DNA of 63,886 bases, counting the filler, from Bigelowiella natans CCMP2755 (lineage: Eukaryota > Protista > Cercozoa), in assembly GCA_000320545.1 (NCBI GenBank). It is 4 parts of 4 records of this genome, joined end to end, with 100 filler letters (N's around TTAATTAATTAA, not from the genome) between each part and the next. Parts side by side here need not be neighbours in the genome. Positions count along the whole stretch, not along the records: positions 34,005 to 61,953 come from ADNK01003012.1; 3 more parts are not named here. The stretch is one strand, 5' to 3'. The translations under genes were made by a program, and so were the position numbers. Of the stretch, positions 1 to 63,886 are shown in pieces. Below the pieces are notes generated by a model, which did not search any database, was not told the origin of the DNA, and saw only the letters and a program-made list of their open reading frames with translations. Positions within the stretch are counted from its first letter, which is position 1; each line of letters opens with the position of its first letter.

Positions 1-453
1 TGGGGGGGGGGGAGATGGTGGAAGCGGGTTGGACTTGTTTGTATATACATATACACACTGTTCCTAAGATCTTGTTTTGTGAGAACGACTCCTCCAGCTC
101 AGAGAGCTCTATCTCCCCGCTCTTATCACTGCAAATGATCATAGTCATCGTCATCATCGTCCTCGTCGTCAATGAGAAGACAGACAATAAAGAAGGGAGA
201 AGGTTGAATGGACATCATGCATATTTGGTAAAGAGGGCCTTCCTTCTTCACTTCCTACTTCTCTTCTTCTTCTACTACTACTACTACAGTACCCATCAAG
301 GACATCGAATACTTGCTTAACTCCGTAGACCTGAGCCAAGTTGTTACACGGTGAAGGCGAAGATTACAACAACTAACTGCTGCTACAAATACATCTCACC
401 ATCCTCCATTCGCCTCCCCACCCAACAGTGGACGGCATTGGCAGGTAAGATGC

Positions 454-488
<35 letters not shown>

Positions 489-1573
489 GAGGAGGAGAGG
501 AGGGAGGAGGAGTAATACCTTGGCTACTGAGAGCCGTCCTTGGCCTAATTCGTAGACGTTTTCGTCTAACGCCTGCATTCAGGAGAAGAAGTCATTTGGT
601 GATCCGGTATTATGTTGGGGTTGATGAAGCCAACGGAGGCTGGCTATTGATGGCGTCGATATCATAGATGCCGATAGTAACACGGAGAGGTAACCAAAAG
701 GAGGGAGGAGGGTTCATCGAATCGAGCGGTACATATATATATATATATATATACATACATACATAATGTCGCAATAGTATAATGGCCATTTGCCCGCAAT
801 TCGTAGAAGCGGCAATTGGTATCTGTCGGCTGAGTGTCGATCGAGTTGATGCTATTATGGGAACTATATCGGTCATTCATCTATCCTTTGCAGTGAGTGA
901 GTGAGTGAGTAAGGAACACCTTCCCCTTGGCCATGTACTCGATGGTTTTATTTGAGGTCAAGGTTGGGATGTCTAGGTAGCAGCATCAACGTGATAATGA
1001 GCACCACAATCACGATTACTACTGCTACTAATACTACGAACAACCCGTTAGATGCTTCTACGAGGAGATGTAGTGATAATTGGCGCAGCAGCGATATAGT
1101 CTCTCTCATTACCTCCGGTGAATATCGACGGGATAGTTGAGTACCTCTGCTCTTGGTTTTTTTGGATGGCTTTCCCATCAGTAGTCCCTAGCAGTAGTTA
1201 GTTAGGTGTAAGTAGTGGCCACACATTTGTTCTTCTTACTCATTGACAAGTGTTCCTTCCGAAAACCAAATGCAGTAGCAGGTGAAAGTAGGCAAGGCGG
1301 GTGGGTAGGGGGGGGGGGGGGGGAGAATCAACAGAAGCAACATGTGAATGGGTAAAATGATACCAAATTTGCACATAAATGCGGTCGCAGACTGATTGCG
1401 CTTACAAAACTCTGTAAACTCGTCCAAACCAACCCCAGTTGTGTCCCGTATGCCTATCAGAATCATCATCACCACAGAAGAATAAGATAACAACATCGAG
1501 GAGGAGAGAACGGCAGGATGGATTGTTAGCACTCACCAAGAGGAAGATGCAACGCCAAAGCACACACACACAA

Positions 1574-1618
<45 letters not shown>

Positions 1619-2807
1619 TATAATATATATGTGTATATATGTCAACTCCCCATGCTTCATCATATCGGCATCATCGCTGTGGAAATTACCACCTTTTCTG
1701 GAATTCATGACCGATCTAAACACCATGCGGGCTACTTTGGACATAAAACCATTCGTCTGCAGAGAGAAAGAAAGAGAGACTCGTCATCTTTGATAAAACT
1801 TCATTGTTGCAAACAGGATGGCCTCTTCTAAGAGGTTACCGTTTGAAGGTTGCAGCTTGTGAGCCTTGCCATCATTGTGAAGCACATATTTATCATGTGC
1901 TCTAGCTTCTCCAGGTTTAAATGCCTTTCAAAATATAGGGAAACATCGGTAGATAACATTAATCAGGTGCGTGGGAGAGGTGCAGAAAAAATATCGTTGA
2001 GAGACATTCGATTGGAAGGAAACATACAGAAAAAAAAAGAGAGGGAGAGAGGGGGAGAGGGGGAGAGAGGAAGCAGAAGGGATGGTGTGCACTATTCCCA
2101 TTTCCTACTCTTCTACGAATACTTTGTATTATCCGTGTCGAATACATCGAACAATTTCCTAGCCTGAAGACGAAAGGCCAGTATGAGAGAAAATACAATG
2201 AATCTTGGGATAAGAATGAGCTCTTAGCAGCGTTCACCTTGGCATGTAATGGACCACGAGCGGATAGGTACATCGCTACTATTATCTCTATGATATCTAT
2301 GAAGCCATCGTGGTCAGAATCAAGAATGTCGAAACCTGAAGCATAGCGTGGATTTGGATAAAAATGAACGATGTATTGTGTAGACCCAAGGTCTTTCGTG
2401 TTGCATATGTACGTCGCCCTGTGTCTTCGTTCCATATTTTCAATTCAAGTGTTAGAATCATATTCTACTCGTTTCATTTCGGCCTACCATTGGAATTTCC
2501 AAGAATCTTGGTATAGGCCTTGATGTCAGCCATACCGTCGTAATTTGACATAGCACCTGATAATACAACGAAGAATTGGAGTATGGAAACGGCAACATCC
2601 CGCTTTTTACCATTTCACAAACGCTACTACCTCTACTATTTCTACTACTTTTACGACAACGACGATTACTGCTAAAGCTGCCGTATTATGGTTACTATGA
2701 CTACCTCGGAGCCTCCTCTCCGCCGAGATAGTATCTTTGAGGTCCATCATGAAGTTTATGCAGCTTGGATGCAGCTTGTCGGGGATACGTCCTACTGCAG
2801 CACCCAT
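1..2807 (-). CDS. Multi-exon EF-hand calcium-binding protein with N-terminal MGAAVG (possible myristoylation); 3' end runs off the window
   Basis: Hand-spliced GT-AG exons give MGAAVGRIPDKLHPSCINFMMDLKDTISAERRLR|GAMSNYDGMADIKAYTKILGNSN|GFDILDSDHDGFIDIIEIIVAMYLSARGPLHAK|ARKLFDVFDTDNTK|HLNLEKLEHMINMCF... and later VYGVKQVFDVLDG|DKSGEIESSELEE. Three EF-hand-like loops are visible. The middle exons were not fully resolved. Confidence 0.8.
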
Positions 2808-3778
2808 CTTCGTGTTGTTGCTTCTTCCGTCTCTTCTACTGTGCACGAATAAGCAAGGCTTCAATGTAGGGATACGAACGTTACTCATCAAAATGTGAAT
2901 TTGCCATTCTATCGATGGTAAACTTCGAAGATCTGGAATTTGTTTATCCCTGTTCCCCCTACATCTCTATCATACTTCCTGCAAAGTTTTATCCGAATGG
3001 GGTTCCTGACCTTGAGGGCAAGTACCAACGTTATTTTCCCCCCCCAGCGCCCCTCGATGCAAGCGTTTCGGAAGGAGTGCCGAGAAAGAATAATGATTAA
3101 ATGCCGTTGATATTTCTACAAACGTCACCAAATTTTATTTGTCGCAGTACTGTATTTTCATTACGTTTAATCCCTGTACTCAAATATCACATTAGAAAAT
3201 ATTTAATGCGAATAATATCCTAAGAATTATGTAACTTTTATGATACCTTCACTTTTCTGAACATCGAAGATGGAAAAAAAATTCCACTTTTGTTGTAAGG
3301 AAAAGTATTAGGATATTATCCCCTACTACTTTTGGACTTTATGGGTATTCGCTCGTCAGCTCGTAACTCGTGATCAGTTTCCGGTAAGAAACCGTTTGTG
3401 AAACGGTTAGGTGATGATAACGCCATATTCTCTTGTGCTGTCGATGCTATGAGTTGTCGTAACTTAGGAAATAGAGGACATTTAATTGCGAAAAAACACT
3501 AGCTGCTTTGTAGTAGGTCTAACAGCTCATCACAGAAAGAAAAAAGCCCACCCGAGAGCCTCTGACCTCATGTATGTGTGTAGACCTATGTGTCGTTAGC
3601 ATGTTGCCCTCCTTCCGCACAACTCAACCGCTTGCTGATGGCCTAGCCCCCAAATTGTTATACGAGTTGAAGCAGTAGATATGAATATTATTCCGAACAA
3701 TTTTCATATTAGTCTCCTCACCTCATCGTTTCCAATCTTAGACTTCGCTAGCACAGTGTCGGAGGAGGTCTTAATGGG

Positions 3779-4852
3779 ATGGGGCGCTATATTAGATCGT
3801 CGCTCCAGCTAGAGGTAACATCCTTCATGTTTGATATCGCATTGCAACTGTGTTCTGATAAGTTTTATCGAATTACAATGAAACATTAGATACTGATGTA
3901 TCTCAACCGGTTCTACCTGCTGCTTCTTTTCGTCCTATCTGTGATCACATTTGCGTACAAAGGTGGTTGATTAGAAGTTTCGATCATATTAGTGATTTGC
4001 TGGAACATATAGCTTGTTTATCGCCCTTTCTCGTCTGAATATGCCTTGTGGACGTGCCGCAAATAGACTGGAAATTTCCCTACCCTGAAAACTATCTGGG
4101 CTTAGAAATAGCTACTTTGGTATTCTACTTTTTCGAAGAGATAGGCCGGTACAATTTTGTCCATAAGCATCCTCATCTGTCGTATTTTCATGAAATTCTT
4201 CGATACAATGTTTCTGTTTCATATGAGAGCTTTTTTCTAAAATTCTATGCATCTGAAACCTCGTGTTATAGCTTCCAACTAATTACGCCTTTTCATATCT
4301 TATATTTGCTCATCACTTCCATCAATTTCAACATCTATAGCCTCTTCATTGGGACCCATGCAAATAAGACAGAGAACCCCAAAAACATGGTAATTTCCCA
4401 TGGTACTCACCCGTAGATGTTTACTTTCTCATGAGCTCTCTTTCAGGCCCTTTTCACGTTACTGGCAATAGGAGCCTTAATGCTGAACGTCTACTTTATG
4501 AACTGGCAGACCTTCGTGTATGTGTGCGATTATATTTTGATTTTCAAGGAAATCATTATTATTTTTGACTCAGGCTTAAAATCGACCTAATTAGCCACTC
4601 TATTGCTGTGGGGATGATAGGTAGTGATTGTTGTTGTTGATGATTAAGTTTTCTTCACATTACCTTATGAATCATCCAATACTGTTAAGCTCTTCAAGTT
4701 CTCCTGGGTGTATTTTATATGCTGGCATTCATGGTACGGAATTCGTATACGTTGTTCATTACTTCGAGATAGCAATGGTAAACAATTGCATCTATTATGA
4801 CCAGGTGGTAGAAGATGATTTGGAAGAGGACGAAAGAGCGTTGCTCAGATGA
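3779..4852 (+). CDS. TMEM216: TMEM216/TMEM17-family ciliary transition-zone membrane protein (start may lie further upstream)
   Basis: Spliced exons MGRYIRSSLQLE|ILMYLNRFYLLLLFVLSVITFAYK|..FPYPENYLGLEIATLVFYFFEEIGRY..GTHANKTE..|ALFTLLAIGALMLNVYFMNWQTFV|LKIDLISHSIAVGMI|ALQVLLGVFYMLAFM|VVEDDLEEDERALLR*. This matches the family pattern (SSxxLE, LPYP, GNL/ANKxE, WQTFVLxxD/E) as I recall it. Confidence 0.8.
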
Positions 4853-6129
4853 AAGCAGCACCGAAATTGTCGCACAAAATGAATGAATGCTAGTAAAAAT
4901 AAGCATCTGCTAGTAAGTGCTGTAAAGATGCGTACTCATGTAAACATCATAGGCCTTACTTGCGACTTGGAATTAGTTAAAACAGTACGTGAGCTCATCA
5001 AAGCTAAACAAAGTAGACATTGTTGATTTTCTTAGACACATGATCTCGCATACATGCGCAGCATCAATTGCCATGCGCTGACAGCACATGCATAGCACTA
5101 GAATACATGTTTGCTGTCAAGAAACAAAAGCAATCGCTCGCATTGGCAGCATCATGACGACGTACACATGCTTGTTGGCCTCTGCTAGTCCACGTGAGAC
5201 CTTCGTCCTGTCAAATAACAAGATGCATTTCACAATTCAGAAATGTTGACCGCCAAGAAAACGCGACAGTGCAATATTTTGTCGCACTCTACATTAGCAA
5301 CATTCCCTTCAATTTGTTTGCAAAATTGCTACATTGCTTGGAATTACATGGATTCCCTGCAGAATCTCCAATGCCAACACGATGGGTGCAGCACACGCGC
5401 GCTGGATGCCGATGCGACAGTGATCAATGATGCAAGCTGATTGCGTTTAGTCACCGTAGGCCGTTACAAATTGCCCGGTAGGTCGAACCATAAGCTCTAT
5501 CTACATGTTCGATCCGCACGATGCGTGCCCCCAACAGCAAGCACAATTGAGCAAGCAATGACTGTGGTGAAAATGTGCGAGCTTTGCAAGCATGTCACAA
5601 GCAATCATTGACATCACCGTGACAATCATGGCACAATCACTGGGAAGCACCTATACTACAGTGTAAATTTTAGAACACACGATGTTGATGTACCCATCAT
5701 TACGAGGTGGGACAAGCTGTTCTCCAGGATGCTTCTCTCAAGGATGGTGGTGGGACTTTTTCTTCGGAACATCAGCAAAAAGCTCGATTCGTTTGTACGT
5801 TCGGCTGTAGTTCTTATGGAGAGACATCGGTAAAAACATGTCGCAATCTTAAAATCCCAATCCAGTCACTGTAGTCTTAATATTAACCTGAACGGAGAGA
5901 CAAGGAAAAAAACATGTCGCTTCCGTTAAATTCCGGTCATTTTTATTATTTTTTTTCGACCTGAGCGCTGTCCCCCTTCTGCTTCTCCGAGCTGTTTGTT
6001 GTCCACAGCTCCACAGCACAACAACAGCAGGGTGTCTCGACGTACACTGCTGCACGTTACAGTCGATAATACTATTCAGTAGATACCTTATCTAAAGCGT
6101 CTCATTAGTCAGAACAACGCTTACGATCG

Positions 6130-6909
6130 ATGCTCTTTCCTCCAACCGCTCGTTTCCGTCGCCTTCTCCCAAAGCTGCGACCATTTAGCAGCAGCACTGG
6201 AGTATTGCGTGAGTCGAAGGAAGTTAAGTTGCTCAGACGGGATCTGGCTGCTGCGCATCAGCTTACTGCAAGGTATAGACCACACAACATCAGGGAGAAG
6301 AGCGAATTTATTCATTTAGAGTAGACCACACAACATCAGGGAGAAGAGCGGAGTCTTTCATTTAGAGTAGTATCGAAAGGGCTCAATATCATAACCTAGC
6401 GGGTTGTCAAAGACGCAGATTCGTTTTGTACGTCCTACGAATTCGAAAACATACCATAATTTGTATTGTGTGTCGTCGTTCGTCTATGGAGGTACGGTAT
6501 GGACGATTTGGTATGGAACCATATTTCAGCACGCGTTTCAGATGAAGATGGAGGAGGCTTCTTAGTCACTCCGGTCTAATCATTAGTATTATTTAATTGA
6601 GTGTGAGAAGAAAGTGGGGTGGTGGGAAATAAGTGAGTACTAGAGACAGGGGAACATAGTGTCTAGATCATATGATATCTTTCTTCTTACTAGGCAATGA
6701 GAACTGAGTTGGTTCAAGGACATCGTATTCCTATACTGACTCTTCTCTTTGCTGCATGGAATTTCCACTTATCAGGGTACCATGATGTACGAAGAAATAT
6801 TCTCCGATGATATTCTCCACAGCTCCGAAAATGTTACCGCCAATGTCATTCATGGGGCGATCTATGAGGTAGTTTTTTCATCTAGCATAGAATTGGTCAT
6901 CACATATGT

Positions 6910-6960
<51 letters not shown>

Positions 6961-8449
6961 TTATACTTATATATTTCCCTTTTTAATCTAGCCATGAATG
7001 CTCATCATCTTTATTATCATCATCGTTATCGTATTTCGAATACCTTGTTTCCTTTGCTCCCAACTGCCTATTAACATACTATGCAGAACCGACCTGAGAT
7101 TAACGCCATAGTGCATATCCACACACACGCGGTGTGCACGGTGAGTGCATTGCCGCAGGGTCTCGAGTGCCTCGTCCAAGATGCTGCACAATTCTACGAT
7201 AACGTGGCGTATCATCCATGGTGGGAGACAACACTCAGTGGACAGCTAATCAGACACTTCGAACATCAGTCACCCGATTTTTTAAGATTTTGGAATGTTG
7301 GAATGTACCCCTCCAGCCAGCCGTATATTTGGTTCAAAGTAGTTTAATATTGAATTATAGAAGTAAGGACAAGTTGAGTAGACGAATTTTGCCTCACCCT
7401 CCTCCTCCCACTCCCTCTCTTTCTGAATGATTGTCCTATGCTGTTTCAAGGGAAGGAATCAGTGAAGACTATGCCGAACAGGTACCACCCCCCCCCCCCC
7501 CTTTCCTCTCTCCTTTCCGCTGTGTGCTATGCTGTTAACTTTGTCCTCTTCCTATCATCTCATCTCTATCTTTATATCTTAATAGATCAAGAAATACTTA
7601 TCATGTAGCTACTTCACTACCAACACAATATGATGCATGCATCATATAGCAGCACCGCACAGCCTCTTTCCCTTATATTCGCTATCCCCCCCTCCCCCCC
7701 TCCCCCCCCCCTCTCTCCATATATATATATATATATATATATAAATTATATACATATATCGTTTTCAATGCCTCCTCAGGAAAGAATAGGCAAGAGCATC
7801 GGCCCCAGTGCGATGTGCCTGATAATGCAAAACCATGGAGCTTGCACTCTTGGTAAAAGTTCACACATGCCATCATCACTATCATCGTTATCATCACTAT
7901 CATGATTTTTCAGTAACATGTTCATCATCATCTTTACTTATGTTCTTGATCAACCACAGGGAAAACTGTTGGTGAGGCATGGGTGAGAGCATACTATCTT
8001 GAGAAGGTTTGCCAAGTCCAGGTGCTACGATTCATCATCATCATCATCATTATCACCTTCATCTGTTCCCATCAATTTTCATGTTTCACATGTATTCTTC
8101 TTCATAAGGTGGCAGCCCTGGCCAATCCTTCAGGCATTATCAAGCCATCGCCTGAGGTCTTAAAACATGCAGCAAAGCAATACGAGGTAGTAAATGACTA
8201 AAATGGCGACGAGAAAGACATACAAAGTTGTCTTATTTGTGTCTTAGATGCAGTGGAATATCAACTTCTTCCATTCGTAGTCCTCAAAATTGCCAGTAAT
8301 ACTGACATAATCCCATTCATCTACTGATTGCGATTTTACTTCTCGCCTAGGGAGATTATCTACCGGGAAAATGCGAATGGCCTGCACTAGTCCGACACCT
8401 CGAGCGACAAGGAATTTTGGAGCCAATTGACGACGATGATGAAGATTAA
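6130..8449 (+). CDS. Class II aldolase/adducin N-terminal-domain protein with probable mitochondrial targeting peptide
   Basis: Exons: MLFPPTARFRRLLPKLRPFSSST..LRRDLAAAHQLTAR|YGMDDLVWNHISARV..|RPEINAIVHIHTHAVC..|EGISEDYAEQ|ERIGKSIG..MQNHGACTLG|KTVGEAWVRAYYLEKVCQVQ|..GDYLPGKCEWPALVRHLERQG..*. The metal-binding HxH and NHG histidines are present. Confidence 0.9.
6276..6367. repeat. 46-bp tandem duplication at the start of aldolase intron 1
   Basis: tagaccacacaacatcagggagaagagcg(aattta/gagtct)ttcatttagag occurs twice, at 6276-6321 and 6322-6367. Confidence 0.95.
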
Positions 8450-8538
8450 TGTGAATCCGAACATATATATGAGACGGGTGTAATGACATGAAATGATTAC
8501 ATTCTTTCAATAGTCATCCTAATGTAGCTCTGCAAAGC

Positions 8539-8579
<41 letters not shown>

Positions 8580-9031
8580 TTATATGGGCCCCTAATGTAA
8601 CTATGCATGTCTGGCGATTTCCTTCACAATGTTTAACAGAGTTCAGTAAAATCGAAGCAAAAATTCACAATGAGCGCATGTATGTATAAAATGATGACAG
8701 TATGGAGTGGTATTTTGCTATCCTAGGATGACAACACGCGCCGCATGGAGTATTGACAATTTGTAACGAGATCGCGGCTGCAGCATGGAAAGCTAAAAGT
8801 TTCATATTTCAGCCCAATCATGCATTTGTGCAATGTGTGTCCGACACTTCTGCGCGCGTTTTACTCATTCATACTCTCTAGCTGTCTTTTACCACCTGGT
8901 GCCATCTAGCCATGCTTGACGATCATGTCGTGTGTTGATTCGCGTGTGCTTCGGCACTTCAGTCATCTGTTGTGAATGCAAATGTGCACGTAGGTAGCTA
9001 GCTAGTTCCACAACTAGAGATCAACATGTGC

Positions 9032-9067
<36 letters not shown>

Positions 9068-9515
9068 GTTGCATGGTTTGCTTGTGTTCATGTGTTGGTC
9101 ACACTAGCACAGATGACCGTGAAGACCTGTGCCCACACAAATGCGAGACACATTGGGAAGGCCAAGTAATCTGTCTAACATCTCTTGTGCTAGTCCGTCA
9201 TCACCCAAGCAAACGTGCTCCTTTGTGTCTACCTGTCACGGAATCCTGCAGGCTAGCAGGGGCAGAGTCCAGGTCGCCACGTTGTTCTGCAAATTCATGT
9301 TGAGCGCCAATGATGAACATAGTGCAGGAATTCACAGCTCGTTTCATGGCTTCTAGGATGCATAGCTATGACATCACCACCATTCCCCAGATTGACCAAC
9401 ACTAGAACACGTCAACAATCTCACAGAAGCATTGAACATTGCATCAACCCGAACGAGCAAAACTCGGCTTCGGATGAGTAGAAGAAGAAGTGCTAGTTCG
9501 ATCACAAAGGAAGCG

Positions 9516-10831
9516 ATGTCGCAGGGCAAAAAAAGCATGTTTTTCGTAAATAGAGAAACAATGAGCATGTACTTCCAATTTCGAAATAATTACGATTCAA
9601 ATAGTTGTCGCATCCTGAAATCCCCCTAAATTCAAGTGTTTTCGAGGGTCCGCTCTGTGCCGACGGCTGCCCGGACAAACCCATCACCTTCGAGCTGAAA
9701 GAAGAGGGAGGGGATGGAAAAGAGACCGAGAACCCAACCCCCTCTAACAAAAAGGAACAAACCAAACAACCGAAAGCGAAAAAAGGACAGAGATGCCCCT
9801 GAGGAGGTCACCTCACAAAAACCGGTGAGCCGGTTCAGACAGGTAGAGAAGATGTTTACTGCTCCAGGCTTTGAACAGTGATATCAAACAGATCTTTGGA
9901 AACAACATTTCCAATTGGAAATTGATATTGCTTTGTTTATATTCCTGTTATCTTGATCAGTGCGATTGCCATCGTCCATCCCATTAGGTTACAAGATCTC
10001 ACAGGTATAAACCTCGCGACCCTCGCTTTGATGAAAACTGTGGGGAAGCGAAGCCGCATCTCTTCCAACAGGTTATTACGCAAATTTTTACAGCTGCAAT
10101 TTTATATTCTTGAAGTGTTAATGATTACATCATCCATTTTGTCAGGCCTACTCATTTATTGACGACATAAAAAATGAGGAGGAGCGTGAAATAACCAAGA
10201 TGATGAAGAAGGTCTATTTGTGTTTCGATATGTTCAGTTGAAATGCCTTAGTGTTATTGCTTTCAGTCTCGTTCCAAGAACACACAATCCAAGCTGCGCC
10301 AAGCGCTTGTAAAATACAAGCAGGAGAGGAAGTATTACGATCTAGAAAGGACAAAAAAATAAGACTACATCGATATAATCGAAAAACTGTGATGGTGTTC
10401 TCCTTTAGAAACATTCTTTTGTTTTTAAAACATTTTGCGAACACACTTCCTACACAAATATGAAACTAGAGTGTGTGTTCCTTTGATAGAATGAAGGAGA
10501 TGCAAGAGAAGCAACGGAAAGTCAAGTCGGAGTGGATAAAGAAGGAACGAGAACTCGTAGCGAAGGGAAAGAAGCCATTCTACTTGAAAAAGACGGAAGT
10601 GAAGCGAATTATGTTGGCCGAAAAATTCTTGACATTGAAAAAAGAAGGGCGTCTTGACAAGGTAGCATAGAGTTGCGATCTCACCGACATTAGAACGTAG
10701 TATGATATAGTGCTCATCGTTGATTCAATATTTCCTAGGCAATGGCGAAGAGAAGAAAAAAGAATGCAGCAAAAGATCATCGCTGGATGCCTCGAAAAGG
10801 CACTACATCAAGTGCACGAAAAAAAGAGTAA
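9516..10831 (+). CDS. RRP36: rRNA processing protein RRP36 (start codon uncertain)
   Basis: Exons encode CPEEVTSQKPVSRFRQV, KPRDPRFDENCGE, AYSFIDDIKNEE, KKERELVAKGKKPFYLKKTEVKRIMLAEKFLTLKKEGRLDK and AMAKRRKKNAAKDHRWMP, the characteristic RRP36 motif series. Confidence 0.9.
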
Positions 10832-11753
10832 AGAGATTCTGCTCTTGGCTGCGCAGGGCGACATGTTGCGATATCATTTTGGACTGAAGTAGACTTTGAA
10901 GATGATAGGAATACTTGTGAATCTCATATCGAATCTTGTGGACAACAATATGTAAAAATTTCCATAACCCTAATGTTGCAAATCAAATGATTGGGCATCG
11001 CCATCCAACTCTCTCACGGCGGAGAATGCTAACAAGCTAGATATAGACATCTTACTCTCTCTTTACACGTGCAGCAAAACTTGGCTTGCATAACGCAAAG
11101 CTAGCTTAACAATGTGTCGCTGGCGATCTCATTTACGTACGGCAATACTCTACGACATGCATGTAGCCTACACTTGCTTGCGCATGTGCGTGTTATTGTG
11201 GCAACTGATCGCCCTGCTAGCTAGCCTGTGATATGGAGCTGCAGACATGCATGTTATTGGCTAATGATAGATACGGGTGCATGCCAAAAAAACCACAAAC
11301 ATCGGTGTCGCACGCGGTGTCTGCTAAGGTGGCCAGGCAAATCGATGCAATTCTGCTGCAGATGTTCACGTTTTTCACTGCGGAGATGTGTAAAGACCCG
11401 CTGCACAGGACCAAAAAATGCAGGCGATGTAGCTTCCTACAACATATTCCATGATATGATTGGCTAAATATGCACATACCAATGTACTAGCCCAGCAATT
11501 TTTTTGTGGAGTACAAAGAAGGACGAACGGTGGTTTTAATAGTTTAGGCATTCATTGAGCACAAAGTTAATAATCATTCTTCATCATATGTTACATAGAT
11601 GTTGCACAGTTAAACAGCAAGCGCATGGCAACTGATATTAATGGCTTTAAAATTGGCCTCTTTCTCACTAGACTGGAGCCAAGCGCTCCCATTTGGGCTC
11701 ACTGGATGCTGCAGTGAGCTTCTCCCATCAACTAGTCTGGGAGAATCAGGTAT

Positions 11754-13977
11754 CTATCCTCTATTCCTACGATCTTCACACCCATTGAAACGAGGGTTAA
11801 ATTTTCCTTTTAATTGGGGAAGTTTCTTTTCAAACCGGCTACCGGGACAATGCTCTTGTATGTTAGTAACATGTCTTATTGGCGAGATTTGTTCATCTGT
11901 CGATACACATGATGAATCTTTCTCAAAATTCATGTGAGCAGAGCGTTCAAACATGCCCATGGTCATGAACTTCGGATTAGATGCTTTCTCCGTCAATGAA
12001 CCTCCATGACGAAGCCACTGTTTTCTTATCCACAGTACGAATTCTTTCTGTGTGATCTCTCCGGTCTGGCTAGTATTCACGCGAAGGAATGCTTTTCGAA
12101 GAAGCAATGCAACGTTTTTCCCTTTCTTTGCGGCTGTAGATAGGAATTCTAAACTGTTAGCAAATGCAACAAACTCAGAAATATCGAGAGTTCCTGAGTT
12201 ATCGACGTCAAACTGTTGGAACTTGAGTCCAACCCACATCTCAAACTGATCAAGCTTGCCAGAGCCGTCAAAGTCCATTCGTTCGAAATGCTTTCGGGTG
12301 TCTAAGAGGAAGGAAGCTTCAATTTTCCCCAAACGCATCAATGACATCTGTAAGAATCCCGCCCAGTCGACTTCTGAATCGTTCATGACAGTTGCTTCCT
12401 TCAGTTTCCTTAGTTTATTCCGTAGATTTTCGCTAGTTATCATCTTAATTTCCTCGTCGGTAGGCAAATTTTCCATGATGATCTTTGAATCACGTTTCCG
12501 AAATCTGTTAGCGATAGCTGCTGCTGCCTGAAACTTCTCTGGTCTTGCAGCCTTTCTGATTTTCTCTTTGGTTTCCGAGCGCGAATTAGATCGTGTGAGA
12601 CCAGCAGCAACAGCGAAGAGAATGTATCCGTAGAAAGGAATACCGAATATCATCCAAAGAGTTAAACCAAAAACTATTGGGTCTTCTTTATTTGGATTGA
12701 TGACAGGAGGTTGTAGACCGGCGGTGGATAGAGCTCCGATACTGAAGTATAAAGCCTTCACGAATTGAAACTTCTCCACTTCCATTGCATATGCAACTCC
12801 GGAAAAAACAATAAGGATGAACAACACCGACACAGCCACAAGATTAAGTACAACACGTGGAAGATGACATGTCTTATTCTCCTTCCTTTTCAATTTTCCG
12901 AGCTTTTCTGCGGCCTCATTGGCCCTGTCGGCTTCTTCAAGAAGGTCTTCATGCCAGGATTTTGAGTTACTGATAAGCTTCTTCATGATTAGCGAGAGAA
13001 CGTATACGATAAACGATGATCCAATGAGTACATGAACTATTGTGTACAAGCGACTGCCGTCATTTGGCTCAATAATTGCCCCAAAGCCGACAGCCATTCC
13101 CGCCTGAATTGCGTAATAGAAGGAAGCCGTAAACGCCCAGCCGTTGTGTTGCATGTAGAATAATACTGCAGCAGCTACCCACACCATCCACACAATCGCA
13201 AACACAACGGCAGGAGACTGAAAAAAGTGCTTGACTTCGACAAAACGTGAGGAGTTGTTGTTTTGCGAAAACGACTTCTCCACTCCAAAAAGGCTAAGGT
13301 CGAGTCGACTGTTAACATTGTTCTCATTTGCCTCGAACTGCATCTTAATAATCTCGTAATCCCTGTTTCCAGTTGCCATCGTCCTTGCCATGAAGTTGCT
13401 TCGTAAATATGCTATCCCAACATCCGTTTCATCTGGAACTCCATCGAGGGCACATTTGGTAGTGACTTGGCAAGATTTTGTACTAGGCCGTATTGATCTC
13501 GTGCTTTGTTGGATAGGCTTTATATTATTTGGGGCGGAAAGTTGCGAATGAAATCCAACTCTGGGTTTTTCCTGAAGACGGGTTGCAATTTTTTTTCCTG
13601 AGCTGAGCTGTCCTTCGGAACCCTTCTCGCATATTGGAGCCATTTCAATCCGCTTTGCACATTCTGTATTTTTCCGATAAGCCTGAAGATGATTCAACCT
13701 TAATACGAACTCATAATTTTATAACTCTCACGTTGCTTACCTTCACGACTTGTAGTCTTACTGCAGATGAAGACCTACTTGCTTCCTTCTTGGATGGTGC
13801 AAGTGATCTTCCTTTTCCCATTGGGGAGACGGAGAGGGGCATTTCCGAGCCATTTGATGATCTATCTGTCTTCGCAGTGAGAATACTTTTTAAACTTTTT
13901 GCTGCATCTTCATTTTTTGAGGGAGCATCAGAAGGTCCCAGAACCCGACTCAACTGGAGCGAGGAATGCTCTAGCAT
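11754..13977 (-). CDS. Two-pore-domain (4TM/2P, TPK/K2P-like) ion channel with C-terminal EF-hands; 5' end uncertain
   Basis: 647-aa ORF with TM-P1 (SFYYAIQAGMAVGFGAI)-TM-TM-P2 (ALYFSIGALSTAGLQPP)-TM, then EF loops DFDGSGKLDQFE, DVDNSGTLDISE and NTSQTGEITQKE. An in-frame intron (VVK|gtaagc...tcttcag|AYRK) joins it to the upstream exon at about 13741-13977. Confidence 0.85.
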
Positions 13978-14006
13978 GACCTTTAAGTATTGGCAGGCGA
14001 AGAGGT

Positions 14007-14074
14007 CACACCTTTTCTCTCCCACGGCTTCTTTATTCCGGGGGAACCCACACCTATTCGCTCCCACGGCTTCT
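14007..14074. repeat. 26-bp imperfect direct repeat with 42-bp period
   Basis: cacaccttttctctcccacggcttct (14007-14032) versus cacacctattcgctcccacggcttct (14049-14074); 24 of 26 positions are identical. Confidence 0.9.
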
Positions 14075-14822
14075 CTGTCGGTAACTTAAAAGAAATATGT
14101 GAGAACCGAGAGACGATTTTGAACATAGTTGCATTACTGTTTTATGCTGTGATTTCTACTTGCGACTTAGTCGAACTGCCTGTTTCCTATTGGAAACCTG
14201 TCTTTCTCGTTCTTGATGCTGCAGAGACACGGTTAATTTAGATCTGAAATTTGACCTTTTTCCGAGGGACTGAGCGGGACGGTACGTTCCGACATTTCTC
14301 CTAGATCTACATGGATCTACATCGCCAAGAAAACCACAAAAAAAAGTAGTAACGCCACTCTCTCTCGCATCAAGGAGAACAACAACAATCCCGGTTACTA
14401 CCACAGGAATCATCGGGATTCTGCAATGAAACTCACACTTCACATTTTTACGACACAAATGTTGGAAGTCGGAGAAAGAACGAACAGTCGAGTCAAGAAT
14501 TTAGGTCTTCGGTCCTTGTCGTACTGATCCCTGCGATTTGCTTTTGTATCGCAGGATCAATCTGCGACAAACCATAAAGATTGTCGTAGCCCTGTAAAAC
14601 CCTATTTCGAAAAAAACAGCTCTCCTGTCCTCCTCCCGCACTGCACTCACAGAAAACCCAAACAGCTCACGAAGCTGAGAAGAAGAAGAACAAACCCCTC
14701 CCCCTTCTCCGAGGGCGTTTCCCGTGTGTTTCTGGAAGAGGCTATACGTACACGGTTGTTAAGAGAGAGACTTAGGCATTACATTTTAGGGTTGAACTCT
14801 TCCTTCCCCACAGAGCAGCAAG

Positions 14823-15926
14823 ATGGACGCAACAAATGCACCACAGCTCATAGAGTACGCAAATAAGGGCGTTAATTTTACGCCTTTCACCACCAGATGG
14901 ATCCCATGCAGGTTTTACGCTCTTTCCCTTCTTAGAATGCTTGATTGATTATTGGTGCAGTGGTCTTCTTGGCTGAGTGGTGTGTGGCAGTGCTAGAAGA
15001 AGAGGAGCGTGGATGTTATGCCATTAGTATAAGTACGAATCATGTGTATTATTTGCACATCAGCCCTCGTTTCGTCTGCCTCGGGACGAATCCGCGCAAC
15101 AAAGGAGCAATGGGAATATACGAGCTCAAAAAGGGAGAGCTGAAAGAGACGACAATGGTGTGTACAACCTAAGGAAATATGCCTGGGTTACATATGCGAA
15201 AACTAATGGTGAGGTCATACATCAATCTCCTCTCTTCTATCAACTGTGATGCTACCAGGTGACAACCCCCGCTGGCCTGAAGTGTGGGACATTCGGTGCA
15301 AGCTTTTTCGAAAAACGCCAACTTGCGACTGGAGACTACGCAGGGAAACTTAATATTTGGTCGGTGTATATCCCTCCACAGATGATGGCTTCCCAGCATA
15401 TAATAATCTATCTTCGAACGTTTCTTTTTCTAAATTTGAAAGGAATTTTGACATGCATTGCACGAGTTGTTGGTTTTTAATTTAATCCCCTCCTCTAATT
15501 AGGGACATGTCAAACCTTAAGAAAGCGGTGTACAGTGTAAAGGTACTGCAGTCATGTATGCGTGCATGTAGAAGCATCTTTGTACAACTACTGTTTCTCA
15601 TCGTGCATAATATTAAAAATCATGCGTACTAAGTTATAATATTTCCCCCCCTCCTTCAGGCTCACTCAAGTATTGTAAACTGCATCGATGGAGTGGGGGT
15701 ACGGCAACGATGCAGATGAATTAATTAGTATTCGTGCTCGTCTTCATCGTCTAATATGCGAACTTCCACTAATAACACTACAGGGATTAAATATTGGAGG
15801 GGGTGCTCCTGAAATTGTGACCGGCAGCCGCGACGGTACACCTGCATGCTACAACGAAGCTTAATAGCAATGTTCCTTTTTACAACACACTCATCGTCTT
15901 TGGCTGGATCTTGCTCCTTTCCCATT

Positions 15927-15975
<49 letters not shown>

Positions 15976-16760
15976 TCCGAGTAGTGCGTACACGCAACTC
16001 GTTCAGTACTCAATAGGTCTACAAACAGCACATAATTTAAGCAGCTCAACCCAAATACTATGACCCCCTTGATGAAATATAGTTTGATACCTACTTTGAA
16101 ATATACATGATTACTTACGCCACAATCTCCTTCTCTTCATCTTCTGTGATCTAACTTAGGATGTGTGCGGGTGTGGGATCCTCGACAAACGGCACCAGTA
16201 TGTTCCATCGAGCCTGCAAAGGTAAGAAGAGCTCATGGTGGTGATGGTGGTGGTGGTGGTTGCAAAGATAGTGTGATGACACACACACATACGCACATAC
16301 GCACATACGCACATACGCACATACGCACATACGCGCACGCACACGCACAAATATATCCTCAAAAGTGATGAGCATTGTAATAATCGGTTTCCTGCTGCAG
16401 GGAGAGGATCCTCGAGAGTGCTGGGCTGTAGCATTTGGAAACTCGTTTAAGTAAGAAGAAGAAGGAAAAACGATGACGATGATGATGGTGATGATGATGG
16501 TGGTGGTGCTGTGAAAATACCAGCCATCAATGCATCCATCGACACTGCTTTTCACCTGTGTGATAAGGCCATGAGCCAGGCCCCCCTCCTCCTCCTACTT
16601 CTCTTACTCCTAATTTTCTCCTCTTCTCATCATCTTCTTTCCAATTCTTCTCCCCCCCCAACCTTCTCTTTGGTAGTGACCATGAGAGGATGGTGGCATG
16701 CGGTTATGACAACGGTGACTTGAAGATGCTGGATCTTAGAGCACAGAAATTGGTAATTCA

Positions 16761-16791
<31 letters not shown>

Positions 16792-17142
16792 TGCGCGCGC
16801 GCGTGTGTGTTCAAAACCAAAGGCCATCATGTAGGATTATGGCCTTCTAGCTTCTATTACTCATTGTTAATATTGTTATTATTTGATGATGTTTGTCGTA
16901 TTATTATATAGGTGTGGGAGTGCAACGTGAACAATGGAATCGTAGACATACAATTCGACAGAAAGGTATCATCATCGCTACGCACTTCTGGTTCAATGTA
17001 CGAGGAATGATGCTGATAGCGGAATAGGAAGGATCAGAAGACAGCGAGAATAACCATAACAAAAACATTAACAACTTGCACGTTCTGCATCACATCGTCC
17101 TTCATGTAACTGCCTCTTCCTCCTGGGAAGTCATAAATACCG

Positions 17143-17177
<35 letters not shown>

Positions 17178-17350
17178 ATATGTTGCTACAGGACATTGAG
17201 ATGAATAAGCTCATCGTGACGACACTCGAGAGCCGATTTCGGATATTTGACCTACGCACTTACCACCCTGAAGAGGGCTATGCATCTCTTTTGAAAAAGG
17301 TATCTATCTGGAAGGGGAGGGGGGGGGGGCCTTCAAGTTGATTTGCTTTC

Positions 17351-17389
<39 letters not shown>

Positions 17390-17435
17390 GTTATTCCTCC
17401 TCCTTGTCCCCACCCTCTTCTCCTCTTGCTGTTAA

Positions 17436-17470
<35 letters not shown>

Positions 17471-17516
17471 GACGAGAATCATCTGATGTTGTGACTACTT
17501 GATTATCACCAACCCT

Positions 17517-17551
<35 letters not shown>

Positions 17552-18801
17552 AATAGTCTCATAAGTCTACAGTTTGGGTTGGCGCTCATCTACCTCAGGT
17601 AGTACTAGCGAAGCGAGCGGTGGTGGGGGGGGGGGGAGGGGAGAGATGATGGGAGGAGGACAAGGAGAGTGCTGAGAGAAAAAAAGAAGGAAGATGATCA
17701 AAGTGAGCAGACTGAGCTCGTTTTTATTTTTTCGTTGACATTGTGGTCTCTGCACAGAATAGAGAAGTTATGATGACACTTGGAGGAAATGGAACGCTAA
17801 ATCTCTGGAAATAGTACTATGAAACACCATCCAAATCCCCCCCCCCCCCACCCCTAGATGACTGCAAAATTCTGACCTTTCTAATGGGATGGCAATTTCT
17901 AGTAGTTTAATTTAATCATCATAGTTATGTGCGAGTACACATCATCATCATCATCATCATCATTGCTTTCCTTATCACTCTCGTTGCGTGATTATCTTCT
18001 CACCACCACTATTTGTGTGATTGACACATGATGATCATCGACAGCTGTTACCCTAGCAAGAGGAGAGAAGACGACGGCAAAGGCAATCCTAGAGGTAAAC
18101 AAGGGTAAACACCTGCTCATAGTCGTCTGTTTACTAAATATTCACAATAGCTCAATATCGTGTTGATGATGATAAGAACAACCTTCATCCCCGTGCATTT
18201 AAAAATGGTGTCGATAATGTAGCTTCCTTGTCGTAAGTAGCAGCCTGCGTGACACACACCTCGAGATCTTCATAGCATTATATCAGCATTTCCTAGCATC
18301 ATACCGATCATTTCTCCAGCCCGTCTCCCTCCCCCCCCTCTCATCTCCCAACGAAATTAACCCCCCATTATTGGTCCTCTTGTCATGTCAAAGTAGTGCG
18401 CCGTGATTGATGCGATTTTACGTCGGCTTTGTGCTGCTTTCCGCTATGAACACGCTACTGCTACTACTACTACTACTACTACTACTACTCCTACTTAGGT
18501 GTGGTTGGTAGTCTGGAGCTGCTCAACTCGAAAAGATTCTCTGAGCAACCCATTGTTTCCTTTGACTGGAGCATGGACAAGCCAGGTCTTGATGGTGGTG
18601 ATGGTGGTGATGGTGGTAGTAGTAGTAGTGCTGCTGGTGCTATTTTTGACAGAGGAGGTTGTTTAGATAGATATCGTAGAATAGTAATGCGAATTCCTCA
18701 CCGTATTCTCCTATTTATTTACCCACACAGGCCTGTGCTCGATGTGCTCGCTTGACCAACAAGTACGGGTGGCAATTGTAACAAAGCTGAATAAATTGTG
18801 A
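14823..18801 (+). CDS. WDR92: WD-repeat protein WDR92 (axonemal dynein assembly factor/R2TP associated), many introns
   Basis: Spliced exons give [163 protein letters not shown], collinear with the WDR92 sequence I recall. Confidence 0.95.
16286..16336. repeat. Intronic 8-bp tandem repeat (acatacgc)n
   Basis: About six copies of acatacgc inside a WDR92 intron. Confidence 0.9.
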
Positions 18802-19890
18802 ATTTATGATGCATGCAAAGTTGCGTTATCAGGGAAGAATGAAGAGATCCAAGACTAATATATTATATTATATTATGTTGTATGTAATCTAGCAGCTAGC
18901 AGACACTTTAATGAAATAGTGTCAATTATGCAGCGATGCAGAAAAACTGCATATACCTGCTGCGCTATATCGATCATTGTACCATGCTAGCATGCGCTAC
19001 CTAGCCTGCACGGCATCCTCGTCTTTATCATCTTCTTGCCCTAATATGAAGCGTTGTGTGCGTGGTAGTCTAGGTAGTACCCGTCCCGTTGGGGGGGGGG
19101 GGGGGGGGAACTAAGTAATTCGTATTCGTATTATTTCATAAGGATTTACCCATCCACCTCCTACAAAAGGAATCAATGTGCACGGCGCGTGCAGCGCATA
19201 GAGCTCGCACATAAAAGCGACATGCTTCATGGCATGCAGCTTCGAGTTTAAATTGTTTAGTACGTATATAGTATCACGTTGTCTATCATGCTAACTAACA
19301 AGCAACTTTACTTTGTTCAATGACGACGCTGAAAGACTAATAAGTCAAGCGTCGTACGTACTAGCAAGCTTGCTTTGATTCATAGCCATTTTTGGCCAAT
19401 CTAGCAATGTAAACGCCACGATTAGTGATTTAAATCGCGGGTACAGGTGTATAGAGATACACCTGCCTGATTATATAGATCCATCCAAATCTGGACTCAG
19501 TAGCTATTCGCAACATGCGAAGAGCTCGATCATAGGCGCAATATTAGCCATAGCGTGTACAACGAAAGTCGCTGGCTAGAAATGGCAGCAAAGCAGATTC
19601 GTTAGCACATATATGTACTGCTGCAATATATATGCTAAGAAGCAGAGCATCCTGACATGCACAATCTGGCTCAAAAACCATTGAATACTCGGAGTTTATC
19701 TCCTTGCAGAGCTCCATGGAAAGTACATGGTGCGTATCGCAGTCACAACCGTTTCCTCCACGCTATAATCTATCTGACGGTACTGCGCCTTTTAGCAACT
19801 CGAAGCCCATTATTTCGGCAATAACCCTTCCCAGAAGGCCTGCTGCTTCGAATGACTATTCAAATGATAGAGCGGGGTTTTGCAAATAAA

Positions 19891-19962
19891 TCAGATTCTT
19901 GCTGCTGCTATACACACCACATGCGTTGGTCGATCAATTCTGCTGCCATGGTTAATAAGGAA

Positions 19963-19995
<33 letters not shown>

Positions 19996-20079
19996 GACCG
20001 TATTCGTAGTACCTATGCTCCTCACAGTTGCAGAATTTCCTGTGTTCGACGCACACAACCAATAATTCAACCAGAAACT

Positions 20080-20119
<40 letters not shown>

Positions 20120-21239
20120 CCCCCCTATCTTCGCTTTTTTCCAAGTCTTTGTTCTCCTTCTCTCTTTCCTCCTATTTCTGTTCCTTCACCCATTTTCATA
20201 TAAAATGCAGGTATAAGCTATTCACGTAGAAAGACCTCATTTTGTTTGCCTCATGTTGCCATTCAAGCAAGTTGTCCTGGGGGGGGGGGGGGACCGCGGG
20301 AGAGCACAACAATTGTAGTAATTCAAATGATAATAATAATCACCATCATCGTCAGTATCATCACCACCACCACTGCCACCAGCGAAGTAGAAGTAATCTG
20401 CGACTTTTCTTGGCGGTGTGCTATGAAGGTGAACGTTATGCGTACGATCTAGATCCAACACCTTTCTCTTTAAGCTATCAGGGTGTGTAGAGAGAAACTC
20501 TGGCGTTGTCTGTCCTGCAGCTTTAGATTTATCTGAAGTGAAGAACAAAGAAGCATTATGCATTAGAGAAAGAGAAAGAGAGGAAGGGGGGGTGGGGAAT
20601 ACGAAATCATGAAATATGCATGTACAACACCTGCCATCTTTTGCCACAACACGGGTGCCTAAGTATCCGATAGGATGACGACGAGTGTTGTTATTGTTGT
20701 CGATGATCATGATGATAATGATGATAATGGTGATAATAGTGAGAGTGCAGCACCTTTACTGTGATGATGATGATCTATTAAAACCACTAGTATTTCATCT
20801 ACAGTTCGTCCCCAGCACAATGCCTCCCCCCCCCCCCCCATCGTATCGCATGCATAACTGTACTCTCTCTCTCTCTCTCTCTCTTAAACCCTCCTTCTTT
20901 TTCTATACTGATATCAACTTGATGTCAAACGTATACGACGCAACCTGCTTTGGATCAAAGCAAGCTGCGCTAGCTAGAAGTAGGCCAAGATAGTCGGCTT
21001 CCGATTCCTGAGGGGATTTCAGTAAACGATGACGACAAAATGCAAACATAATAACCTCTATGGAAAAGAGTGTAGAACTTGATAACAACATACTACACAT
21101 CCCTGATGGTAACTGCATGTTGTCCGAAGACGGAGTGCGAATTTCATCGCTATGGCTGGGTTATTTCTGCCTTGAATCTTACGCGAATTGAGCTCCGTAT
21201 TTTTTAGCAAATGGAGATTTCGAAGTAGCAGGATGCAGT

Positions 21240-21271
<32 letters not shown>

Positions 21272-21527
21272 TAGTAGTAGCTCACAAGCTGCATAACCAT
21301 CACCTGTTCCCGGGTGTTTGGTAGTGAAAGAATTACGTTCAGCATTGTCTGCTGAACTGCCTGCAATGGTATATACAATATTTGCATTTAATTGTTATTC
21401 TTCATATTCACCAGCAGCAGCAGCAGCAGCAGCGGGGCTGACCTCAAACCCGAAAATAGCACGGAAGTTGAGGAAATCGAAGAAGCCTGTGCATCGACGT
21501 TTGGGGTAATGAATAGTAATGAGATTG

Positions 21528-21558
<31 letters not shown>

Positions 21559-21829
21559 CCTCTACACATATGTACTGGTAGTAGTAGCGGTAATATCAGT
21601 AGTAAAGGTTGTGGTACTACTTCTCTATCATAATACTACTAATAATACCATCAGGCATCAGCCCCCAGATAACGAAGCTAAGAGCAGATTGCGTGGCCAG
21701 AAGTACTTGACTTTTACTAAATTGAAAGAGCGTGGTGGTAGCAGTGATGATGATGATGATGATAAGGATGATGATGGTAAGGGGGGGACAATATGCCGCC
21801 ACAACTGAACGTAGCTACCACTACCATTA

Positions 21830-21869
<40 letters not shown>

Positions 21870-22460
21870 ACAAAGGTGCCTAGACCTCAATCTTTCTCCT
21901 CCATGACGCAACAGGGCATGGGAGATCTCATGGCCTGAAGTATTATTATTATTATTATTATTAGTTGTAGTAGTAGTAGTAATGCTTATGGCAGTGGGAA
22001 AAACAGTAACAACTGCAATCACAGGATATGATAAGGATCGATAAAGCATCATCTGGTCTTAAATTCCATTCTTCCTCCCCCCCTCCCCCCCCCTCCTCCT
22101 CCTCCTCCTCCTCTTCCTCCCTGCTTCTGTTCCGGCCCCCTCCATTCCATACTACCGATGACACAAGCCAATTGTGACTCCCCTGTCAATATCATCACGG
22201 TATTCGGATAAACACGTCAAAATCAGTAGTTGCAATTTGGAAGAGAGTACTCATAGTTATACACGGCACCAACAACAGTCTTTGTATTGATTTTTAATCT
22301 GCCTCTTCATTCTTTCTTTGCACTCTTCTTCTTCTTCTTCTTCTTCTTCTTCTTCTTCCCCCCCTTCTCATTTCCATAATTTATCATGTGTTTGCGCTGG
22401 TGGAGCAACGTTACATACCGTCCTCATCACTCCCACAGAGATCTAGTAACCCCTGCAGTT

Positions 22461-22494
<34 letters not shown>

Positions 22495-22552
22495 GATGCG
22501 TGATCATAATACTAATCATGTGGGAATCATCAAAAGTCAAATTTTACTGGAA

Positions 22553-22583
<31 letters not shown>

Positions 22584-23200
22584 GTGTGCGTTTTAAATGA
22601 TGGAGAGAGATAGATAGAGATAGAGATAGAGATAGATAGAGAGAGAGAGGGATGAAGGAGAGGAGGACGACGATGGTATTGACTACTATGTAACTTTCTA
22701 CTCTCAGCGTGCAGCAGTGATCGTAGTGGGAAAATGATTTGGTGCTACGTACATAAGCAGTCGTAGTCGTAGTAGTAGTAGTAGTAATAGTAGTAGTAGT
22801 AGTAGTAGTAGATGTAGTAATAGGAGGAGGAGGGGAGGGGGCAACTGCAAGTACCGTGAAAACATATATCTCTCCATTTGGCAGAACATGTGCATTTGCA
22901 ACTCCAACGTCGACCTGAAAATCAGCAAAAACGACAAACACCAAACGGCATATTTGCATATATCTGGTACAACGAGTGCACACCATAAGATGCTCATTGT
23001 CTCAAGTAGCAAGAACGCATTCTTGTTCTTCAACAATCAACAAGGATCGACATGGCCGCCAACACAGAAAGCAGGGACTGGCAGACAACAAGACTACGAT
23101 GAGAATGCAAGAGGGTGATGATGGCTTGTGCATGCTGCTTTTGCTACTATTATTACCACGGTGACTGACCATTGCATGGTTTCCAATATACCATCCCTAC
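19891..23200 (-). CDS. OMA1: OMA1-like peptidase M48 zinc metalloprotease; 5' end lost in low-quality sequence and gap
   Basis: Spliced: VDVGVANAHVLPNGEIYVFT|GLLDLCGSDED|GESQLACVI|GHEISHALLRHGGERL|SKSQ..|..SLPNTREQ|ESEADYLGLLLASAACFDPKQ|APVLWQKMA|DKSKAAGQTTPEFLSTHPDSLKRK|DNLLEWQHEANKMR|KFCNC. HExxH, ExEAD, PEFLSTHP and the C-terminal CxC are all present. The last exon and stop codon are tentative. Confidence 0.85.
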
Positions 23201-23438
23201 AAAAGTACCGTTTCAAGCGGAGGAGGAGGAGGAGGAGGAGGGGGGGGGGGGGGGGGGGGGGAAAAAGGAAAAAGGAAAAAAAGGGGCCCCAGGGGGCCAC
23301 TAAACTCCTCCACAACCAAAAAAATGGTGGGGAGGGTTCGCCAATTTATTCTCACCCTTTGCCCTCCGAAGCTTTTTTTTGGAAACCCAAAGAAAAGCCC
23401 AAAAAAAAAAAAAAAGGGAAAAAAGGGGGGGGGGGGGG

Positions 23439-23538
23439 NNNNNNNNNNNNNNNNNNNNNNNNNNNNNNNNNNNNNNNNNNNNTTAATTAATTAANNNNNN
23501 NNNNNNNNNNNNNNNNNNNNNNNNNNNNNNNNNNNNNN
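23439..23538. other. Assembly gap with artificial six-frame stop linker
   Basis: 44 N + ttaattaattaa + 44 N. Confidence 0.97.
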
Positions 23539-23581
23539 GTCTCTCTCTCTCTCTGTTTCTCTGTCTGTATATCTCTATCTC

Positions 23582-23693
<112 letters not shown>

Positions 23694-23789
23694 TATTATC
23701 ATGTCAGGAGAGATATAAACGAATATCGTTGGCAACATCTTCCCAACTCCTCATGCTGTCACTGTCTTAAAGAGACCCAGTGATATTAC

Positions 23790-26419
23790 CCTGCGACAGC
23801 TCCAAGGACGTGTATGAGCATGATCGGAAGCTGCAGTTGCATGCCTTCCGCCATGATAACCGGCGCCGACTGCGCCACCGCAGACCCAACTAGCGCACAC
23901 GTGGAGAGCACGCCAACGACGGGCGTGAGCGGCATGATCAAGTCTACTAGCTTTGGCACGAACCTGATAGTAAATTGTGTTAAGAGCAGCTTAATCAGAG
24001 AGCCCTTTACACTGCAACAGCACCCTTACAGGTCATGAGCACGTATCTCCTTCACCCCCCCCTCCCCCCCCCCTTCTACCCACCTTTTAATTGCCATTCC
24101 CGCGGCCATGGGGATGAGGAATATCTGTACGGTGGACATCGCTATTCCTACAGAGTCCAGCTGCACCGACTCTCCAAGCATCACCGAGGAGATGATTGGG
24201 ATCATAAACGTGGCGCCAATGGTGGTAGAGAGCGTCATCAGGATTGAAAGCGCGACGTCTCCTTTCGCAATGTACGTGCAGAGGTTGGAGCTCTGGCCGC
24301 CATTGAGGCTTCCAACCAGTACTAACCCCGCGGTGAGTGATTTGCGGAGCGCAAATGCCTTTGCCAGCCCCAGAGCTAGCAGCGGCATGATAACATAGCA
24401 CGATACGAATCCTATAGCAATGGGGATTGGCTGGCTCGCAACGCGGATTAAGTCGCCAACGGTCAGCGTCACGCCCATCGAGAGCATCAGAGTTGCCAAG
24501 GCGCCTGTGAACCTAATAATCGATGATGACAGTTTATTATAACAATGGAGGACAAGTTGATGATGATCAAAATATACTGACGGCAGCAGTCACAGCAGTC
24601 AGAAGAACGATGAAAGAGCAGAGTGGTGAGGAGGAATGATGATGGTATCGAAGGAAGAATTGGCAGAAGAGACCATCATCATCGCAGCTGGCACTGTGCG
24701 ACAACTACAGTCCCAGCCACTAGTGTTACTATTTTCGTGCGGTATCATTGCTACAGTATTATATTACCATTGCGTCGTAAACCAGTCAAACGCTTGCGGT
24801 TTGAAGAAACCCAAGGCGGCGCTAAGCACTGTCCACAAAGGAAATAGGTTTGTGGCCGTGTCCATGATGCTACTGTACCCACGCCATATCGAGCTCTTGA
24901 ATTCCCTGATAAGGAGCTTGCGCATCGTCACTATTCCGCTGGTTGTGTTGCTGGGGGGCTGATCCGCCACCATCAGCTCGCGGAAATCGGCTAGCCGTGT
25001 AAACACACGCTCCTCCTCTTTGGAGAGGGGCATTTTGGAGACCTGCTTAAGCGCAGCCTGCAGGGTGGCATCGACATCCATCAGGATGCGACAAGCTAGA
25101 TCGAGCTGTTTGCGGTTCTCCGGAGTTATCTCTAGACGACAGTAGTCCCAGAGGAGCTCTTTCTCATCGTCTGTGAGCTCCAACTCTGCCTCCAGCTCCC
25201 CGATCTCCTGCATGATGTTCATTTGCGCCTCGCTCAGGCCTAAGGGGAGCAGTTGCTGCAGCGCCCAGAATTGCCGTGAGTTAACACGCTGCTTTTTGGC
25301 CGTTAAAAGTGCTCGGAAATCCTCTCCAGAAAACACGAGGGAGCGATCAATCATTGCACACTGCTCAGGGCCCAGCAGCTCCTCTACGGTACCAACCTCC
25401 CCGGAGACATTGACTGGCGTGCTTAGAATTGCTTCCATGCCGATGCTGCCGTCTGGTGGGACGTACACACCAGAATTGCGCAGCCAGAGGCACATCTTTC
25501 CAAACGAAAAGAAGCTTTCGAGGTTTAAATCCATCCGTGCCACTCGATTCAGCGTCATCTGCAAGCTCGCGTTGACTCGCATATCGCATACTATGTCGAA
25601 CGCACGTCGCTGCTGATGTGTTAAGTCAAGTGCCCCGAGGAGAGAAACTAGCTTTCTCCTCGTCTGAGCCGTCAATTTAAGCTTCGCTATCTCCATAACC
25701 ATGCTGAGATCGGAATCCGACAGCTTCATTCTGTATGCTGACGCTACCGCCTCGCGCTGTGGTCCTGTGAGCGGCGAGTCGATGACAAGCTGCATTGCTC
25801 TCAGGTCACTCTCTGACAACTGGGAATCTCCAATCCTCTGCATTTGTTCTTTTAAAGTCCGCGAAATTCCCCCCTCCCATAAGCTAGTGCTTGAGACCAG
25901 GCCCCTCCCCATCCTGGTCACTTGCGGTGTTATTGTCTGCGCGGGGGTATGGCTGTTTTTATACCGACGCCAGCTGGGCGCAAACTGCCTGGCACTCTTG
26001 AATATATTACGAGTTTTGCACATGTATTCCGTGTGGGGGTTGTTGTGGTGCCTGCTGTGGTAGCGGTGGCTGCGTTGTCCTGCCGATAATCCTGAGAACC
26101 GGGAGCCACATGAATCGGCTCTGGTTCGGGAGAGTATGGGTATTCGCCTGCCGCTTCCATACCATTTCTGATCATATTCATAGTTCTGCTGGCGGTGCGT
26201 TTGAGGCGAAACTTTAGCCTGGGGCCAGGTCGTCCCAGCTCCCGCCGTCCGCAACGCCGAGCGAAGCTGTGCTAATTTGCTCCGACTTATGAGAACTTCC
26301 CCCCCATTGTCCCTTCCACCCCCTTGATCAAGGGTGTTGGAATTGGTACTTAGCAGAACTAACGTCAATATTGACCCGAGGAGTGCTATCCATGAAATTT
26401 CCCCAAAGCTATTTGCCAT
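23790..26419 (-). CDS. Bile acid:sodium symporter (BASS/SBF) family transporter with bipartite plastid-type leader and long helical-repeat N-domain; 3' end lost toward the gap
   Basis: Exon 1 (26419-24768) ends MDTATNLFPLWTVLSAALGFFKPQAFDWFTTQ and splices in frame to exon 2 (24512-24084) WFTGALATLMLSMGVTLTVGD..VIMPLLA..GLVLVGSLNGGQSSNLCTYIAKGDVALSILMTLSTTIGA, then exon 3 (23963-23790). These are BASS2-like transmembrane motifs. The N-terminus is a hydrophobic stretch followed by an R/S-rich segment. Confidence 0.9.
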
Positions 26420-26505
26420 ACTATACCAGCACGCTTAAACTACCCCTCTGGCAGTGGCCTTTGTGAAAGGAAAAGTTCCTCGTTCTGGAACTAGATATCC
26501 GAAGA

Positions 26506-27042
26506 GTGTCTTCTAGCTACCACTACAATCCGCGCACCGGCACGATGTCCATCGACCTTCAACCTCTCGTTCGCGGATGGGTGAGGGGGGGTGCTACCTT
26601 CGATGGTCGCCACACCAGGTTGGAGTCTCAGCAGCGTTTATTAGGGCTCCACATTCAGACTCAAGCACATCTCCTGGAATCATATCTGAGCCAAAAGCAA
26701 TGCAGATGTGCTCTACGTCTTCCTTCATTTCATGCTTCATCGAAATATCCACGGCATTATGACTATTTCAAGCAGCACTGGGAGAGCGAAGGACCTCTGC
26801 TGTATTTTGCCAGCCGAGAAAGAGTTCAGACCATACCTATGCAATGTGCCTGGGATCGAAAGGGGATTTCGAGTAATATGGATACTTCAGATACAAAAAT
26901 TGATCCAAAACATGATGTTTCAGGATCGAGACTTAGACAGCGGCGTATTTTCAGGCTTCTCGACCGAATAGTCACCGATGCGGCGACTATCTGTAAAATT
27001 CTTGGAGAGCAATCTGGAGAGGAAAATCCCATTCTTTGTTAA
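26506..27042 (+). CDS. Hypothetical protein (178-aa uninterrupted ORF, no recognised domain)
   Basis: Only ORF length and protein-like composition support it; it lies between two confident genes. Confidence 0.3.
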   Translation: MSSSYHYNPRTGTMSIDLQPLVRGWVRGGATFDGRHTRLESQQRLLGLHIQTQAHLLESYLSQKQCRCALRLPSFHASSKYPRHYDYFKQHWESEGPLLYFASRERVQTIPMQCAWDRKGISSNMDTSDTKIDPKHDVSGSRLRQRRIFRLLDRIVTDAATICKILGEQSGEENPILC

Positions 27043-27206
27043 CATGACGCCAACGTATATCTGTTGTCGTATGAGGAAAAGGAGAGCTACTCGTGCACCG
27101 AACACCAAGTACCTCGCTGTCGAGCACGAAACCTTGTCGTTGTATAAGGATTAAGGTAGTTTGGTACAGAATCCTTGCAACCACAAGTTACTCGGGATCT
27201 GTAAGA

Positions 27207-27639
27207 ATGGCGGCCGCAAGCAACATGTTCAAGCCCCTCCTACCTCCTGCGCTTCTCATGGTTCTAGCGGGGACCATGATGGTGGGATATCTAGGCACGC
27301 AACAGCACCCTACATCATTGTCATCCTCGTTGATGGCCAGATCTCGGGCTTCGTTGGTATCGGGGCCCACCTCAGTTCGAAAGTAATAGAGTTAACGTTG
27401 AGCTAGTGTTAGTCGTTGCAAAAAAACTATTAATGGATGCCCGTCACCATTCGGGAATCACTAAATCTTTGATAACCTAATTGTCCGGTGATTTATGATT
27501 GAAATTGATTAGATTAAAGACGTCTGATCAACCATGCTTCCCGTACCAATACATTCATTTATTAGGGGGCTGTTCTCCACGACAGCTGCATTTGGACTAT
27601 TCGGTGGATCTGGTACCAATTCGTTTATATAAATTCTTT

Positions 27640-27675
<36 letters not shown>

Positions 27676-28729
27676 GATGTTGTTGCGATGCCATCTGCAT
27701 TCCATCCCAGCAGCATCTGCAGTGAAAGCCCAATATCCAATTGTTGGCGATGAACAAATCATGTCGCAAAAGGAGCACGGAACAAATACAAAGCCTGTGC
27801 AGGTGCTTAGAACTATTCATTTTGCTAACAGAGTTTGTTGAAGTACAGCAAGTGATGAACCATGTTGTTCCGCCCTTAATATTTTAATGCAAAATTCTTT
27901 TTCTGAGGCCTTCCTTTCCTCCACACACGCATCATTTTCTTCCTTCTAGCTGGATCTTAGGTATGGATGTGACCGCAAAGTAGCAGACAAAATCTGCAGT
28001 TTCAACCGCCACTATGCAGAATATAGCGGGTACGCCATGCAGTTATCTTCTTTCTCTGATATCACCTTTCTTTGAACTTTTTCGCCCTTCCTTTTGAACA
28101 CACCATCTAAGAAATACTTTCCTCCTCCTCCTCCTCCTCCTCCTCCTCCTCCTCCTCCTCCTCCTCCTCCTCCTCCTCCTCCTCCTCCTCCTCCTCCTCC
28201 TCCTGCTTCCCTACGCAGATACTTTCGAACGACCAAATGGCTTTCCGAGGTTGACAAGACGAAGGAAACAACCTACTACGATTCTGTCACAGGAAAGGTG
28301 TAACAATATAAAAAAAGCCTTTACTTTTTCGTTGATATTTCGAAATATGGATGGTGACACTCAAAAACTTTTGCAGCCCCTCTTCATCGCTCCAAAAGGG
28401 AGAACATTTGACGAATTCCAGCGCGAGTCTGAAGCTCACGGGTGGCCGAGTTTTAGGGATGAAGGTTAGGCGTGAACTTGGCAGAGATAATAGTTTCATT
28501 GGTGTCAGTGTCATTCGTACTCTATTTGTGCATTTCTTTGGTCAGATTATCAGAGATATAATTATTTGTTCGTGTTGTTTTAGAGGTGGTGTGGGAGAAC
28601 GTGCGGTGCCTCCGGGATGGCGAGTGCGTCTCCGTAGATGGAACTCATCTGGGTCACAATTTGCCAGATAGAAGTGGGAACCGATACTGCATTAACCTAG
28701 TATCAGTGGCTGGTCATCCCACGATTTAG
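27207..28729 (+). CDS. MsrB/SelR-like methionine sulfoxide reductase family protein, probably plastid-targeted
   Basis: Leader MAAASNMFKPLLPPALLMVLAGTMMVGYLG..SSSLMARSRAS. Mature exons YPIVGDEQIMSQKEHGT..|LDLRYGCDRKVADKICSFNRHYAEYSG|..YYDSVTGK|PLFIAPKG..HGWPSFRDE|EVVWENVRCLRDGECVSVDGTHLGHNLPDRSGNRYCINLVSV*, with the GWPSF, HLGH and RYCIN MsrB motifs. Confidence 0.88.
28121..28204. repeat. (CCT)n intronic microsatellite, about 28 units
   Basis: Directly visible; it generates spurious poly-Pro and poly-Gly ORFs. Confidence 0.95.
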
Positions 28730-29531
28730 AAAATTGATGAATAGTCGATAGGATACAAGGAATCGCGTGTTTCCGCCCCGACTGAATCAATTCAATTGAA
28801 TATAATCGCACTTGCGATACAGTATTTGCAATGCTGCTGCGCGGTGGGCAGCTTGTCTGATGCTAATACAGTGTATAAGTGTTGTTGTATAATTCCCATG
28901 CAAGCCAACATCCCCCTTCAGTGCATCTAGTATCTGGTAAAAGTAGCCATTTCCCCTTCACAGTACATTATGTGTGATGGGCATATCTAGATATCTAGAC
29001 ATCGTAAAGGCTACGATACTGCGTGCGGCGTGCGGCCATGTATGTAAGAATTATTCAGCTACAAAGCCATTGCAAATGTCTAGATGTGTCACCAGATCAT
29101 CTAGTAACTCTACCATGTAGCATAACTAGATAAGCACATATATTATACACATTTGCTCGATCTATATTAGTGTATATATTAAATATTAGAGAGATAATAC
29201 GCTGTATGCGCATGTATTGTTGCATGTCGCACATTTATTAAACGCAAATAATTACCGCTCATTATTAGGACTACGCAACAATCATATGTACATACCTGTA
29301 GCTATTACAAGCACATGATGTGCACTGCATGTACGTAAATGTGTACGTAAATGTGTGTCCATGTGTCCATAGTGGTTTTTACATTTACAGCTGACTAGCT
29401 AGCAGTACCATGCTCATGCATGGGTGCGTGCGTACGTGCTGTTTGTTGCGATAGCTGCTGGTACATGGCTATATGCTACGCCTGCACATTTTTTCTTGAT
29501 ATAAATTTTTGGCAACGATGTTGGCTACCGA

Positions 29532-31348
29532 TTAATTGTTGATAGTGAGTGCATTAAGCGCGAGCAAGCGATCCACTGGTTCTGGCACCGTCGACACTGC
29601 GCACATGCTATACCCTGAAGCAAGATCGTCTTCAGAGTTTCCTCGCTTTCTCCCTCTTGTCATCAGCAATGATGAACCAGTTGGGAGACTGCTGTTCTCG
29701 AAGCCAATTGAAATCGCACACCTTTAAATGGATTACAGTATATCACTTCCTAAGAATGCTAGGCCAAAACCCATCACTTGAAAGGATAGAGTATTATTAC
29801 ATGCTCTCGCCAACATCTTAACGGGATGTGTTGGTAAAAGAATGCAACTAATGTGCGTGTTCTCATCATCACCACTGACACTCGAATGCCCACCTGGTCC
29901 CAGCAATTGGGTTGTTTTTCAGTGAAGCCAGCCGTGACTAGATCTCTGGCGAGATTCTCGTATTCTACAATGTAGGGTGCAAAACCGATGCCGCTGCAGT
30001 GTTCAATGATAGGCTTCGAAGCTACTCTCAGATACACGTTGCATTCCTTCATCTGTACACCGCAAAGAACAGGTAAGCACGAGATGACTGGGAAATGATG
30101 AACATGCAAGAATGGTTTCGAATCGAACACTAGGTGATACTCCCACAACACTAATATGTGTGACCTCATGGGCTCGCAACTGCCTGCAGGCGAAGAAAAA
30201 CGTGCAGCCCTCACAGCGTTCAATGTATACGGGTCCCGACACCGGTCCAACGTAAATCTTACAAGTCTTCAGGTCGGTCATGCGGAGGGTGCTCAATCCA
30301 TGGAGAATGTGTATCTAGAGAGTATTAGAAAAATAAATTCACGTTGCCAAAGCGGCGAAGTCCGTAATGGACAGAAAAAGAAGGACCTCAGAGTTTGCCA
30401 TCTCAGATAATTTTATGTTTCTATTCTCCTTGAAGTCTTCCTCGTTCACCTGGGGAGAATCGGCGAGTAGTGTCCAGTCAATATCAAGGAAGAGGTTAAA
30501 TGTAGCAGCTTGGTGAGTTACTAATAAGCTCTATGTTATACCTTTACTATTTGATCAGATTTGTTCTCTATTGTGAACATAGTATCTCCTTTGACGAGGC
30601 TGAAGAGTTTCTCTCCCTCGGTGGATACAGTTCCAGCACCTGATGGTGCTGAGCCTCCTTCCTTCTTCTCTTTCGGTTTGCGTTTTTTGCTAAATCGAAA
30701 TCTCCTTCTTGGAAGTAGGCGAGACTTTTCCTTTGAGGCGGTGTTCTGGAGCTCCGAGACAATTTTCCTTAAATACCACCGTGAGGGATATATTAATCCT
30801 TTTACTTCCCCCACTTTCTATCTCACCCTCATCTTCCTTGCGCGCGTGTGGCGTGGGAACTACCTTGCTTGCTGGATTTCGTATGGAGGTAAGAAAAATG
30901 TGCTCGCAGCTGCGAAATGCTGCAGCTCGAATATCTTTGCCATGATGGCCTCAAACCGGCCTCTTAATTTCTCAGCTGGGATTTCCTTCGCTGTCTCTAG
31001 TAATTAATAACCTATCAGCCTAATAACGAGATATTTGATTGTTGGTATTGACCTAGAAGGGCTATGATAGTTTCTTTTTGCTGTGCAACTGTTCTTGAAA
31101 AGTCCTCGACATTCTCGCCAGCACGCTTCCGCTCTGATTCTATCGCCGTCTTCCTCTTCCTCTTTATGGTGGGAAATATGAATCTCGTTACCAGAATCCA
31201 TGAAAATGTGTACCAGATAACCACATGAAGGAAAAAAATAATTGTCAACTACCTCTTTCTCGCTCCGGTTTTGATTTCTTTGGTGTATTCTGTCGATCAC
31301 GGCAGCTTTCAGCTCGTCAGCGGAAAGCTCCGTCGAGGGGTCCGCCAT
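29532..31348 (-). CDS. TBCC: Tubulin-binding cofactor C
   Basis: Exons MADPSTELSADELK..|..AASTFFLPPYEIQQAR|..LLPRRRFRFSKK..|STLRMTDLKTCKIYVGPVSGPVYIERCEGCTFFFACRQLRAH..|CNVYLRVASKPIIEHCSGIGFAPY..NCWDQ|VCDFNWLREQQSPNW: TBCC N-terminal helical bundle plus the C-CAP/TBCC domain. Confidence 0.92.
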
Positions 31349-31889
31349 GGTCAGAATTTCAGCCTATGCAATGTTAGATTTATTTGACACAAAGGGATAA
31401 AAATTGGTCTATTTGATAAGAGCGTCAAAAATATAATGGGAATTTAAGGATATATTAACGGCATTTTTATTTCTATACTCCACGAAACAGCCCCACGTTT
31501 CCCGCGTTTTTTGAATTTCTTCGACTTTTTTATCATACGACAACGTCCTCATTATGTCTCATTGAAAATCTCCTGTTTGAAGCTATGCCGAGAAACATCT
31601 TCATAGAAATTTGGAAATGAAGGAGATTTTACTAGACATTGGCCTGTTATCCCGAGAACTCACAACAATTCTCTCGCGCAACCTTGGATTTGCCTGGAAA
31701 CTCAGATTCGATTAAGCTGTAGTTGATACAAGAGATACCTTTCGTTTAAAACAATATTTGTAGAATCAAGATAGACGACAGATTAATTCTAGGGCATTTT
31801 ATTATATTAAGTATTAATTTAGCTGAAATCCAGTCTGATCAGAATTTCCTTCCCTTATCCCCCAAAGCCCTTCCTAAGCTATTGGACTC
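31349..31889. promoter_or_regulatory. Probable bidirectional promoter between divergent TBCC and PSMB4
   Basis: About 540 bp of AT-rich interval between head-to-head start codons. Inferred from geometry only. Confidence 0.5.
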
Positions 31890-32931
31890 ATGGAGCTTCT
31901 CATACAAGCTGATGCTCAATCCCGAGCACAACCACGCTCAAGAACAACGTGCGTTGAATTTTAGTTTAAAATTCCTTTTCAACCCTCGAAGGTGCGATCT
32001 CTGTTGATATATTTCTTCATTTTTTGTCTTAGCCAACCGATCGTGACCGGTGCATCTGTCCTGGCGATCACGTACAAAGATGGAGTTATGATGATCTCAG
32101 ATACTCTCGGTAAATATAGTGCAGAAATTAGATAATTGTACCGTTTAATTGGAAACAATATTCGTAGCTTCTTATGGTTCCATGGCACGATACAAATCGG
32201 TCCAGAGGATCGCGAAGGTCAACGATGGTGCAATAGTTGGAGCAAGCGGAGAGTTTAGCGACTTTCAGTATATTAAAGACCTCCTCGAAGATCTTACGTA
32301 AGTTTATCTCATATTTCGGAATCAAGGGAAACGATAAATTCAAAGGCGATTCAATTTAGGGATGAGGAGTTCGATATGGATGACGGGTGCGAGATGTCTC
32401 CAAGCCAAATCCATAGCTACCTGTCACGTGTGATGTACAATCGCCGCACTAAAGTGAATCCGTTGTATAATCAACTGGTTATTGGTGGCTATGACGCAAA
32501 AAAAAAGACTGGGTGAGATCATCATTTCGACCATCTTTTTGAAAAAATGCGAATTAACATTTCCCCATCAGATACCTCGGTGCAGTTGACATGTATGGGA
32601 GCACTTTCAAGGAAAATATTGTTGCTACTGGATACGGTATGTATATGGCACTCCCTCTTCTTCGCAAGAGCCACAGTCCAGATATGGAAGAGAAGGATGC
32701 TAGAGCATTGCTTGAAAAATGTATGACAGTTCTCTTTTACAGAGACTGCCGAACTATCAATAAGGTGATCTACGAGATATTTCTGGGCATATTCCGCATG
32801 AAACTGACTGTGTAATTTTTCAGTACAATATTGCTAAAGTTACTGCGAGTGGTGTAGAGATTGCTAAGCCGTACTCTCTTCCGACAAAGTGGGACTTCAA
32901 GCGATTTGTCAATCCTCACTTAAAAGAGTAA
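31890..32931 (+). CDS. PSMB4: 20S proteasome subunit beta type-4 (beta-7/PRE4)
   Basis: Exons ..RSRT|[26 protein letters not shown]|[34 protein letters not shown]..|..[24 protein letters not shown]..|[45 protein letters not shown]|[16 protein letters not shown]: the diagnostic beta-7 motifs. Confidence 0.96.
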
Positions 32932-33904
32932 TTTCCTTAGAGGAAAGCCATCAAGCACCAAAAATCTATGAAATTGATTTCTTGCGTCGTTGTATTCAAG
33001 GTTTTCAAACTGTAAACAGGCTAGCTAAGAATTATATTTCTTTTGTTGTATTATTTACTCCTAAGACCTAGCTCTAGAGCTGTGGTTGCAATCTGATATC
33101 TCTTCGCCGTTCAGACGCAACACCGTTCTGCGTTCACGTGCAAATGAATGGGTGTAGATGCACCATGCATGAATGACACAACTAGAGAACGCTAGAACGG
33201 CACCACACACGCGCATGTCAGCGGTGACAACTAGACAACTCAAGTGCGCTGCTGCAAATATGTGCAACAAATGATGGAACACATGCACTTTGATTTCGTT
33301 GGTACGTGTGCAAATGGGTGTAAGAACATGTAGCGAGAACATGAGCACAAAACCACACATTTTCGTCGCGTGCGCGCGCGGCATGGCCTAATGATCGAGG
33401 GCCTTTGCCGTTCATTTGCGTCACAAACTCTAGAACCAGAGAACTGCATGTTGCACAACGCACGCGCGTGTCGTCAGCAAATCAACAATGATGACAATGA
33501 AGAAGTGTCGGCTCACTTTGCTTGCAGATTCTTGGTGGCTTGCTAGCTTGCTCATCAGTTTGCCATGCTGTCATGCAGGCAATGGTGCAATTGACGCGTG
33601 AACGTCATGTAGCGCGTACCACTACGCGGGCACAAGTCACGTGCGACAACAAAGGTTGTTGCGCGTAAGGTGTTCACAGGCCGAGGCGCTACGTGCACAA
33701 GTAGGCAGGGGGGGGGAAAGGCACGTTTGCTTCCTTTTGAAGAGTTGTGTTTATTTTTATTAAAGATTATATTTTTATTAAATCGTGCACTGCGTAATCA
33801 TTCGCGAAGCTTTCGCGAATGCCGTAACGTAGATATTAATACAGCATAGGCACGTGGGTTCCGGCGGGACTCATGGCACTCCCTTAGCGGTTTAGAGACA
33901 TCTG

Positions 33905-34004
33905 NNNNNNNNNNNNNNNNNNNNNNNNNNNNNNNNNNNNNNNNNNNNTTAATTAATTAANNNNNNNNNNNNNNNNNNNNNNNNNNNNNNNNNNNNNNNN
34001 NNNN
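33905..34004. other. Assembly gap with artificial six-frame stop linker; hides the NRPS 5' end
   Basis: 44 N + ttaattaattaa + 44 N. Confidence 0.97.
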
Positions 34005-34016
34005 AAATTATATTTA

Positions 34017-34062
<46 letters not shown>

Positions 34063-34125
34063 TAGCTCGATGCAGTGTTCTTTTATCCTTCATCCTCATT
34101 TTTTCCAAATCCCTCCCCCCCTTAG

Positions 34126-35403
34126 TATTCTTTGCATTCCGAGTGGCTTGCACCTATACTTGCAAGAAGACAGTCCAGGTTTTTGAAATATTGGAGGGCC
34201 CAATTAACGCCACTTCCATCCCCGATGCCACTTCCCATGGATCGACTCCCGCCTCCAAGAAAGACGTATCAATGTGATTCGGTAGCGATTGATTGCTGCA
34301 CATTGTTAGATATTGTTGCACTACTACGTGTTCTTGCAGAACGTGCTAGAGCCCATAATATATATGCATTAAATAACCCTAATTTGAGCCAACACTACCA
34401 CAATGCATAAAAAGGCCGCGTTCCGACTGAGCTCAAACGCTACAGAAGCTTTACGGAAAATGGCAAACAAATTAGGAGTGACACTCACAGCAGTTATGCT
34501 TGCGATCTACGAGGTTAGCATGAAGCACGTTCAACTGATAATTCACGTTAATGAACGTTGGACGCACTAACAGCCTATCTTAATCTCAGGTCTACCTTCA
34601 TCAATATACTTCAAGCACCATATTGTTGCTTGGAATACAACTGCCTGCACGTGTTGAACCAGAGGTCAGCTCAACTCTAAAGAAGCCATTCAAGGCTTGA
34701 TTTCTATTGCAAGATACTACCAACAACTGATATTACCATTTCTTCTTTATCTGATCTACTGCAATATCTCAAGGTCACTCACATAGTCGGCCCGTTTTCC
34801 AATACCGTGCCAATGAGAATGGACTTGTCGGTACTTACAATCATTCTGCTCATACTTTATCATACTTCCCATTTTGTGATGAATCGCTGGAAACAGGACA
34901 GCCAGCTTCTACCTTCGTATGCGATCTTAGAAGATAGATTCTATGGGATCATTCACCCTGTTCGTTATATTATTGCAATTCTTTTTCAGGGAGATCCAGC
35001 TTTTAAAAGCCTTGTACATGAAACACAACGAAACTTGACAAAAGCTGAAGCTCATCAAGAGTAAGTTTGGTTGTGATGATACCCAGGGATTACTTCGGGG
35101 TTAGAAGAGCATAAGTAGCAGATCTACGATTTTTATTCATTGAATACACTTATAATTATATATATATTCAAATACTCATCTTTTAGGTGTCCACTTGCTA
35201 CCCTTCTGAAAGAGACATCAAACAGATTGTCTAAAAATGATAAGAAAGAAGTTGTGCAATCACCAGCTTCTGCATCATCACCAACACCACCACCATCATT
35301 ATCACTATCCTCACCATCAGCCGCTGCAGCTGATGGTGCTATGATGGGGATTCGCATCGCTCCTGATGCAACTCCAGAAAACCTTCATGCGGTAAATTTG
35401 GAC

Positions 35404-35448
<45 letters not shown>

Positions 35449-37431
35449 TAGATAGAGCCTTCATCATTAAATTACTTCTTGGTCCATTACTGAGCAGCAG
35501 CTGCTTATGCCTCCCATTCACGTATGTTACTATCTTCGCGTTATTACAACACATCTCACTATAGGTGTTTGCTTGGGAGGAAACACCACCTTCTCTGACG
35601 TCACTCGGGACTTCTACTTTGAACGCAATGGTACATAAGAAAGAATCACTTCAAGTCAACATCCCCACCTTGTTTTCTCGATATAGTCATAGAACATGTA
35701 GTCGATGACCGGAAATTCAATTCAACAATCATTATAGAGTGAATGAATGAATATCCAACCGTATCATCATCGATGTGGTAGGCCCTAGGTGTGGAAGCTA
35801 AGACAACGTCGATGGGTGGCATGCAGCTAACACCGCTAGAGGTTCCAATGGCTGCTTCTCCAGGTCGTTCATACTTTCCTCATTTTGTCAATAAAGTGAT
35901 GAATGTATAAGAGCCTCGCACCCAATTGATTTTCGAAGAAGGTCGTCCTATTAATCCCCCCCTCCCCTCCTTTTTACTGCGTGATCCTGCAACTATCAGG
36001 TGGAGGGTGTCTAGTAGCGTTGAATGCGGGGATCGTTCACGGCAAAATAGCAGGGTAAAGCCAACTAAAGATTACAGGGCTAGGAAGCTCATCTTTTGTA
36101 GTCATCGTTATTCGTACGATCATCAATACCACTACCTTTTCGCTAACGAGTTGATATTTCCTAATTTTTTTACAAATCAGGAAACTAGTGTTTCAGACGG
36201 ATGTTCTGGAGCGAGACAGTGGAAAGCGTATGGCCAGGTATTATGATTGAGATCAGAAGAGAGCATATCAACGTTGAATTTCTTCTACGGGGTACTAGAT
36301 AAGATATGGTGTGTGTCAATCCTATTAGGCATTTTGAAGAATTGGCATCATCATTAGCTGCTACTGGCGAGGCTGCAACCTCGTCGATGAAAGTAGGAAC
36401 TTAGACAGCCTCTCTCTCCCTCTCTGTGGTCTGATGAGAAGATATAATATTATTGCTGTTTTGATGTTGTAATGATTGAGGTTGTGATGGTGTACACTGC
36501 CTACTTCCTTTGACATAGATATCGGATCTCTCCATGGTTTCGAGGGAAGAGTATGACCTGGTGAGCCGCCATTTCGATGTGTGCGGCGTGTGTGTATGAA
36601 AGAAGATTGGATCAGTGAATAAGAGAACAAATAGGTGTGGAGCGGTATAGTATAACCGCCGTCACACTTTCATCATTTGTCGAGCAATTGTGATTGAAGA
36701 CAATATGATGATTCCATGTGGACATCATATCGACACTACATTGTGTGAATGTTATTTCTCCCAGTTGTTATTCCACGTTATAAAATGAATCATCTTGCTA
36801 TTGCATGCCACAATCAGCTTCTTGGAACTTTCAACGGAAGGAAGAAGGAGCTACCCAAGAAAAAGTTCCTGCATCACCTGGTTGAGGTAGGAAACAATAT
36901 TATTTATTATTACCGAAAATCGTGAAAATTATTGTAGTTGCTACTGGCACTATTATTGCTTGGAAAGCACAATACACATCGCACACTACTACCAACCACC
37001 ACTGCTACTGCTGCAACTAATACAACTACTACCACACACTTTGTACACAACTTTCTTTCAGGATGCAGTCCTACAACACCCCGACACTATCGCTATTGAG
37101 TCTAAACTCGGCAGGTGCATATGTGAGCTCCATTCTGTAGTTCGTATTAGGCGTTCAGTGATTACTTTTCCACAGTTTTTGCACGGCATGACTTGAAGAA
37201 ATCTTCGTCGTCCTATTAATTATTGCACTACGCACTTGTTCATTAATCGAATCAATGAAATACCTAACAATTTGCAGTTTGACGTATAAAGAGTTAAACG
37301 ATCAAGCAAATTGTTTGGGTAATATATATGGTGTTTGTAGCAATACGGGTCTCTCCTCTCTACTTTTCCTTATGATATTAATGCGTAACATATTACTACT
37401 GAGTGCAAAATATTAATGGCTTATATGTATA

Positions 37432-37476
<45 letters not shown>

Positions 37477-37665
37477 TATATGTTGGCAGCTCGTTATCTT
37501 CGATTCTTATCCGTTGGAATTGACCGCCCTGTTCCTGTAATGATGCCGCGATCTCCAAAACTATTTGTGGTGTTGCTGGCAATACTTAAATCTGGAGGCT
37601 GCTGCATGCCCCTGGTACTACTAATACTACTACTACTCTTTCTACAACAACAACAGCTAGTACTA

Positions 37666-37696
<31 letters not shown>

Positions 37697-40540
37697 ATTA
37701 ACCGGTTTTTATGGTTACTTTCGGGTCCTTTGGAACATATTTATGTGTTAAATGGTAGTTGTTTTCCTAATGTTGCAACAACAACTATCTAGGATCCTGA
37801 TTATCCGGAATCAAGGCTGAAATATATGCTTCGAGAGTCTCAGGTGCGTTATCCATTAGTGGTAATGGGTTATAGTACTTGTGACAGTAATGGCATTATC
37901 GGCCCACTTCGTCAGCATCACCATCAACCTCTAAACAAGGTTTTTTTGGCGCGGACCTACTGCATTATTTAGGCAAAATTAATAATAACTACCAGCAAGT
38001 TGAAGAGAGTGATTCCAATTGAAAGTCTCTCCTCCTCCTCCTCCTCCTCCTCCTCCTCAGCAGGGCCTTTAAAGGTCGGTGCTAAGTTATTGGATATGAT
38101 ATCTTAAAATACCCACACTAGTAACGCTGAGCATGCACCTAAAGCCCTTGAATCATGCCATTAGCAGGTTGCTACTGCTCCTGAGATCCTTGAAGTTGAT
38201 GATACAATCTTTTGGGAAACGATTGTAAGTCCCGGGAACAATCGAGATAACCTTGCGGTACTGAAGATATAATCTCTTCCAATTGATGATATTATTGCAT
38301 ATGTAGTCACCTGATTAGTACTGTTTTCCTCCCTTTTGGAATAACAGAGCATGCCTTCGGCTAGTACTTCTGATTTAGCCTATTTGCTTTACACCTCGGG
38401 ATCGACTGGGAAACCAAAAGGTAGTTTGCTTTTGCTTCTTCCAGCAGCAACATATCGAAGCCTCAGAATGATGATGACGATCATGATGACGATGACGACG
38501 ACGATGATGATGATCGCGACTGTTTTTCATTATTGTATAAGATTTGATGGGGTAATGATTTCTATTATGATCCAATACAGGAGTTATGCTCCGTCATTGC
38601 GGTCTGGTGAATTACGTACTGTGGCATATTGAGTTTTATGAGCAAAGTAATGATCAGTCACACTGTGAGATCACCCTCCTCCCCCCATCCCCTTGATTCT
38701 TCCTCTCGCCTTGTTGCAGCAGTTGTTTCTAACTTCTTTTTCCGATGGCGGTAGCATCTGAAGATAGAGCCGGTCATGTGGCAAGCACAGCCTTCGATGC
38801 GTCAATGGCCGAAACATGGTATACTAATCACACACGTATACTCTAATCACTTCATTAAGCGTTTTATCCTTGTTCACTCATCGTTGTCCATCATCATTTA
38901 TAACCCGCTCTGCTGATTCAAACAGGCCAACTCTCTGTTCTGGGGGTACTCTCGTGTTGTTGCCTGATTCCAATATTCGGTTGGATCCAAAGCTGCTCTG
39001 TGAATGGTATGCTGATGAAGGTAATAAGGAGATACTAATAACACTACAGGAGCTTCTAACAGAAGAGAAGAAATTGCAAAAAAATGTTTTCACCCTCGTG
39101 TTATGTGATTCACTTTAATACGTCCCATGTGTCTAATTCCCATCACTAGTGTCCCATGTGTCTAATTCCCATCACTAGTGTAAAGAGTGACTCGATTGTT
39201 GACCTTAACCATACCCACAGGCATTCATATTTCCTTCCTTACAACTCAACTGGCGGAAAGCGTTCTCGCTCTCGGAAGCGCCTCTGCACCTAGCACAGCT
39301 GCTGCTGCTGCTGATACTCCAGCAGTCAAGAAATCGATGGCCGATGCAGGGAAGGCTACGAATAAACTGCTCGTACCAACTCCAACCTCCCGCAGTAATG
39401 TTGATAAGATCTTAGATGCAGCTTCTGGTTCTGCTTATCCTAAACACCTCCGACTACGAATCTTATTCACTGGTGGAGATAAACTGCATGGTGGCCCTCC
39501 AAAGAGCGCCCCATTCGAGCTTGTACGTGTTCTAACACTGCTGCTGCTAATACGTTCTTCAACACCCCCCCCCCCCCCCCCTTTCCTGCAACGCGTCTTG
39601 GTTTCACTTGAACAATAGCCTAAGTTCAGGATTTTATGCTTTTTGTTCGCTTTGAAAGGTGAATATTTATGGACCGACTGAAGCAACAATTAATGTAACC
39701 CTCTGCAAAGTTCCCCATGGCCAGGCGACACCACCTCCGATTGGCAAACCGGTAACAACCAAACAACAGCAGTTGCAGTAATAGCAGTTTTTGTATGATC
39801 GTAAAGCAAGAAGAGGCCAGCATGTTCGTATTAATTGAGAGATGTCGGTGAAATACCTAGTGTAGTTCAGTGGCGGATGGTGCTGGATGGAATATGTTGG
39901 GAATATATAATCCGTCGGCACATTTCTATGAATGATCTAAAATGATTTGGTTTTTTAATGATTATATTTTTAAAAAGTATTATTGTTGTTATTCCTAACA
40001 GGTTCCAAATATGCGAGTGTATATTCTCACTCAAAACTTGAAGCCATGCCCGCTTGGTGTTTATGGAGACTTATATATCGCAGGGGTTTATTCCAACAAA
40101 CTAAATAATAACCACTATCCTCACTACAACGGGATTGAATGTTCTAATTTTCTCCTTTTACTTACATTATACAGGTGCAACTTGCGAGAGGGTATCTCAA
40201 TAGGCCTGATTTGACGAGAGAACGTTTCCTTCCTGATCCATTCTTTGTTTCTACCCGCGAAGAAAAGCAGGGAGTGAAGGAAGGAGGAGGACGAGAAGGC
40301 GGTCCTGAGGAAAGTAGGATGTATAAAACAGGAGATGGTAGTATCTACGACAACTGTACAAAGAACTAACAAATTTATCTTGAAATTTAGAATTATATCT
40401 GCAACTACTACCCATGTATTCCATCGTGATTTTGACGTTTGTTCTGTGTGGTGATGTTCCTTGGCGTAGTTGCACGGTTTCTTCCATCTGGAGAGGTAGA
40501 GTTCCTGGGTCGAAGAGATACACAGGTACACACAAATATC

Positions 40541-40620
<80 letters not shown>

Positions 40621-43600
40621 GAGAATGATATATCCTAAATTCTTCCTCTCTGCTGTGTTGTGCATGCAGGTTAAAATTCGTGGGTACAGAATTGAGCTTG
40701 GAGAAATTGAGACAGTCCTTATAAGCGTTCCTGAGATATCCGCTGCAACGGTCATTGCTAGAGGGGAGGAAGATTCAATGAATAGTGGCAAAATTCTTGT
40801 TGCTTATATTGTCCCAGTTAACTCAATAGGCGTGAAACTTAAGGTACCAATCACAACAGCAATGATTGCAATTTGGTGATCGATCTTTTTATATCATTTT
40901 AAGTGCAGCATTATTGGTATATACCCTGCCATTACTTTACACATTTTCCTGCAATCTTGATCACTATAGCGGTGCTGTTTTGATGAGTGACGATGAAAAA
41001 GGATGGTAACGTCGATGGTGAATGGATGATTGGATATAACTGTTCGTATACTGTTGCAGGGTACCAATGAAGACAAAGGCCAGCAAACCGAAGTAAAGGA
41101 AGATAAAGATTCTATGGATTTTATTCGCCTAAAAGCAAGTGATGCTGTGAAGGCTGCACTACCTGCATATATGGTCCCAACAGCCTATGTGGTGCTTCCG
41201 TCTCTTCCTCTCACTCCCAATGGAAAGATAAAGAGGAATGCTTTGCCTGCCCCATGCGCTCAGGACATGAGGGCTACAGATGGGAAGAAACACTACAAAT
41301 ACACTGCGCCCTCCAGTAAAGCTGAGTGTCTGATTGCTGATGCTGTTGCGGATACTTTGGGGTTATCCAGGACCGGAATATCTATGTCTGATAGCTTTTT
41401 CTCCCTCGGTGGCCATTCTCTCAGTGTGTCAAGACTTTTGAGCAGAATAAGGATATTAGGCATCATGCATCTTTCAATAACAGATGTGTATAAATCTCCG
41501 ACACTAAAAGACCTTGCTTCTCTTCTTACCGACGAGCAAGCTACTAATCGATTAGCATTATTACGTGGCGGTGGTGATGTTGATAGCATCGAAAAGACTG
41601 GACAACAGGCACTTGTGAATAATACAGAGAACACTGAGAAACTAGTTTCAGATCGAGACCGCCAAAACAATAATACCCTTACACCTAATATAGATTCAGG
41701 AGAAAGGAAAGATAGACCGCTATTATTGCTTGAAGATGAAGGTCGGGAAAGCGATTTGAAAGAGGAAAATGCGCCTTATTCTTCCTTATCCCAAGCACCG
41801 AATTTCACTATGACCTTGGAACAAATAGAAAAAATGTATTCATGTAAAGATCAAGAAGGGATGCATTTGTCGTTTAATCAAGAATCAATGTACACTCAGC
41901 ATAGACGAAACTCTAATGCTAGTAGAGCATATAATACAAGATTTGCTGCAGAGATGAAAAGAGAGGAAGTTGACTTCAAACGGCTGCGAAAGTGTCTATG
42001 GATGCTTCATAAGCACCATACTTCACTTCGCACACGCTTTTCACCTGGAAAAGATGGAGATTCCCCTCGTCAGCATATAGTTCCTTTATCTTCGTTTGAA
42101 ATGGATTATGTTGAGATCGACGACTTCAAGCAGCAATCTCAAAATCTACTCAAAGAAGTGCGAAATCTGGCCAGCAAGAGATTTGACCTGGAGAAGGGAA
42201 ATGTCTCGAGGATAATAATAGCTCACAAGCAAGATGGCAAGACAAGTATATTCACATGGGCAATACACCATATTTCCATCGATCTATGGAGTTTTGCAGA
42301 ATTACTCTCAAGCTTGGGAAAAGCATACGCTTCAACAGGAAACCCATCAATGACAGTACAGGGTCCTCCTCCTCTCCAGTATATTCAAGTAGTTCCATCA
42401 TTAAGAAATTGGGAATCCGAGCGGAAGGAAAAGGTGCATGGTTTCTGGCAACAGACCTTAGCACCGCCATTGCCGGTATTGGATATGCCATTGGATAGAC
42501 CACGACCGCCAAAGCAAAGCTATAGAGGAGCTTCCATGGGGCTGGACATACCTCCTGAGCTTGCAACAAGAATCAGGGCATTAGCCATGGGAGAAGGCGT
42601 CTCCCTCAATACACTGATGCTTACTGCGTATTTCATTTTGCTTCAAAAATATACGCACCAAGACGACCTCATCGTCGGGGTTCCAACAGCCGGAAGAGAC
42701 CAGCTTGAACATGAACGATGTTGTGGCTACTTCGTCAATCCTGTACCCTTGAGGCTCTCCCTGATTGGAGATCCACGATTCGTAGATACTCTGAAAAGGG
42801 CACATTTAGCCCTCACGCAGGCCATGGAGCATTCCACTATTCCCATCGCTGAGCTGGTGAAATCCGTTGTGAAAGTTGGTAAAAGAGATACAAGTAGGCC
42901 CATGCTGTTCCAGACGCTCTTTGTCACTCAAAAGCCTCACAAACTAGGAAATGAAGGGTTGGCATTCTTCTTCACGGATACGCCTGGAGTATCGCTGCAA
43001 CTAGAAGCACACGATTCGGCAGCAACAAAATCTCCACCCTCTGGTGGCTCTCATAAGTTGGAGATGAAGTCTTTCGTGCTTGGACAAGAATTCGCAGAAT
43101 ATGATATTGCCGTCATGATTGCTGAATCTCCAGCAAGGCTAGCAGCTAGTTTCCAATACAACACTGATATATTCAATAAAGATACAATCAACCGTTTTTC
43201 GAGGCACTACCTTGCTATATTATCATCAATTGTTAGAAATCCAAGCGCCTATCTCTCCAAGGTGTCTGCAGTGCCTCCCTGTGAGTACCGTGATATTATG
43301 CGGTGGAATAGTGTCAAATTACCTTTTCAAACAAGAAAGTGCTTGCACGAGATTGTAGAAGAAACGGTACAAAGGCATCCTGATAGCGTTGCTGTGGAGG
43401 GTGTGGTTGGTGGAGGGAAGAAAGAGCGACAACAATTTACCTATCGGAAGCTGAATGAAAAGGCGAATCAATTGGCACATTACCTGCGCTTCAAAGGAGT
43501 TGAGAGTAATAGTTTGGTGCTAATCTTACTTAAGAGATGTCCGACGTATATCGTCTCCCTGCTTGCAGTTCTAAAAGCTGGAGGAGCTTGTGTACCAATC

Positions 43601-46600
43601 GACCCAAAGTATCCTCCGGAAAGAATCAAACACATAGTTGAACTTGCTGGTTCAAACTGCCTTGTTTTGACAGAGAAGAAACTATTTGAGGAGAAGTTTC
43701 CTAATTTCTTTTCGGAAAAGAAGAATGCAGCCACTTCTACTTCATCGTATTTGCAGCAGCAACAACAACAACAACAAAAGCAACAACGACCGTATCCTCT
43801 TCCCCCTCTTTTCCTAGATTCAGATAGCAATCTGTCAAAGCTTTTAGCGCGAGGATGCACTGAAAATCTACCTAGAGCACCAAATCTTTCGCCAGAAAGT
43901 ACTGCATTTGTCATTTTTACTTCCGGAAGTACCGGTAAACCTAAGGGTGTCATGTTGCGACATCGAGGATTGGCGGCTTACATCGCTTGGCATATTGAAA
44001 AATTTGAAATGTCTCAGAGTGACAGGGTTTCGCACCTTGCATCCGTAGCATTTGATGCCTCTATGGCGGAGACCTGGCCAACACTGGCTATTGGTGGTAC
44101 TTTGGTTCAAATACCAGCAGGAGAACGAAGGGTTGTTGCAGATTCAAAGTGCTTCGATCGATGGATCACAGAAAACAAAATCACAGTATCCTTTCTACCT
44201 ACTGTTGTTCTGGAAGCATTTCTTGATATGAAGCACGATAACTGCCATCATGCTTTGAGGCTAGTTTTTACAGGCGGAGATAAGCTACACCGAGGACCAC
44301 AGAAGGGGGCAAAGTATGCTGTTTTGAACAACTATGGGCCTTGCGAAAACACAATTGGATGTACATGCATAGAGGTGCCATTCGACTACAAGCCTCCGCC
44401 CTTTATCATCGGCTCACCAGCTCCAAATACACAATTGTTTGTACTGGATGATCATAGGCAGATGTGTCCAATCGGCGTCAGTGGAGAGATTTACCTTGGT
44501 GGCCAGCAACTAGCCAAAGGGTATCTCGCTCGAAAAGATCTGACAAACCAACGATTCGTTGCATCTCCATTTAATCCTTCTGAACGCATTTACAAAACAG
44601 GGGATATGGGGCGATATTTACCTGGTGGCCAAGTAGAGTTTCTGGGTAGACGTGATACACAAGTCAAAATAAGAGGAAATAGAATCGAAATGGGGGAGGT
44701 TGAGGCAGCGTTTCTATCCTTCAAAGGGGTTAGAGAAGTATGTGTTGTGTGTCGTGAAGATGATGATGGAGCTGGTGGGCGGCCTCGTAAGTCATTGGTA
44801 GCATATGTTGTACCACAAAGCGGATTCTTAACAGAACAGAATAGCTATTCCAAACGCAAAGAAGGCGGTGAAAAAGAGAAAACAAACACGGGAAAAGAAA
44901 TGCAAGCATCACGCACCAGTAGTTCTTCTTCGAATGGTAGAAAGCTTGGTCAAAATGATCATCGGTTGGATTTGAGATCGCTGCGAGGGCATTTGAGGGC
45001 TACGTTACCAGAATTTATGGTTCCTTCTGCTATCGTTGTCCTCGAGCGATTTCCTCTCACTCCCAATGCTAAAATAGACCGTAGAGGCTTACCTCGCCCA
45101 GAAAGCGATGATGTGGCAGCAGGAGCTGACCGAATAGCTCCTCGCACGCCAGCAGAAACTACCGTGATCTCTGTTGCAGAGCAGGTTCTGGGTCTCCCCA
45201 AGAATAGTGTGGGAATGAATGATAACTTCTTCGACTTAGGAGGCCATTCACTGTTGGCTGCAAAGTTGGTATCTCATTTGGAGGTACAGCTTACAATCAC
45301 AGTGCCATTCGCTGCCATCTTTGACGAGCCTAATTTCGGGGCTTTGACACGACGCATTACTCTAGCTCGCTCCAATCCAAACGCAGCCCAACGAATACAA
45401 GACATTAAAGTCATCAAAAGAGAGGAATCAAACACAGTGGAAATAGGGACTCCGAGAAGTCCATTTGGAGATTATGACTCAAAATTTGCCGCACCACGAC
45501 TATCAGGAGATAGAAAACAGATGAGACGTTCGAATTCCTCCTTTACTATGCTCACCCAATCATCAGATGGCAACCGATATGGACCCAAGTCGTACAAAGA
45601 TTCTCCGATGTCTGAATTCTTGCAACAACAGCAACACATATATGATGAGAACAACATGGATGCTGCCGCTGTTCCGAGCAACCCTCTCACTCCAATGCGT
45701 TTAGTGTCGGAGGACACATCTGCAGCGGTTGGCATCATGGATGACGACATCACACAACAGACTGAAGGAACTGAACGCGCAGGTACTGATATCGTAATAA
45801 ACAGTGGTAATAGTCCCAGAACAGCGCGTCTTGCTCCACCAGCCTCTGCTCTGGCTACTTCTCCCTTCTCGTACTCGCATTTAACTTTAGGAACTACGCC
45901 TTTAAGGACGAGAAGGGGAGGGTTTGCAATAACTCCTTCCGCAGCTGCCTCTAATGAAACACCTCTTCATCGTGGGGGTGATGGTAATAGTAGTGTTGCT
46001 AGCAGGGAAGTTGCAGGAGCAGTCTCACCATCACTACAATTTGAGCCTGGGGAAGGGTATATGACTTACAATCAGCAGAGTCTTTGGTTCATGCACTCGC
46101 TTGATGTTGCAGCTTCAAACGCGTATAAATGTTCATTTGCTATGGAGGTTGCAGGAGATCTCAATGGTGGTAAGGCATGCACGTGGGAAGACAAGTACAC
46201 AACAATCCGTGCTGCTTTTCAGCGCTTGGTTGATTCACACTCTAGTCTTCGTACAAGTTTTTGCGAGAGAAGAGGACAACCTGTCCAGAAAATCAGATCT
46301 CCTGGCTCTCCTGTAGATATTAAAGTAGTAGAAGAAGAAGGTAAGGGGGGGGCTCGATCAAGATGGCAGCACAATGACAACTCAAAGAATTTGCTTCTGC
46401 AAGCAATTCAATCCGAGTTGGAAGAGCCATTTGATTTAGAGACGGGTCCTATAGCGCGAATGCGTATTTTCCCATTATCACCATCGTCATCGTCATCGCC
46501 ATCATCGCCTTGGGCAGTTATAGTTTTTGTTGCTCACCACATCGTTGTCGATGGTTGGTCGGTCAAACAAATACTTCTTCCCAAGTTCAAGCAATATCTC

Positions 46601-49600
46601 CAAAATGAAATTAGGACGCCATCTTCCTCCTTGCTAGAAATAACACAAGATTTTGAATCTGATGATGATGCCGCTGGCGACGCTATTGATTATGCACTAT
46701 GGCAGCAAGGCTTAGTTCGGGGAGGGGAGGGAAGAAGGTTGTGGAATTACTGGAAAAGGCAGTTAGCTGGTCCATTACCTACCTTGGAAATACCAACCGA
46801 TTTTCCTAGACCTCCTCGGCAATCATTTGAAGGAGGGTTGTATTCAATAGATATCCCCAACACATTAGCTGCTAAGCTCATGGCAACAAGTAAGAAGGAA
46901 AGGGCGACTCTTTTCATGATTTTTGCAGCTGCATACTTTACACTATTGCATCGGTACACATCGCAGGTGGATATTATAGTCGGAACCCCAATGGCATGCA
47001 GAGGAAGAAGTGACGTAGAAAGTTTAGTAGCCCATCTTGTCAATCCAGTAGCACTAAGGATCAATATTTCTGGTGATCCCTCATTGAAAGAATTGATCAA
47101 ACGAATTCGGACTGCTACTGTAGGAGCTTTCACGCATCAAGAACTTCCGTTCCCTCTTATTGCAGAAAGAATCCAAAAATATCGGGATTCATCACGAAAT
47201 CCTGTATTCCAAGCACTATTCGCTCTGAATCAGTTCTCTAGCTCCAAACACGAGAATATAAATAGTGCTCAAGGCGATGAAAAGTCCAGTAGTAGTCCGG
47301 AGATTTCTCACACTTGTCCCAGATTTGAATCTGTAGATCTTGGAGAAGTGGGTTCCCCATTTGATCTTCAGTTCATCGTAGATGTCAACGAACCTACCAA
47401 TAGAAGTAGAGGTGAATCGGCTAAGATAACAGCCAAACTTCAATATGCGTCGAGGTTGTTCCTTCCACAAACAATCGAATTTATGGGAAGACATCTGATG
47501 TCCATTTTGAATGCAATTGTCACTGATTCAACAACGCCTGTATCAAAGGTCTTGCTTGTTTCTAGAGACGAAAAGAAAATGCTGCATCAATGGGGTGGGT
47601 ATGATGATTCCACATCCCTGTCACAGAAGAACGGGAGAAACGATACTGGCAGGAGAACAGGGGGAGGAGTTCTTGCTTCTATACTTGGTGCAGCCACCAG
47701 ATTTCCTTCCTCGCTAGCGCTCTGTTCAAAAACCTCTCACTTAACGTACCGCGGTCTCTTGGAATTGTCTGCTCATATTGCAACAGAGATATATGGAAAG
47801 CTAAGATCAAGACTAAGAGAAGATTTGAAGAATGATAGTACCGGTAGTTGTTGTGTGGTTGGAGTCATGATGCAAAGAAGTACAGTGTGGATTGCATCCA
47901 TTATTGCAGTGTGGTTGTTGGGCGCTGCGTATGTTCCAATAGACCCTGATTACCCACAAGCACGCATTCAACATATGCTTAAGGATTCATCCGCAGTAGC
48001 TCTTCTGATTGATAAAGATGTTGGTGACGATGATGACAATGATAATAAAGATAATGGTGCTAATGCAACGACAGCAAAAGTGAAGGGAATTAGTTCAATT
48101 GTTATTCCAATCTCCGGCAAGCTCAGAACAGATGATGGAAAGGTTCCCAATGGCTACTATCATCGAGAGTGGAAAACACCAAAGTATGATCCTACTAGCC
48201 TGGCGTATATCATATATACTTCTGGATCAACAGGGCGGCCAAAGGGGGTCATGGTGCCTCATGGTGCCTTAGCATCTGTGACATCATCTATGAAGAGGGA
48301 ATATAAAATCCAGCATACGCATAGAACTACACAGCTATTTGGGCCTGGATTCGACCCTGTAGGCTTGGAGCTCTGGCCATTTCTCACATCTGGGGCAAGT
48401 ATTCACGTTGTGCCTGAATTACTGCGAAAAGATCCTCCTTCGCTTGTCAAATGGATAAAACGGCAGCAAATAACTCACTGCCAAACTCCAACGCCTATTG
48501 CGCACGCAATGATGAAAGAAAATTGGGAAAATACAGCCCTTCAGGTGATGTCTGCTGGTGGGGAGAAGTTAATGGTTGATTTTATGGGAGAAACAACGGA
48601 ATTTGCTCTGAAATCAGCAAATGAGAACGTGTGTCGTCGGCCGTTTAGGTTTGATAATCACTACGGTCCTAGTGAGTGTACGATAATCGCAACCCTTTTC
48701 AAAGTGCCTGTGGGATTCAAAGGGGGGCCTCCAATAGGAAGGCCTATTTTGGGATGCTTCTGTCTGGTTCTGGAGACAACATCGATAAGGCACGGAGATG
48801 ATGGGGGTGATGCAACAAACAAACGAACAGCACCACAATATTGTCCTTTATTAGCTCCAATAGGTGTATTCGGAGAACTTTGTTTGGCAGGAGATCATCT
48901 AGCCAAAGGGTATCTAAATTTACCCGAAAAGACCTCAAAGACGTTCGTGAATCATCCAAATTATGGCAGAATATACCGAACGGGTGATAGGGCTAGATGG
49001 AATCGTGATGGATACTTAGAATTCGGTGGAAGATTAGACAGACAGGTCAAAGTGCGTGGCTTCAGGATAGAATTGGGAGAAATTGAAACTGCATTGCTCA
49101 GCGCAAGTAGCGCTGTCAAGCAGGTAGCGGTATGTGTAAGGAAGAAATCTGGAGATTACAGTGGGGAAGCTTTGGTGGCGTATGTAGTTCTAGGAGATTC
49201 TAAATCTAGCAGAGCAAGTCAAAAACCAGAACACCTGAAGAATCACGGGGTGCTGGTTCAAAAGCTTGAATTAAGTACAGAAGATGAGGCCACGCTGAGA
49301 GCTTCGGCAAAAGAGGCACTTCCTGAATACATGGTTCCCTCTGTATTTATCAGGCTGTCTAGATTTCCCCTCACACCGAATGGAAAACTAGACAGAAAGG
49401 CTCTACCCATGCCAAATTGGTCTGAAATTGCAGCGAGAAATGCAACAAATATTACTGCATTCGTAGAACCAGAAGGAGCGTATGAAATCAAGGCTGCTCA
49501 AGTGTGGAAGTCTGTCCTCGCTGTAGATGTAATTGGAGCAAATGACAGCTTCTTTGATTTAGGAGGGAATTCTCTCACAGCGTCATCGGTGATTGTCGGG

Positions 49601-51277
49601 CTTAGAGATGCTTTTGGAATTACCCTTACGATATCAGATCTGTTTGAAAATCCGAGTGTGCGTGGGGTTGTAAGGAGGATAAAGATTATCAAGGGTGAGA
49701 AGGACGATGCTGTACACCCTTCAAATATAGGTGTAGATGAAAAGAAAGCTAGCCAAATTAGAAGCAATTCGACAGAGTTATCGTCTACCCAAAAGGCCAT
49801 GTTGGAAGACATTGAGAAGATATTGGGTGAGATTAAATTGCAAGAAAAATATCCAGATAGTATTAGTATCCATTCATTAGAGTTGAAGAATGTAAACATG
49901 CCCTTTACCGCAAAAATACAACCAAAACCAGTCGAAGAGTCTCAAACAGTAGTCTTTCTAACCGGGGCTACAGGTTTCTTAGGAACCTTTATCCTTGCAG
50001 AGCTATTGAAATTAACAAATGCCACGATATATTGCGTAGTGAGGTGTAAATCTAAATCCTCAGCCAGCACTAGTGGTGGTAGTGGTGCTCTTGCAAATGA
50101 TGCCTTTGAGAGATTTCCTGAGGCAGATGATAGAATCCAAGAATCTTTGGAAAAATATGGATTATTTTATTTAACTGCGAATAGAGATCGTGTTTTTGGT
50201 ATCCCTGGAGACCTAAAGGAGCCTAGGCTTGGATTGAATAAAAAAATATTTAAAACGCTGTCAAACCGTGTGGATTGGGTAATACACTGCGGGGCATGGG
50301 TAAACTCTGTATTACCTTACAGTCAACTTAGAACTGCCAACGTGTTCGGTACAAAGGAGGTACTAAGACTGGCTACCTCGGGCCGAAAATTGGCACTGGT
50401 GAGCTACATATCAACCCTTTCCGTATTTGATGCTGGAAGAGGGAAAAAGATCAAGGAGACTGATGAACTGCCTGCTGTGACAAGGACACATGGAGGTTAT
50501 CCCCAAACTAAATGGGTGTCGGAGCGGCTCATGTTGGCATGCAACGAGAAGGGAATTCCATGTGAAATCTACAGGCCAGGAAGAATAACTGGAAATTCGC
50601 GTACAGGCCATGCAGCGACAGAGGACTTTCAATGCCGTTTAATCAAAGGATGCATTCAACTTGGGGCCTATCCTGACCTTGATTGGATCATGGATATGAC
50701 GCCTGTAGACTATGTATCTCGTTCGATTGTTACTGCTGGAGTGAGAGGACTGATGCAGCTGGAGGCTGATGGTTCCTCTTCACAACAGACAAGTGGATGG
50801 TCAAAACCATGTTCTATTTATCATTTGTGCAACCCAAACCCAATTCAGCTCTCTCAGCTTTTCCAGTGGCTGTACAGGTTCGGATTCCCTGTGAAAGAAA
50901 CGACATATACCCAATGGCGTGAAATGATTATTCAGGCGGCAAAGAATAGTAGCGCTCCAAAAAAGAAAAGGTTGACAATTAAGGTGAACGAAGAGCAAAA
51001 GCGAACCACAAGCTCGTCTGACACCAACATTGTAAATCCACTTGTTGCGGTGCTTCCACTTCTCTTGCCGGAGAAACAGAAAATGGGCGATAGGAAGACA
51101 ATGCCACTTTTTGATACTTCGAACACGGAGGCAAGACTCACGAAAATCTCAGAAGAACTGATGTGCCCAGCCATCACTGATGATTTGTTGGATACATACT
51201 TCGGATATTTTGTTTCGTCGAGATTCCTCCCAGCTCCAAACTACGATCAATTTCAGTTTGAAATGGACAAATATTAG
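34126..51277 (+). CDS. Multimodular non-ribosomal peptide synthetase, 5'-partial: C1(half)-A1-T1-C2-A2-T2-C3-A3-T3-R (terminal thioester reductase)
   Basis: About 30 small exons (34126 to about 40843) encode the C-terminal half of C1 ([34 protein letters not shown]) and A1 ([55 protein letters not shown]). They splice (KLK|GTNE) into one exon at 41060-51277 with T1 GGHSL (Ser 41417), C2 HHISIDL (42266), A2, T2 GGHSL (45248), C3 HHIVVDG (46535), A3, T3 GGNSL (49571) and R (TGATGFLG at 49961; YPQTK at 50498). Confidence 0.95.
39122..39179. repeat. Perfect 29-bp tandem duplication in an NRPS intron
   Basis: gtcccatgtgtctaattcccatcactagt occurs twice. Confidence 0.95.
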
Positions 51278-52837
51278 TTCTGCATGTTGAAGAAATGGAT
51301 GTTATAAATAGCTAGCTACTTGCAGTTTAGTTTGCATGCTCTTGACATGGCAGTTTTGTGCGAGGCTAGAGTTGCAAGGAAATAAGTGAAACTTGCAAGT
51401 CATTGATCACGAAACATCAAGCTAGCAAGCCTTTCTAGCTTTCGATTTTCGTGGTGCGTCTAGACTGTAGTTGTGCGTACAGTCCAATAAAAGTGTGTGA
51501 TCAACTTCGATCGCAGGAGTGCCACATGCTAGCATGCGAGCGTGTACTCGTTGTTGAAACTCGCAACAGATGCAAATGATCGAGCACCACATTGATCGCG
51601 ATGTCACGTACGCATATCTAGATATGTGCATGTGAATTCTGGGCTGCCTTGACGCTAGCTAGCTAGCTCGATCTAGTCTGTAGTAGCGATACGTGCGACA
51701 TGCAACAGAGCTAGAGAGCCACAAAGGATATATTCGTGCATGCACGTACCAACATATGTAGTTATGCACACATGTTCTTTACACAATATGTTCTTTTCCA
51801 CACACATCTAGACATGTTTTTACCCACACATGTGCCAAATTTGTCGTGTACATATGTTCTGTAAATGCACACATCTGACATGTACTAGTCTAGCTAGTGT
51901 ATGCGAGAAGCACACGTGTTCTGAAGCACACATGAACCATTCGATGAACACTAGAACATGTGTACTAGACCGGGTACATGAATAGAGCCATGACTAGATA
52001 AACTAGTAAAGGACATATTGTGACTTCATTGTCAACCAAAACTATAAAAGACAATATCTCAATTGCAAGCGCATGCCACAGCATGCATGACTTGCACACC
52101 CACTGCTGACTGGCTAGCTAGCGCTCTAGCGCTGTGTGGCTTGAGTAAATCGTCGCATTGTGTTTATGTTGCGTGCTAGCGCTAGAGCGTATCATGCTGG
52201 CATGTCTAGATGTGTTCGTGTTGCGAGTTGAATGGTTTCAGTTTAGTTTTTAATTTTTAATATGAAAACACAAGCGAATGCCTCATTTGCACGCTACTCT
52301 GCGAGCACGCTTCATTGCTTATCTACTAGGCTACTGGTGTCGTGTGTGTGTAACTACATCTCCGCCGATTTATCTCTTGAGCTCTAGAGCTGCTCTGTGT
52401 ACGTAGATGAAGATCTAGCTAGAGACTAGAGAGATACTGTTACATGTAGATCATGCATGTCGTACAGCACGTTCAAAGTACAATCACAAATATCTCAAGA
52501 CGGTTAAAACAATGCTATATAATGCACTGCTACGCTTATATTCGGACAAAAATAAAATTTACAAAATATCTTTCGTTGAGCGCGGGCAATCAACCAAGAG
52601 CGCAAATTGTTGACCTGTAATGAGTGCAGTTGAATGATCATGACAGTTTGACATTTTATTTACTTCGGTTGGCTCTAAGGCTCATTTGCCGATGATGTAT
52701 CAGGCCGGATCGCGGCAAAGGGAGCTGGTTCCCCGCAGTGAGGTTGGAATTTCTTTAAGTGTGCTTTTCCTCTCAAAATTGATTTCCTCACTCTCTCTCT
52801 CTCTCTCTCTCTCTGTAAATAATAGATAAGGTGTCAC

Positions 52838-52929
<92 letters not shown>

Positions 52930-54688
52930 ACACTGTGTACAACGTGTCTGTAGTGGAAACAATTCCAAACTGTGTTGTCACCAGCAAGAACATTCCATGT
53001 GATTTTTTGACCTTGGAATGCGACCCCAACGGACTTTTGAAATGTAGCCTCACCATGTTCACCCTAAGTTTAATGTATAAAGCTCAGAAAAAAAAAATCG
53101 TCACACCTTCTTACACTCACGTGTAGCAGGTGAAAGAGGATTAGCGGGTCCTTCTTTATGACTATCAAGGAATCCTTTTGTCTAGATCCGGTGCACCCCA
53201 TTGTGCAGCCCATCGATGCTCTTGTCCGATCCGAGGCCCTCGGGAAGTACTTTTGCGATTAGTGTGAGCATGCAGTAAGTATTTTAGATCGAAGGGTTTT
53301 GAGGCACAAAGCAGCGGTGTCCTTGAACTAGATTTATTTACTGTGCAACTTTGTGTTGTCGCAGCCTCTGAATGTCCATGCTTTTGGGATGCACTTTCAT
53401 TCATTTTGAATAGCTGTCTCTGGGGGGTCTCGAATGCATCTCCTAACAGTCCCCACCTGCCTTCAACCTAACGGCATGAGGAGGACGTGGATGAGTCACA
53501 CGCGTCCGATGAACCGATGAACCTTACAAATAAGCAATGAAAATGCTTCATTTGTTTGTTCATTGATCCCAATCGTCGCAGTTTTGTCGAATGCACTTCA
53601 TTCATTCGTTCATTTGTGCGCACGAATGACTCAAGTGAAGTCTCGCGTTTGTCGGTCGCACTGCTGGTGTGGGTTGAATTCCGAGCTGCGCTGGTGCGCA
53701 TGGAGGGGAGCGTTGTGCGCGAGGTGCCCTGGCCAGTTGCCTCGATTGAGCTCATTACCTGTCTCTGCCAGGGTCGATCATCCATTCAACAGTCTGGAAC
53801 AGCGCCAGAGCTAGAGAGTGCTGTCCCACAGAGCACCAGGCGAGTGGTCCTGCCACGTTCTAGCTAGACAGCGTTGTGGACAAGAAGCATGCGTATTGTG
53901 TCAAGTGTTTCATCGACGAAAGCCTCGACACAACGTCTAGCCGTCCCGAACGTGCGTCTAGATTGCAGAGGTGCAGTTTGTGTGCAATTGGCGAGGCAAG
54001 TGCACGTGACTGGCGTGCAAGCCCAGAAGCACTGTTTTTGCGATGCCAGGTGAGGCGTGACCTGCAAGTGGTCCTTAGCTAGCTAGCTAGTTAGATCCAG
54101 ACAAAGCAGCGTGCTACATGTGTGTGGTCCAACCAAGCAACGGGCTTTGACAGTGTGCAAATCCATGCCGGCGTGCGCACTGACTGGGATGTCTCAGTGA
54201 GTGCTAGCGCACTTCGCGCCGTTGCTACGCTGATGTGCTTGCCGACTGCACGTCTATACGTGTTTGATCCTGATTTGCACCATGACGGGCAGTCGCTGCA
54301 CACAGCGGGATCATCTAGTCATCTGAATTGTTCCATCGTGTCTCACATGACTCCACGAACGCGTCAAAGACGCAGGCGCACGCCCTGACGGTGTGGCGGC
54401 GTTCTGTCATGCATGCTGCTTTGCTGCCATGAAACTACAACAAGATCTAGAAAATCCCCCAACTGTTCCAAGCAAGCCTGGGCAGACTTCTCAATGATGA
54501 AATTCCAAACTTTTGTACAGCATGCCGCGCATCCATGCGACTTAGTCTCAAGATCAATGAGATGGGCCACGTAAGCAGGCGAAACAAGTTCAAAGCACTT
54601 CCGAAGGAATATTTCTAATGAACATTTGTGACATGTTGCCATCATCATAGCAGTAAGGAAACACGGACGCGCTGCACGTCACGCAGAG

Positions 54689-56290
54689 CTATATCAATTT
54701 CGGTCTCAAACTCATCTCATCCTGACTTTGACGGAGAAATCTCGCGATTGGTATGCTTCTGCTCCTGCGATCATCTGAATCTGATACAGACAACAAGTTT
54801 ACATAAAGCAAAATTGATTTTTTTATCTCAATACCATCATTGAACGATGTTTGAGCTGCCTTCTCTATCCTCTTAATAAAATTTACAGAATCGCTTAGCA
54901 TTATCTTGTTCATCAACCAGACTGGTAACTGATAGACAAAACTTTGATCAAAACGACGAAGTACGGTGTTGAGAGCATTCGAGATTATATTGATTTCGTC
55001 TACCGATCCTCCAACATCAACATGCTGGACAAAGGTAAATTCACACTCTCCACTTTGCTTGAGGGGTGTGACGCGATTTGCCCCAAGGATCATGTTGGCA
55101 CGGACGCACCCTAAAACAGGCAAGTAGTACTCCTCAGTCATCGCTCCTTTGCATCATAACAGACTTAATTTTGTTGTTACCCACCTTTCAAACCGCTAGG
55201 ACATTTTGGATGATCTGTAGATTTATTTAAAATCAAAATATCCCCTTTCGCTGTCCTTAAAAGCTGGACGAATGTGACAAAATCGCGAGGACTAAAGAAG
55301 GGAACCCCGTACGTTTTTGACCTACATGAAAGCATGTGTTAGATGGACTTTTTTGAGGACGAGAGGAATACATTTTGCACCAGGATATCTTCGTGTAGCC
55401 ATTGATCTTTTCGATATCCTCACCGTCAGAATACATAGGATTAAACTCCCGGATTTTATCAACTGAGGAGCTTTGAAATAACTTGAGGACATTTTCGGCA
55501 TCTGCTTTTATTCTCGCGTGACCTCGGATCTGCTTCAATTTACTGCCCTTAACAATGCGAGAATAGATAGTTACACCATCTTCTTCTGTTTCTTTCTTCC
55601 ACCCTCTATCATCACTATATATCGCTTCTAAAGCCTTGGGAATCAGGTCATCCGGAGGAGAAGTAGATTCATGGAGGTGGCTCGATGTCTCTTTTTGTTC
55701 TCTGATAGGGAGTTTAGCTATTTTCAAAAAATCTCTGATTTTAAGAGAAATTCTTTTGGCTGTGTCTGAAACTTTGTCTGCCGCATTTGGCAGAACCTAG
55801 GTAAAAGAAATATGAAAACGTTGTGGTATGCATTTCCCTCTGTGATCTTGCAAACTCTCGCTAATTCATACAAATCATGCTTCTACATGCCTAATACTGC
55901 TACCATCACCACTAATACTGTTCAAAAGCACATCCATAATGCAAATATTTGCATTTTTTTTACGTGAAATGATGTTGAAGGTGTCGTAGAGGCAAGTCCA
56001 TGCTCCTTATGGATGATGCTGCAATCTTCCTCAGGCTTCATAGATTGCCTTGAAAAGGCTGCACCACATAAGCAGACTGTAACTAAGGCCTGTTGTAAAG
56101 ACTCCGTTATATTTGAATTCGGGTTGAATAACATGATCGGTTCATTTTCTTCTGTACCGTTAGTGAAAGAGCTGCAATACGTCTCCGTGTAACTCGATTT
56201 GCATCTTCTTTTTTCGAACCAGTTTCAGAACTGGCATAGCCCGCGCATTTAATGCCACAGAATAATCCATGCGGGCCTCCCATCTATTCA
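54689..56290 (-). CDS. START-domain lipid-binding protein (5' exons uncertain)
   Basis: Exons: GWKKETEEDGVTIYSRIVKGSKLKQIRGHARIKADAENVLKLF..ISW|SKTYGVPFFSPRDFVTF..|GCVRANMILGANRVTP..EFTFVQHVDVGGS|LPVWLMNKI. The W..G, PRDFV, VRA, D.GG and P.W motifs of START domains are present. Confidence 0.8.
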
Positions 56291-56538
56291 CCACCGTTAG
56301 CAGTCAGGGTGAGGAGAGGTGAGTTCTTTTCTTTTCCGAGGGGATGCGTAGCTAGTAGTCAAAGTCGACTGCCCAGCTAGTTCGAGTTTTGTCCCAAACT
56401 ATTTTGGATAAATTATCGATTAATTTTGCAAAACGTCAAAATCATAAAACAACAATCACAACAGAGGTTAATCGGGAATGGTTCATCTCAGAAGGGTTGG
56501 CAAAACGGCAATTGGTTTTCTTTACAGTTCTTTCTTTG

Positions 56539-56593
56539 GATGTTCTTTAGATGTTCTTTAGATGTTCTTTAGATGTTCTTTTGATATTCTTTT
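56539..56593. repeat. 11-bp minisatellite (gatgttcttta) x5, degenerating to the right
   Basis: Three perfect copies, then gatgttctttt and gatattctttt. Confidence 0.92.
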
Positions 56594-56705
56594 GATATTT
56601 TTCGCTTTTCATGTCGTCTTTCTTCCGATATTTATTTTTTCTTCAAAACCCGACTCTTTCCCTACCATACCCCCTCTTCCGACTGTCCCACACGAACGAA
56701 CTCAA

Positions 56706-57823
56706 ATGGACGGCACTTCGAAATCACAACTGAAGCAGAAGATAAGCAAGAACAAAGGCATCACCGTTTCCGATACTACAACTAGTAGCAAAACCTCGAT
56801 AGCAAAGCAGGTGGACGCTAAGGATGATGTTGCTCTTCCGGATACTGCAGGTTTCAATGATTGCTCTAATTGTTGGAAGAATATCAATCTGAAGTTTCTC
56901 TAATCAAAGGTGGCCTAGCCTTTAGTCATGCTCCAGAGCATGGTATATCTCTCTTTCTAGCACGACGAACAAAAACAATTCACTTCATTCGGCATGCAGA
57001 GGGAACTCACAACGCAGTGAATAGGTCATACTTGTAATTTTATAGTAGACGTTATGAAAATATTAATTTTTTTGCACATAATAGAGCGTATGGTGATGAC
57101 ACTCCTTGTGTTTCCTCAACACCGGGAAGTTGGAAACAAATCGATGCTCGTCTCACACACGCAGGTATCAAGCAATGCCTCGAGGCAAGAAGTGGAGTTT
57201 TACTTTCTGGGGTGAAACCTGAACTTGTCGTCGTGTCTCCACTCACACGAACCCTTCAAACGGCACATATTATGTTCCATTCCAAAGGGATACCATTTAT
57301 TGTTCATGATATCTGCCGCGAGCGCTGGGGGAAGTATACTTGTGACAAACGTCGTACCGCAAAGGAAATAAAGGATGATATGACTGGAATATTTGCAAAA
57401 ACACATGAATCTATTGACTTTGACTCCTTCGGTTTCGAAGAGGAAGAGGACAAAAAATGGACTGAGAAACGAGAGTCGGATGAAAGTTGTTGTGCACGCG
57501 GAGTCGATCTTCTCAAGTGGCTCGCAACTCGCCCAGAAAATGACATTGCAGTTGTAACACACAGTTCGTTCCTGCGACATCTATTCCGTGCCTTTGGGTT
57601 TTCCTTGGATAAAAAAGATATGAAGAAGTTACACCGTAAGCATGGAAATGCAGAAATAAGATCTGTAACCCTGGCTTTGCATCGTGGGTTTTATCCTGAA
57701 GGTACATGGACTGAAGATGATGTTTTCATTCCGGCTCATCCATCGTTTCGGAAAGGAAAGTGGGCATATGCAGCCGCTTCCATTCAAAAAATGCATGCCA
57801 AAATTCGTCCTCCAAAGCCTTGA
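56706..57823 (+). CDS. Histidine phosphatase superfamily (phosphoglycerate-mutase-like) protein
   Basis: Spliced RRTKTIHFIRHAEGTHNAVN|..DARLTHAGIKQC..ELVVVSPLTRTLQTA..CRERWGKYTCDKRR..RESDESCCARG..IAVVTHSSFL. The RHxE/G, SPLxRxxQTA and second catalytic His motifs are present. Confidence 0.92.
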
Positions 57824-57914
57824 ACTCGTCGGTATTGAAGATCATGCTCAGAGTTACTGTCAAGGTGGAAGCCTAACTAGCGATCAGCTGTCGACTCTTC
57901 TGGTTCTCTTTCTT

Positions 57915-57982
<68 letters not shown>

Positions 57983-59348
57983 TCACGTATTTGCCTGCAT
58001 GCATCCATGGGGTGTGCCACATTTAGATATATGTGAAATTCATCATCGTCCAACCCACAGTGTGGATCTGTCCGTTGGCATGACGCGACATAGACACGAA
58101 CCTGAATGCTAGAATGGATTGTGTCGTCGTCGTGTGCATGTGTTCATTTTGCATTGCAATGTAGCAAAAAGGCGATGTGATGCACACGGTCGACACTAGG
58201 ACATCTAGACGTCCTAGACATGATTCATTGTCGCTCCACGCACTTGGCTTGATCACGCAAGAATTGTTTCATCATGCTAGCATGGCAAAAAAACTCTAGC
58301 ACTGCATGGCACCACTCATTGCTAGATTGCAATGGAATGGCGGTGACGCACATCACTAGATCACAAAAAAGTTCAACAAAGCGTTGCGATGTCTGTCATG
58401 ATGCTTGCAGCACAATGGTCGCGCACACGCACGAACAATGCTGCCAGCTAGCTAGCTAGCCAGCTCCAGAGCTCCAGAGCTGTCTAGCTGTGTCTAGTGT
58501 GTGGTCAGACCACTGCCAGCTAGGCTGGCAGGTTTGTTTTTTGGGAAGCGCTAGAACACGGACGTGGGTTGGCGATCACTGAACCAGGAGGAACGGAGGG
58601 TTTGGAACCAATTGCAGAAACAAAGGATCACTGGGCGAAGCGATGTGGCATGATGACGTGAACGAACAACTCCAGAACTTGATGACTGGAGCAATTCCAA
58701 TGGTCCAAGAAAGAAAGTTGCACGGAAGTGTTTCCAGGGTTTGCTTGTGCTCAACGCCAAAGGAGAAAAAAAGGAAAGAAAGAAGTGAAGAAACTTGATG
58801 AGCGACCACGTTTCCAAGTCTGCGTGCAAGTGTTGCGTGATGCTTGCTGCCAGCTTGCAAAGCCAAAACTGCCAGCTGGAGAAGCCAGAAAGCACGAAAC
58901 ACAGTGCCTCGAGCTGAAGAAGAAGAGTTCATTGTTTGTCAACTGAACAAACAAACAAACGTGATGAAGAACTGCACTTCCAAAACGTGGCAGGACATTG
59001 AACAATGAACAAAGCACTTTGATGACAATCCACATGCGTGTCCAGAACCAAAAGCAGGATCCAATCTGCCGCCTGCCGAACATCACAAAACAATTTAGCC
59101 TTCCACTCCAAGCCTGAGACAACTCAAGTTCAGAATTGCTAGCTAGATTTCTAGAATTACTCTTGCATGCGACTTCTTTGTCGCAAGATCGCCATTGCCT
59201 CTGATCCATGGAAGAATGTCCAAAACAAGTGTAATTTAGCATCAAATTAGGACTCTTTTTCGAGCCGTTGATGAGTGAGCAAATCTGAGATGTTTCGCAC
59301 ACAGCAAGATATGTCGATTTGCATGATGCGTCAATGAAAAATGGTTTT

Positions 59349-61622
59349 ATGAGAGTCGAAATCAAGGGCATTTCTTTTATGGTACTCGGTGATTGCACAC
59401 AACTGCGATAGATAGCAACGAACGAATCTACGTTTCAGACGCCACTCCACTTGATACTTCTTACGACTTTCATAGCAATAATTATGTGTGGAGGGAAATC
59501 AAGGGCAAGCTGGTGCTTTACCATCACCCTGGTCACCTTAACATTCCTCGTTGCGATCCTGGGACTCTTCATGTTCGATGAAGTAGGTTTCATTTCTATG
59601 ATTTTGTGTCGTCAAAACGAGCAAGCAGTGGCTAAGATGTACATTTACCATTACCACAGGGTCGCATGATGGCTTCAAGATACTACACTTCTACTGGTGA
59701 ACAGCTTCTAAGAATTCCCGAGGAGCAGTGGACACCAATGCACAAGCTGATCAGCGCCAGCCGCACATTTGTAATGCTATTCGTCTTCATCTCCACTGGA
59801 GCTGACAGGTAGTAGTAGTTCGACCCCACGTTAAGCCTCGTCGTATTCATAACTTCCATCCCTTACTTGCTCTAGATATTCCTAGTATCAAACCTATATA
59901 TAGTGACACTGCGGAAATCAAAAACGAAAGAACACAAAAAATGACTCTAACTGTAACAGGAGGGCTATGTTCGAAGGATTTCGTGACTCGTATGGACCCG
60001 TGTATCCTTTCCAAAAAGGATACGCCATTACGTCACATAAGGATGTCGCAGCTGCTCTACAGGATCCAAGCTCACGTGGACCATACATCGGTGCACGCCA
60101 GGTGTATATTATTATCGTCTCCTTTTGTCACCTCACTGCTAGATGGATTCACATGCTTAATGTTTTTCAATTTCTGTTTCGATCTATCTTCCGCTCGGTA
60201 TCGTCGACTGTGGACACAGAAAGCTTCATGATTTCTCCTGTCATTTTTCCATTTCAATGCTAATGATTATCAGTTTTCTTCCAAGTGTTTCACCGAGGAT
60301 GTGCTCATCTTTCAATCCAATGGTAAAGAACATGCGGAGACACGGTATGAAAGAGTAGAGAAGAAGAAGATACTAAACAAATCGGGATATTTCTTGGATA
60401 GTAATTGTTATTTTAAAGGCAACAACTCAAAATAGCAATCATTGATATTCAATAAGTGTTGATCCATAATTGGTTCCCTCTCTCTCTGCATTCTTCCACC
60501 CTTTCTTTCATCACCAGAGAGGTCCTCATGAAAGCATTCCATGGAATGAATAAAGTGAGGAAAGATGAAGAAGTCGTTTTACTGGCAGCAGCTTCTCCAA
60601 GGAGAGCACGCAGGGAGGAGGCAAAATCCCCCTGAGAAGGTATCATGGCTCTTGGCATGATGACTCAGGTTGATGTCATCCGTTGATCTCTGCTGTGTTG
60701 TTCTTTGACAGATCCAGTTGCTCGTAACTGCTAATATACTCACTCGAGTGTTTGGAGAAACCGCACCTGTAGATGTTATCGAGCATGCCGCCCAGTGAGG
60801 ATAGTAGCAGTAGTAGTAGCAATAGTGGTTGTGAGTAATAGATTGGGTGACAATTCATCGAAATGCTCCCTTTGCTAGTTGCTGAATTACGTGTTGATGA
60901 AGTGTTTATATGGCTGTATAATGACACGGCTTCTCACTCTATTCTTTTCTATTATTTTATTTGAAAAGGTCGTTGCATTCCTTATAGCTTACACATCCCC
61001 TGATAAATAATATCCATGCTGGTACAATTAGATATTTCACCAGTGGGGGTCTCTGTGCAGCTGGCACAGTGGCCGAATATCTCGAGCCATTGCCTAAGAT
61101 TGGTGGTAGCCTAGAAAAGGTCCAAAATATCAGAGAGCACGTGTTTTCCTTCGCAAGGTAGTAGTAGTAGTTGTAGTAGTAGCAAGTATATTTACTGCGA
61201 CGCTAAGAAGCTAGTCGTTGTTTTTAATACAACAATATGAAAGTAACAATGTCGGCGACGAAGATGACTATGGCGATTGCGGAGATCGTCAATCATACAT
61301 ACGGGTCTTCGGTAAAAACGAAAACGATGTTTTGGTTAGAAATTCTATCGGAGGAAAAGCGATGATTGAAGAAGGTTCCAAGATAGGCTGGTCACCAGAG
61401 CAGGTCGTCGCACAGAAGGAAGAAGCAATAACCACTATCCACAACATCATTCGTTTATGTGTTACTTTGCCAGTTTTACCCTTTATAGTTCCAAGCAATG
61501 TTTTGTTCTTGTTCAAACGTCTCTCTCATGCTTTTGGTTGCTCCTTCTTATTCTCCCCCGCTTCTTGCTTGTTCAGAGTGAGAAAGCTCTACAATCTGTG
61601 GTGGATGGAGTCTTATTTGCAG
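59349..61622 (+). CDS. Probable cytochrome P450, N-terminal half only (heme-binding region not seen; likely lost in the gap)
   Basis: Hydrophobic N-terminus, then RAMFEGFRDSYGPVYPFQKGYAITSHKDVAAALQDP (YGPV/B-helix-like), LIFQSNGKEHAETR (C-helix-like) and a last visible exon KALQSVVDGVLFAG (I-helix-like). No ExxR or FxxGxxxC is visible, so the call is tentative. Confidence 0.55.
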
Positions 61623-61799
61623 GTGTTTGTTGTTGTTGTTGTTACAGCATGATAGCAGTAGTAGTAGTAGTGATCTTTGGGGGGATGGATGACGGCGGGT
61701 TTCAAAAATGGTTGAAACAGCATATTATATATTTCTCACCATTATACTGCTAATACCTGCGTGGATCCTACTACTACTGCTATTGCTGCTGCTAACGAT

Positions 61800-61805
<6 letters not shown>

Positions 61806-61883
<78 letters not shown>

Positions 61884-61915
61884 CGCGCGCGCGCGCACAC
61901 ACACACACACACACA
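61806..61915. repeat. Compound alternating microsatellite (TA)n-(CG)n-(CA)n
   Basis: Directly visible, just before the gap. Confidence 0.93.
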
Positions 61916-61953
61916 GAGAGAGATATAGATATATATATATATATATATTGATA

Positions 61954-62053
61954 NNNNNNNNNNNNNNNNNNNNNNNNNNNNNNNNNNNNNNNNNNNNTTA
62001 ATTAATTAANNNNNNNNNNNNNNNNNNNNNNNNNNNNNNNNNNNNNNNNNNNN
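61954..62053. other. Assembly gap with artificial six-frame stop linker
   Basis: 44 N + ttaattaattaa + 44 N. Confidence 0.97.
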
Positions 62054-62283
62054 GACATATTAGCATAAAAGATAATGGCGGGGAAGAGTGTGAGAATCCC
62101 TTTTTGTTGGCACTTTTGACAGCATGGCATTGGGGATATCTAGTGGAAAGTGCTGCTCAAGGTGAAAAACAGAAAAGTACTCTTCGGCCCCCACCCCTTC
62201 GATACCACTTATTTCCCTTTGTTGTATTTGCTGTTGGTGGTGGTGGTAGTGACGCTGCTGCTGCTGCTGCTACTGGTGGTTAC

Positions 62284-62447
62284 TTTTTGATCTTGTTTTT
62301 ATTTCGCCCGAGGATCTCTTCGAGCTACTCGAGGGAGAAGAGAATTAGGAGGATGCAGGCAATTTTCATCCATGGCTAAATATTGTTAAGAGCTGCTCCA
62401 TGCGAGAAGAAAAATACAATCGCGCCCTTCCCTTCGCAGCGATTACA

Positions 62448-62485
<38 letters not shown>

Positions 62486-62684
62486 ACGCACATACACACA
62501 TGCTATAATCGTGACGACTGGATAGGAAAACCATGCTTTTAATAGAGACATGAAGGAAATAAGGACATTTAGTAAGAGAAGGGGGGGAGGGGGGCGGACT
62601 TCTGCTTTCACCTGTTTCCTCACTTCCTTTGCTAATTAGTATTTATAACCCAACATACCAACAAAAACTAACAATCAGTATCTA

Positions 62685-62720
<36 letters not shown>

Positions 62721-63031
62721 TTCACACACACACACACACACACACATACACACACACATACACCGCCGCCCAAGCTCTATCTACATGCACAAAGGCGCTC
62801 TACACCTTGTCGCATGGCTCGGAAGTGCACGTAGTTCTCCTGGCAAAATCGCTTGGTGAAACCCCTTTTCTGCCACGTCTCGAAGAGGCAAAGGTACGAT
62901 ATATGGTCCCCAAACCTGCGGTAGTAACCGTGGAAATGCAATATATATATATATATATATATATAAATATATATATAATATTCAATGATGTCCGCACAGA
63001 GACGCAGCCGGCAAGCAGCAATAACGGGAAA

Positions 63032-63069
<38 letters not shown>

Positions 63070-63512
63070 ACATCAACGCACTTTGAGAAATAGCGCATTC
63101 GCTTCTCCTCGGCTCGGTGGCGCTCCTCATCGTCTGCTGGCAGCACCCTGGTGACGATGATGTCGGGGAGATAGAAAGGAGGGGAGAAGAAGGGGTGATA
63201 GGTAGGAGGTGAGAGTATATGGAGGAAAGTGATGAAAATCAATCGAGCGGCTGCTGTTTCTGTTGTAGCTCTGCGGACTCTCTCGTTTGGAACGATGCCT
63301 AATCAAGGCAATCTTCCTCTCCTTCAATCTTTGGCTGCTGCTGCTGCTGCTGGGTATCACCCCAAGGTCCCCCTCTAGTGCTAGCAGCAGAATGGGGGAC
63401 TCTCACAATGAAACACTTCAAAACTAACTGCAGCAGCGACGATCATTCATGCAAAAGGGACGAATACTACCATAGGTTATCGAGTGTCACCATCGCGGCA
63501 ATTGTCAAGATC
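62284..63512 (-). CDS. DEAH-box RNA helicase, HA2/C-terminal region fragment (partial at both ends)
   Basis: Spliced ILTIAAMVTLDNLW|VLPADDEERHRAEEKRMRYFSK|FGDHISYLCLFETWQKRGFTKRFCQENYVHFRAMRQ|AKEVRKQ|LEEILGRNK fits the DEAH pattern ILTIxAM..GDHxxxL..W..WCxEN..R....A..VRxQL. Confidence 0.8.
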
Positions 63513-63886
63513 TGTGGGCGGGGTGTGTATTTGGGGGGGGGGGGGGGGGGGGCCCGGGGGCGCCCCAGGGAAAAAAAATGGGAAAAAAAACGGTTCCCCC
63601 CCCCTCTAAAAAAAAAATATAGTAATAAAAAAAAAGATGACGAATATAATTGCCAGCTTTTGTCTACGGTATGGGAATTTGAAATAAACACCCCCCCATC
63701 GCTTCTTAAAAAAGTGTTTTTTAAAAAAAAAGCCCCCTCCCCTTCATTACTGGGACAACCCCCGTTTGAGGGTACAATTACCCCCGGCCCCACTCCATAT
63801 CTTCTTTAGTACACGAAAACATTTTTAATTCTTTGTTACCGGGGGGAACCAATCTCCCTTTTGTCAATACCAAAGAAAGTTTGGGG

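Follow-up and report, generated by a model that had tools for sequence, protein, structure and literature searches.

The closest described relatives of the protein considered here are the short plastid-type BASS transporters (Pfam PF01758; ASBT_Yf, 4n7x; ASBT_NM, 3zux), with which it has the membrane core in common. In the short proteins the leader runs straight into the first transmembrane helix (TM1), and the chain ends 20-35 aa past TM10. The long form described below differs from them in three respects: it has an extra N-terminal domain of 300 aa, a basic C-terminal tail of 64-119 aa and a longer core branch. Tandem amphipathic helices with N-caps, as in this extra domain, are also found in the alpha-solenoid families TPR (34 aa), PPR (35), OPR (38), mTERF (about 30), TALE (33-35) and HEAT/ARM (about 40). 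In these families, however, the unit comprises two or three helices and 30-42 residues, whereas here one 16-residue helix makes up the unit. To our knowledge, the control of metabolite traffic across secondary plastids is poorly known, and we are aware of almost nothing on the envelope transporters of chlorarachniophytes.

The window, i. e. the whole stretch of DNA that was analysed (63,886 nucleotides of Bigelowiella natans CCMP2755, filler included), contains the 5' two-thirds of a chlorarachniophyte nuclear gene for such a long-form BASS (SLC10/SBF) transporter. The kind of BASS core is already known; what is new is that such a transporter carries an orphan helical domain, one that could be modelled with confidence. 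The preliminary description of this DNA had named only a transit peptide at this place in plant BASS proteins. This holds for ordinary BASS proteins in general, the short paralogues from these algae among them, and none of them carries the domain.

Gene structure and transcripts

The gene lies on the minus strand of the piece 23539-33904, and all feature coordinates below refer to this strand. An open reading frame of 551 codons extends from an ATG at 26419 down to 24768 and encodes a leader (aa 1-184), followed by the helical domain (aa 185-486) and, at its end, the first BASS helix. The leader opens with the start codon and a signal-peptide-like segment (aa 1-30; 26330..26419), recognised by the ATG and a hydrophobic core, SWIALLGSILTLVLLST, and continues with a transit-peptide-like part (aa 31-184; 25868..26329), which is basic, rich in serine and threonine and unconserved. 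The orphan helical domain, supported by its conservation and its AlphaFold2 model, occupies 24962..25867. Exon 1 ends with a basic pre-membrane segment and BASS TM1 (24768..24961; NLFPLWTVLSAALGFF); this end is invariant across the orthologues and matches the part with which the short BASS paralogues and ASBT_Yf begin. The exon breaks off at TG/GTAATA, the donor of intron 1 (24513..24767; 255 nt, GT..AG), which is absent from the spliced contigs of runs X1, X3 and X12. Exon 2 (24084..24512) holds the BASS/SBF core with its match to PF01758. Intron 2 (23964..24083; 120 nt, GT..AG) was placed by the contig joints and by reading the sequence, and exon 3 (23787..23963) continues the BASS part. The contig blocks end at 23787 and go on with sequence from outside the piece; the intron after exon 3 contains a (TA)n run and extends to the edge of the piece, from which the 3' third of the gene is absent.

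Three Logan contigs of 3222, 3284 and 3305 nt, from three runs belonging to three studies, span the repeat exon together with the BASS exons. Their blocks reach from 26566 or 26619 to 24766, from 24510 to 24082 and from 23961 to 23787, and then leave the piece. The 5' UTR extends to at least 26619, the contigs starting at 26566 and 26619. Both introns (CT..AC on the plus strand) are removed exactly, and over intron 1 the depth drops to about 1% of its value in the exons. No splice joint inside the 1652-nt exon 1 was found in the Logan contigs from the three runs. The label of these runs as RNA is a guess, and their cDNA origin is deduced from the exact removal of the introns; the raw-read RNA run X22 gave three reads only. 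Thus the helical domain and the BASS transporter are encoded together in one transcribed mRNA, and the junction 24768/24512, which the preliminary description had read from the DNA, is a true splice junction that joins the repeat exon to the BASS exons. The exons of the window gene were searched singly, and the full-length orthologues stand in for the spliced protein.

A helical repeat domain with a 16-residue unit

The repeat units had been noticed at 25819..24978, corresponding to aa 201-480, and they are indeed found there. In the window protein and in two orthologues, autocorrelation with BLOSUM62 scores peaked at a lag of 16 residues whether either half or the complete domain was taken, with z between 4.0 and 6.2 against 1000 shuffles. 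Lags of 32 and 49 appeared as weaker secondary periods in module 1, the former being a likeness to the two-helix repeats of alpha-solenoids.

The units fall into two sets. Module 1 (aa 201-305; 25505..25819) and module 2 (aa 363-480; 24980..25333) consist of seven capped helices each, and are separated by an acidic linker subdomain (aa 306-362; 25334..25504). In a profile-to-profile alignment with hhalign the modules matched over 101 columns with a probability of 95.3%, an E-value of 2.2e-8 and 29% identity. Because the two sets align in this way, the domain evidently arose by internal duplication, as the resemblance between them had suggested.

An AlphaFold2 model of the domain, built on an alignment of three sequences, reached a pLDDT of 87.3 and a pTM of 0.67, and four of the five models had a pLDDT of 82.7 or higher. 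It contains 14 helices, seven per half and one for each 16-residue unit, with predicted lengths of 11-17 residues. Those of module 1 start at aa 203, 219, 235, 251, 268, 284 and 300 (domain residues 19, 35, 51, 67, 84, 100 and 116), those of module 2 at aa 365, 381, 397, 417, 433, 451 and 467 (domain residues 181, 197, 213, 233, 249, 267 and 283). According to the preliminary description each unit opens with a hydrophobic residue followed by S, T, N or D as a helix cap, and all 14 predicted helices do start one residue after such a pair. In many units the third residue past the cap is E, Q or D and the fourth is hydrophobic, which we take to be the textbook capping box and hydrophobic staple. 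The domain is therefore of interest as an example of a very short single-helix repeat of 16 residues with textbook N-caps.

The linker between the modules measures about 45-56 residues, and DSSP assigns short strands at domain residues 141-180 of the model. Its net charge is -5 to -7 in all orthologues, and the N-[VI]-S sequon at aa 337 is kept in the four long forms. The domain as a whole is acidic in the four orthologues, with a net charge of -7 to -11 and a pI of about 5. The idea that a basic module 1 might complement an acidic module 2 in charge was considered and dropped: this pattern is seen in the window protein but is absent from P0002 and P0003.

That the domain was unrecognised is borne out by every sequence and fold library that was tried. 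When the reading frame, the domain and a profile of four sequences were searched against Pfam, NCBIfam and the PDB sequences, nothing above chance level matched over the domain, and hmmscan of the four orthologues with E-values up to 1 gave a single chance-level match to an unrelated family. When the domain profile was searched with hmmsearch against 1.84e9 representatives of about 15 billion proteins, it found the cluster of its own family and no other type of protein; a word search with the domain found P0001 and P0002 only. The model of the whole domain gave nothing above background with Foldseek against the PDB, by shape against the ESM Atlas, or in a wide VIA-align search with a second look, and a language-model search of the ESM Atlas with the domain gave no usable match. 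The best structural matches were weak and concerned small all-helical domains (HRDC, SURP, DnaA domain IV and the CBF3 core). The statement that there is no known fold refers to the whole domain only, the model of a lone module being too poor to search. Full-text searches found no description of the domain in the literature. On this evidence the domain is, as far as sequence can tell, confined to one gene family, with no detectable relative elsewhere. A confident predicted structure that matches no known fold makes it a target for structure determination.

The preliminary description had also thought of a solenoid. The helical repeat of 16 residues stands; for a solenoid the searches gave no support. 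No alpha-solenoid profile in Pfam matches the domain, its unit is not the two or three helices of these families, and neither Foldseek nor VIA-align found a solved solenoid on which it could be superposed. Unlike alpha-solenoid repeats, the domain is net acidic and its modules seem to depend on one another for folding: module 1 folded alone, on an alignment of six rows, gave a pLDDT of 53. The failure of the lone module together with the lack of solenoid matches suggests that in the predicted structure the modules pack on each other as a compact, two-lobed body and not as an open solenoid.

Orthologues and origin of the long form

A search in related algal sequences, as had been recommended, showed the fusion in three other proteins with the same architecture. 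P0002 is an annotated gene of Amorphochlora amoebiformis; the other two are MMETSP transcripts, namely P0001, a "complete" transcript ORF of 866 aa, and P0003 (825 aa), which was read directly from an intronless transcript contig of 2787 nt. Conservation climbs along the protein. The leader, about 90 to 180 aa long, cannot be aligned among the orthologues; the helical domain is 39-52% identical across the four, with about 60 invariant columns and with its length and helix register maintained; and the BASS core is 79-87% identical among the long forms, exon 2 being 87% identical to P0001. A similar gradient is seen between the window and run X12, which differ at 14 coding positions and by a one-codon insertion in the leader. 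Seven of the substitutions, three of them replacements, fall into the 552-nt leader; the 900-nt domain has a single, conservative change (L372I; the numbers are small), and the membrane part has six silent ones.

The full-length orthologues share the basic C-terminal tail, with a net charge of +4 to +8. Each protein has three to six N-x-S/T sequons, of which only two are conserved in all long forms, one in the linker of the N-terminal domain and one in the C-tail just behind TM10. The conserved sequons in these two parts would also fit a position facing a lumen or the space between membranes.

Membership of the BASS/SBF (SLC10) family is clear. Exon 2 alone matches PF01758 with an E-value of 2.3e-31 and 109.4 bits (cut-off 24.3), all orthologues carry the same Pfam domain, and the core of P0001 aligns to residues 4-310 of the 312-residue chain of ASBT_Yf (E 9e-49). 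The window covers exons 1-3 of its own gene, and the transcripts continue past the piece. Among the best 120 matches, the core is nearest to short chlorarachniophyte proteins (280-431 aa, 59-65% identity) from Amorphochlora (P0023), Partenskyella (P0024) and Bigelowiella natans itself (Bigna1 37506, P0140). They are followed, again among the best 120, by BASS proteins of diatoms, Chromera and red algae (54-59%). Assignment to a plant BASS subfamily was given up, as these 120 matches include no named plant protein.

A quick maximum-likelihood tree of the exon 2 region, with 34 rows and the distant P0022 as root, united all four long forms (the window being represented by its exon 2) in one clade with an SH-aLRT of 100. 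This clade was sister to the short chlorarachniophyte paralogues (SH-aLRT 99), with a stem of 0.81 versus 0.36. Since in the short paralogues of the same algae the leader runs directly into TM1, the long form is, by this tree, evidently a lineage-specific duplicate of a short BASS that gained the N-terminal domain and the C-tail, and its membrane core changed faster after the duplication. A transporter duplicate thus acquired a folded domain and a tail that are found nowhere else; both were kept across genera, on a faster-changing core.

Soluble extensions of a helical, repetitive or regulatory-looking kind precede the BASS core in three other proteins of the same broad algal clade. P0014 and P0017 have N-terminal repeats of 20 residues ("ADPxLQEHxK...EAM"), and P0010, a putative gene model from Chrysophaeum taylorii, has an RGS domain. 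Homology of the long-form domain to the repeats of P0014 or to the extension of P0010 was rejected, the hhalign probability being below 1% for each. As P0014, P0017 and P0010 belong to BASS subclades other than that of the long form, these extensions were gained independently.

Topology and possible roles of the domain

The leader has the features of a bipartite chlorarachniophyte leader, i. e. a hydrophobic signal and, behind it, an unconserved stretch that is basic, hydroxylated and poor in acidic residues. Its hydrophobic core was read at aa 9-25, and the orthologues likewise start with a hydrophobic segment; aa 1-30 probably act as a signal peptide. The 154 residues of aa 31-184 include 25 K+R, 8 D+E and 30 S+T, at a pI of 11.2, a composition that would be expected of a bipartite plastid leader in these algae.

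The preprotein would consist, in this order, of the signal-like segment, the basic transit-like stretch, the acidic domain of about 300 aa, the ten-helix core and the basic C-tail, the last being assigned from the full-length orthologues. The soluble domain is in turn made of two homologous seven-helix modules and a small acidic linker. With ten helices in the core, the N-terminal domain and the C-tail should be on one side of the membrane. The flank before TM1 (RKLLIREFK) is basic, as is the C-tail, and since both flanks of the core are basic this side would be a cytoplasm-like one. It would be the stroma if the protein resides in the inner envelope in the bacterial orientation. From there the acidic domain could regulate the transporter or dock a partner, possibly together with the basic C-tail.

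Taken as a whole, a long-form BASS with a regulatory or partner-docking soluble domain is our best explanation, with a probability of roughly 60%. Its parts differ in strength. The architecture, the duplication, the conservation and the evolutionary history we regard as very probable; that the domain regulates the transporter or docks a partner is a tentative proposal. As such, it offers a candidate for a lineage-specific way of regulating transport or docking proteins at the envelope, open to testing in a transformable relative. A bolder version would see in the domain a new fold class, in which tandem single 16-residue helices, every one with its capping box and hydrophobic staple, form two pseudo-symmetric seven-helix lobes, a chlorarachniophyte invention that, with the basic C-tail acquired alongside it, gates a neofunctionalised BASS of the plastid envelope or couples it to a partner enzyme. 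We consider this rather doubtful; if true, it would mean a lineage-specific control of metabolite exchange across the secondary plastid.

The same hydrophobic N-terminal signal could lead elsewhere. Once the signal peptide is cleaved, the N-terminal domain and the C-tail might be non-cytosolic parts of a protein of the endomembranes or of an outer plastid membrane, N-glycosylated and either receptor-like or tethering one membrane to another, and the only two sequons common to all long forms, in the linker and behind TM10, would indeed lie on the same side. Yet the signal is followed by a long basic, S/T-rich and unconserved stretch, as in leaders that pass a second membrane, the basic segments flanking TM1 and TM10 suit a cytoplasm-like, stromal side, and the N and S/T may be conserved for structural reasons; we therefore think such an ectodomain unlikely. 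The preliminary description had connected the domain with the extra membranes of the secondary plastid. Its position directly behind the targeting leader and its occurrence, as far as known, only in secondary-plastid algae would suit an element that helps a polytopic protein to cross the four-membrane envelope or to stop in one of its membranes. But the same algae keep ordinary short BASS proteins, in which TM1 follows the leader, so that crossing four membranes does not in general require the domain. It occurs on no other protein among the 1.84e9 representatives, and a folded, conserved domain of 300 aa does not look like the known targeting signals; these are more like the unconserved leader. 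A role in sorting or import is accordingly improbable.

A helical repeat in an organelle protein also calls to mind the nucleic-acid binders of the PPR, OPR, mTERF and TALE kind, and the domain would then anchor plastid RNA or the nucleoid at the envelope. The units LT..QRR, LTAQTRRK and ITPENRKQ are reminiscent of the helix starts of TALE and PPR proteins. The acidity of the domain in all four orthologues speaks against this, as do the absence of any Pfam repeat match at E-values up to 1 and of a solved repeat protein matching the model, and the unit of one 16-residue helix in place of two or three helices and 30-38 residues; we give this idea very little credence. Finally, the domain could be a tolerated insertion or spacer without function, and the confident model a case of over-confidence of AlphaFold on idealised helices. 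Only three sequences stand behind the model, the lone module scored poorly, other BASS clades carry unrelated N-terminal repeats, and orphan extensions are common in protist proteins. It is difficult, however, to reconcile a mere spacer with about 60 invariant columns beside a leader that cannot be aligned, with the preserved length and helix register, or with one conservative change in 900 nt against seven and an indel in the 552-nt leader, small as these numbers are. This reading, too, has a low probability. Should the domain be a spacer or a glycosylated ectodomain, its interest would be chiefly evolutionary.

One further point concerns the path that the long-form transporter would take in the cell. 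If the signal peptide is cleavable, it would at first put the N-terminal domain into the lumen of the ER.

C-terminal tail and conserved sequons of the long-form BASS proteins

The long-form BASS proteins P0001, P0002 (from Amorphochlora amoebiformis), P0003 and P0143 have a basic C-terminal tail in common, which is encoded beyond the window piece. The tail comprises 64-119 aa with a net charge of +4 to +8 and has the consensus ARYN.T..PP[ST]WL..KNHL.YYPL..PL[RK]KV, which is followed by a second conserved stretch, ..TMED[IL]R[IV][IL]RETSKL, in all but P0001. P0001 and P0143 stem from a single transcriptome, as two isoforms that differ at the 3' end. In contrast to the long forms, the short paralogues, in which the leader runs straight into TM1, do not have this tail.

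Each long-form protein contains 3-6 N-x-S/T sequons. Only two of them are conserved throughout the long forms: the first lies in the linker of the N-domain (aa 337 in the window protein, about 25409-25411), the second directly behind TM10. The pair lies at positions 321/816 in P0001, 245/758 in P0002 and 251/748 in P0003. Both sites lie outside the membrane, on one and the same side of it. This placement hints at possible N-glycosylation while the protein passes through the ER.

Gene structure and sequence variation

The intron density differs greatly inside the long-form BASS family. Whereas a single exon of 1652 nt encodes the leader, the entire N-terminal helical domain and TM1 in the window species, the orthologous gene of Amorphochlora amoebiformis is divided into 31 or more exons, each about 50-110 nt long, which are spread across 26.9 kb (L001:3001-29881, GCA_054601695.1).

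Intron 1 of the window gene (24546-24715) is covered by low-depth contigs in the sequencing runs X1 and X12 (depth 2-3.5, compared with 77-326 on the exons). These contigs stem either from precursor transcripts that were not yet spliced or from traces of DNA. One intron 1 contig of X12 continues into unrelated sequence at 24710. Run X12 is labelled as a different organism from the window. It differs from the window by a 3-nt insertion in the leader at 26118-26120 and by 14 coding substitutions in about 2.4 kb of coding sequence; thus X12 represents a close strain or a sister species with the same gene.

Repeat extensions in another BASS subclade

Two BASS proteins from a different algal subclade, P0014 (aa 1-300) and P0017 (aa 60-160), have repeats of about 20 residues each arrayed in their N-terminal part, with the consensus [AK][AD][DN]P.[LF]Q[EK][HQ].K.......[EA][AM]. 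This array is unrelated to the helical domain of the window protein (hhalign probability below 1%). Hence N-terminal helical repeat extensions of BASS were gained more than once.

Other features of the piece

At 29774-31348 the same piece has a further minus-strand gene, which is split and encodes a tubulin-binding cofactor C domain (Pfam PF07986). Two ORF pieces, 30003-30296 and 29774-30250, match PF07986 with an E-value of about 1e-12 each. As they lie in different frames, an intron or a frame change separates them. The stretch 31004-31348 is possibly the first exon of this gene.

Long (TA)n microsatellites are found at 23583-23700 and at about 27600-27640. The former lies inside BASS intron 3, directly at the edge of the piece, and may have caused the assembly break there.

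What the first reader, a model, noticed from the sequence alone, without database searches (positions are those of the whole stretch)
34126..51277. Large multimodular NRPS with terminal reductase in an intron-rich algal/protist nuclear genome
All core motifs look intact across three modules plus an SDR-type R domain (TGATGFLG, YxxxK), and the final exon has 3405 uninterrupted codons, so the gene is probably functional. Multimodular NRPSs are typical of bacteria and fungi and uncommon in algae, and I know of no product for this one. It has spliceosomal introns, so it is not a bacterial contaminant. No phosphopantetheinyl transferase or transporter gene is seen next to it in this window.
Basis: partly seen in the sequence, partly recalled or inferred. 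Interest (0 to 1): 0.9.

Follow-up and report, generated by a model that had tools for sequence, protein, structure and literature searches.

The report
Known Bigelowiella three-module NRPS gene
This is a real, intact nuclear gene of the alga Bigelowiella natans for a three-module peptide-making enzyme that ends in a reductase; it was already reported in 2015 as the largest microalgal enzyme of this kind, and its product is still unknown.

Summary
Window 34126-51277 (+) encodes an NRPS with the layout C*-A-T-C-A-T-C-A-T-R. Module 1 is split by 30 GT-AG introns. The rest lies in one 10,215-nt exon of 3405 codons, 41060-51274.

The protein is 100% identical to JGI Bigna1 protein 82242 of Bigelowiella natans (4453 aa). 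Its 4453-aa length (about 490 kDa) and ten domains match the "largest microalgal NRPS" of Shelest et al. 2015 (490 kDa, 10 domains), and O'Neill 2020 discusses that same reported NRPS. The paper's text names no protein ID, so this link is inferred. So the finding is true but already known, and no product has been reported.

Details added here:
- The first C domain lacks both catalytic histidines (HH replaced by D-A/Q). The same holds in three colinear relatives on eukaryotic metagenome contigs. It is probably an inactive relic, so module 1 most likely acts as a loading module.
- The A-domain pocket residues are nearly identical across the four proteins. This suggests one conserved tripeptide.
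- The R domain is closest to MxaA, so release is likely as a C-terminal aldehyde or alcohol.
- The JGI model mis-splices its first exon in this piece.
- All introns lie in module 1, with no codon-usage break between module 1 and the long exon.

The parts
34126..36560 (+). Exons of the C-terminal two-thirds of the first condensation-like domain (C1*). Its N-terminal part and its His-motif position lie upstream of this piece.
   Evidence: tblastn against the orthologue L001 module 1. JGI exon map. Alignment.
34126..34281 (+). Corrected first exon in the piece (YSLHSEW...QCDS). The proposed intron is 34282-34414 (GT..AG) and the next exon starts at 34415. The JGI model instead reads 34124-34178 in another frame.
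   Evidence: 49% identity to L001 over 55 aa. Read from the sequence. The corrected join has the same length as L001.
34179..41059 (+). Intron-rich part of the gene: 30 GT-AG introns of the JGI model, 30-321 nt, median 134 nt, GC 37%.
   Evidence: Exact splice reconstruction. Intron statistics. Splice-site consensus.
36818..41236 (+). Adenylation domain A1, made of many small exons plus the first 69 codons of the long ORF (A10 motif [10 protein letters not shown] at 41207-41236).
   Evidence: Motifs A3-A10 are seen in the alignment.
41060..51274 (+). Last exon: 10,215 nt, 3405 codons, no intron.
41333..41527 (+). Carrier domain T1 (LGGHSL at 41405).
   Evidence: Pfam PP-binding. Motif.
41855..43297 (+). 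Condensation domain C2 (HHISIDLWS at 42266).
   Evidence: Pfam Condensation, E 2.8e-74. Best solved-structure hits are Txo1 and TycC C domains.
43358..45082 (+). Adenylation domain A2.
   Evidence: Pfam AMP-binding. NCBIfam TIGR01733 scores 394.6 against a cut-off of 317.4. Motifs.
45161..45358 (+). Carrier domain T2 (LGGHSL at 45236).
46061..47584 (+). Condensation domain C3 (HHIVVDGWS at 46535).
47693..49396 (+). Adenylation domain A3, with insertions.
   Evidence: Pfam. TIGR01733 scores 308, just under the 317.4 cut-off. Motifs.
49499..49681 (+). Carrier domain T3 (LGGNSL at 49559).
49928..51274 (+). Terminal thioester reductase R (TGATGFLG at 49961, GGYPQTK at 50492, YRPG at 50570).
   Evidence: Pfam NAD_binding_4, E 1.6e-61. 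TIGR01746 scores 277.3 against 213.35. MxaA 4u7w, E 1.2e-68.
51275..51277 (+). Stop codon TAG.

Best explanation
This is the Bigelowiella natans nuclear NRPS gene, JGI Bigna1 82242. It encodes a single polypeptide of about 4450 residues with the order C*-A1-T1-C2-A2-T2-C3-A3-T3-R.

Shown here: the domain order, intact catalytic motifs in A1-A3, T1-T3, C2, C3 and R, spliceosomal introns, and host-like codon usage.

Inferred mechanism:
- An Sfp-type PPTase encoded elsewhere primes the three carrier domains.
- C1* has lost both catalytic histidines, so it is a structural relic. A1-T1 therefore acts as the loading module.
- C2 and C3 form two peptide bonds, giving a T3-bound tripeptide.
- The MxaA-like R domain releases it with NAD(P)H as a C-terminal aldehyde, possibly reduced further to the amino alcohol.

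Three colinear relatives on eukaryotic metagenome contigs share the dead C1* and nearly the same A-domain pocket residues. The product is therefore probably one conserved tripeptide. The building blocks cannot be named.
For: - Identity: 100% match to Bigna1/82242.
- Domains; motifs with coordinates.
- Long ORF: 3415 codons with no stop, against 94-247 stops in the other frames.
- Introns and composition: 30 GT-AG introns. GC3 is 0.39 in module 1 exons and 0.38 in the long exon, and the RSCU correlation of 0.74 is as high as between the two halves of the long exon.
- C1*: the His-motif position reads ADAAVCD, ADALVCDTWS, VDQSIWDKWS and ADQTIADFCS in the four proteins, while C2 and C3 keep HHxxxD.
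- C1* origin: its profile matches ordinary elongation C domains (Txo1, E 1e-65) far better than an E domain (TycA E, 3e-7).
- Pocket residues: A1 DAAF(F/Y)GIINK in all four; A3 DPLQSGHIIK in both B. natans and L001.
- R domain: best solved relative is MxaA, E 1.2e-68, with the ST, YxxxK and RPG positions aligned.
- Eukaryotic relatives: L001 has a GTAAGT..ACAG intron and a MINDY neighbour. L002 has a CRAL_TRIO neighbour.
- Same N-terminus: the start of the B. natans model and of L001 align from the first Met.
Against: - No transcript or protein evidence was obtainable here. A search with the T-R end found no B. natans transcript fragments, which says little either way.
- About 35 residues of C1*, just after the His-motif position, are missing from both the JGI model and this piece. 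The piece starts in a (TA)n repeat, which could mark an assembly gap.
- Several module 1 exon choices are uncertain.
- A3 scores just below the NCBIfam cut-off for adenylation domains.
- The pocket residues were read by motif register, not by alignment to GrsA.
- Aldehyde versus alcohol cannot be decided from sequence.
Confidence: 0.8

Rival explanations
1. C1* is a working starter condensation domain that N-acylates the first amino acid. The product would then be a lipo- or acyl-tripeptide aldehyde, as in lipopeptide aldehydes.
For: An N-terminal C domain before the first A domain is the usual layout for lipo-initiation. C1* is retained in four lineages and keeps the conserved Asp and WS of the motif.
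Against: Both histidines are replaced by D-A/Q in all four proteins. The C1* profile resembles elongation C domains. C1* is the least conserved domain, at 27-28% identity against 38-47% for C2. No acyl-loading gene was seen nearby.
Confidence: 0.08
2. Only modules 2 and 3 plus R are functional, giving a dipeptide aldehyde that cyclises. This is the 'two-module NRPS with reductive end, keto-piperazine' reading in O'Neill 2020. Module 1 would be decaying or mis-assembled.
For: Only T1-C2-A2-T2-C3-A3-T3-R lies in the uninterrupted exon. The module 1 model has doubtful exons and a missing stretch. O'Neill 2020 describes such a two-module enzyme on a B. natans contig. Whether that is this contig could not be checked.
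Against: A1 and T1 keep all core motifs with no frameshift or stop across about 30 exons. A1 pocket residues are identical to those of L001 and L002. C2 would have no donor substrate without module 1.
Confidence: 0.08
3. The gene is an unexpressed relic or pseudogene.
For: Part of C1* is missing from the assembly.
Against: A stop-free 10.2-kb frame where other frames carry about 100-250 stops. All catalytic motifs are intact. Pocket residues are conserved across relatives at 34-55% identity.
Confidence: 0.03
4. The sequence is bacterial contamination in the assembly.
For: The domain set and the nearest named homologues outside this family are bacterial: myxobacteria, Nostoc, Thermoanaerobaculia.
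Against: 30 GT-AG introns. GC and codon usage are uniform across the gene. The nearest relatives sit on eukaryotic contigs. Bacterial hits reach only about 29-40% identity per domain.
Confidence: 0.01

Closest known systems
Bigelowiella natans NRPS of Shelest et al. 2015 (BMC Genomics 16:1015) and O'Neill 2020 (Mar Drugs 18:90)
   Same: Judged to be the same gene. The 4453-aa model is about 490 kDa with 10 domains, matching 'largest microalgal NRPS ... 490 kDa ... 10 domains'.
   Different: The papers' text gives domain layout only and does not name the protein ID. The loss of the C1 histidines, the mis-spliced exon, the metagenomic relatives and the intron polarity do not appear in the passages read here. 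O'Neill mentions a possible epimerase, which was not supported for this gene.
Aureococcus anophagefferens NRPS, JGI 70689 (460 kDa)
   Same: Reported to have the same domain arrangement.
   Different: Its sequence was not retrieved here, so orthology is untested. P0022 (4209 aa, about 463 kDa) has a similar size but its source is unknown.
MxaA terminal module of myxalamid synthetase (C-A-T-R; PDB 4u7w)
   Same: Closest solved relative of the R domain (E 1.2e-68), with the Rossmann motif and Tyr-Lys positions aligned. It releases the chain by reduction.
   Different: It is a myxobacterial PKS/NRPS hybrid and is not colinear beyond the last module. That MxaA reduces through to the alcohol is from my own knowledge; whether this R does so is unknown.
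Dipeptide or oligopeptide aldehyde NRPSs with terminal R (for example AusA aureusimine synthetase, LgrD of linear gramicidin)
   Same: C-A-T...R logic and reductive release. The NCBIfam AusA model hits the C, A and R parts weakly. LgrA is the best solved match for A2.
   Different: All scores are far below those families' cut-offs. Module number and pocket residues differ. This enzyme is eukaryotic and has an inactive N-terminal C domain.
Colinear relatives L001+P0004, P0022 and P0383/L002 (uncultured eukaryotes)
   Same: Same ten-domain order. HH replaced by D-A/Q in C1. HHxxxDLWS in C2. FDASMAETW in A1 and A2. Near-identical pocket residues. Their R domains group together in a tree, SH-aLRT 96.
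   Different: They are 34-55% identical per domain. Their genes are single long ORFs or have very few introns, whereas B. natans has 30 introns in module 1.

Membership tests
Modular (type I) nonribosomal peptide synthetase | Adenylation domains with core motifs A3-A10 | tested here: met
   SGSTGxPKG, FDxS, NxYGPxE, Y(K/R)TGD, GRxDxQVKxRGxRIExGExE and PxTxNxK are present in A1, A2 and A3. Pfam AMP-binding E 4e-76 and 2e-51.
Modular (type I) nonribosomal peptide synthetase | Carrier domains with the phosphopantetheine-accepting Ser (GGxS) | tested here: met
   LGGHSL, LGGHSL and LGGNSL at 41405, 45236 and 49559. Pfam PP-binding three times.
Modular (type I) nonribosomal peptide synthetase | Condensation domains with HHxxxDG | tested here: met
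   C2 has HHISIDLWS and C3 has HHIVVDGWS. C1 does not meet this feature (see the starter C row).
Modular (type I) nonribosomal peptide synthetase | Priming by a phosphopantetheinyl transferase | not testable with these tools
   None was recognised in the larger ORFs of the 10.7 kb downstream. The rest of the genome is not available here.
Thioester reductase (TIGR01746; MxaA-type R domain) | Score above the curated cut-off, a Rossmann TGxxGxxG motif, and a catalytic Tyr-Lys (YxxxK) | tested here: met
   TIGR01746 scores 277.3 against 213.35. TGATGFLG and GGYPQTK are present. These positions align to MxaA.
Amino acid adenylation domain (TIGR01733) | Score above the curated cut-off | tested here: inconclusive
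   A2 scores 394.6 against 317.4 and passes. A3 scores 308, just below, and is split in two stretches by insertions. A1 was not scored because its exon model is uncertain.
Starter (lipo-initiation) condensation domain | Catalytic HHxxxDG in the N-terminal C domain | tested here: not met
   The motif reads (A/V)D(A/Q)xxxD in all four proteins. For B. natans this residue stretch comes from the JGI model, upstream of the piece.
Epimerisation domain (suggested for a B. natans NRPS by O'Neill 2020) | Closer to E domains than to C domains | tested here: not met
   C1*, C2 and C3 all match Txo and TycC C domains best (E 1e-40 to 1e-65). TycA E appears only for C1*, at 3e-7.

The most novel reading that the evidence does not exclude
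This gene is one member of a conserved, eukaryote-borne NRPS lineage found in B. natans and at least three uncultured protists. The lineage keeps an inactivated N-terminal C domain and almost invariant substrate pockets. If so, distant protists make the same tripeptide aldehyde or alcohol, which points to a conserved physiological role rather than a sporadic secondary metabolite. In B. natans the gene gained about 30 introns only in its first module.
Probability: 0.4. Interest if true: 0.5.

Novelty: already known. Interest (0 to 1): 0.3.

Why it matters
Multimodular NRPSs are rare in eukaryotic algae: Shelest et al. found them in 7 of 32 species. No algal NRPS product of this type is known. 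This gene is already the published textbook case, so rediscovering it adds little.

The added details are modest but usable:
- The corrected exon and the list of doubtful exons tell anyone cloning the cDNA what to check.
- The dead first C domain predicts a free N-terminus.
- The conserved pocket residues in four eukaryotic relatives suggest one shared product, which could be looked for by metabolomics.
- Thirty introns in module 1 and none in 10.2 kb, without any codon-usage break, makes a clean case for studying polar intron gain or 3' intron loss in a gene whose relatives are intron-poor.

Tried and rejected
- A profile of C1* searched against 1.84 billion representative proteins was swamped by giant bacterial NRPSs with many C domains. 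None of the 150 listed proteins was a closer relative when re-checked by BLAST.
- The metagenome DNA scan first failed for lack of conserved stretches. It then returned only two weak generic C-domain loci at 25-30% identity.
- A search with the T3-R end alone found no near-identical fragments, so there is no transcript-derived evidence. The best hits were 33-39% identical cyanobacterial T-R proteins.
- I tested whether the long exon is a recent foreign insert. GC3 and RSCU show no break, so I rejected this.
- I tested whether the introns are a repeated 'introner' family. They share only (TA)n runs, so I rejected this.
- Substrate prediction failed. The ten-residue pocket strings occur in no paper searched. 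From memory, A3 resembles the Gly code and A1/A2 resemble branched-chain hydrophobic codes, but that is a lead, not a test.
- I could not tell which of O'Neill's four contigs corresponds to this piece.
- The R-domain tree has a weak backbone, so no bacterial donor can be named.
Full report
**What is there.** The piece (34005-61953) begins and ends in (TA)n microsatellites. On the + strand an ORF of 3415 codons runs 41030-51277. The other five frames of that span carry 94-247 stops.

Pfam on the whole ORF and on five pieces gives the following, in ORF residues:
- the end of an A domain (A10 motif at residue 60)
- T 102-166
- C 276-756
- A 777-1268
- T about 1378-1443
- C 1678-2185
- A 2222-2786
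- T 2824-2884
- NAD_binding_4 from residue 2975

Upstream, tblastn with modules 2 and 3 and with an orthologue finds C- and A-domain fragments in many short exons between 34126 and 40843.

**Whose gene it is.** The ORF is 100% identical to a 4453-aa protein labelled jgi/Bigna1/82242 (fgenesh1_pg.89_), from the Bigelowiella natans nuclear genome. Mapping that model onto the window gives 31 exons. All 30 introns are GT-AG, 30-321 nt long with a median of 134 nt and 37% GC. Residues 1-165 of the model lie upstream of the piece.

**Already published.** Shelest et al. 2015 (PMC4661987) state that the largest microalgal NRPS known exists in B. natans, with a subunit of 490 kDa and 10 domains. They add that Aureococcus anophagefferens has a protein with the same arrangement. 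A protein of 4453 aa is about 490 kDa, and C-A-T-C-A-T-C-A-T-R is ten domains, so I take this to be that gene, although the text gives no protein ID. O'Neill 2020 (PMC7073580) re-mined the B. natans contigs with antiSMASH, cites the three-module NRPS, and lists further NRPS fragments. No product is reported in these or other papers found. The finding is therefore correct but not new.

**Corrections to the gene model.**
- The JGI model reads 34124-34178 in a frame with no homology. The orthologue on locus L001 aligns at 49% identity to the other frame from 34126 (YSLHSEW...QCDS).
- A splice of exon 34126-34281, intron 34282-34414 (GT..AG) and exon 34415 onward restores the C-domain segment, with exactly the length seen in L001.
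- JGI exons 34897-34959 and 35452-35481 have no counterpart in any relative. Both are multiples of three, so skipping them keeps the frame.
- After 37843 the model lacks about 25 residues present in all relatives. Reading on to a donor at 37950 would supply a plausible strand.
- About 35 residues of C1, just after its His-motif position, are absent from the model and from the piece. They may lie in an assembly gap at the (TA)n boundary.
- None of this introduces a stop or frameshift into conserved exons.

**The first C domain is catalytically dead.** In the JGI model the position of HHxxxDG reads AADAAVCD. Three colinear relatives were found:
- L001: ENA ERZ23491473 scaffold_2353, P0004 plus the ORF before it.
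- P0022: ENA ERZ1426827, a single ORF of 4209 aa.
- P0383 on L002: JGI 3300082588, a single ORF of 4770 aa.

Their C1 motifs are ADALVCDTWS, VDQSIWDKWS and ADQTIADFCS. So both histidines are replaced by D-A/Q in all four proteins, while C2 (HHxxxDLWS) and C3 (HHxxxDGWS) stay canonical.

A profile of the four C1 domains matches ordinary elongation C domains (Txo1 1e-65, TycC 4e-56) far better than an epimerisation domain (TycA E, 3e-7). C2 and C3 behave the same way. I therefore see no support for an E domain in this gene, and none for lipo-initiation.

The B. natans model and L001 align from the same first Met, so C1* appears to be the true N-terminus. My reading, which is inference, is that C1* is a relic of an elongation domain whose upstream partner was lost, kept as a scaffold for A1.

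**The relatives are eukaryotic.**
- L001 has a canonical GTAAGT...ACAG intron inside C1 and a MINDY deubiquitinase neighbour.
- L002 has a CRAL_TRIO neighbour.
- The P0022 contig has a PGAP1-like neighbour.

Per-domain identity of B. natans to P0004 is 42-60%, and to P0022 it is 36-46%. The best bacterial hits in the fetched sets reach 29-40%. In an R-domain tree the four proteins fall in one group (SH-aLRT 96) together with two other proteins, P0121 and P0410, whose origin I did not check. The backbone among the cyanobacterial and other R domains is unresolved, so no donor can be named.

**Substrates.** Pocket residues were read by motif register on a MAFFT alignment of the twelve A domains. 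This was not an alignment to GrsA, so it is an inference.
- A1: DAAF(F/Y)GIINK in all four proteins.
- A2: DAAFFGNIGK in B. natans; DAAFYGSIGK, DAAFYGIINK and DAAFYGLIAK in the relatives.
- A3: DPLQSGHIIK in B. natans and L001; DPLLTGHIIK and DPLLTGHVMK in the others.

D235 and K517 are kept, which fits alpha-amino acid substrates. The strings occur in no paper searched. From memory only, A3 is nearest the Gly code and A1/A2 the branched-chain hydrophobic codes; this was not tested. The strong conservation argues for the same or a very similar tripeptide in all four organisms.

**Release.** The R domain passes the NCBIfam thioester-reductase cut-off (277 against 213). Its best solved relative is MxaA (E 1.2e-68), with the Rossmann motif, the ST, the YxxxK and the RPG positions aligned. 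It is therefore a canonical hydride-transferring R domain. Whether it stops at the aldehyde or goes on to the alcohol, as MxaA does by my knowledge, cannot be told from sequence.

**Gene architecture.** All 30 introns lie in about 2.6 kb of module 1 coding sequence. The following 10.2 kb has none. GC3 is 0.39 against 0.38, and the RSCU correlation is 0.74, against 0.78 between the two halves of the long exon. There is thus no sign that the long exon is a recent foreign insert. The introns share only (TA)n runs, so they are not a repeated introner family. The relatives are single ORFs or have very few introns. The polarity therefore arose in the B. natans lineage, either by 5'-biased intron gain or by loss of 3' introns through recombination with a partial cDNA. 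I could not distinguish these.

**Surroundings.** Downstream lie a weak START-like gene on the minus strand (54689-55727) and a histidine-phosphatase gene on the plus strand (57212-57823). No PPTase or transporter was recognised among the eight larger ORFs scanned. Short exons could have been missed.

**Verdict.** Novelty is 'already known'. The mechanism I commit to is loading by A1-T1, two condensations by C2 and C3, and NAD(P)H-dependent reductive release of a free-N-terminus tripeptide aldehyde or alcohol. I put this at about 0.8 for the overall reading. The substrates and the oxidation state of the product remain open.

Noticed in passing
window 34179-41059 versus 41060-51274: Extreme intron polarity: 30 GT-AG introns lie in about 2.6 kb of module 1 coding sequence and none in the next 10.2 kb. 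Codon usage and GC3 are the same in both parts. Related genes in other eukaryotes are single ORFs or nearly so.
   Followed up: partly
window 34124-34178, 34897-34959, 35452-35481, 37843-38165: The JGI gene model Bigna1 82242 looks mis-spliced. Its first in-piece exon is in the wrong frame. Two small exons have no counterpart in relatives. About 25 conserved residues are missing after 37843.
   Followed up: partly
window 34009-34060, 35404-35445, 37422-37481, 40536-40617, 52841-52926, 57919-57965, 61798-61881: Many dinucleotide microsatellites, (TA)n, (AG)n and (TC)n, occur in introns, between genes and at both ends of the piece. The piece probably ends at assembly breaks caused by them.
   Followed up: no
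window 39122-39181: A perfect 29-nt tandem duplication (2.1 copies) lies in the intron just before the long A1 exon 39221-39522.
   Followed up: no
window 39250-39420 (within exon 39221-39522) and 40205-40265: A1 carries a 52-residue Ala/Ser/Thr-rich insertion and a 20-residue Gly/Glu-rich insertion, both absent from the relatives. They may be real loops or unrecognised in-frame introns.
   Followed up: no
window 54689-55727 (-) and 57212-57823 (+): The neighbouring genes are a weak START-domain-like gene in at least two exons and a histidine phosphatase (His_Phos_1, E 5e-12). Neither has an obvious link to the NRPS.
   Followed up: partly
L001 9889-9898 and 6926-7010: The orthologous gene on ENA scaffold_2353 is broken by a 10-N scaffold gap inside T1, which is why it was called as two genes. 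It has one canonical spliceosomal intron in C1.
   Followed up: yes
P0121 and P0410 (proteins): Two further proteins group with the family's R domains (SH-aLRT 96). One is a T-R protein with PH domains from a Logan assembly. The other is a 4684-aa NRPS named after linear gramicidin synthase C that also has a leucine carboxyl methyltransferase domain. Their origin was not checked.
   Followed up: no

What the first reader, a model, noticed from the sequence alone, without database searches (positions are those of the whole stretch)
34126..41060. Abrupt intron polarity inside one gene: about 30 introns in module 1, none in the next 10.2 kb
C1-A1 is cut into about 30 small exons over about 6.9 kb, then T1 through R is a single exon (41060-51277). 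This fits 3'-biased intron loss by recombination with a truncated reverse transcript. It also fits progressive intron gain from the 5' end of an acquired intron-less gene, or fusion of an old module to a younger block. Because A1 and A2 are paralogous, intron positions can be compared directly within the gene.
Basis: partly seen in the sequence, partly recalled or inferred. Interest (0 to 1): 0.75.

Follow-up and report, generated by a model that had tools for sequence, protein, structure and literature searches.

The report
Intron-packed start, intron-free rest, one gene
A giant, bacterial-type peptide-synthetase gene of the alga Bigelowiella natans has about 30 introns in its first 3 kb of coding sequence and none in the last 10.2 kb, and its two closest relatives have almost no introns, so it is a clear natural case for studying how introns are gained and lost.

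Summary
The piece is Bigelowiella natans nuclear DNA. The gene is the known JGI model Bigna1/82242, a 4453-aa NRPS with three C-A-T modules and a terminal reductase.

Exact mapping puts 30 GT-AG introns (30-321 nt) between 34179 and 41059, followed by one 10,215-nt exon (41060-51274). Spliced transcript contigs from two studies reproduce at least 21 of these junctions and link the small exons to the giant exon. They also correct the JGI model: one false 30-nt exon and one missed 102-nt exon. The count stays at about 29-30.

At the genome's mean density, 64 introns are expected in the giant exon (P of none about 1e-28). A sharp step fits better than a gradient.

The fusion reading is disfavoured. 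The last intron lies inside the A1 C-terminal subdomain. GC3 is equal in both parts. Each A domain pairs with its positional counterpart in the orthologue.

The two closest relatives, both on eukaryote-like metagenome contigs, carry one intron and none. The introns are therefore most likely gains in the B. natans lineage.

Whether the 3' 10 kb was later cleared by a spliced cDNA (my preference, about 0.45) or never colonised (about 0.33) cannot be settled here.

The parts
34005..34060 (.). (TA)n microsatellite at the 5' edge of the piece. The gene continues upstream: P0001 residues 1-165 are not held.
   Evidence: Sequence read. P0001 residues 1-165 have no match in the piece.
34124..41059 (+). 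Intron-dense 5' segment encoding the C-terminal half of C1 and most of A1. The JGI model has 30 exons and 30 GT-AG introns here, one intron per 88 nt of CDS. Intron phases 0/1/2 are 18/7/5. Intron GC is 0.37 against 0.47 for exons.
   Evidence: Exons are supported by tblastn with the uninterrupted orthologue ORF.
34126..34290 (+). Homology-supported first exon in the piece, in the frame of 34132. JGI exon 1 (34124-34178) uses another frame. One intron follows; a candidate is 34282-34414.
   Evidence: (49% identity over 55 aa to the L001 ORF), alignment, splice candidates.
34831..34989 (+). JGI intron 4, exon 5 (34897-34959) and the 30-nt intron 5. This stretch is in frame and free of stops, and exon 5 is absent from the orthologue, so it may be one 159-nt intron. 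No reads were laid here.
35392..35564 (+). One intron in the transcript. JGI exon 8 (35452-35481, 30 nt) is skipped. The intron contains (TA)n.
   Evidence: the X6 loose end before 35564 is the sequence at 35361-35390. Those 10 residues are absent from the orthologue.
35864..37277 (+). JGI introns 10-16 and the exons between them. Every junction is reproduced by spliced contigs.
   Evidence: table 5 (X2 and X6 joints with GT..AG ends), compared.
37973..38074 (+). A 102-nt exon missed by JGI, lying inside JGI intron 19. It is flanked by introns 37844-37972 and 38075-38164.
   Evidence: joint 37843/37973 and the loose end before 38166; frame and GT donor at 38075; the orthologue has matching residues that the JGI model lacks.
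38258..40174 (+). JGI introns 20-27 and the exons between them. This includes the 302-nt exon 25 (39221-39522) with a lineage-specific low-complexity insertion that is present in the transcript.
   Evidence: table 5 joints for introns 20-23 and 25-27; table 8 pieces of X2 record 8 for intron 24.
40844..41059 (+). Last intron (216 nt, phase 0). It splits A1 inside its C-terminal subdomain, between the A8 motif in exons 29/30 and the A10 motif in exon 31.
   Evidence: In one search the X2 piece ends at 40841 and the depth of bin 40901-41100 fits about 43 covered bases. X1 contigs of a 2-4% divergent strain keep this intron.
41060..51274 (+). Single 10,215-nt exon. Domain positions: end of A1 to 41227; T1 41333-41527; C2 41855-43297; A2 core 43358-44527; T2 serine motif 45239-45253; C3 His motif 46535-46552; A3 core 47807-48916; A3 C-terminal subdomain 49079-49387; T3 49499-49681; R 49958-50728. 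The stop codon is at 51275-51277.
   Evidence: It is collinear with P0002 with only small insertions. The length of X2 contig record 8 (4020 nt) places its end in the poly-Gln repeat at 43754-43786, as expected if 41060-43776 is unspliced (inference).

Best explanation
**Shown.** This is one transcribed nuclear gene of Bigelowiella natans. It encodes a bacterial-type NRPS with three C-A-T modules and a terminal thioester reductase. Its product is presumably a reductively released tripeptide aldehyde or alcohol, of unknown identity. The first 3.1 kb or so of CDS carries 29-30 spliceosomal introns. The remaining 10.2 kb is one exon.

**Inferred, strongly.** The gene family came from bacteria and is patchily spread among eukaryotes. 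Its two closest relatives have one intron and none. The module-1 introns were therefore gained in the B. natans lineage after acquisition, by the ordinary non-Introner gain process seen in chlorarachniophytes.

**Inferred, moderately; this is my committed mechanism.** Introns first colonised the whole gene at the lineage's usual high density. A spliced, 5'-truncated cDNA of at least 10.2 kb then recombined with the locus, by gene conversion or double crossover. This erased every intron 3' of codon 1049 in one event (reverse-transcriptase-mediated intron loss). The 5' crossover fell at an arbitrary point inside the A1 C-terminal subdomain.
For: **One gene, spliced as modelled.**. The word share of 0.26-0.28 matches the exonic fraction of 31-mers, so X2 and X6 are RNA.

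**Domain set and motifs.**

**Bacterial affinity and patchy eukaryotic spread.**
- In some searches, the hits that carry a source name (a minority of those listed) are almost all bacterial and mostly cyanobacterial, at 28-39% identity.
- The closest hit other than the window's own protein is P0002, at 46% identity.
- PMC4661987 reports NRPSs in only 7 of 32 algae, and the same domain arrangement in Aureococcus.

**Intron-poor orthologues.**
- L001 encodes module 1 in one frame. It has one 85-nt GTAAGT..CAG intron, and its frame change is an N10 scaffold gap.
- L002 holds a 14.3-kb uninterrupted ORF beside a CRAL_TRIO gene.

**Whole-gene orthology.**

**Both parts have been resident equally long.** GC3 is equal, and lineage-specific low-complexity insertions occur in both parts.

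**Intron gain is active in chlorarachniophytes.** Organelle-derived genes there carry introns, and gains occur at AG|G sites with (AT)n repeats (PMC12730881). Here 9 of 30 junctions are AG|G and 3 introns hold (TA)n.

**A step, not a gradient.** Intron positions are uniform within the 5' part (KS p = 0.63). A step model beats an exponential decay by 6.9 log-likelihood units with the same number of parameters.

**The mechanism is established elsewhere.** RTMIL is the standard explanation for retention of 5' introns (Mourier & Jeffares 2003 and Roy & Gilbert 2005, as cited in PMC7738191).

**Lineage context.** PMC12730881 leaves open extensive intron loss in the B. natans lineage.
Against: - No intron-bearing orthologue or paralogue shows that modules 2-3 ever had introns. 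The scenario therefore needs roughly 60-115 extra gains plus a loss, against 30 gains with a positional limit.
- A conversion tract of at least 10.2 kb from a cDNA is long.
- Expression looks low: 15 raw RNA reads among 624 million letters of X10. RTMIL is expected to favour abundant transcripts.
- The only intron of the L001 orthologue is also near the 5' end.
- Intron density in module 1 (1 per 88 nt) is above the genome mean (1 per 159 nt). That could point to a local gain process instead.
Confidence: 0.45

Rival explanations
1. Gain restricted to the 5' end. The acquired gene had no introns, or only one, and introns have only ever been inserted in the promoter-proximal part (about 7 kb of DNA, about 3 kb of CDS). 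The 3' 10 kb was never colonised. Some feature tied to distance from the transcription start limits where new introns arise or become fixed. Candidates are chromatin state, co-transcriptional spliceosome loading, or selection for 5' introns that boost expression.
For: - This is the most parsimonious count of events, given orthologues with zero and one intron.
- The one L001 intron is also 5'-proximal.
- Module-1 density exceeds the genome mean, as a local hotspot would produce.
- Typical B. natans genes are 2.8 kb long, so such a limit would be invisible except in giant genes.
Against: - No known gain mechanism gives a sharp cut-off.
- Density does not decline within the 5' part (KS p = 0.63), and a gradient model fits worse than a step.
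- Both parts are equally ameliorated, so lack of time cannot explain the empty part.
- No Introner family or boundary repeats point to a special local process.
Confidence: 0.33
2. Segment replacement or fusion. The intron-free block from T1 to R is younger DNA joined or converted onto an older, intron-rich 5' part. It could come from a second horizontal transfer or from an intronless paralogue.
For: The abruptness of the step. The gene family is mobile among distant eukaryotes.
Against: - The boundary is inside the A1 C-terminal subdomain.
- GC3 and third-position base use are indistinguishable between the parts.
- Identity to L001 is 54% in module 1 and 50% in the rest.
- A1, A2 and A3 each pair with the positional counterpart in L001 at SH-aLRT 100.
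- C1 shares the same unusual motif in all three orthologues.
Confidence: 0.07
3. Artefact. Either the small exons belong to another transcript, the long ORF hides many in-frame introns, or the assembly is chimeric with a contaminant.
For: - The JGI model is ab initio and has errors.
- Two JGI introns are 3n and free of stops, so hidden introns are possible in principle.
- Reads were laid only on 35101-41100.
Against: - A 4020-nt spliced contig bridges exons 20-30 into exon 31 at equal depth.
- Only 2 of 30 introns could hide in frame, so a normal density would break the ORF many times.
- B. natans-specific insertions in exon 31 are few (9 of 12-46 aa) and not intron-like in GC.
- Host-like GC3 and microsatellites occur on both sides.
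Confidence: 0.03

Closest known systems
Retention of 5' introns by reverse-transcriptase-mediated intron loss (RTMIL; Fink 1987, Mourier & Jeffares 2003, Roy & Gilbert 2005, as summarised in PMC7738191; also PMC2395259 and PMC3629103 by title)
   Same: A contiguous run of intron positions is empty up to the 3' end while the 5' introns remain. The border is sharp and unrelated to protein domains.
   Different: - The pattern is known mainly as a genome-wide trend in intron-poor species, or as the loss of a few adjacent introns.
- Here it would be one event of at least 10 kb in an intron-rich genome.
- The gene's orthologues never show the lost introns, so the ancestral presence of those introns is unproven.
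Lineage-specific intron gain in chlorarachniophytes (Amorphochlora amoebiformis genome paper, PMC12730881)
   Same: Canonical GT-AG introns. No shared sequence or terminal repeats. (AT)n repeats occur in some introns. A fraction lie at AG|G sites. Exons are about 100 nt long. Originally intronless, organelle-derived genes acquire introns.
   Different: That work compares ribosomal-protein genes between species and reports no positional polarity. Here the gains sit in a horizontally acquired giant gene and stop abruptly.
Introner / transposon-generated introns (Huff et al. 2016, Gozashti et al. 2022, as cited in PMC12730881)
   Same: Many introns gained in one lineage at high local density.
   Different: Apart from (TA)n, the only matches between introns are 14-19-nt hits at E about 0.005-0.008. 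There is no excess of boundary direct repeats (mean 2.4 nt against 2.39 in controls).
The B. natans NRPS as already catalogued (Shelest et al. 2015, PMC4661987; JGI Bigna1 protein 82242)
   Same: It is the same gene: 490 kDa, 10 domains, three C domains. Aureococcus is noted as having the same arrangement.
   Different: That paper does not discuss exon structure. The intron polarity, the model errors and the intron-poor orthologues are not described there. None of the papers returned by my searches describes them either.

Membership tests
Non-ribosomal peptide synthetase, (C-A-T)x3-R | Ordered Condensation, AMP-binding, PP-binding domains and a terminal NAD-binding reductase | tested here: met
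   Pfam hits: C 476 bits, A 427 bits, NAD_binding_4 203 bits, and 3 PP-binding stretches.
Non-ribosomal peptide synthetase, (C-A-T)x3-R | A-domain core motifs A3, A7, A8 and A10, and the carrier-domain GG(H/N)SL serine, in every module | tested here: met
   each motif was found three times, at collinear positions. The module-1 motifs lie in exons 21, 28, 29/30 and 31.
Non-ribosomal peptide synthetase, (C-A-T)x3-R | Catalytic HHxxxDG motif in every C domain | tested here: not met
   C2 (HHISID) and C3 (HHIVVD) have the motif. C1 has AADAAVCD in its place. L001 (SADALVCD) and L002 (VADQTIAD) have similar replacements. C1 is therefore a conserved non-canonical domain. In B. natans this part lies upstream of the piece.
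Reverse-transcriptase-mediated intron loss | Concerted absence of adjacent introns extending to the 3' end, with a sharp border | tested here: met
Reverse-transcriptase-mediated intron loss | Introns demonstrably present at those positions in an ancestor or relative | tested here: inconclusive
   The only two close relatives found have zero and one intron overall. No chlorarachniophyte orthologue was found.
Reverse-transcriptase-mediated intron loss | Precise excision at former junctions; a reverse transcriptase source and an abundant transcript | not testable with these tools
   Former junctions are unknown. Expression in the one raw RNA run is low.
Introner-derived introns | Introns form a sequence family with terminal repeats or target-site duplications | tested here: not met
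   All-against-all blastn found only (TA)n matches plus 14-19-nt hits at E about 0.005-0.008. Boundary repeats equal the control.
Horizontally acquired gene resident in the nucleus (not contamination) | Bacterial-type closest homologues and a patchy eukaryotic distribution, together with host features (spliced introns, host composition) | tested here: met
   distribution; splicing; GC3 about 0.38-0.39 in both parts. Donor and direction were not determined.

The most novel reading that the evidence does not exclude
Intron colonisation in B. natans is confined to the promoter-proximal few kilobases of a transcription unit. This limit is invisible in normal 2.8-kb genes and is exposed only by this 20-kb, horizontally acquired gene. 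The gene would then act as a ruler showing that new spliceosomal introns arise or are fixed only near the 5' end. That would tie the mechanism of intron gain to transcription initiation, early elongation or 5' chromatin.
Probability: 0.25. Interest if true: 0.8.

Novelty: new member of a known kind. Interest (0 to 1): 0.5.

Why it matters
How spliceosomal introns are gained and lost is still argued from genome-wide statistics. Clean single-locus cases with a known intron-free starting state are rare.

This gene has four useful properties:
- It has a bacterial-type origin and two near-intronless orthologues.
- Its first part has an intron density above the host mean.
- The remaining 10.2 kb is a completely empty stretch.
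- The border between the two lies inside a protein domain.

It therefore sets two mechanisms against each other: a single erasure by a long cDNA, and position-limited gain. A handful of extra genomic sequences could decide between them.

It also corrects the public gene model of the largest known microalgal NRPS. In addition, it shows that the first condensation domain of this NRPS is a conserved variant lacking the catalytic histidines.

Tried and rejected
- **Introner or transposon origin.** All-against-all blastn of the 30 introns gave only (TA)n matches plus a few 14-19-nt hits at E about 0.005-0.008. Boundary direct repeats equal the control. Rejected.
- **Fusion or younger block.** GC1-3, RSCU and third-base composition do not differ between the parts. 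The A-domain tree and collinear BLAST show module-by-module orthology. The border lies within a domain. Disfavoured.
- **Frame change in L001 at 9887-9902 as a second intron.** It is an N10 scaffold gap. Rejected.
- **Hidden in-frame introns in exon 31.** Nine lineage-specific insertions were examined. A few have in-frame GT..AG pairs, but their GC is 0.41-0.47, which is not intron-like. At most a few could hide; this is not excluded.
- **Searches that gave nothing.**
  - The first whole-length protein search timed out.
  - P0001 is not on record in the look-up of encoding contigs, so the scaffold upstream of the piece could not be fetched.
  - The R-domain query for short relatives found nothing above 38% identity.
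  - Curtis et al. 2012 is not held.
  - The literature searches returned no paper that, by its title or abstract or, for the three papers opened, by term look-up, describes this polarity.
- **Not done.**
  - I did not identify the organisms behind L001 and L002.
  - The large representative search was left unused, because the word searches answered the question of close relatives.
  - No exon model that I joined myself was sent to any search tool. The spliced protein used is the database's own P0001, given by id, and my own exon checks were made by reference or in local scripts only.

Full report
**What the piece is.** The piece 34005-61953 has 40-47% GC and is bounded by (TA)n microsatellites. 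It holds a 3415-aa ORF at 41030-51277. Pfam reads this ORF as PP-binding, Condensation, AMP-binding, PP-binding, Condensation, AMP-binding, PP-binding and NAD_binding_4.

A word search with its last 616 residues returned a 100%-identical protein, P0001. The source names it jgi/Bigna1/82242 and it is 4453 aa long. The DNA is therefore nuclear DNA of the chlorarachniophyte Bigelowiella natans. The gene is the one catalogued as the largest microalgal NRPS: 490 kDa, 10 domains, with the same arrangement in Aureococcus (PMC4661987).

**Checking the observation.**
- I mapped P0001 onto the window exactly, codon by codon, allowing only GT/GC..AG introns.
- Residues 166-4453 lie in the piece as 31 exons. 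Residues 1-165 lie beyond the 5' edge.
- Thirty GT..AG introns of 30-321 nt (mean 143, GC 0.37) lie between 34179 and 41059.
- They separate exons with a median of 69 nt (mean 89, GC 0.47).
- The last exon is 41060-51274, which is 10,215 nt.

**Independent support from an orthologue.** The orthologous module of a metagenome contig (L001) is one uninterrupted frame. In tblastn it hits the window in collinear blocks on most of the JGI exons, with stop-filled sequence between them.

**Transcript evidence.** Runs X1-X5 hold 0.26-0.28 of the 31-mers of 35101-41100. This matches the fraction of 31-mers that lie wholly inside exons, about 0.25 by my arithmetic, so these runs hold spliced RNA. I then laid X2 and X6, from two studies, on that stretch.
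- They give GT..AG joints identical to JGI introns 10-16, 20-23 and 25-27.
- Pieces and loose ends also confirm introns 6, 24, 28 and 29.
- Intron 30 is supported because the X2 piece ends at 40841 and the depth of bin 40901-41100 equals about 43 covered bases.
- The shown evidence does not cover JGI introns 1-5, 9, 17 and 18.
- X2 record 8 (4020 nt) runs spliced from the exon at 38166 through exon 30 and about 2.7 kb past 41100, so the small exons and the giant exon are one transcript.
- Its computed end, 43776, falls in the poly-Gln repeat at 43754-43786. A de Bruijn contig would break there. This fits an unspliced 41060-43776, though that is an inference.
- Stranded raw reads (X10) are few (15) and fit a + strand RNA. 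Expression is low.
- X1 holds contigs that keep the introns and differ by 2-4%. It is another strain, either DNA or unspliced RNA.

**Corrections to the public model.**
- JGI exon 8 (35452-35481) is skipped. The X6 contig joins 35391 to 35565, and those 10 residues are absent from the orthologue.
- JGI intron 19 hides a 102-nt exon, 37973-38074. Its residues match the orthologue where the JGI protein has a gap.
- JGI exon 1 is in the wrong frame. The homologous exon is 34126-34290, in the frame of 34132.
- JGI exon 5 and its 30-nt intron are doubtful.
- The count remains 29-30 introns.

**More than chance.**
- B. natans averages 7.8 introns per gene, 159-nt exons and 184-nt introns (Curtis et al. 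2012, as tabulated in PMC12730881).
- The giant exon should then hold 64 introns, or 116 at the local density. P(0) is 1.3e-28.
- Only 2 of the 30 upstream introns are both 3n and free of stops, so a normal density could not hide in an open frame.
- Against the orthologue, exon 31 has nine small lineage-specific insertions of 12-46 aa with GC 0.33-0.47. A few have in-frame GT..AG pairs.
- At most a handful of hidden introns are possible.

**Relatives.**
- Only two close relatives were found. No chlorarachniophyte orthologue appeared among proteins of 339-5976 aa.
- L001 is an ENA marine metagenome scaffold with 60% GC. It sits next to a MINDY-3/4 gene. It is collinear with P0001 over the whole length.
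- Identity to L001 is 54% of aligned columns in module 1 and 50% in the rest.
- L001 has one 85-nt GTAAGT..CAG intron at the position of P0001 residue 103/104. Its frame change at 9889-9898 is an N10 gap.
- L002 is a JGI metagenome contig with 45.6% GC, next to a CRAL_TRIO gene. It holds a collinear 4770-aa NRPS as one 14.3-kb ORF.
- Among the other hits, those that carry a source name are almost all bacterial and mostly cyanobacterial, at 28-39% identity.

**A-domain tree.** In a quick IQ-TREE of 43 A domains, each B. natans A domain is sister to the positionally equivalent L001 domain, with SH-aLRT 100 in all three cases. L002 A2 and A3 join at 95 and 94. The whole eukaryotic set forms one clade at 100. 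The careful tree search did not finish, so these values come from the quick search.

**C1 motif.** All three orthologues share an odd C1 in which HHxxxDG is replaced by (A/S/V)ADxxxxD.

**Interpretation: fusion.** Fusion of an old module with a younger block is disfavoured for these reasons:
- The three-module architecture predates the split from the relatives.
- GC3 is 0.394 against 0.377, chi-square p = 0.44.
- The step lies at residue 1048/1049, inside AMP-binding_C of A1 (residues 1002-1104). It falls between motif A8 (exons 29/30) and motif A10 (exon 31), not at a module border.

**Interpretation: origin of the introns.** The family is bacterial in type and its relatives have zero and one intron. 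The module-1 introns are therefore best read as gains in the B. natans lineage.
- They are not Introners. Apart from (TA)n, matches between introns are only 14-19 nt at E about 0.005-0.008.
- Boundary repeats are not above the control.
- They resemble the lineage-specific introns described in Amorphochlora: GT-AG ends, some at AG|G sites (9 of 30 here), and some with (AT)n (3 of 30 here). Organelle-derived genes there have also acquired introns (PMC12730881).

**Interpretation: the remaining question.** Was the 3' 10.2 kb never colonised, or was it colonised and then cleared?
- Within the 5' part, intron positions are uniform (KS p = 0.63).
- A step model beats an exponential gradient by 6.9 log-likelihood units.
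- Both parts look equally long-resident.
- A step at an arbitrary codon is what recombination with a 5'-truncated spliced cDNA produces. This is RTMIL, as summarised in PMC7738191.
- PMC12730881 leaves open that B. natans has lost many introns. The 89-nt mean exon here is close to the 101-nt mean of the intron-richer Amorphochlora.
- I therefore prefer whole-gene colonisation followed by one cDNA-mediated erasure, at about 0.45.
- Against it: no relative shows the supposedly lost introns, the conversion tract is very long, the transcript is rare, and parsimony favours gain limited to the promoter-proximal region (about 0.33).
- That second reading would be the more novel. In a genome whose genes average 2.8 kb, only a giant gene could reveal such a limit.

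**Comparison with what is known.** The gene and its protein are known. Retention of 5' introns and RTMIL are known kinds. The papers returned by my searches do not describe this locus's polarity, its intron-poor orthologues or the model errors. I file it as a new and unusually clean member of a known kind.

**Limits.**
- Reads could be laid only once, on 6 kb. Regions 34.1-35.1 kb and 43.8-51.3 kb lack direct transcript evidence.
- The scaffold upstream of the piece could not be fetched.
- The organisms of L001 and L002 are unidentified.
- No exon model that I joined myself was sent to a search tool. The database's own spliced protein, P0001, was used by id.

Noticed in passing
P0001 residues about 150-165 (upstream of the piece); L001 about 7180-7210; P0006 (L002) about residue 400: The first condensation domain lacks the catalytic HHxxxDG motif in all three orthologues. 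The replacements are AADAAVCD, SADALVCD and VADQTIAD, whereas C2 and C3 keep HHxxxD. C1 is a conserved non-canonical domain, possibly non-catalytic.
   Followed up: partly
window 34005-34125 and P0001 residues 165/166: Relative to both orthologues, the JGI protein lacks about 35 residues between 'CD' and the exon at 34126. The piece starts in a (TA)n run, so an exon probably lies in or beyond an assembly gap upstream.
   Followed up: partly
window 41053-41166: A contig of run X1, from the divergent strain, joins 41053 to sequence matching 41166-41192 with one mismatch. It skips 112 nt across the intron 30 / exon 31 border. This could be a strain deletion, an alternative splice or an assembly artefact.
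   Followed up: partly
window 39298-39625: Several loose ends and a pile of 10 raw reads ending at 39625 sit on (GCT)n/(CCT)n-like low-complexity sequence in exon 25 and intron 25. They probably come from cross-mapping of similar repeats elsewhere.
   Followed up: no
window 57212-57823 (+) and 54689-55141 (-): Downstream ORF fragments match His_Phos_1 (E = 5e-12) and, weakly, START (E = 0.002, below Pfam's cut-off). These neighbouring genes are also split into ORF-sized exons. There is a GC-rich stretch (0.49-0.53) at 53.0-54.5 kb.
   Followed up: no
window 61880-61953: A compound microsatellite, (CG)n(CA)n(GA)n(TA)n, lies at the 3' edge of the piece. Both contig ends stop in simple repeats.
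   Followed up: no
L001 6925-7009; L002 8001-22313: Two eukaryote-like metagenome contigs carry orthologous three-module NRPS genes with one intron and no introns respectively. Together with Aureococcus (PMC4661987), this suggests the family has moved between distant eukaryotes.
   Followed up: partly
window 35187-35391, 39221-39522, 43736-43807, 44816-44953: Lineage-specific low-complexity insertions (Ser/Pro/Ala-rich, poly-Gln, Lys/Glu-rich) occur in both the intron-rich part and the giant exon. The two in exons 7 and 25 are present in the transcript contigs.
   Followed up: partly
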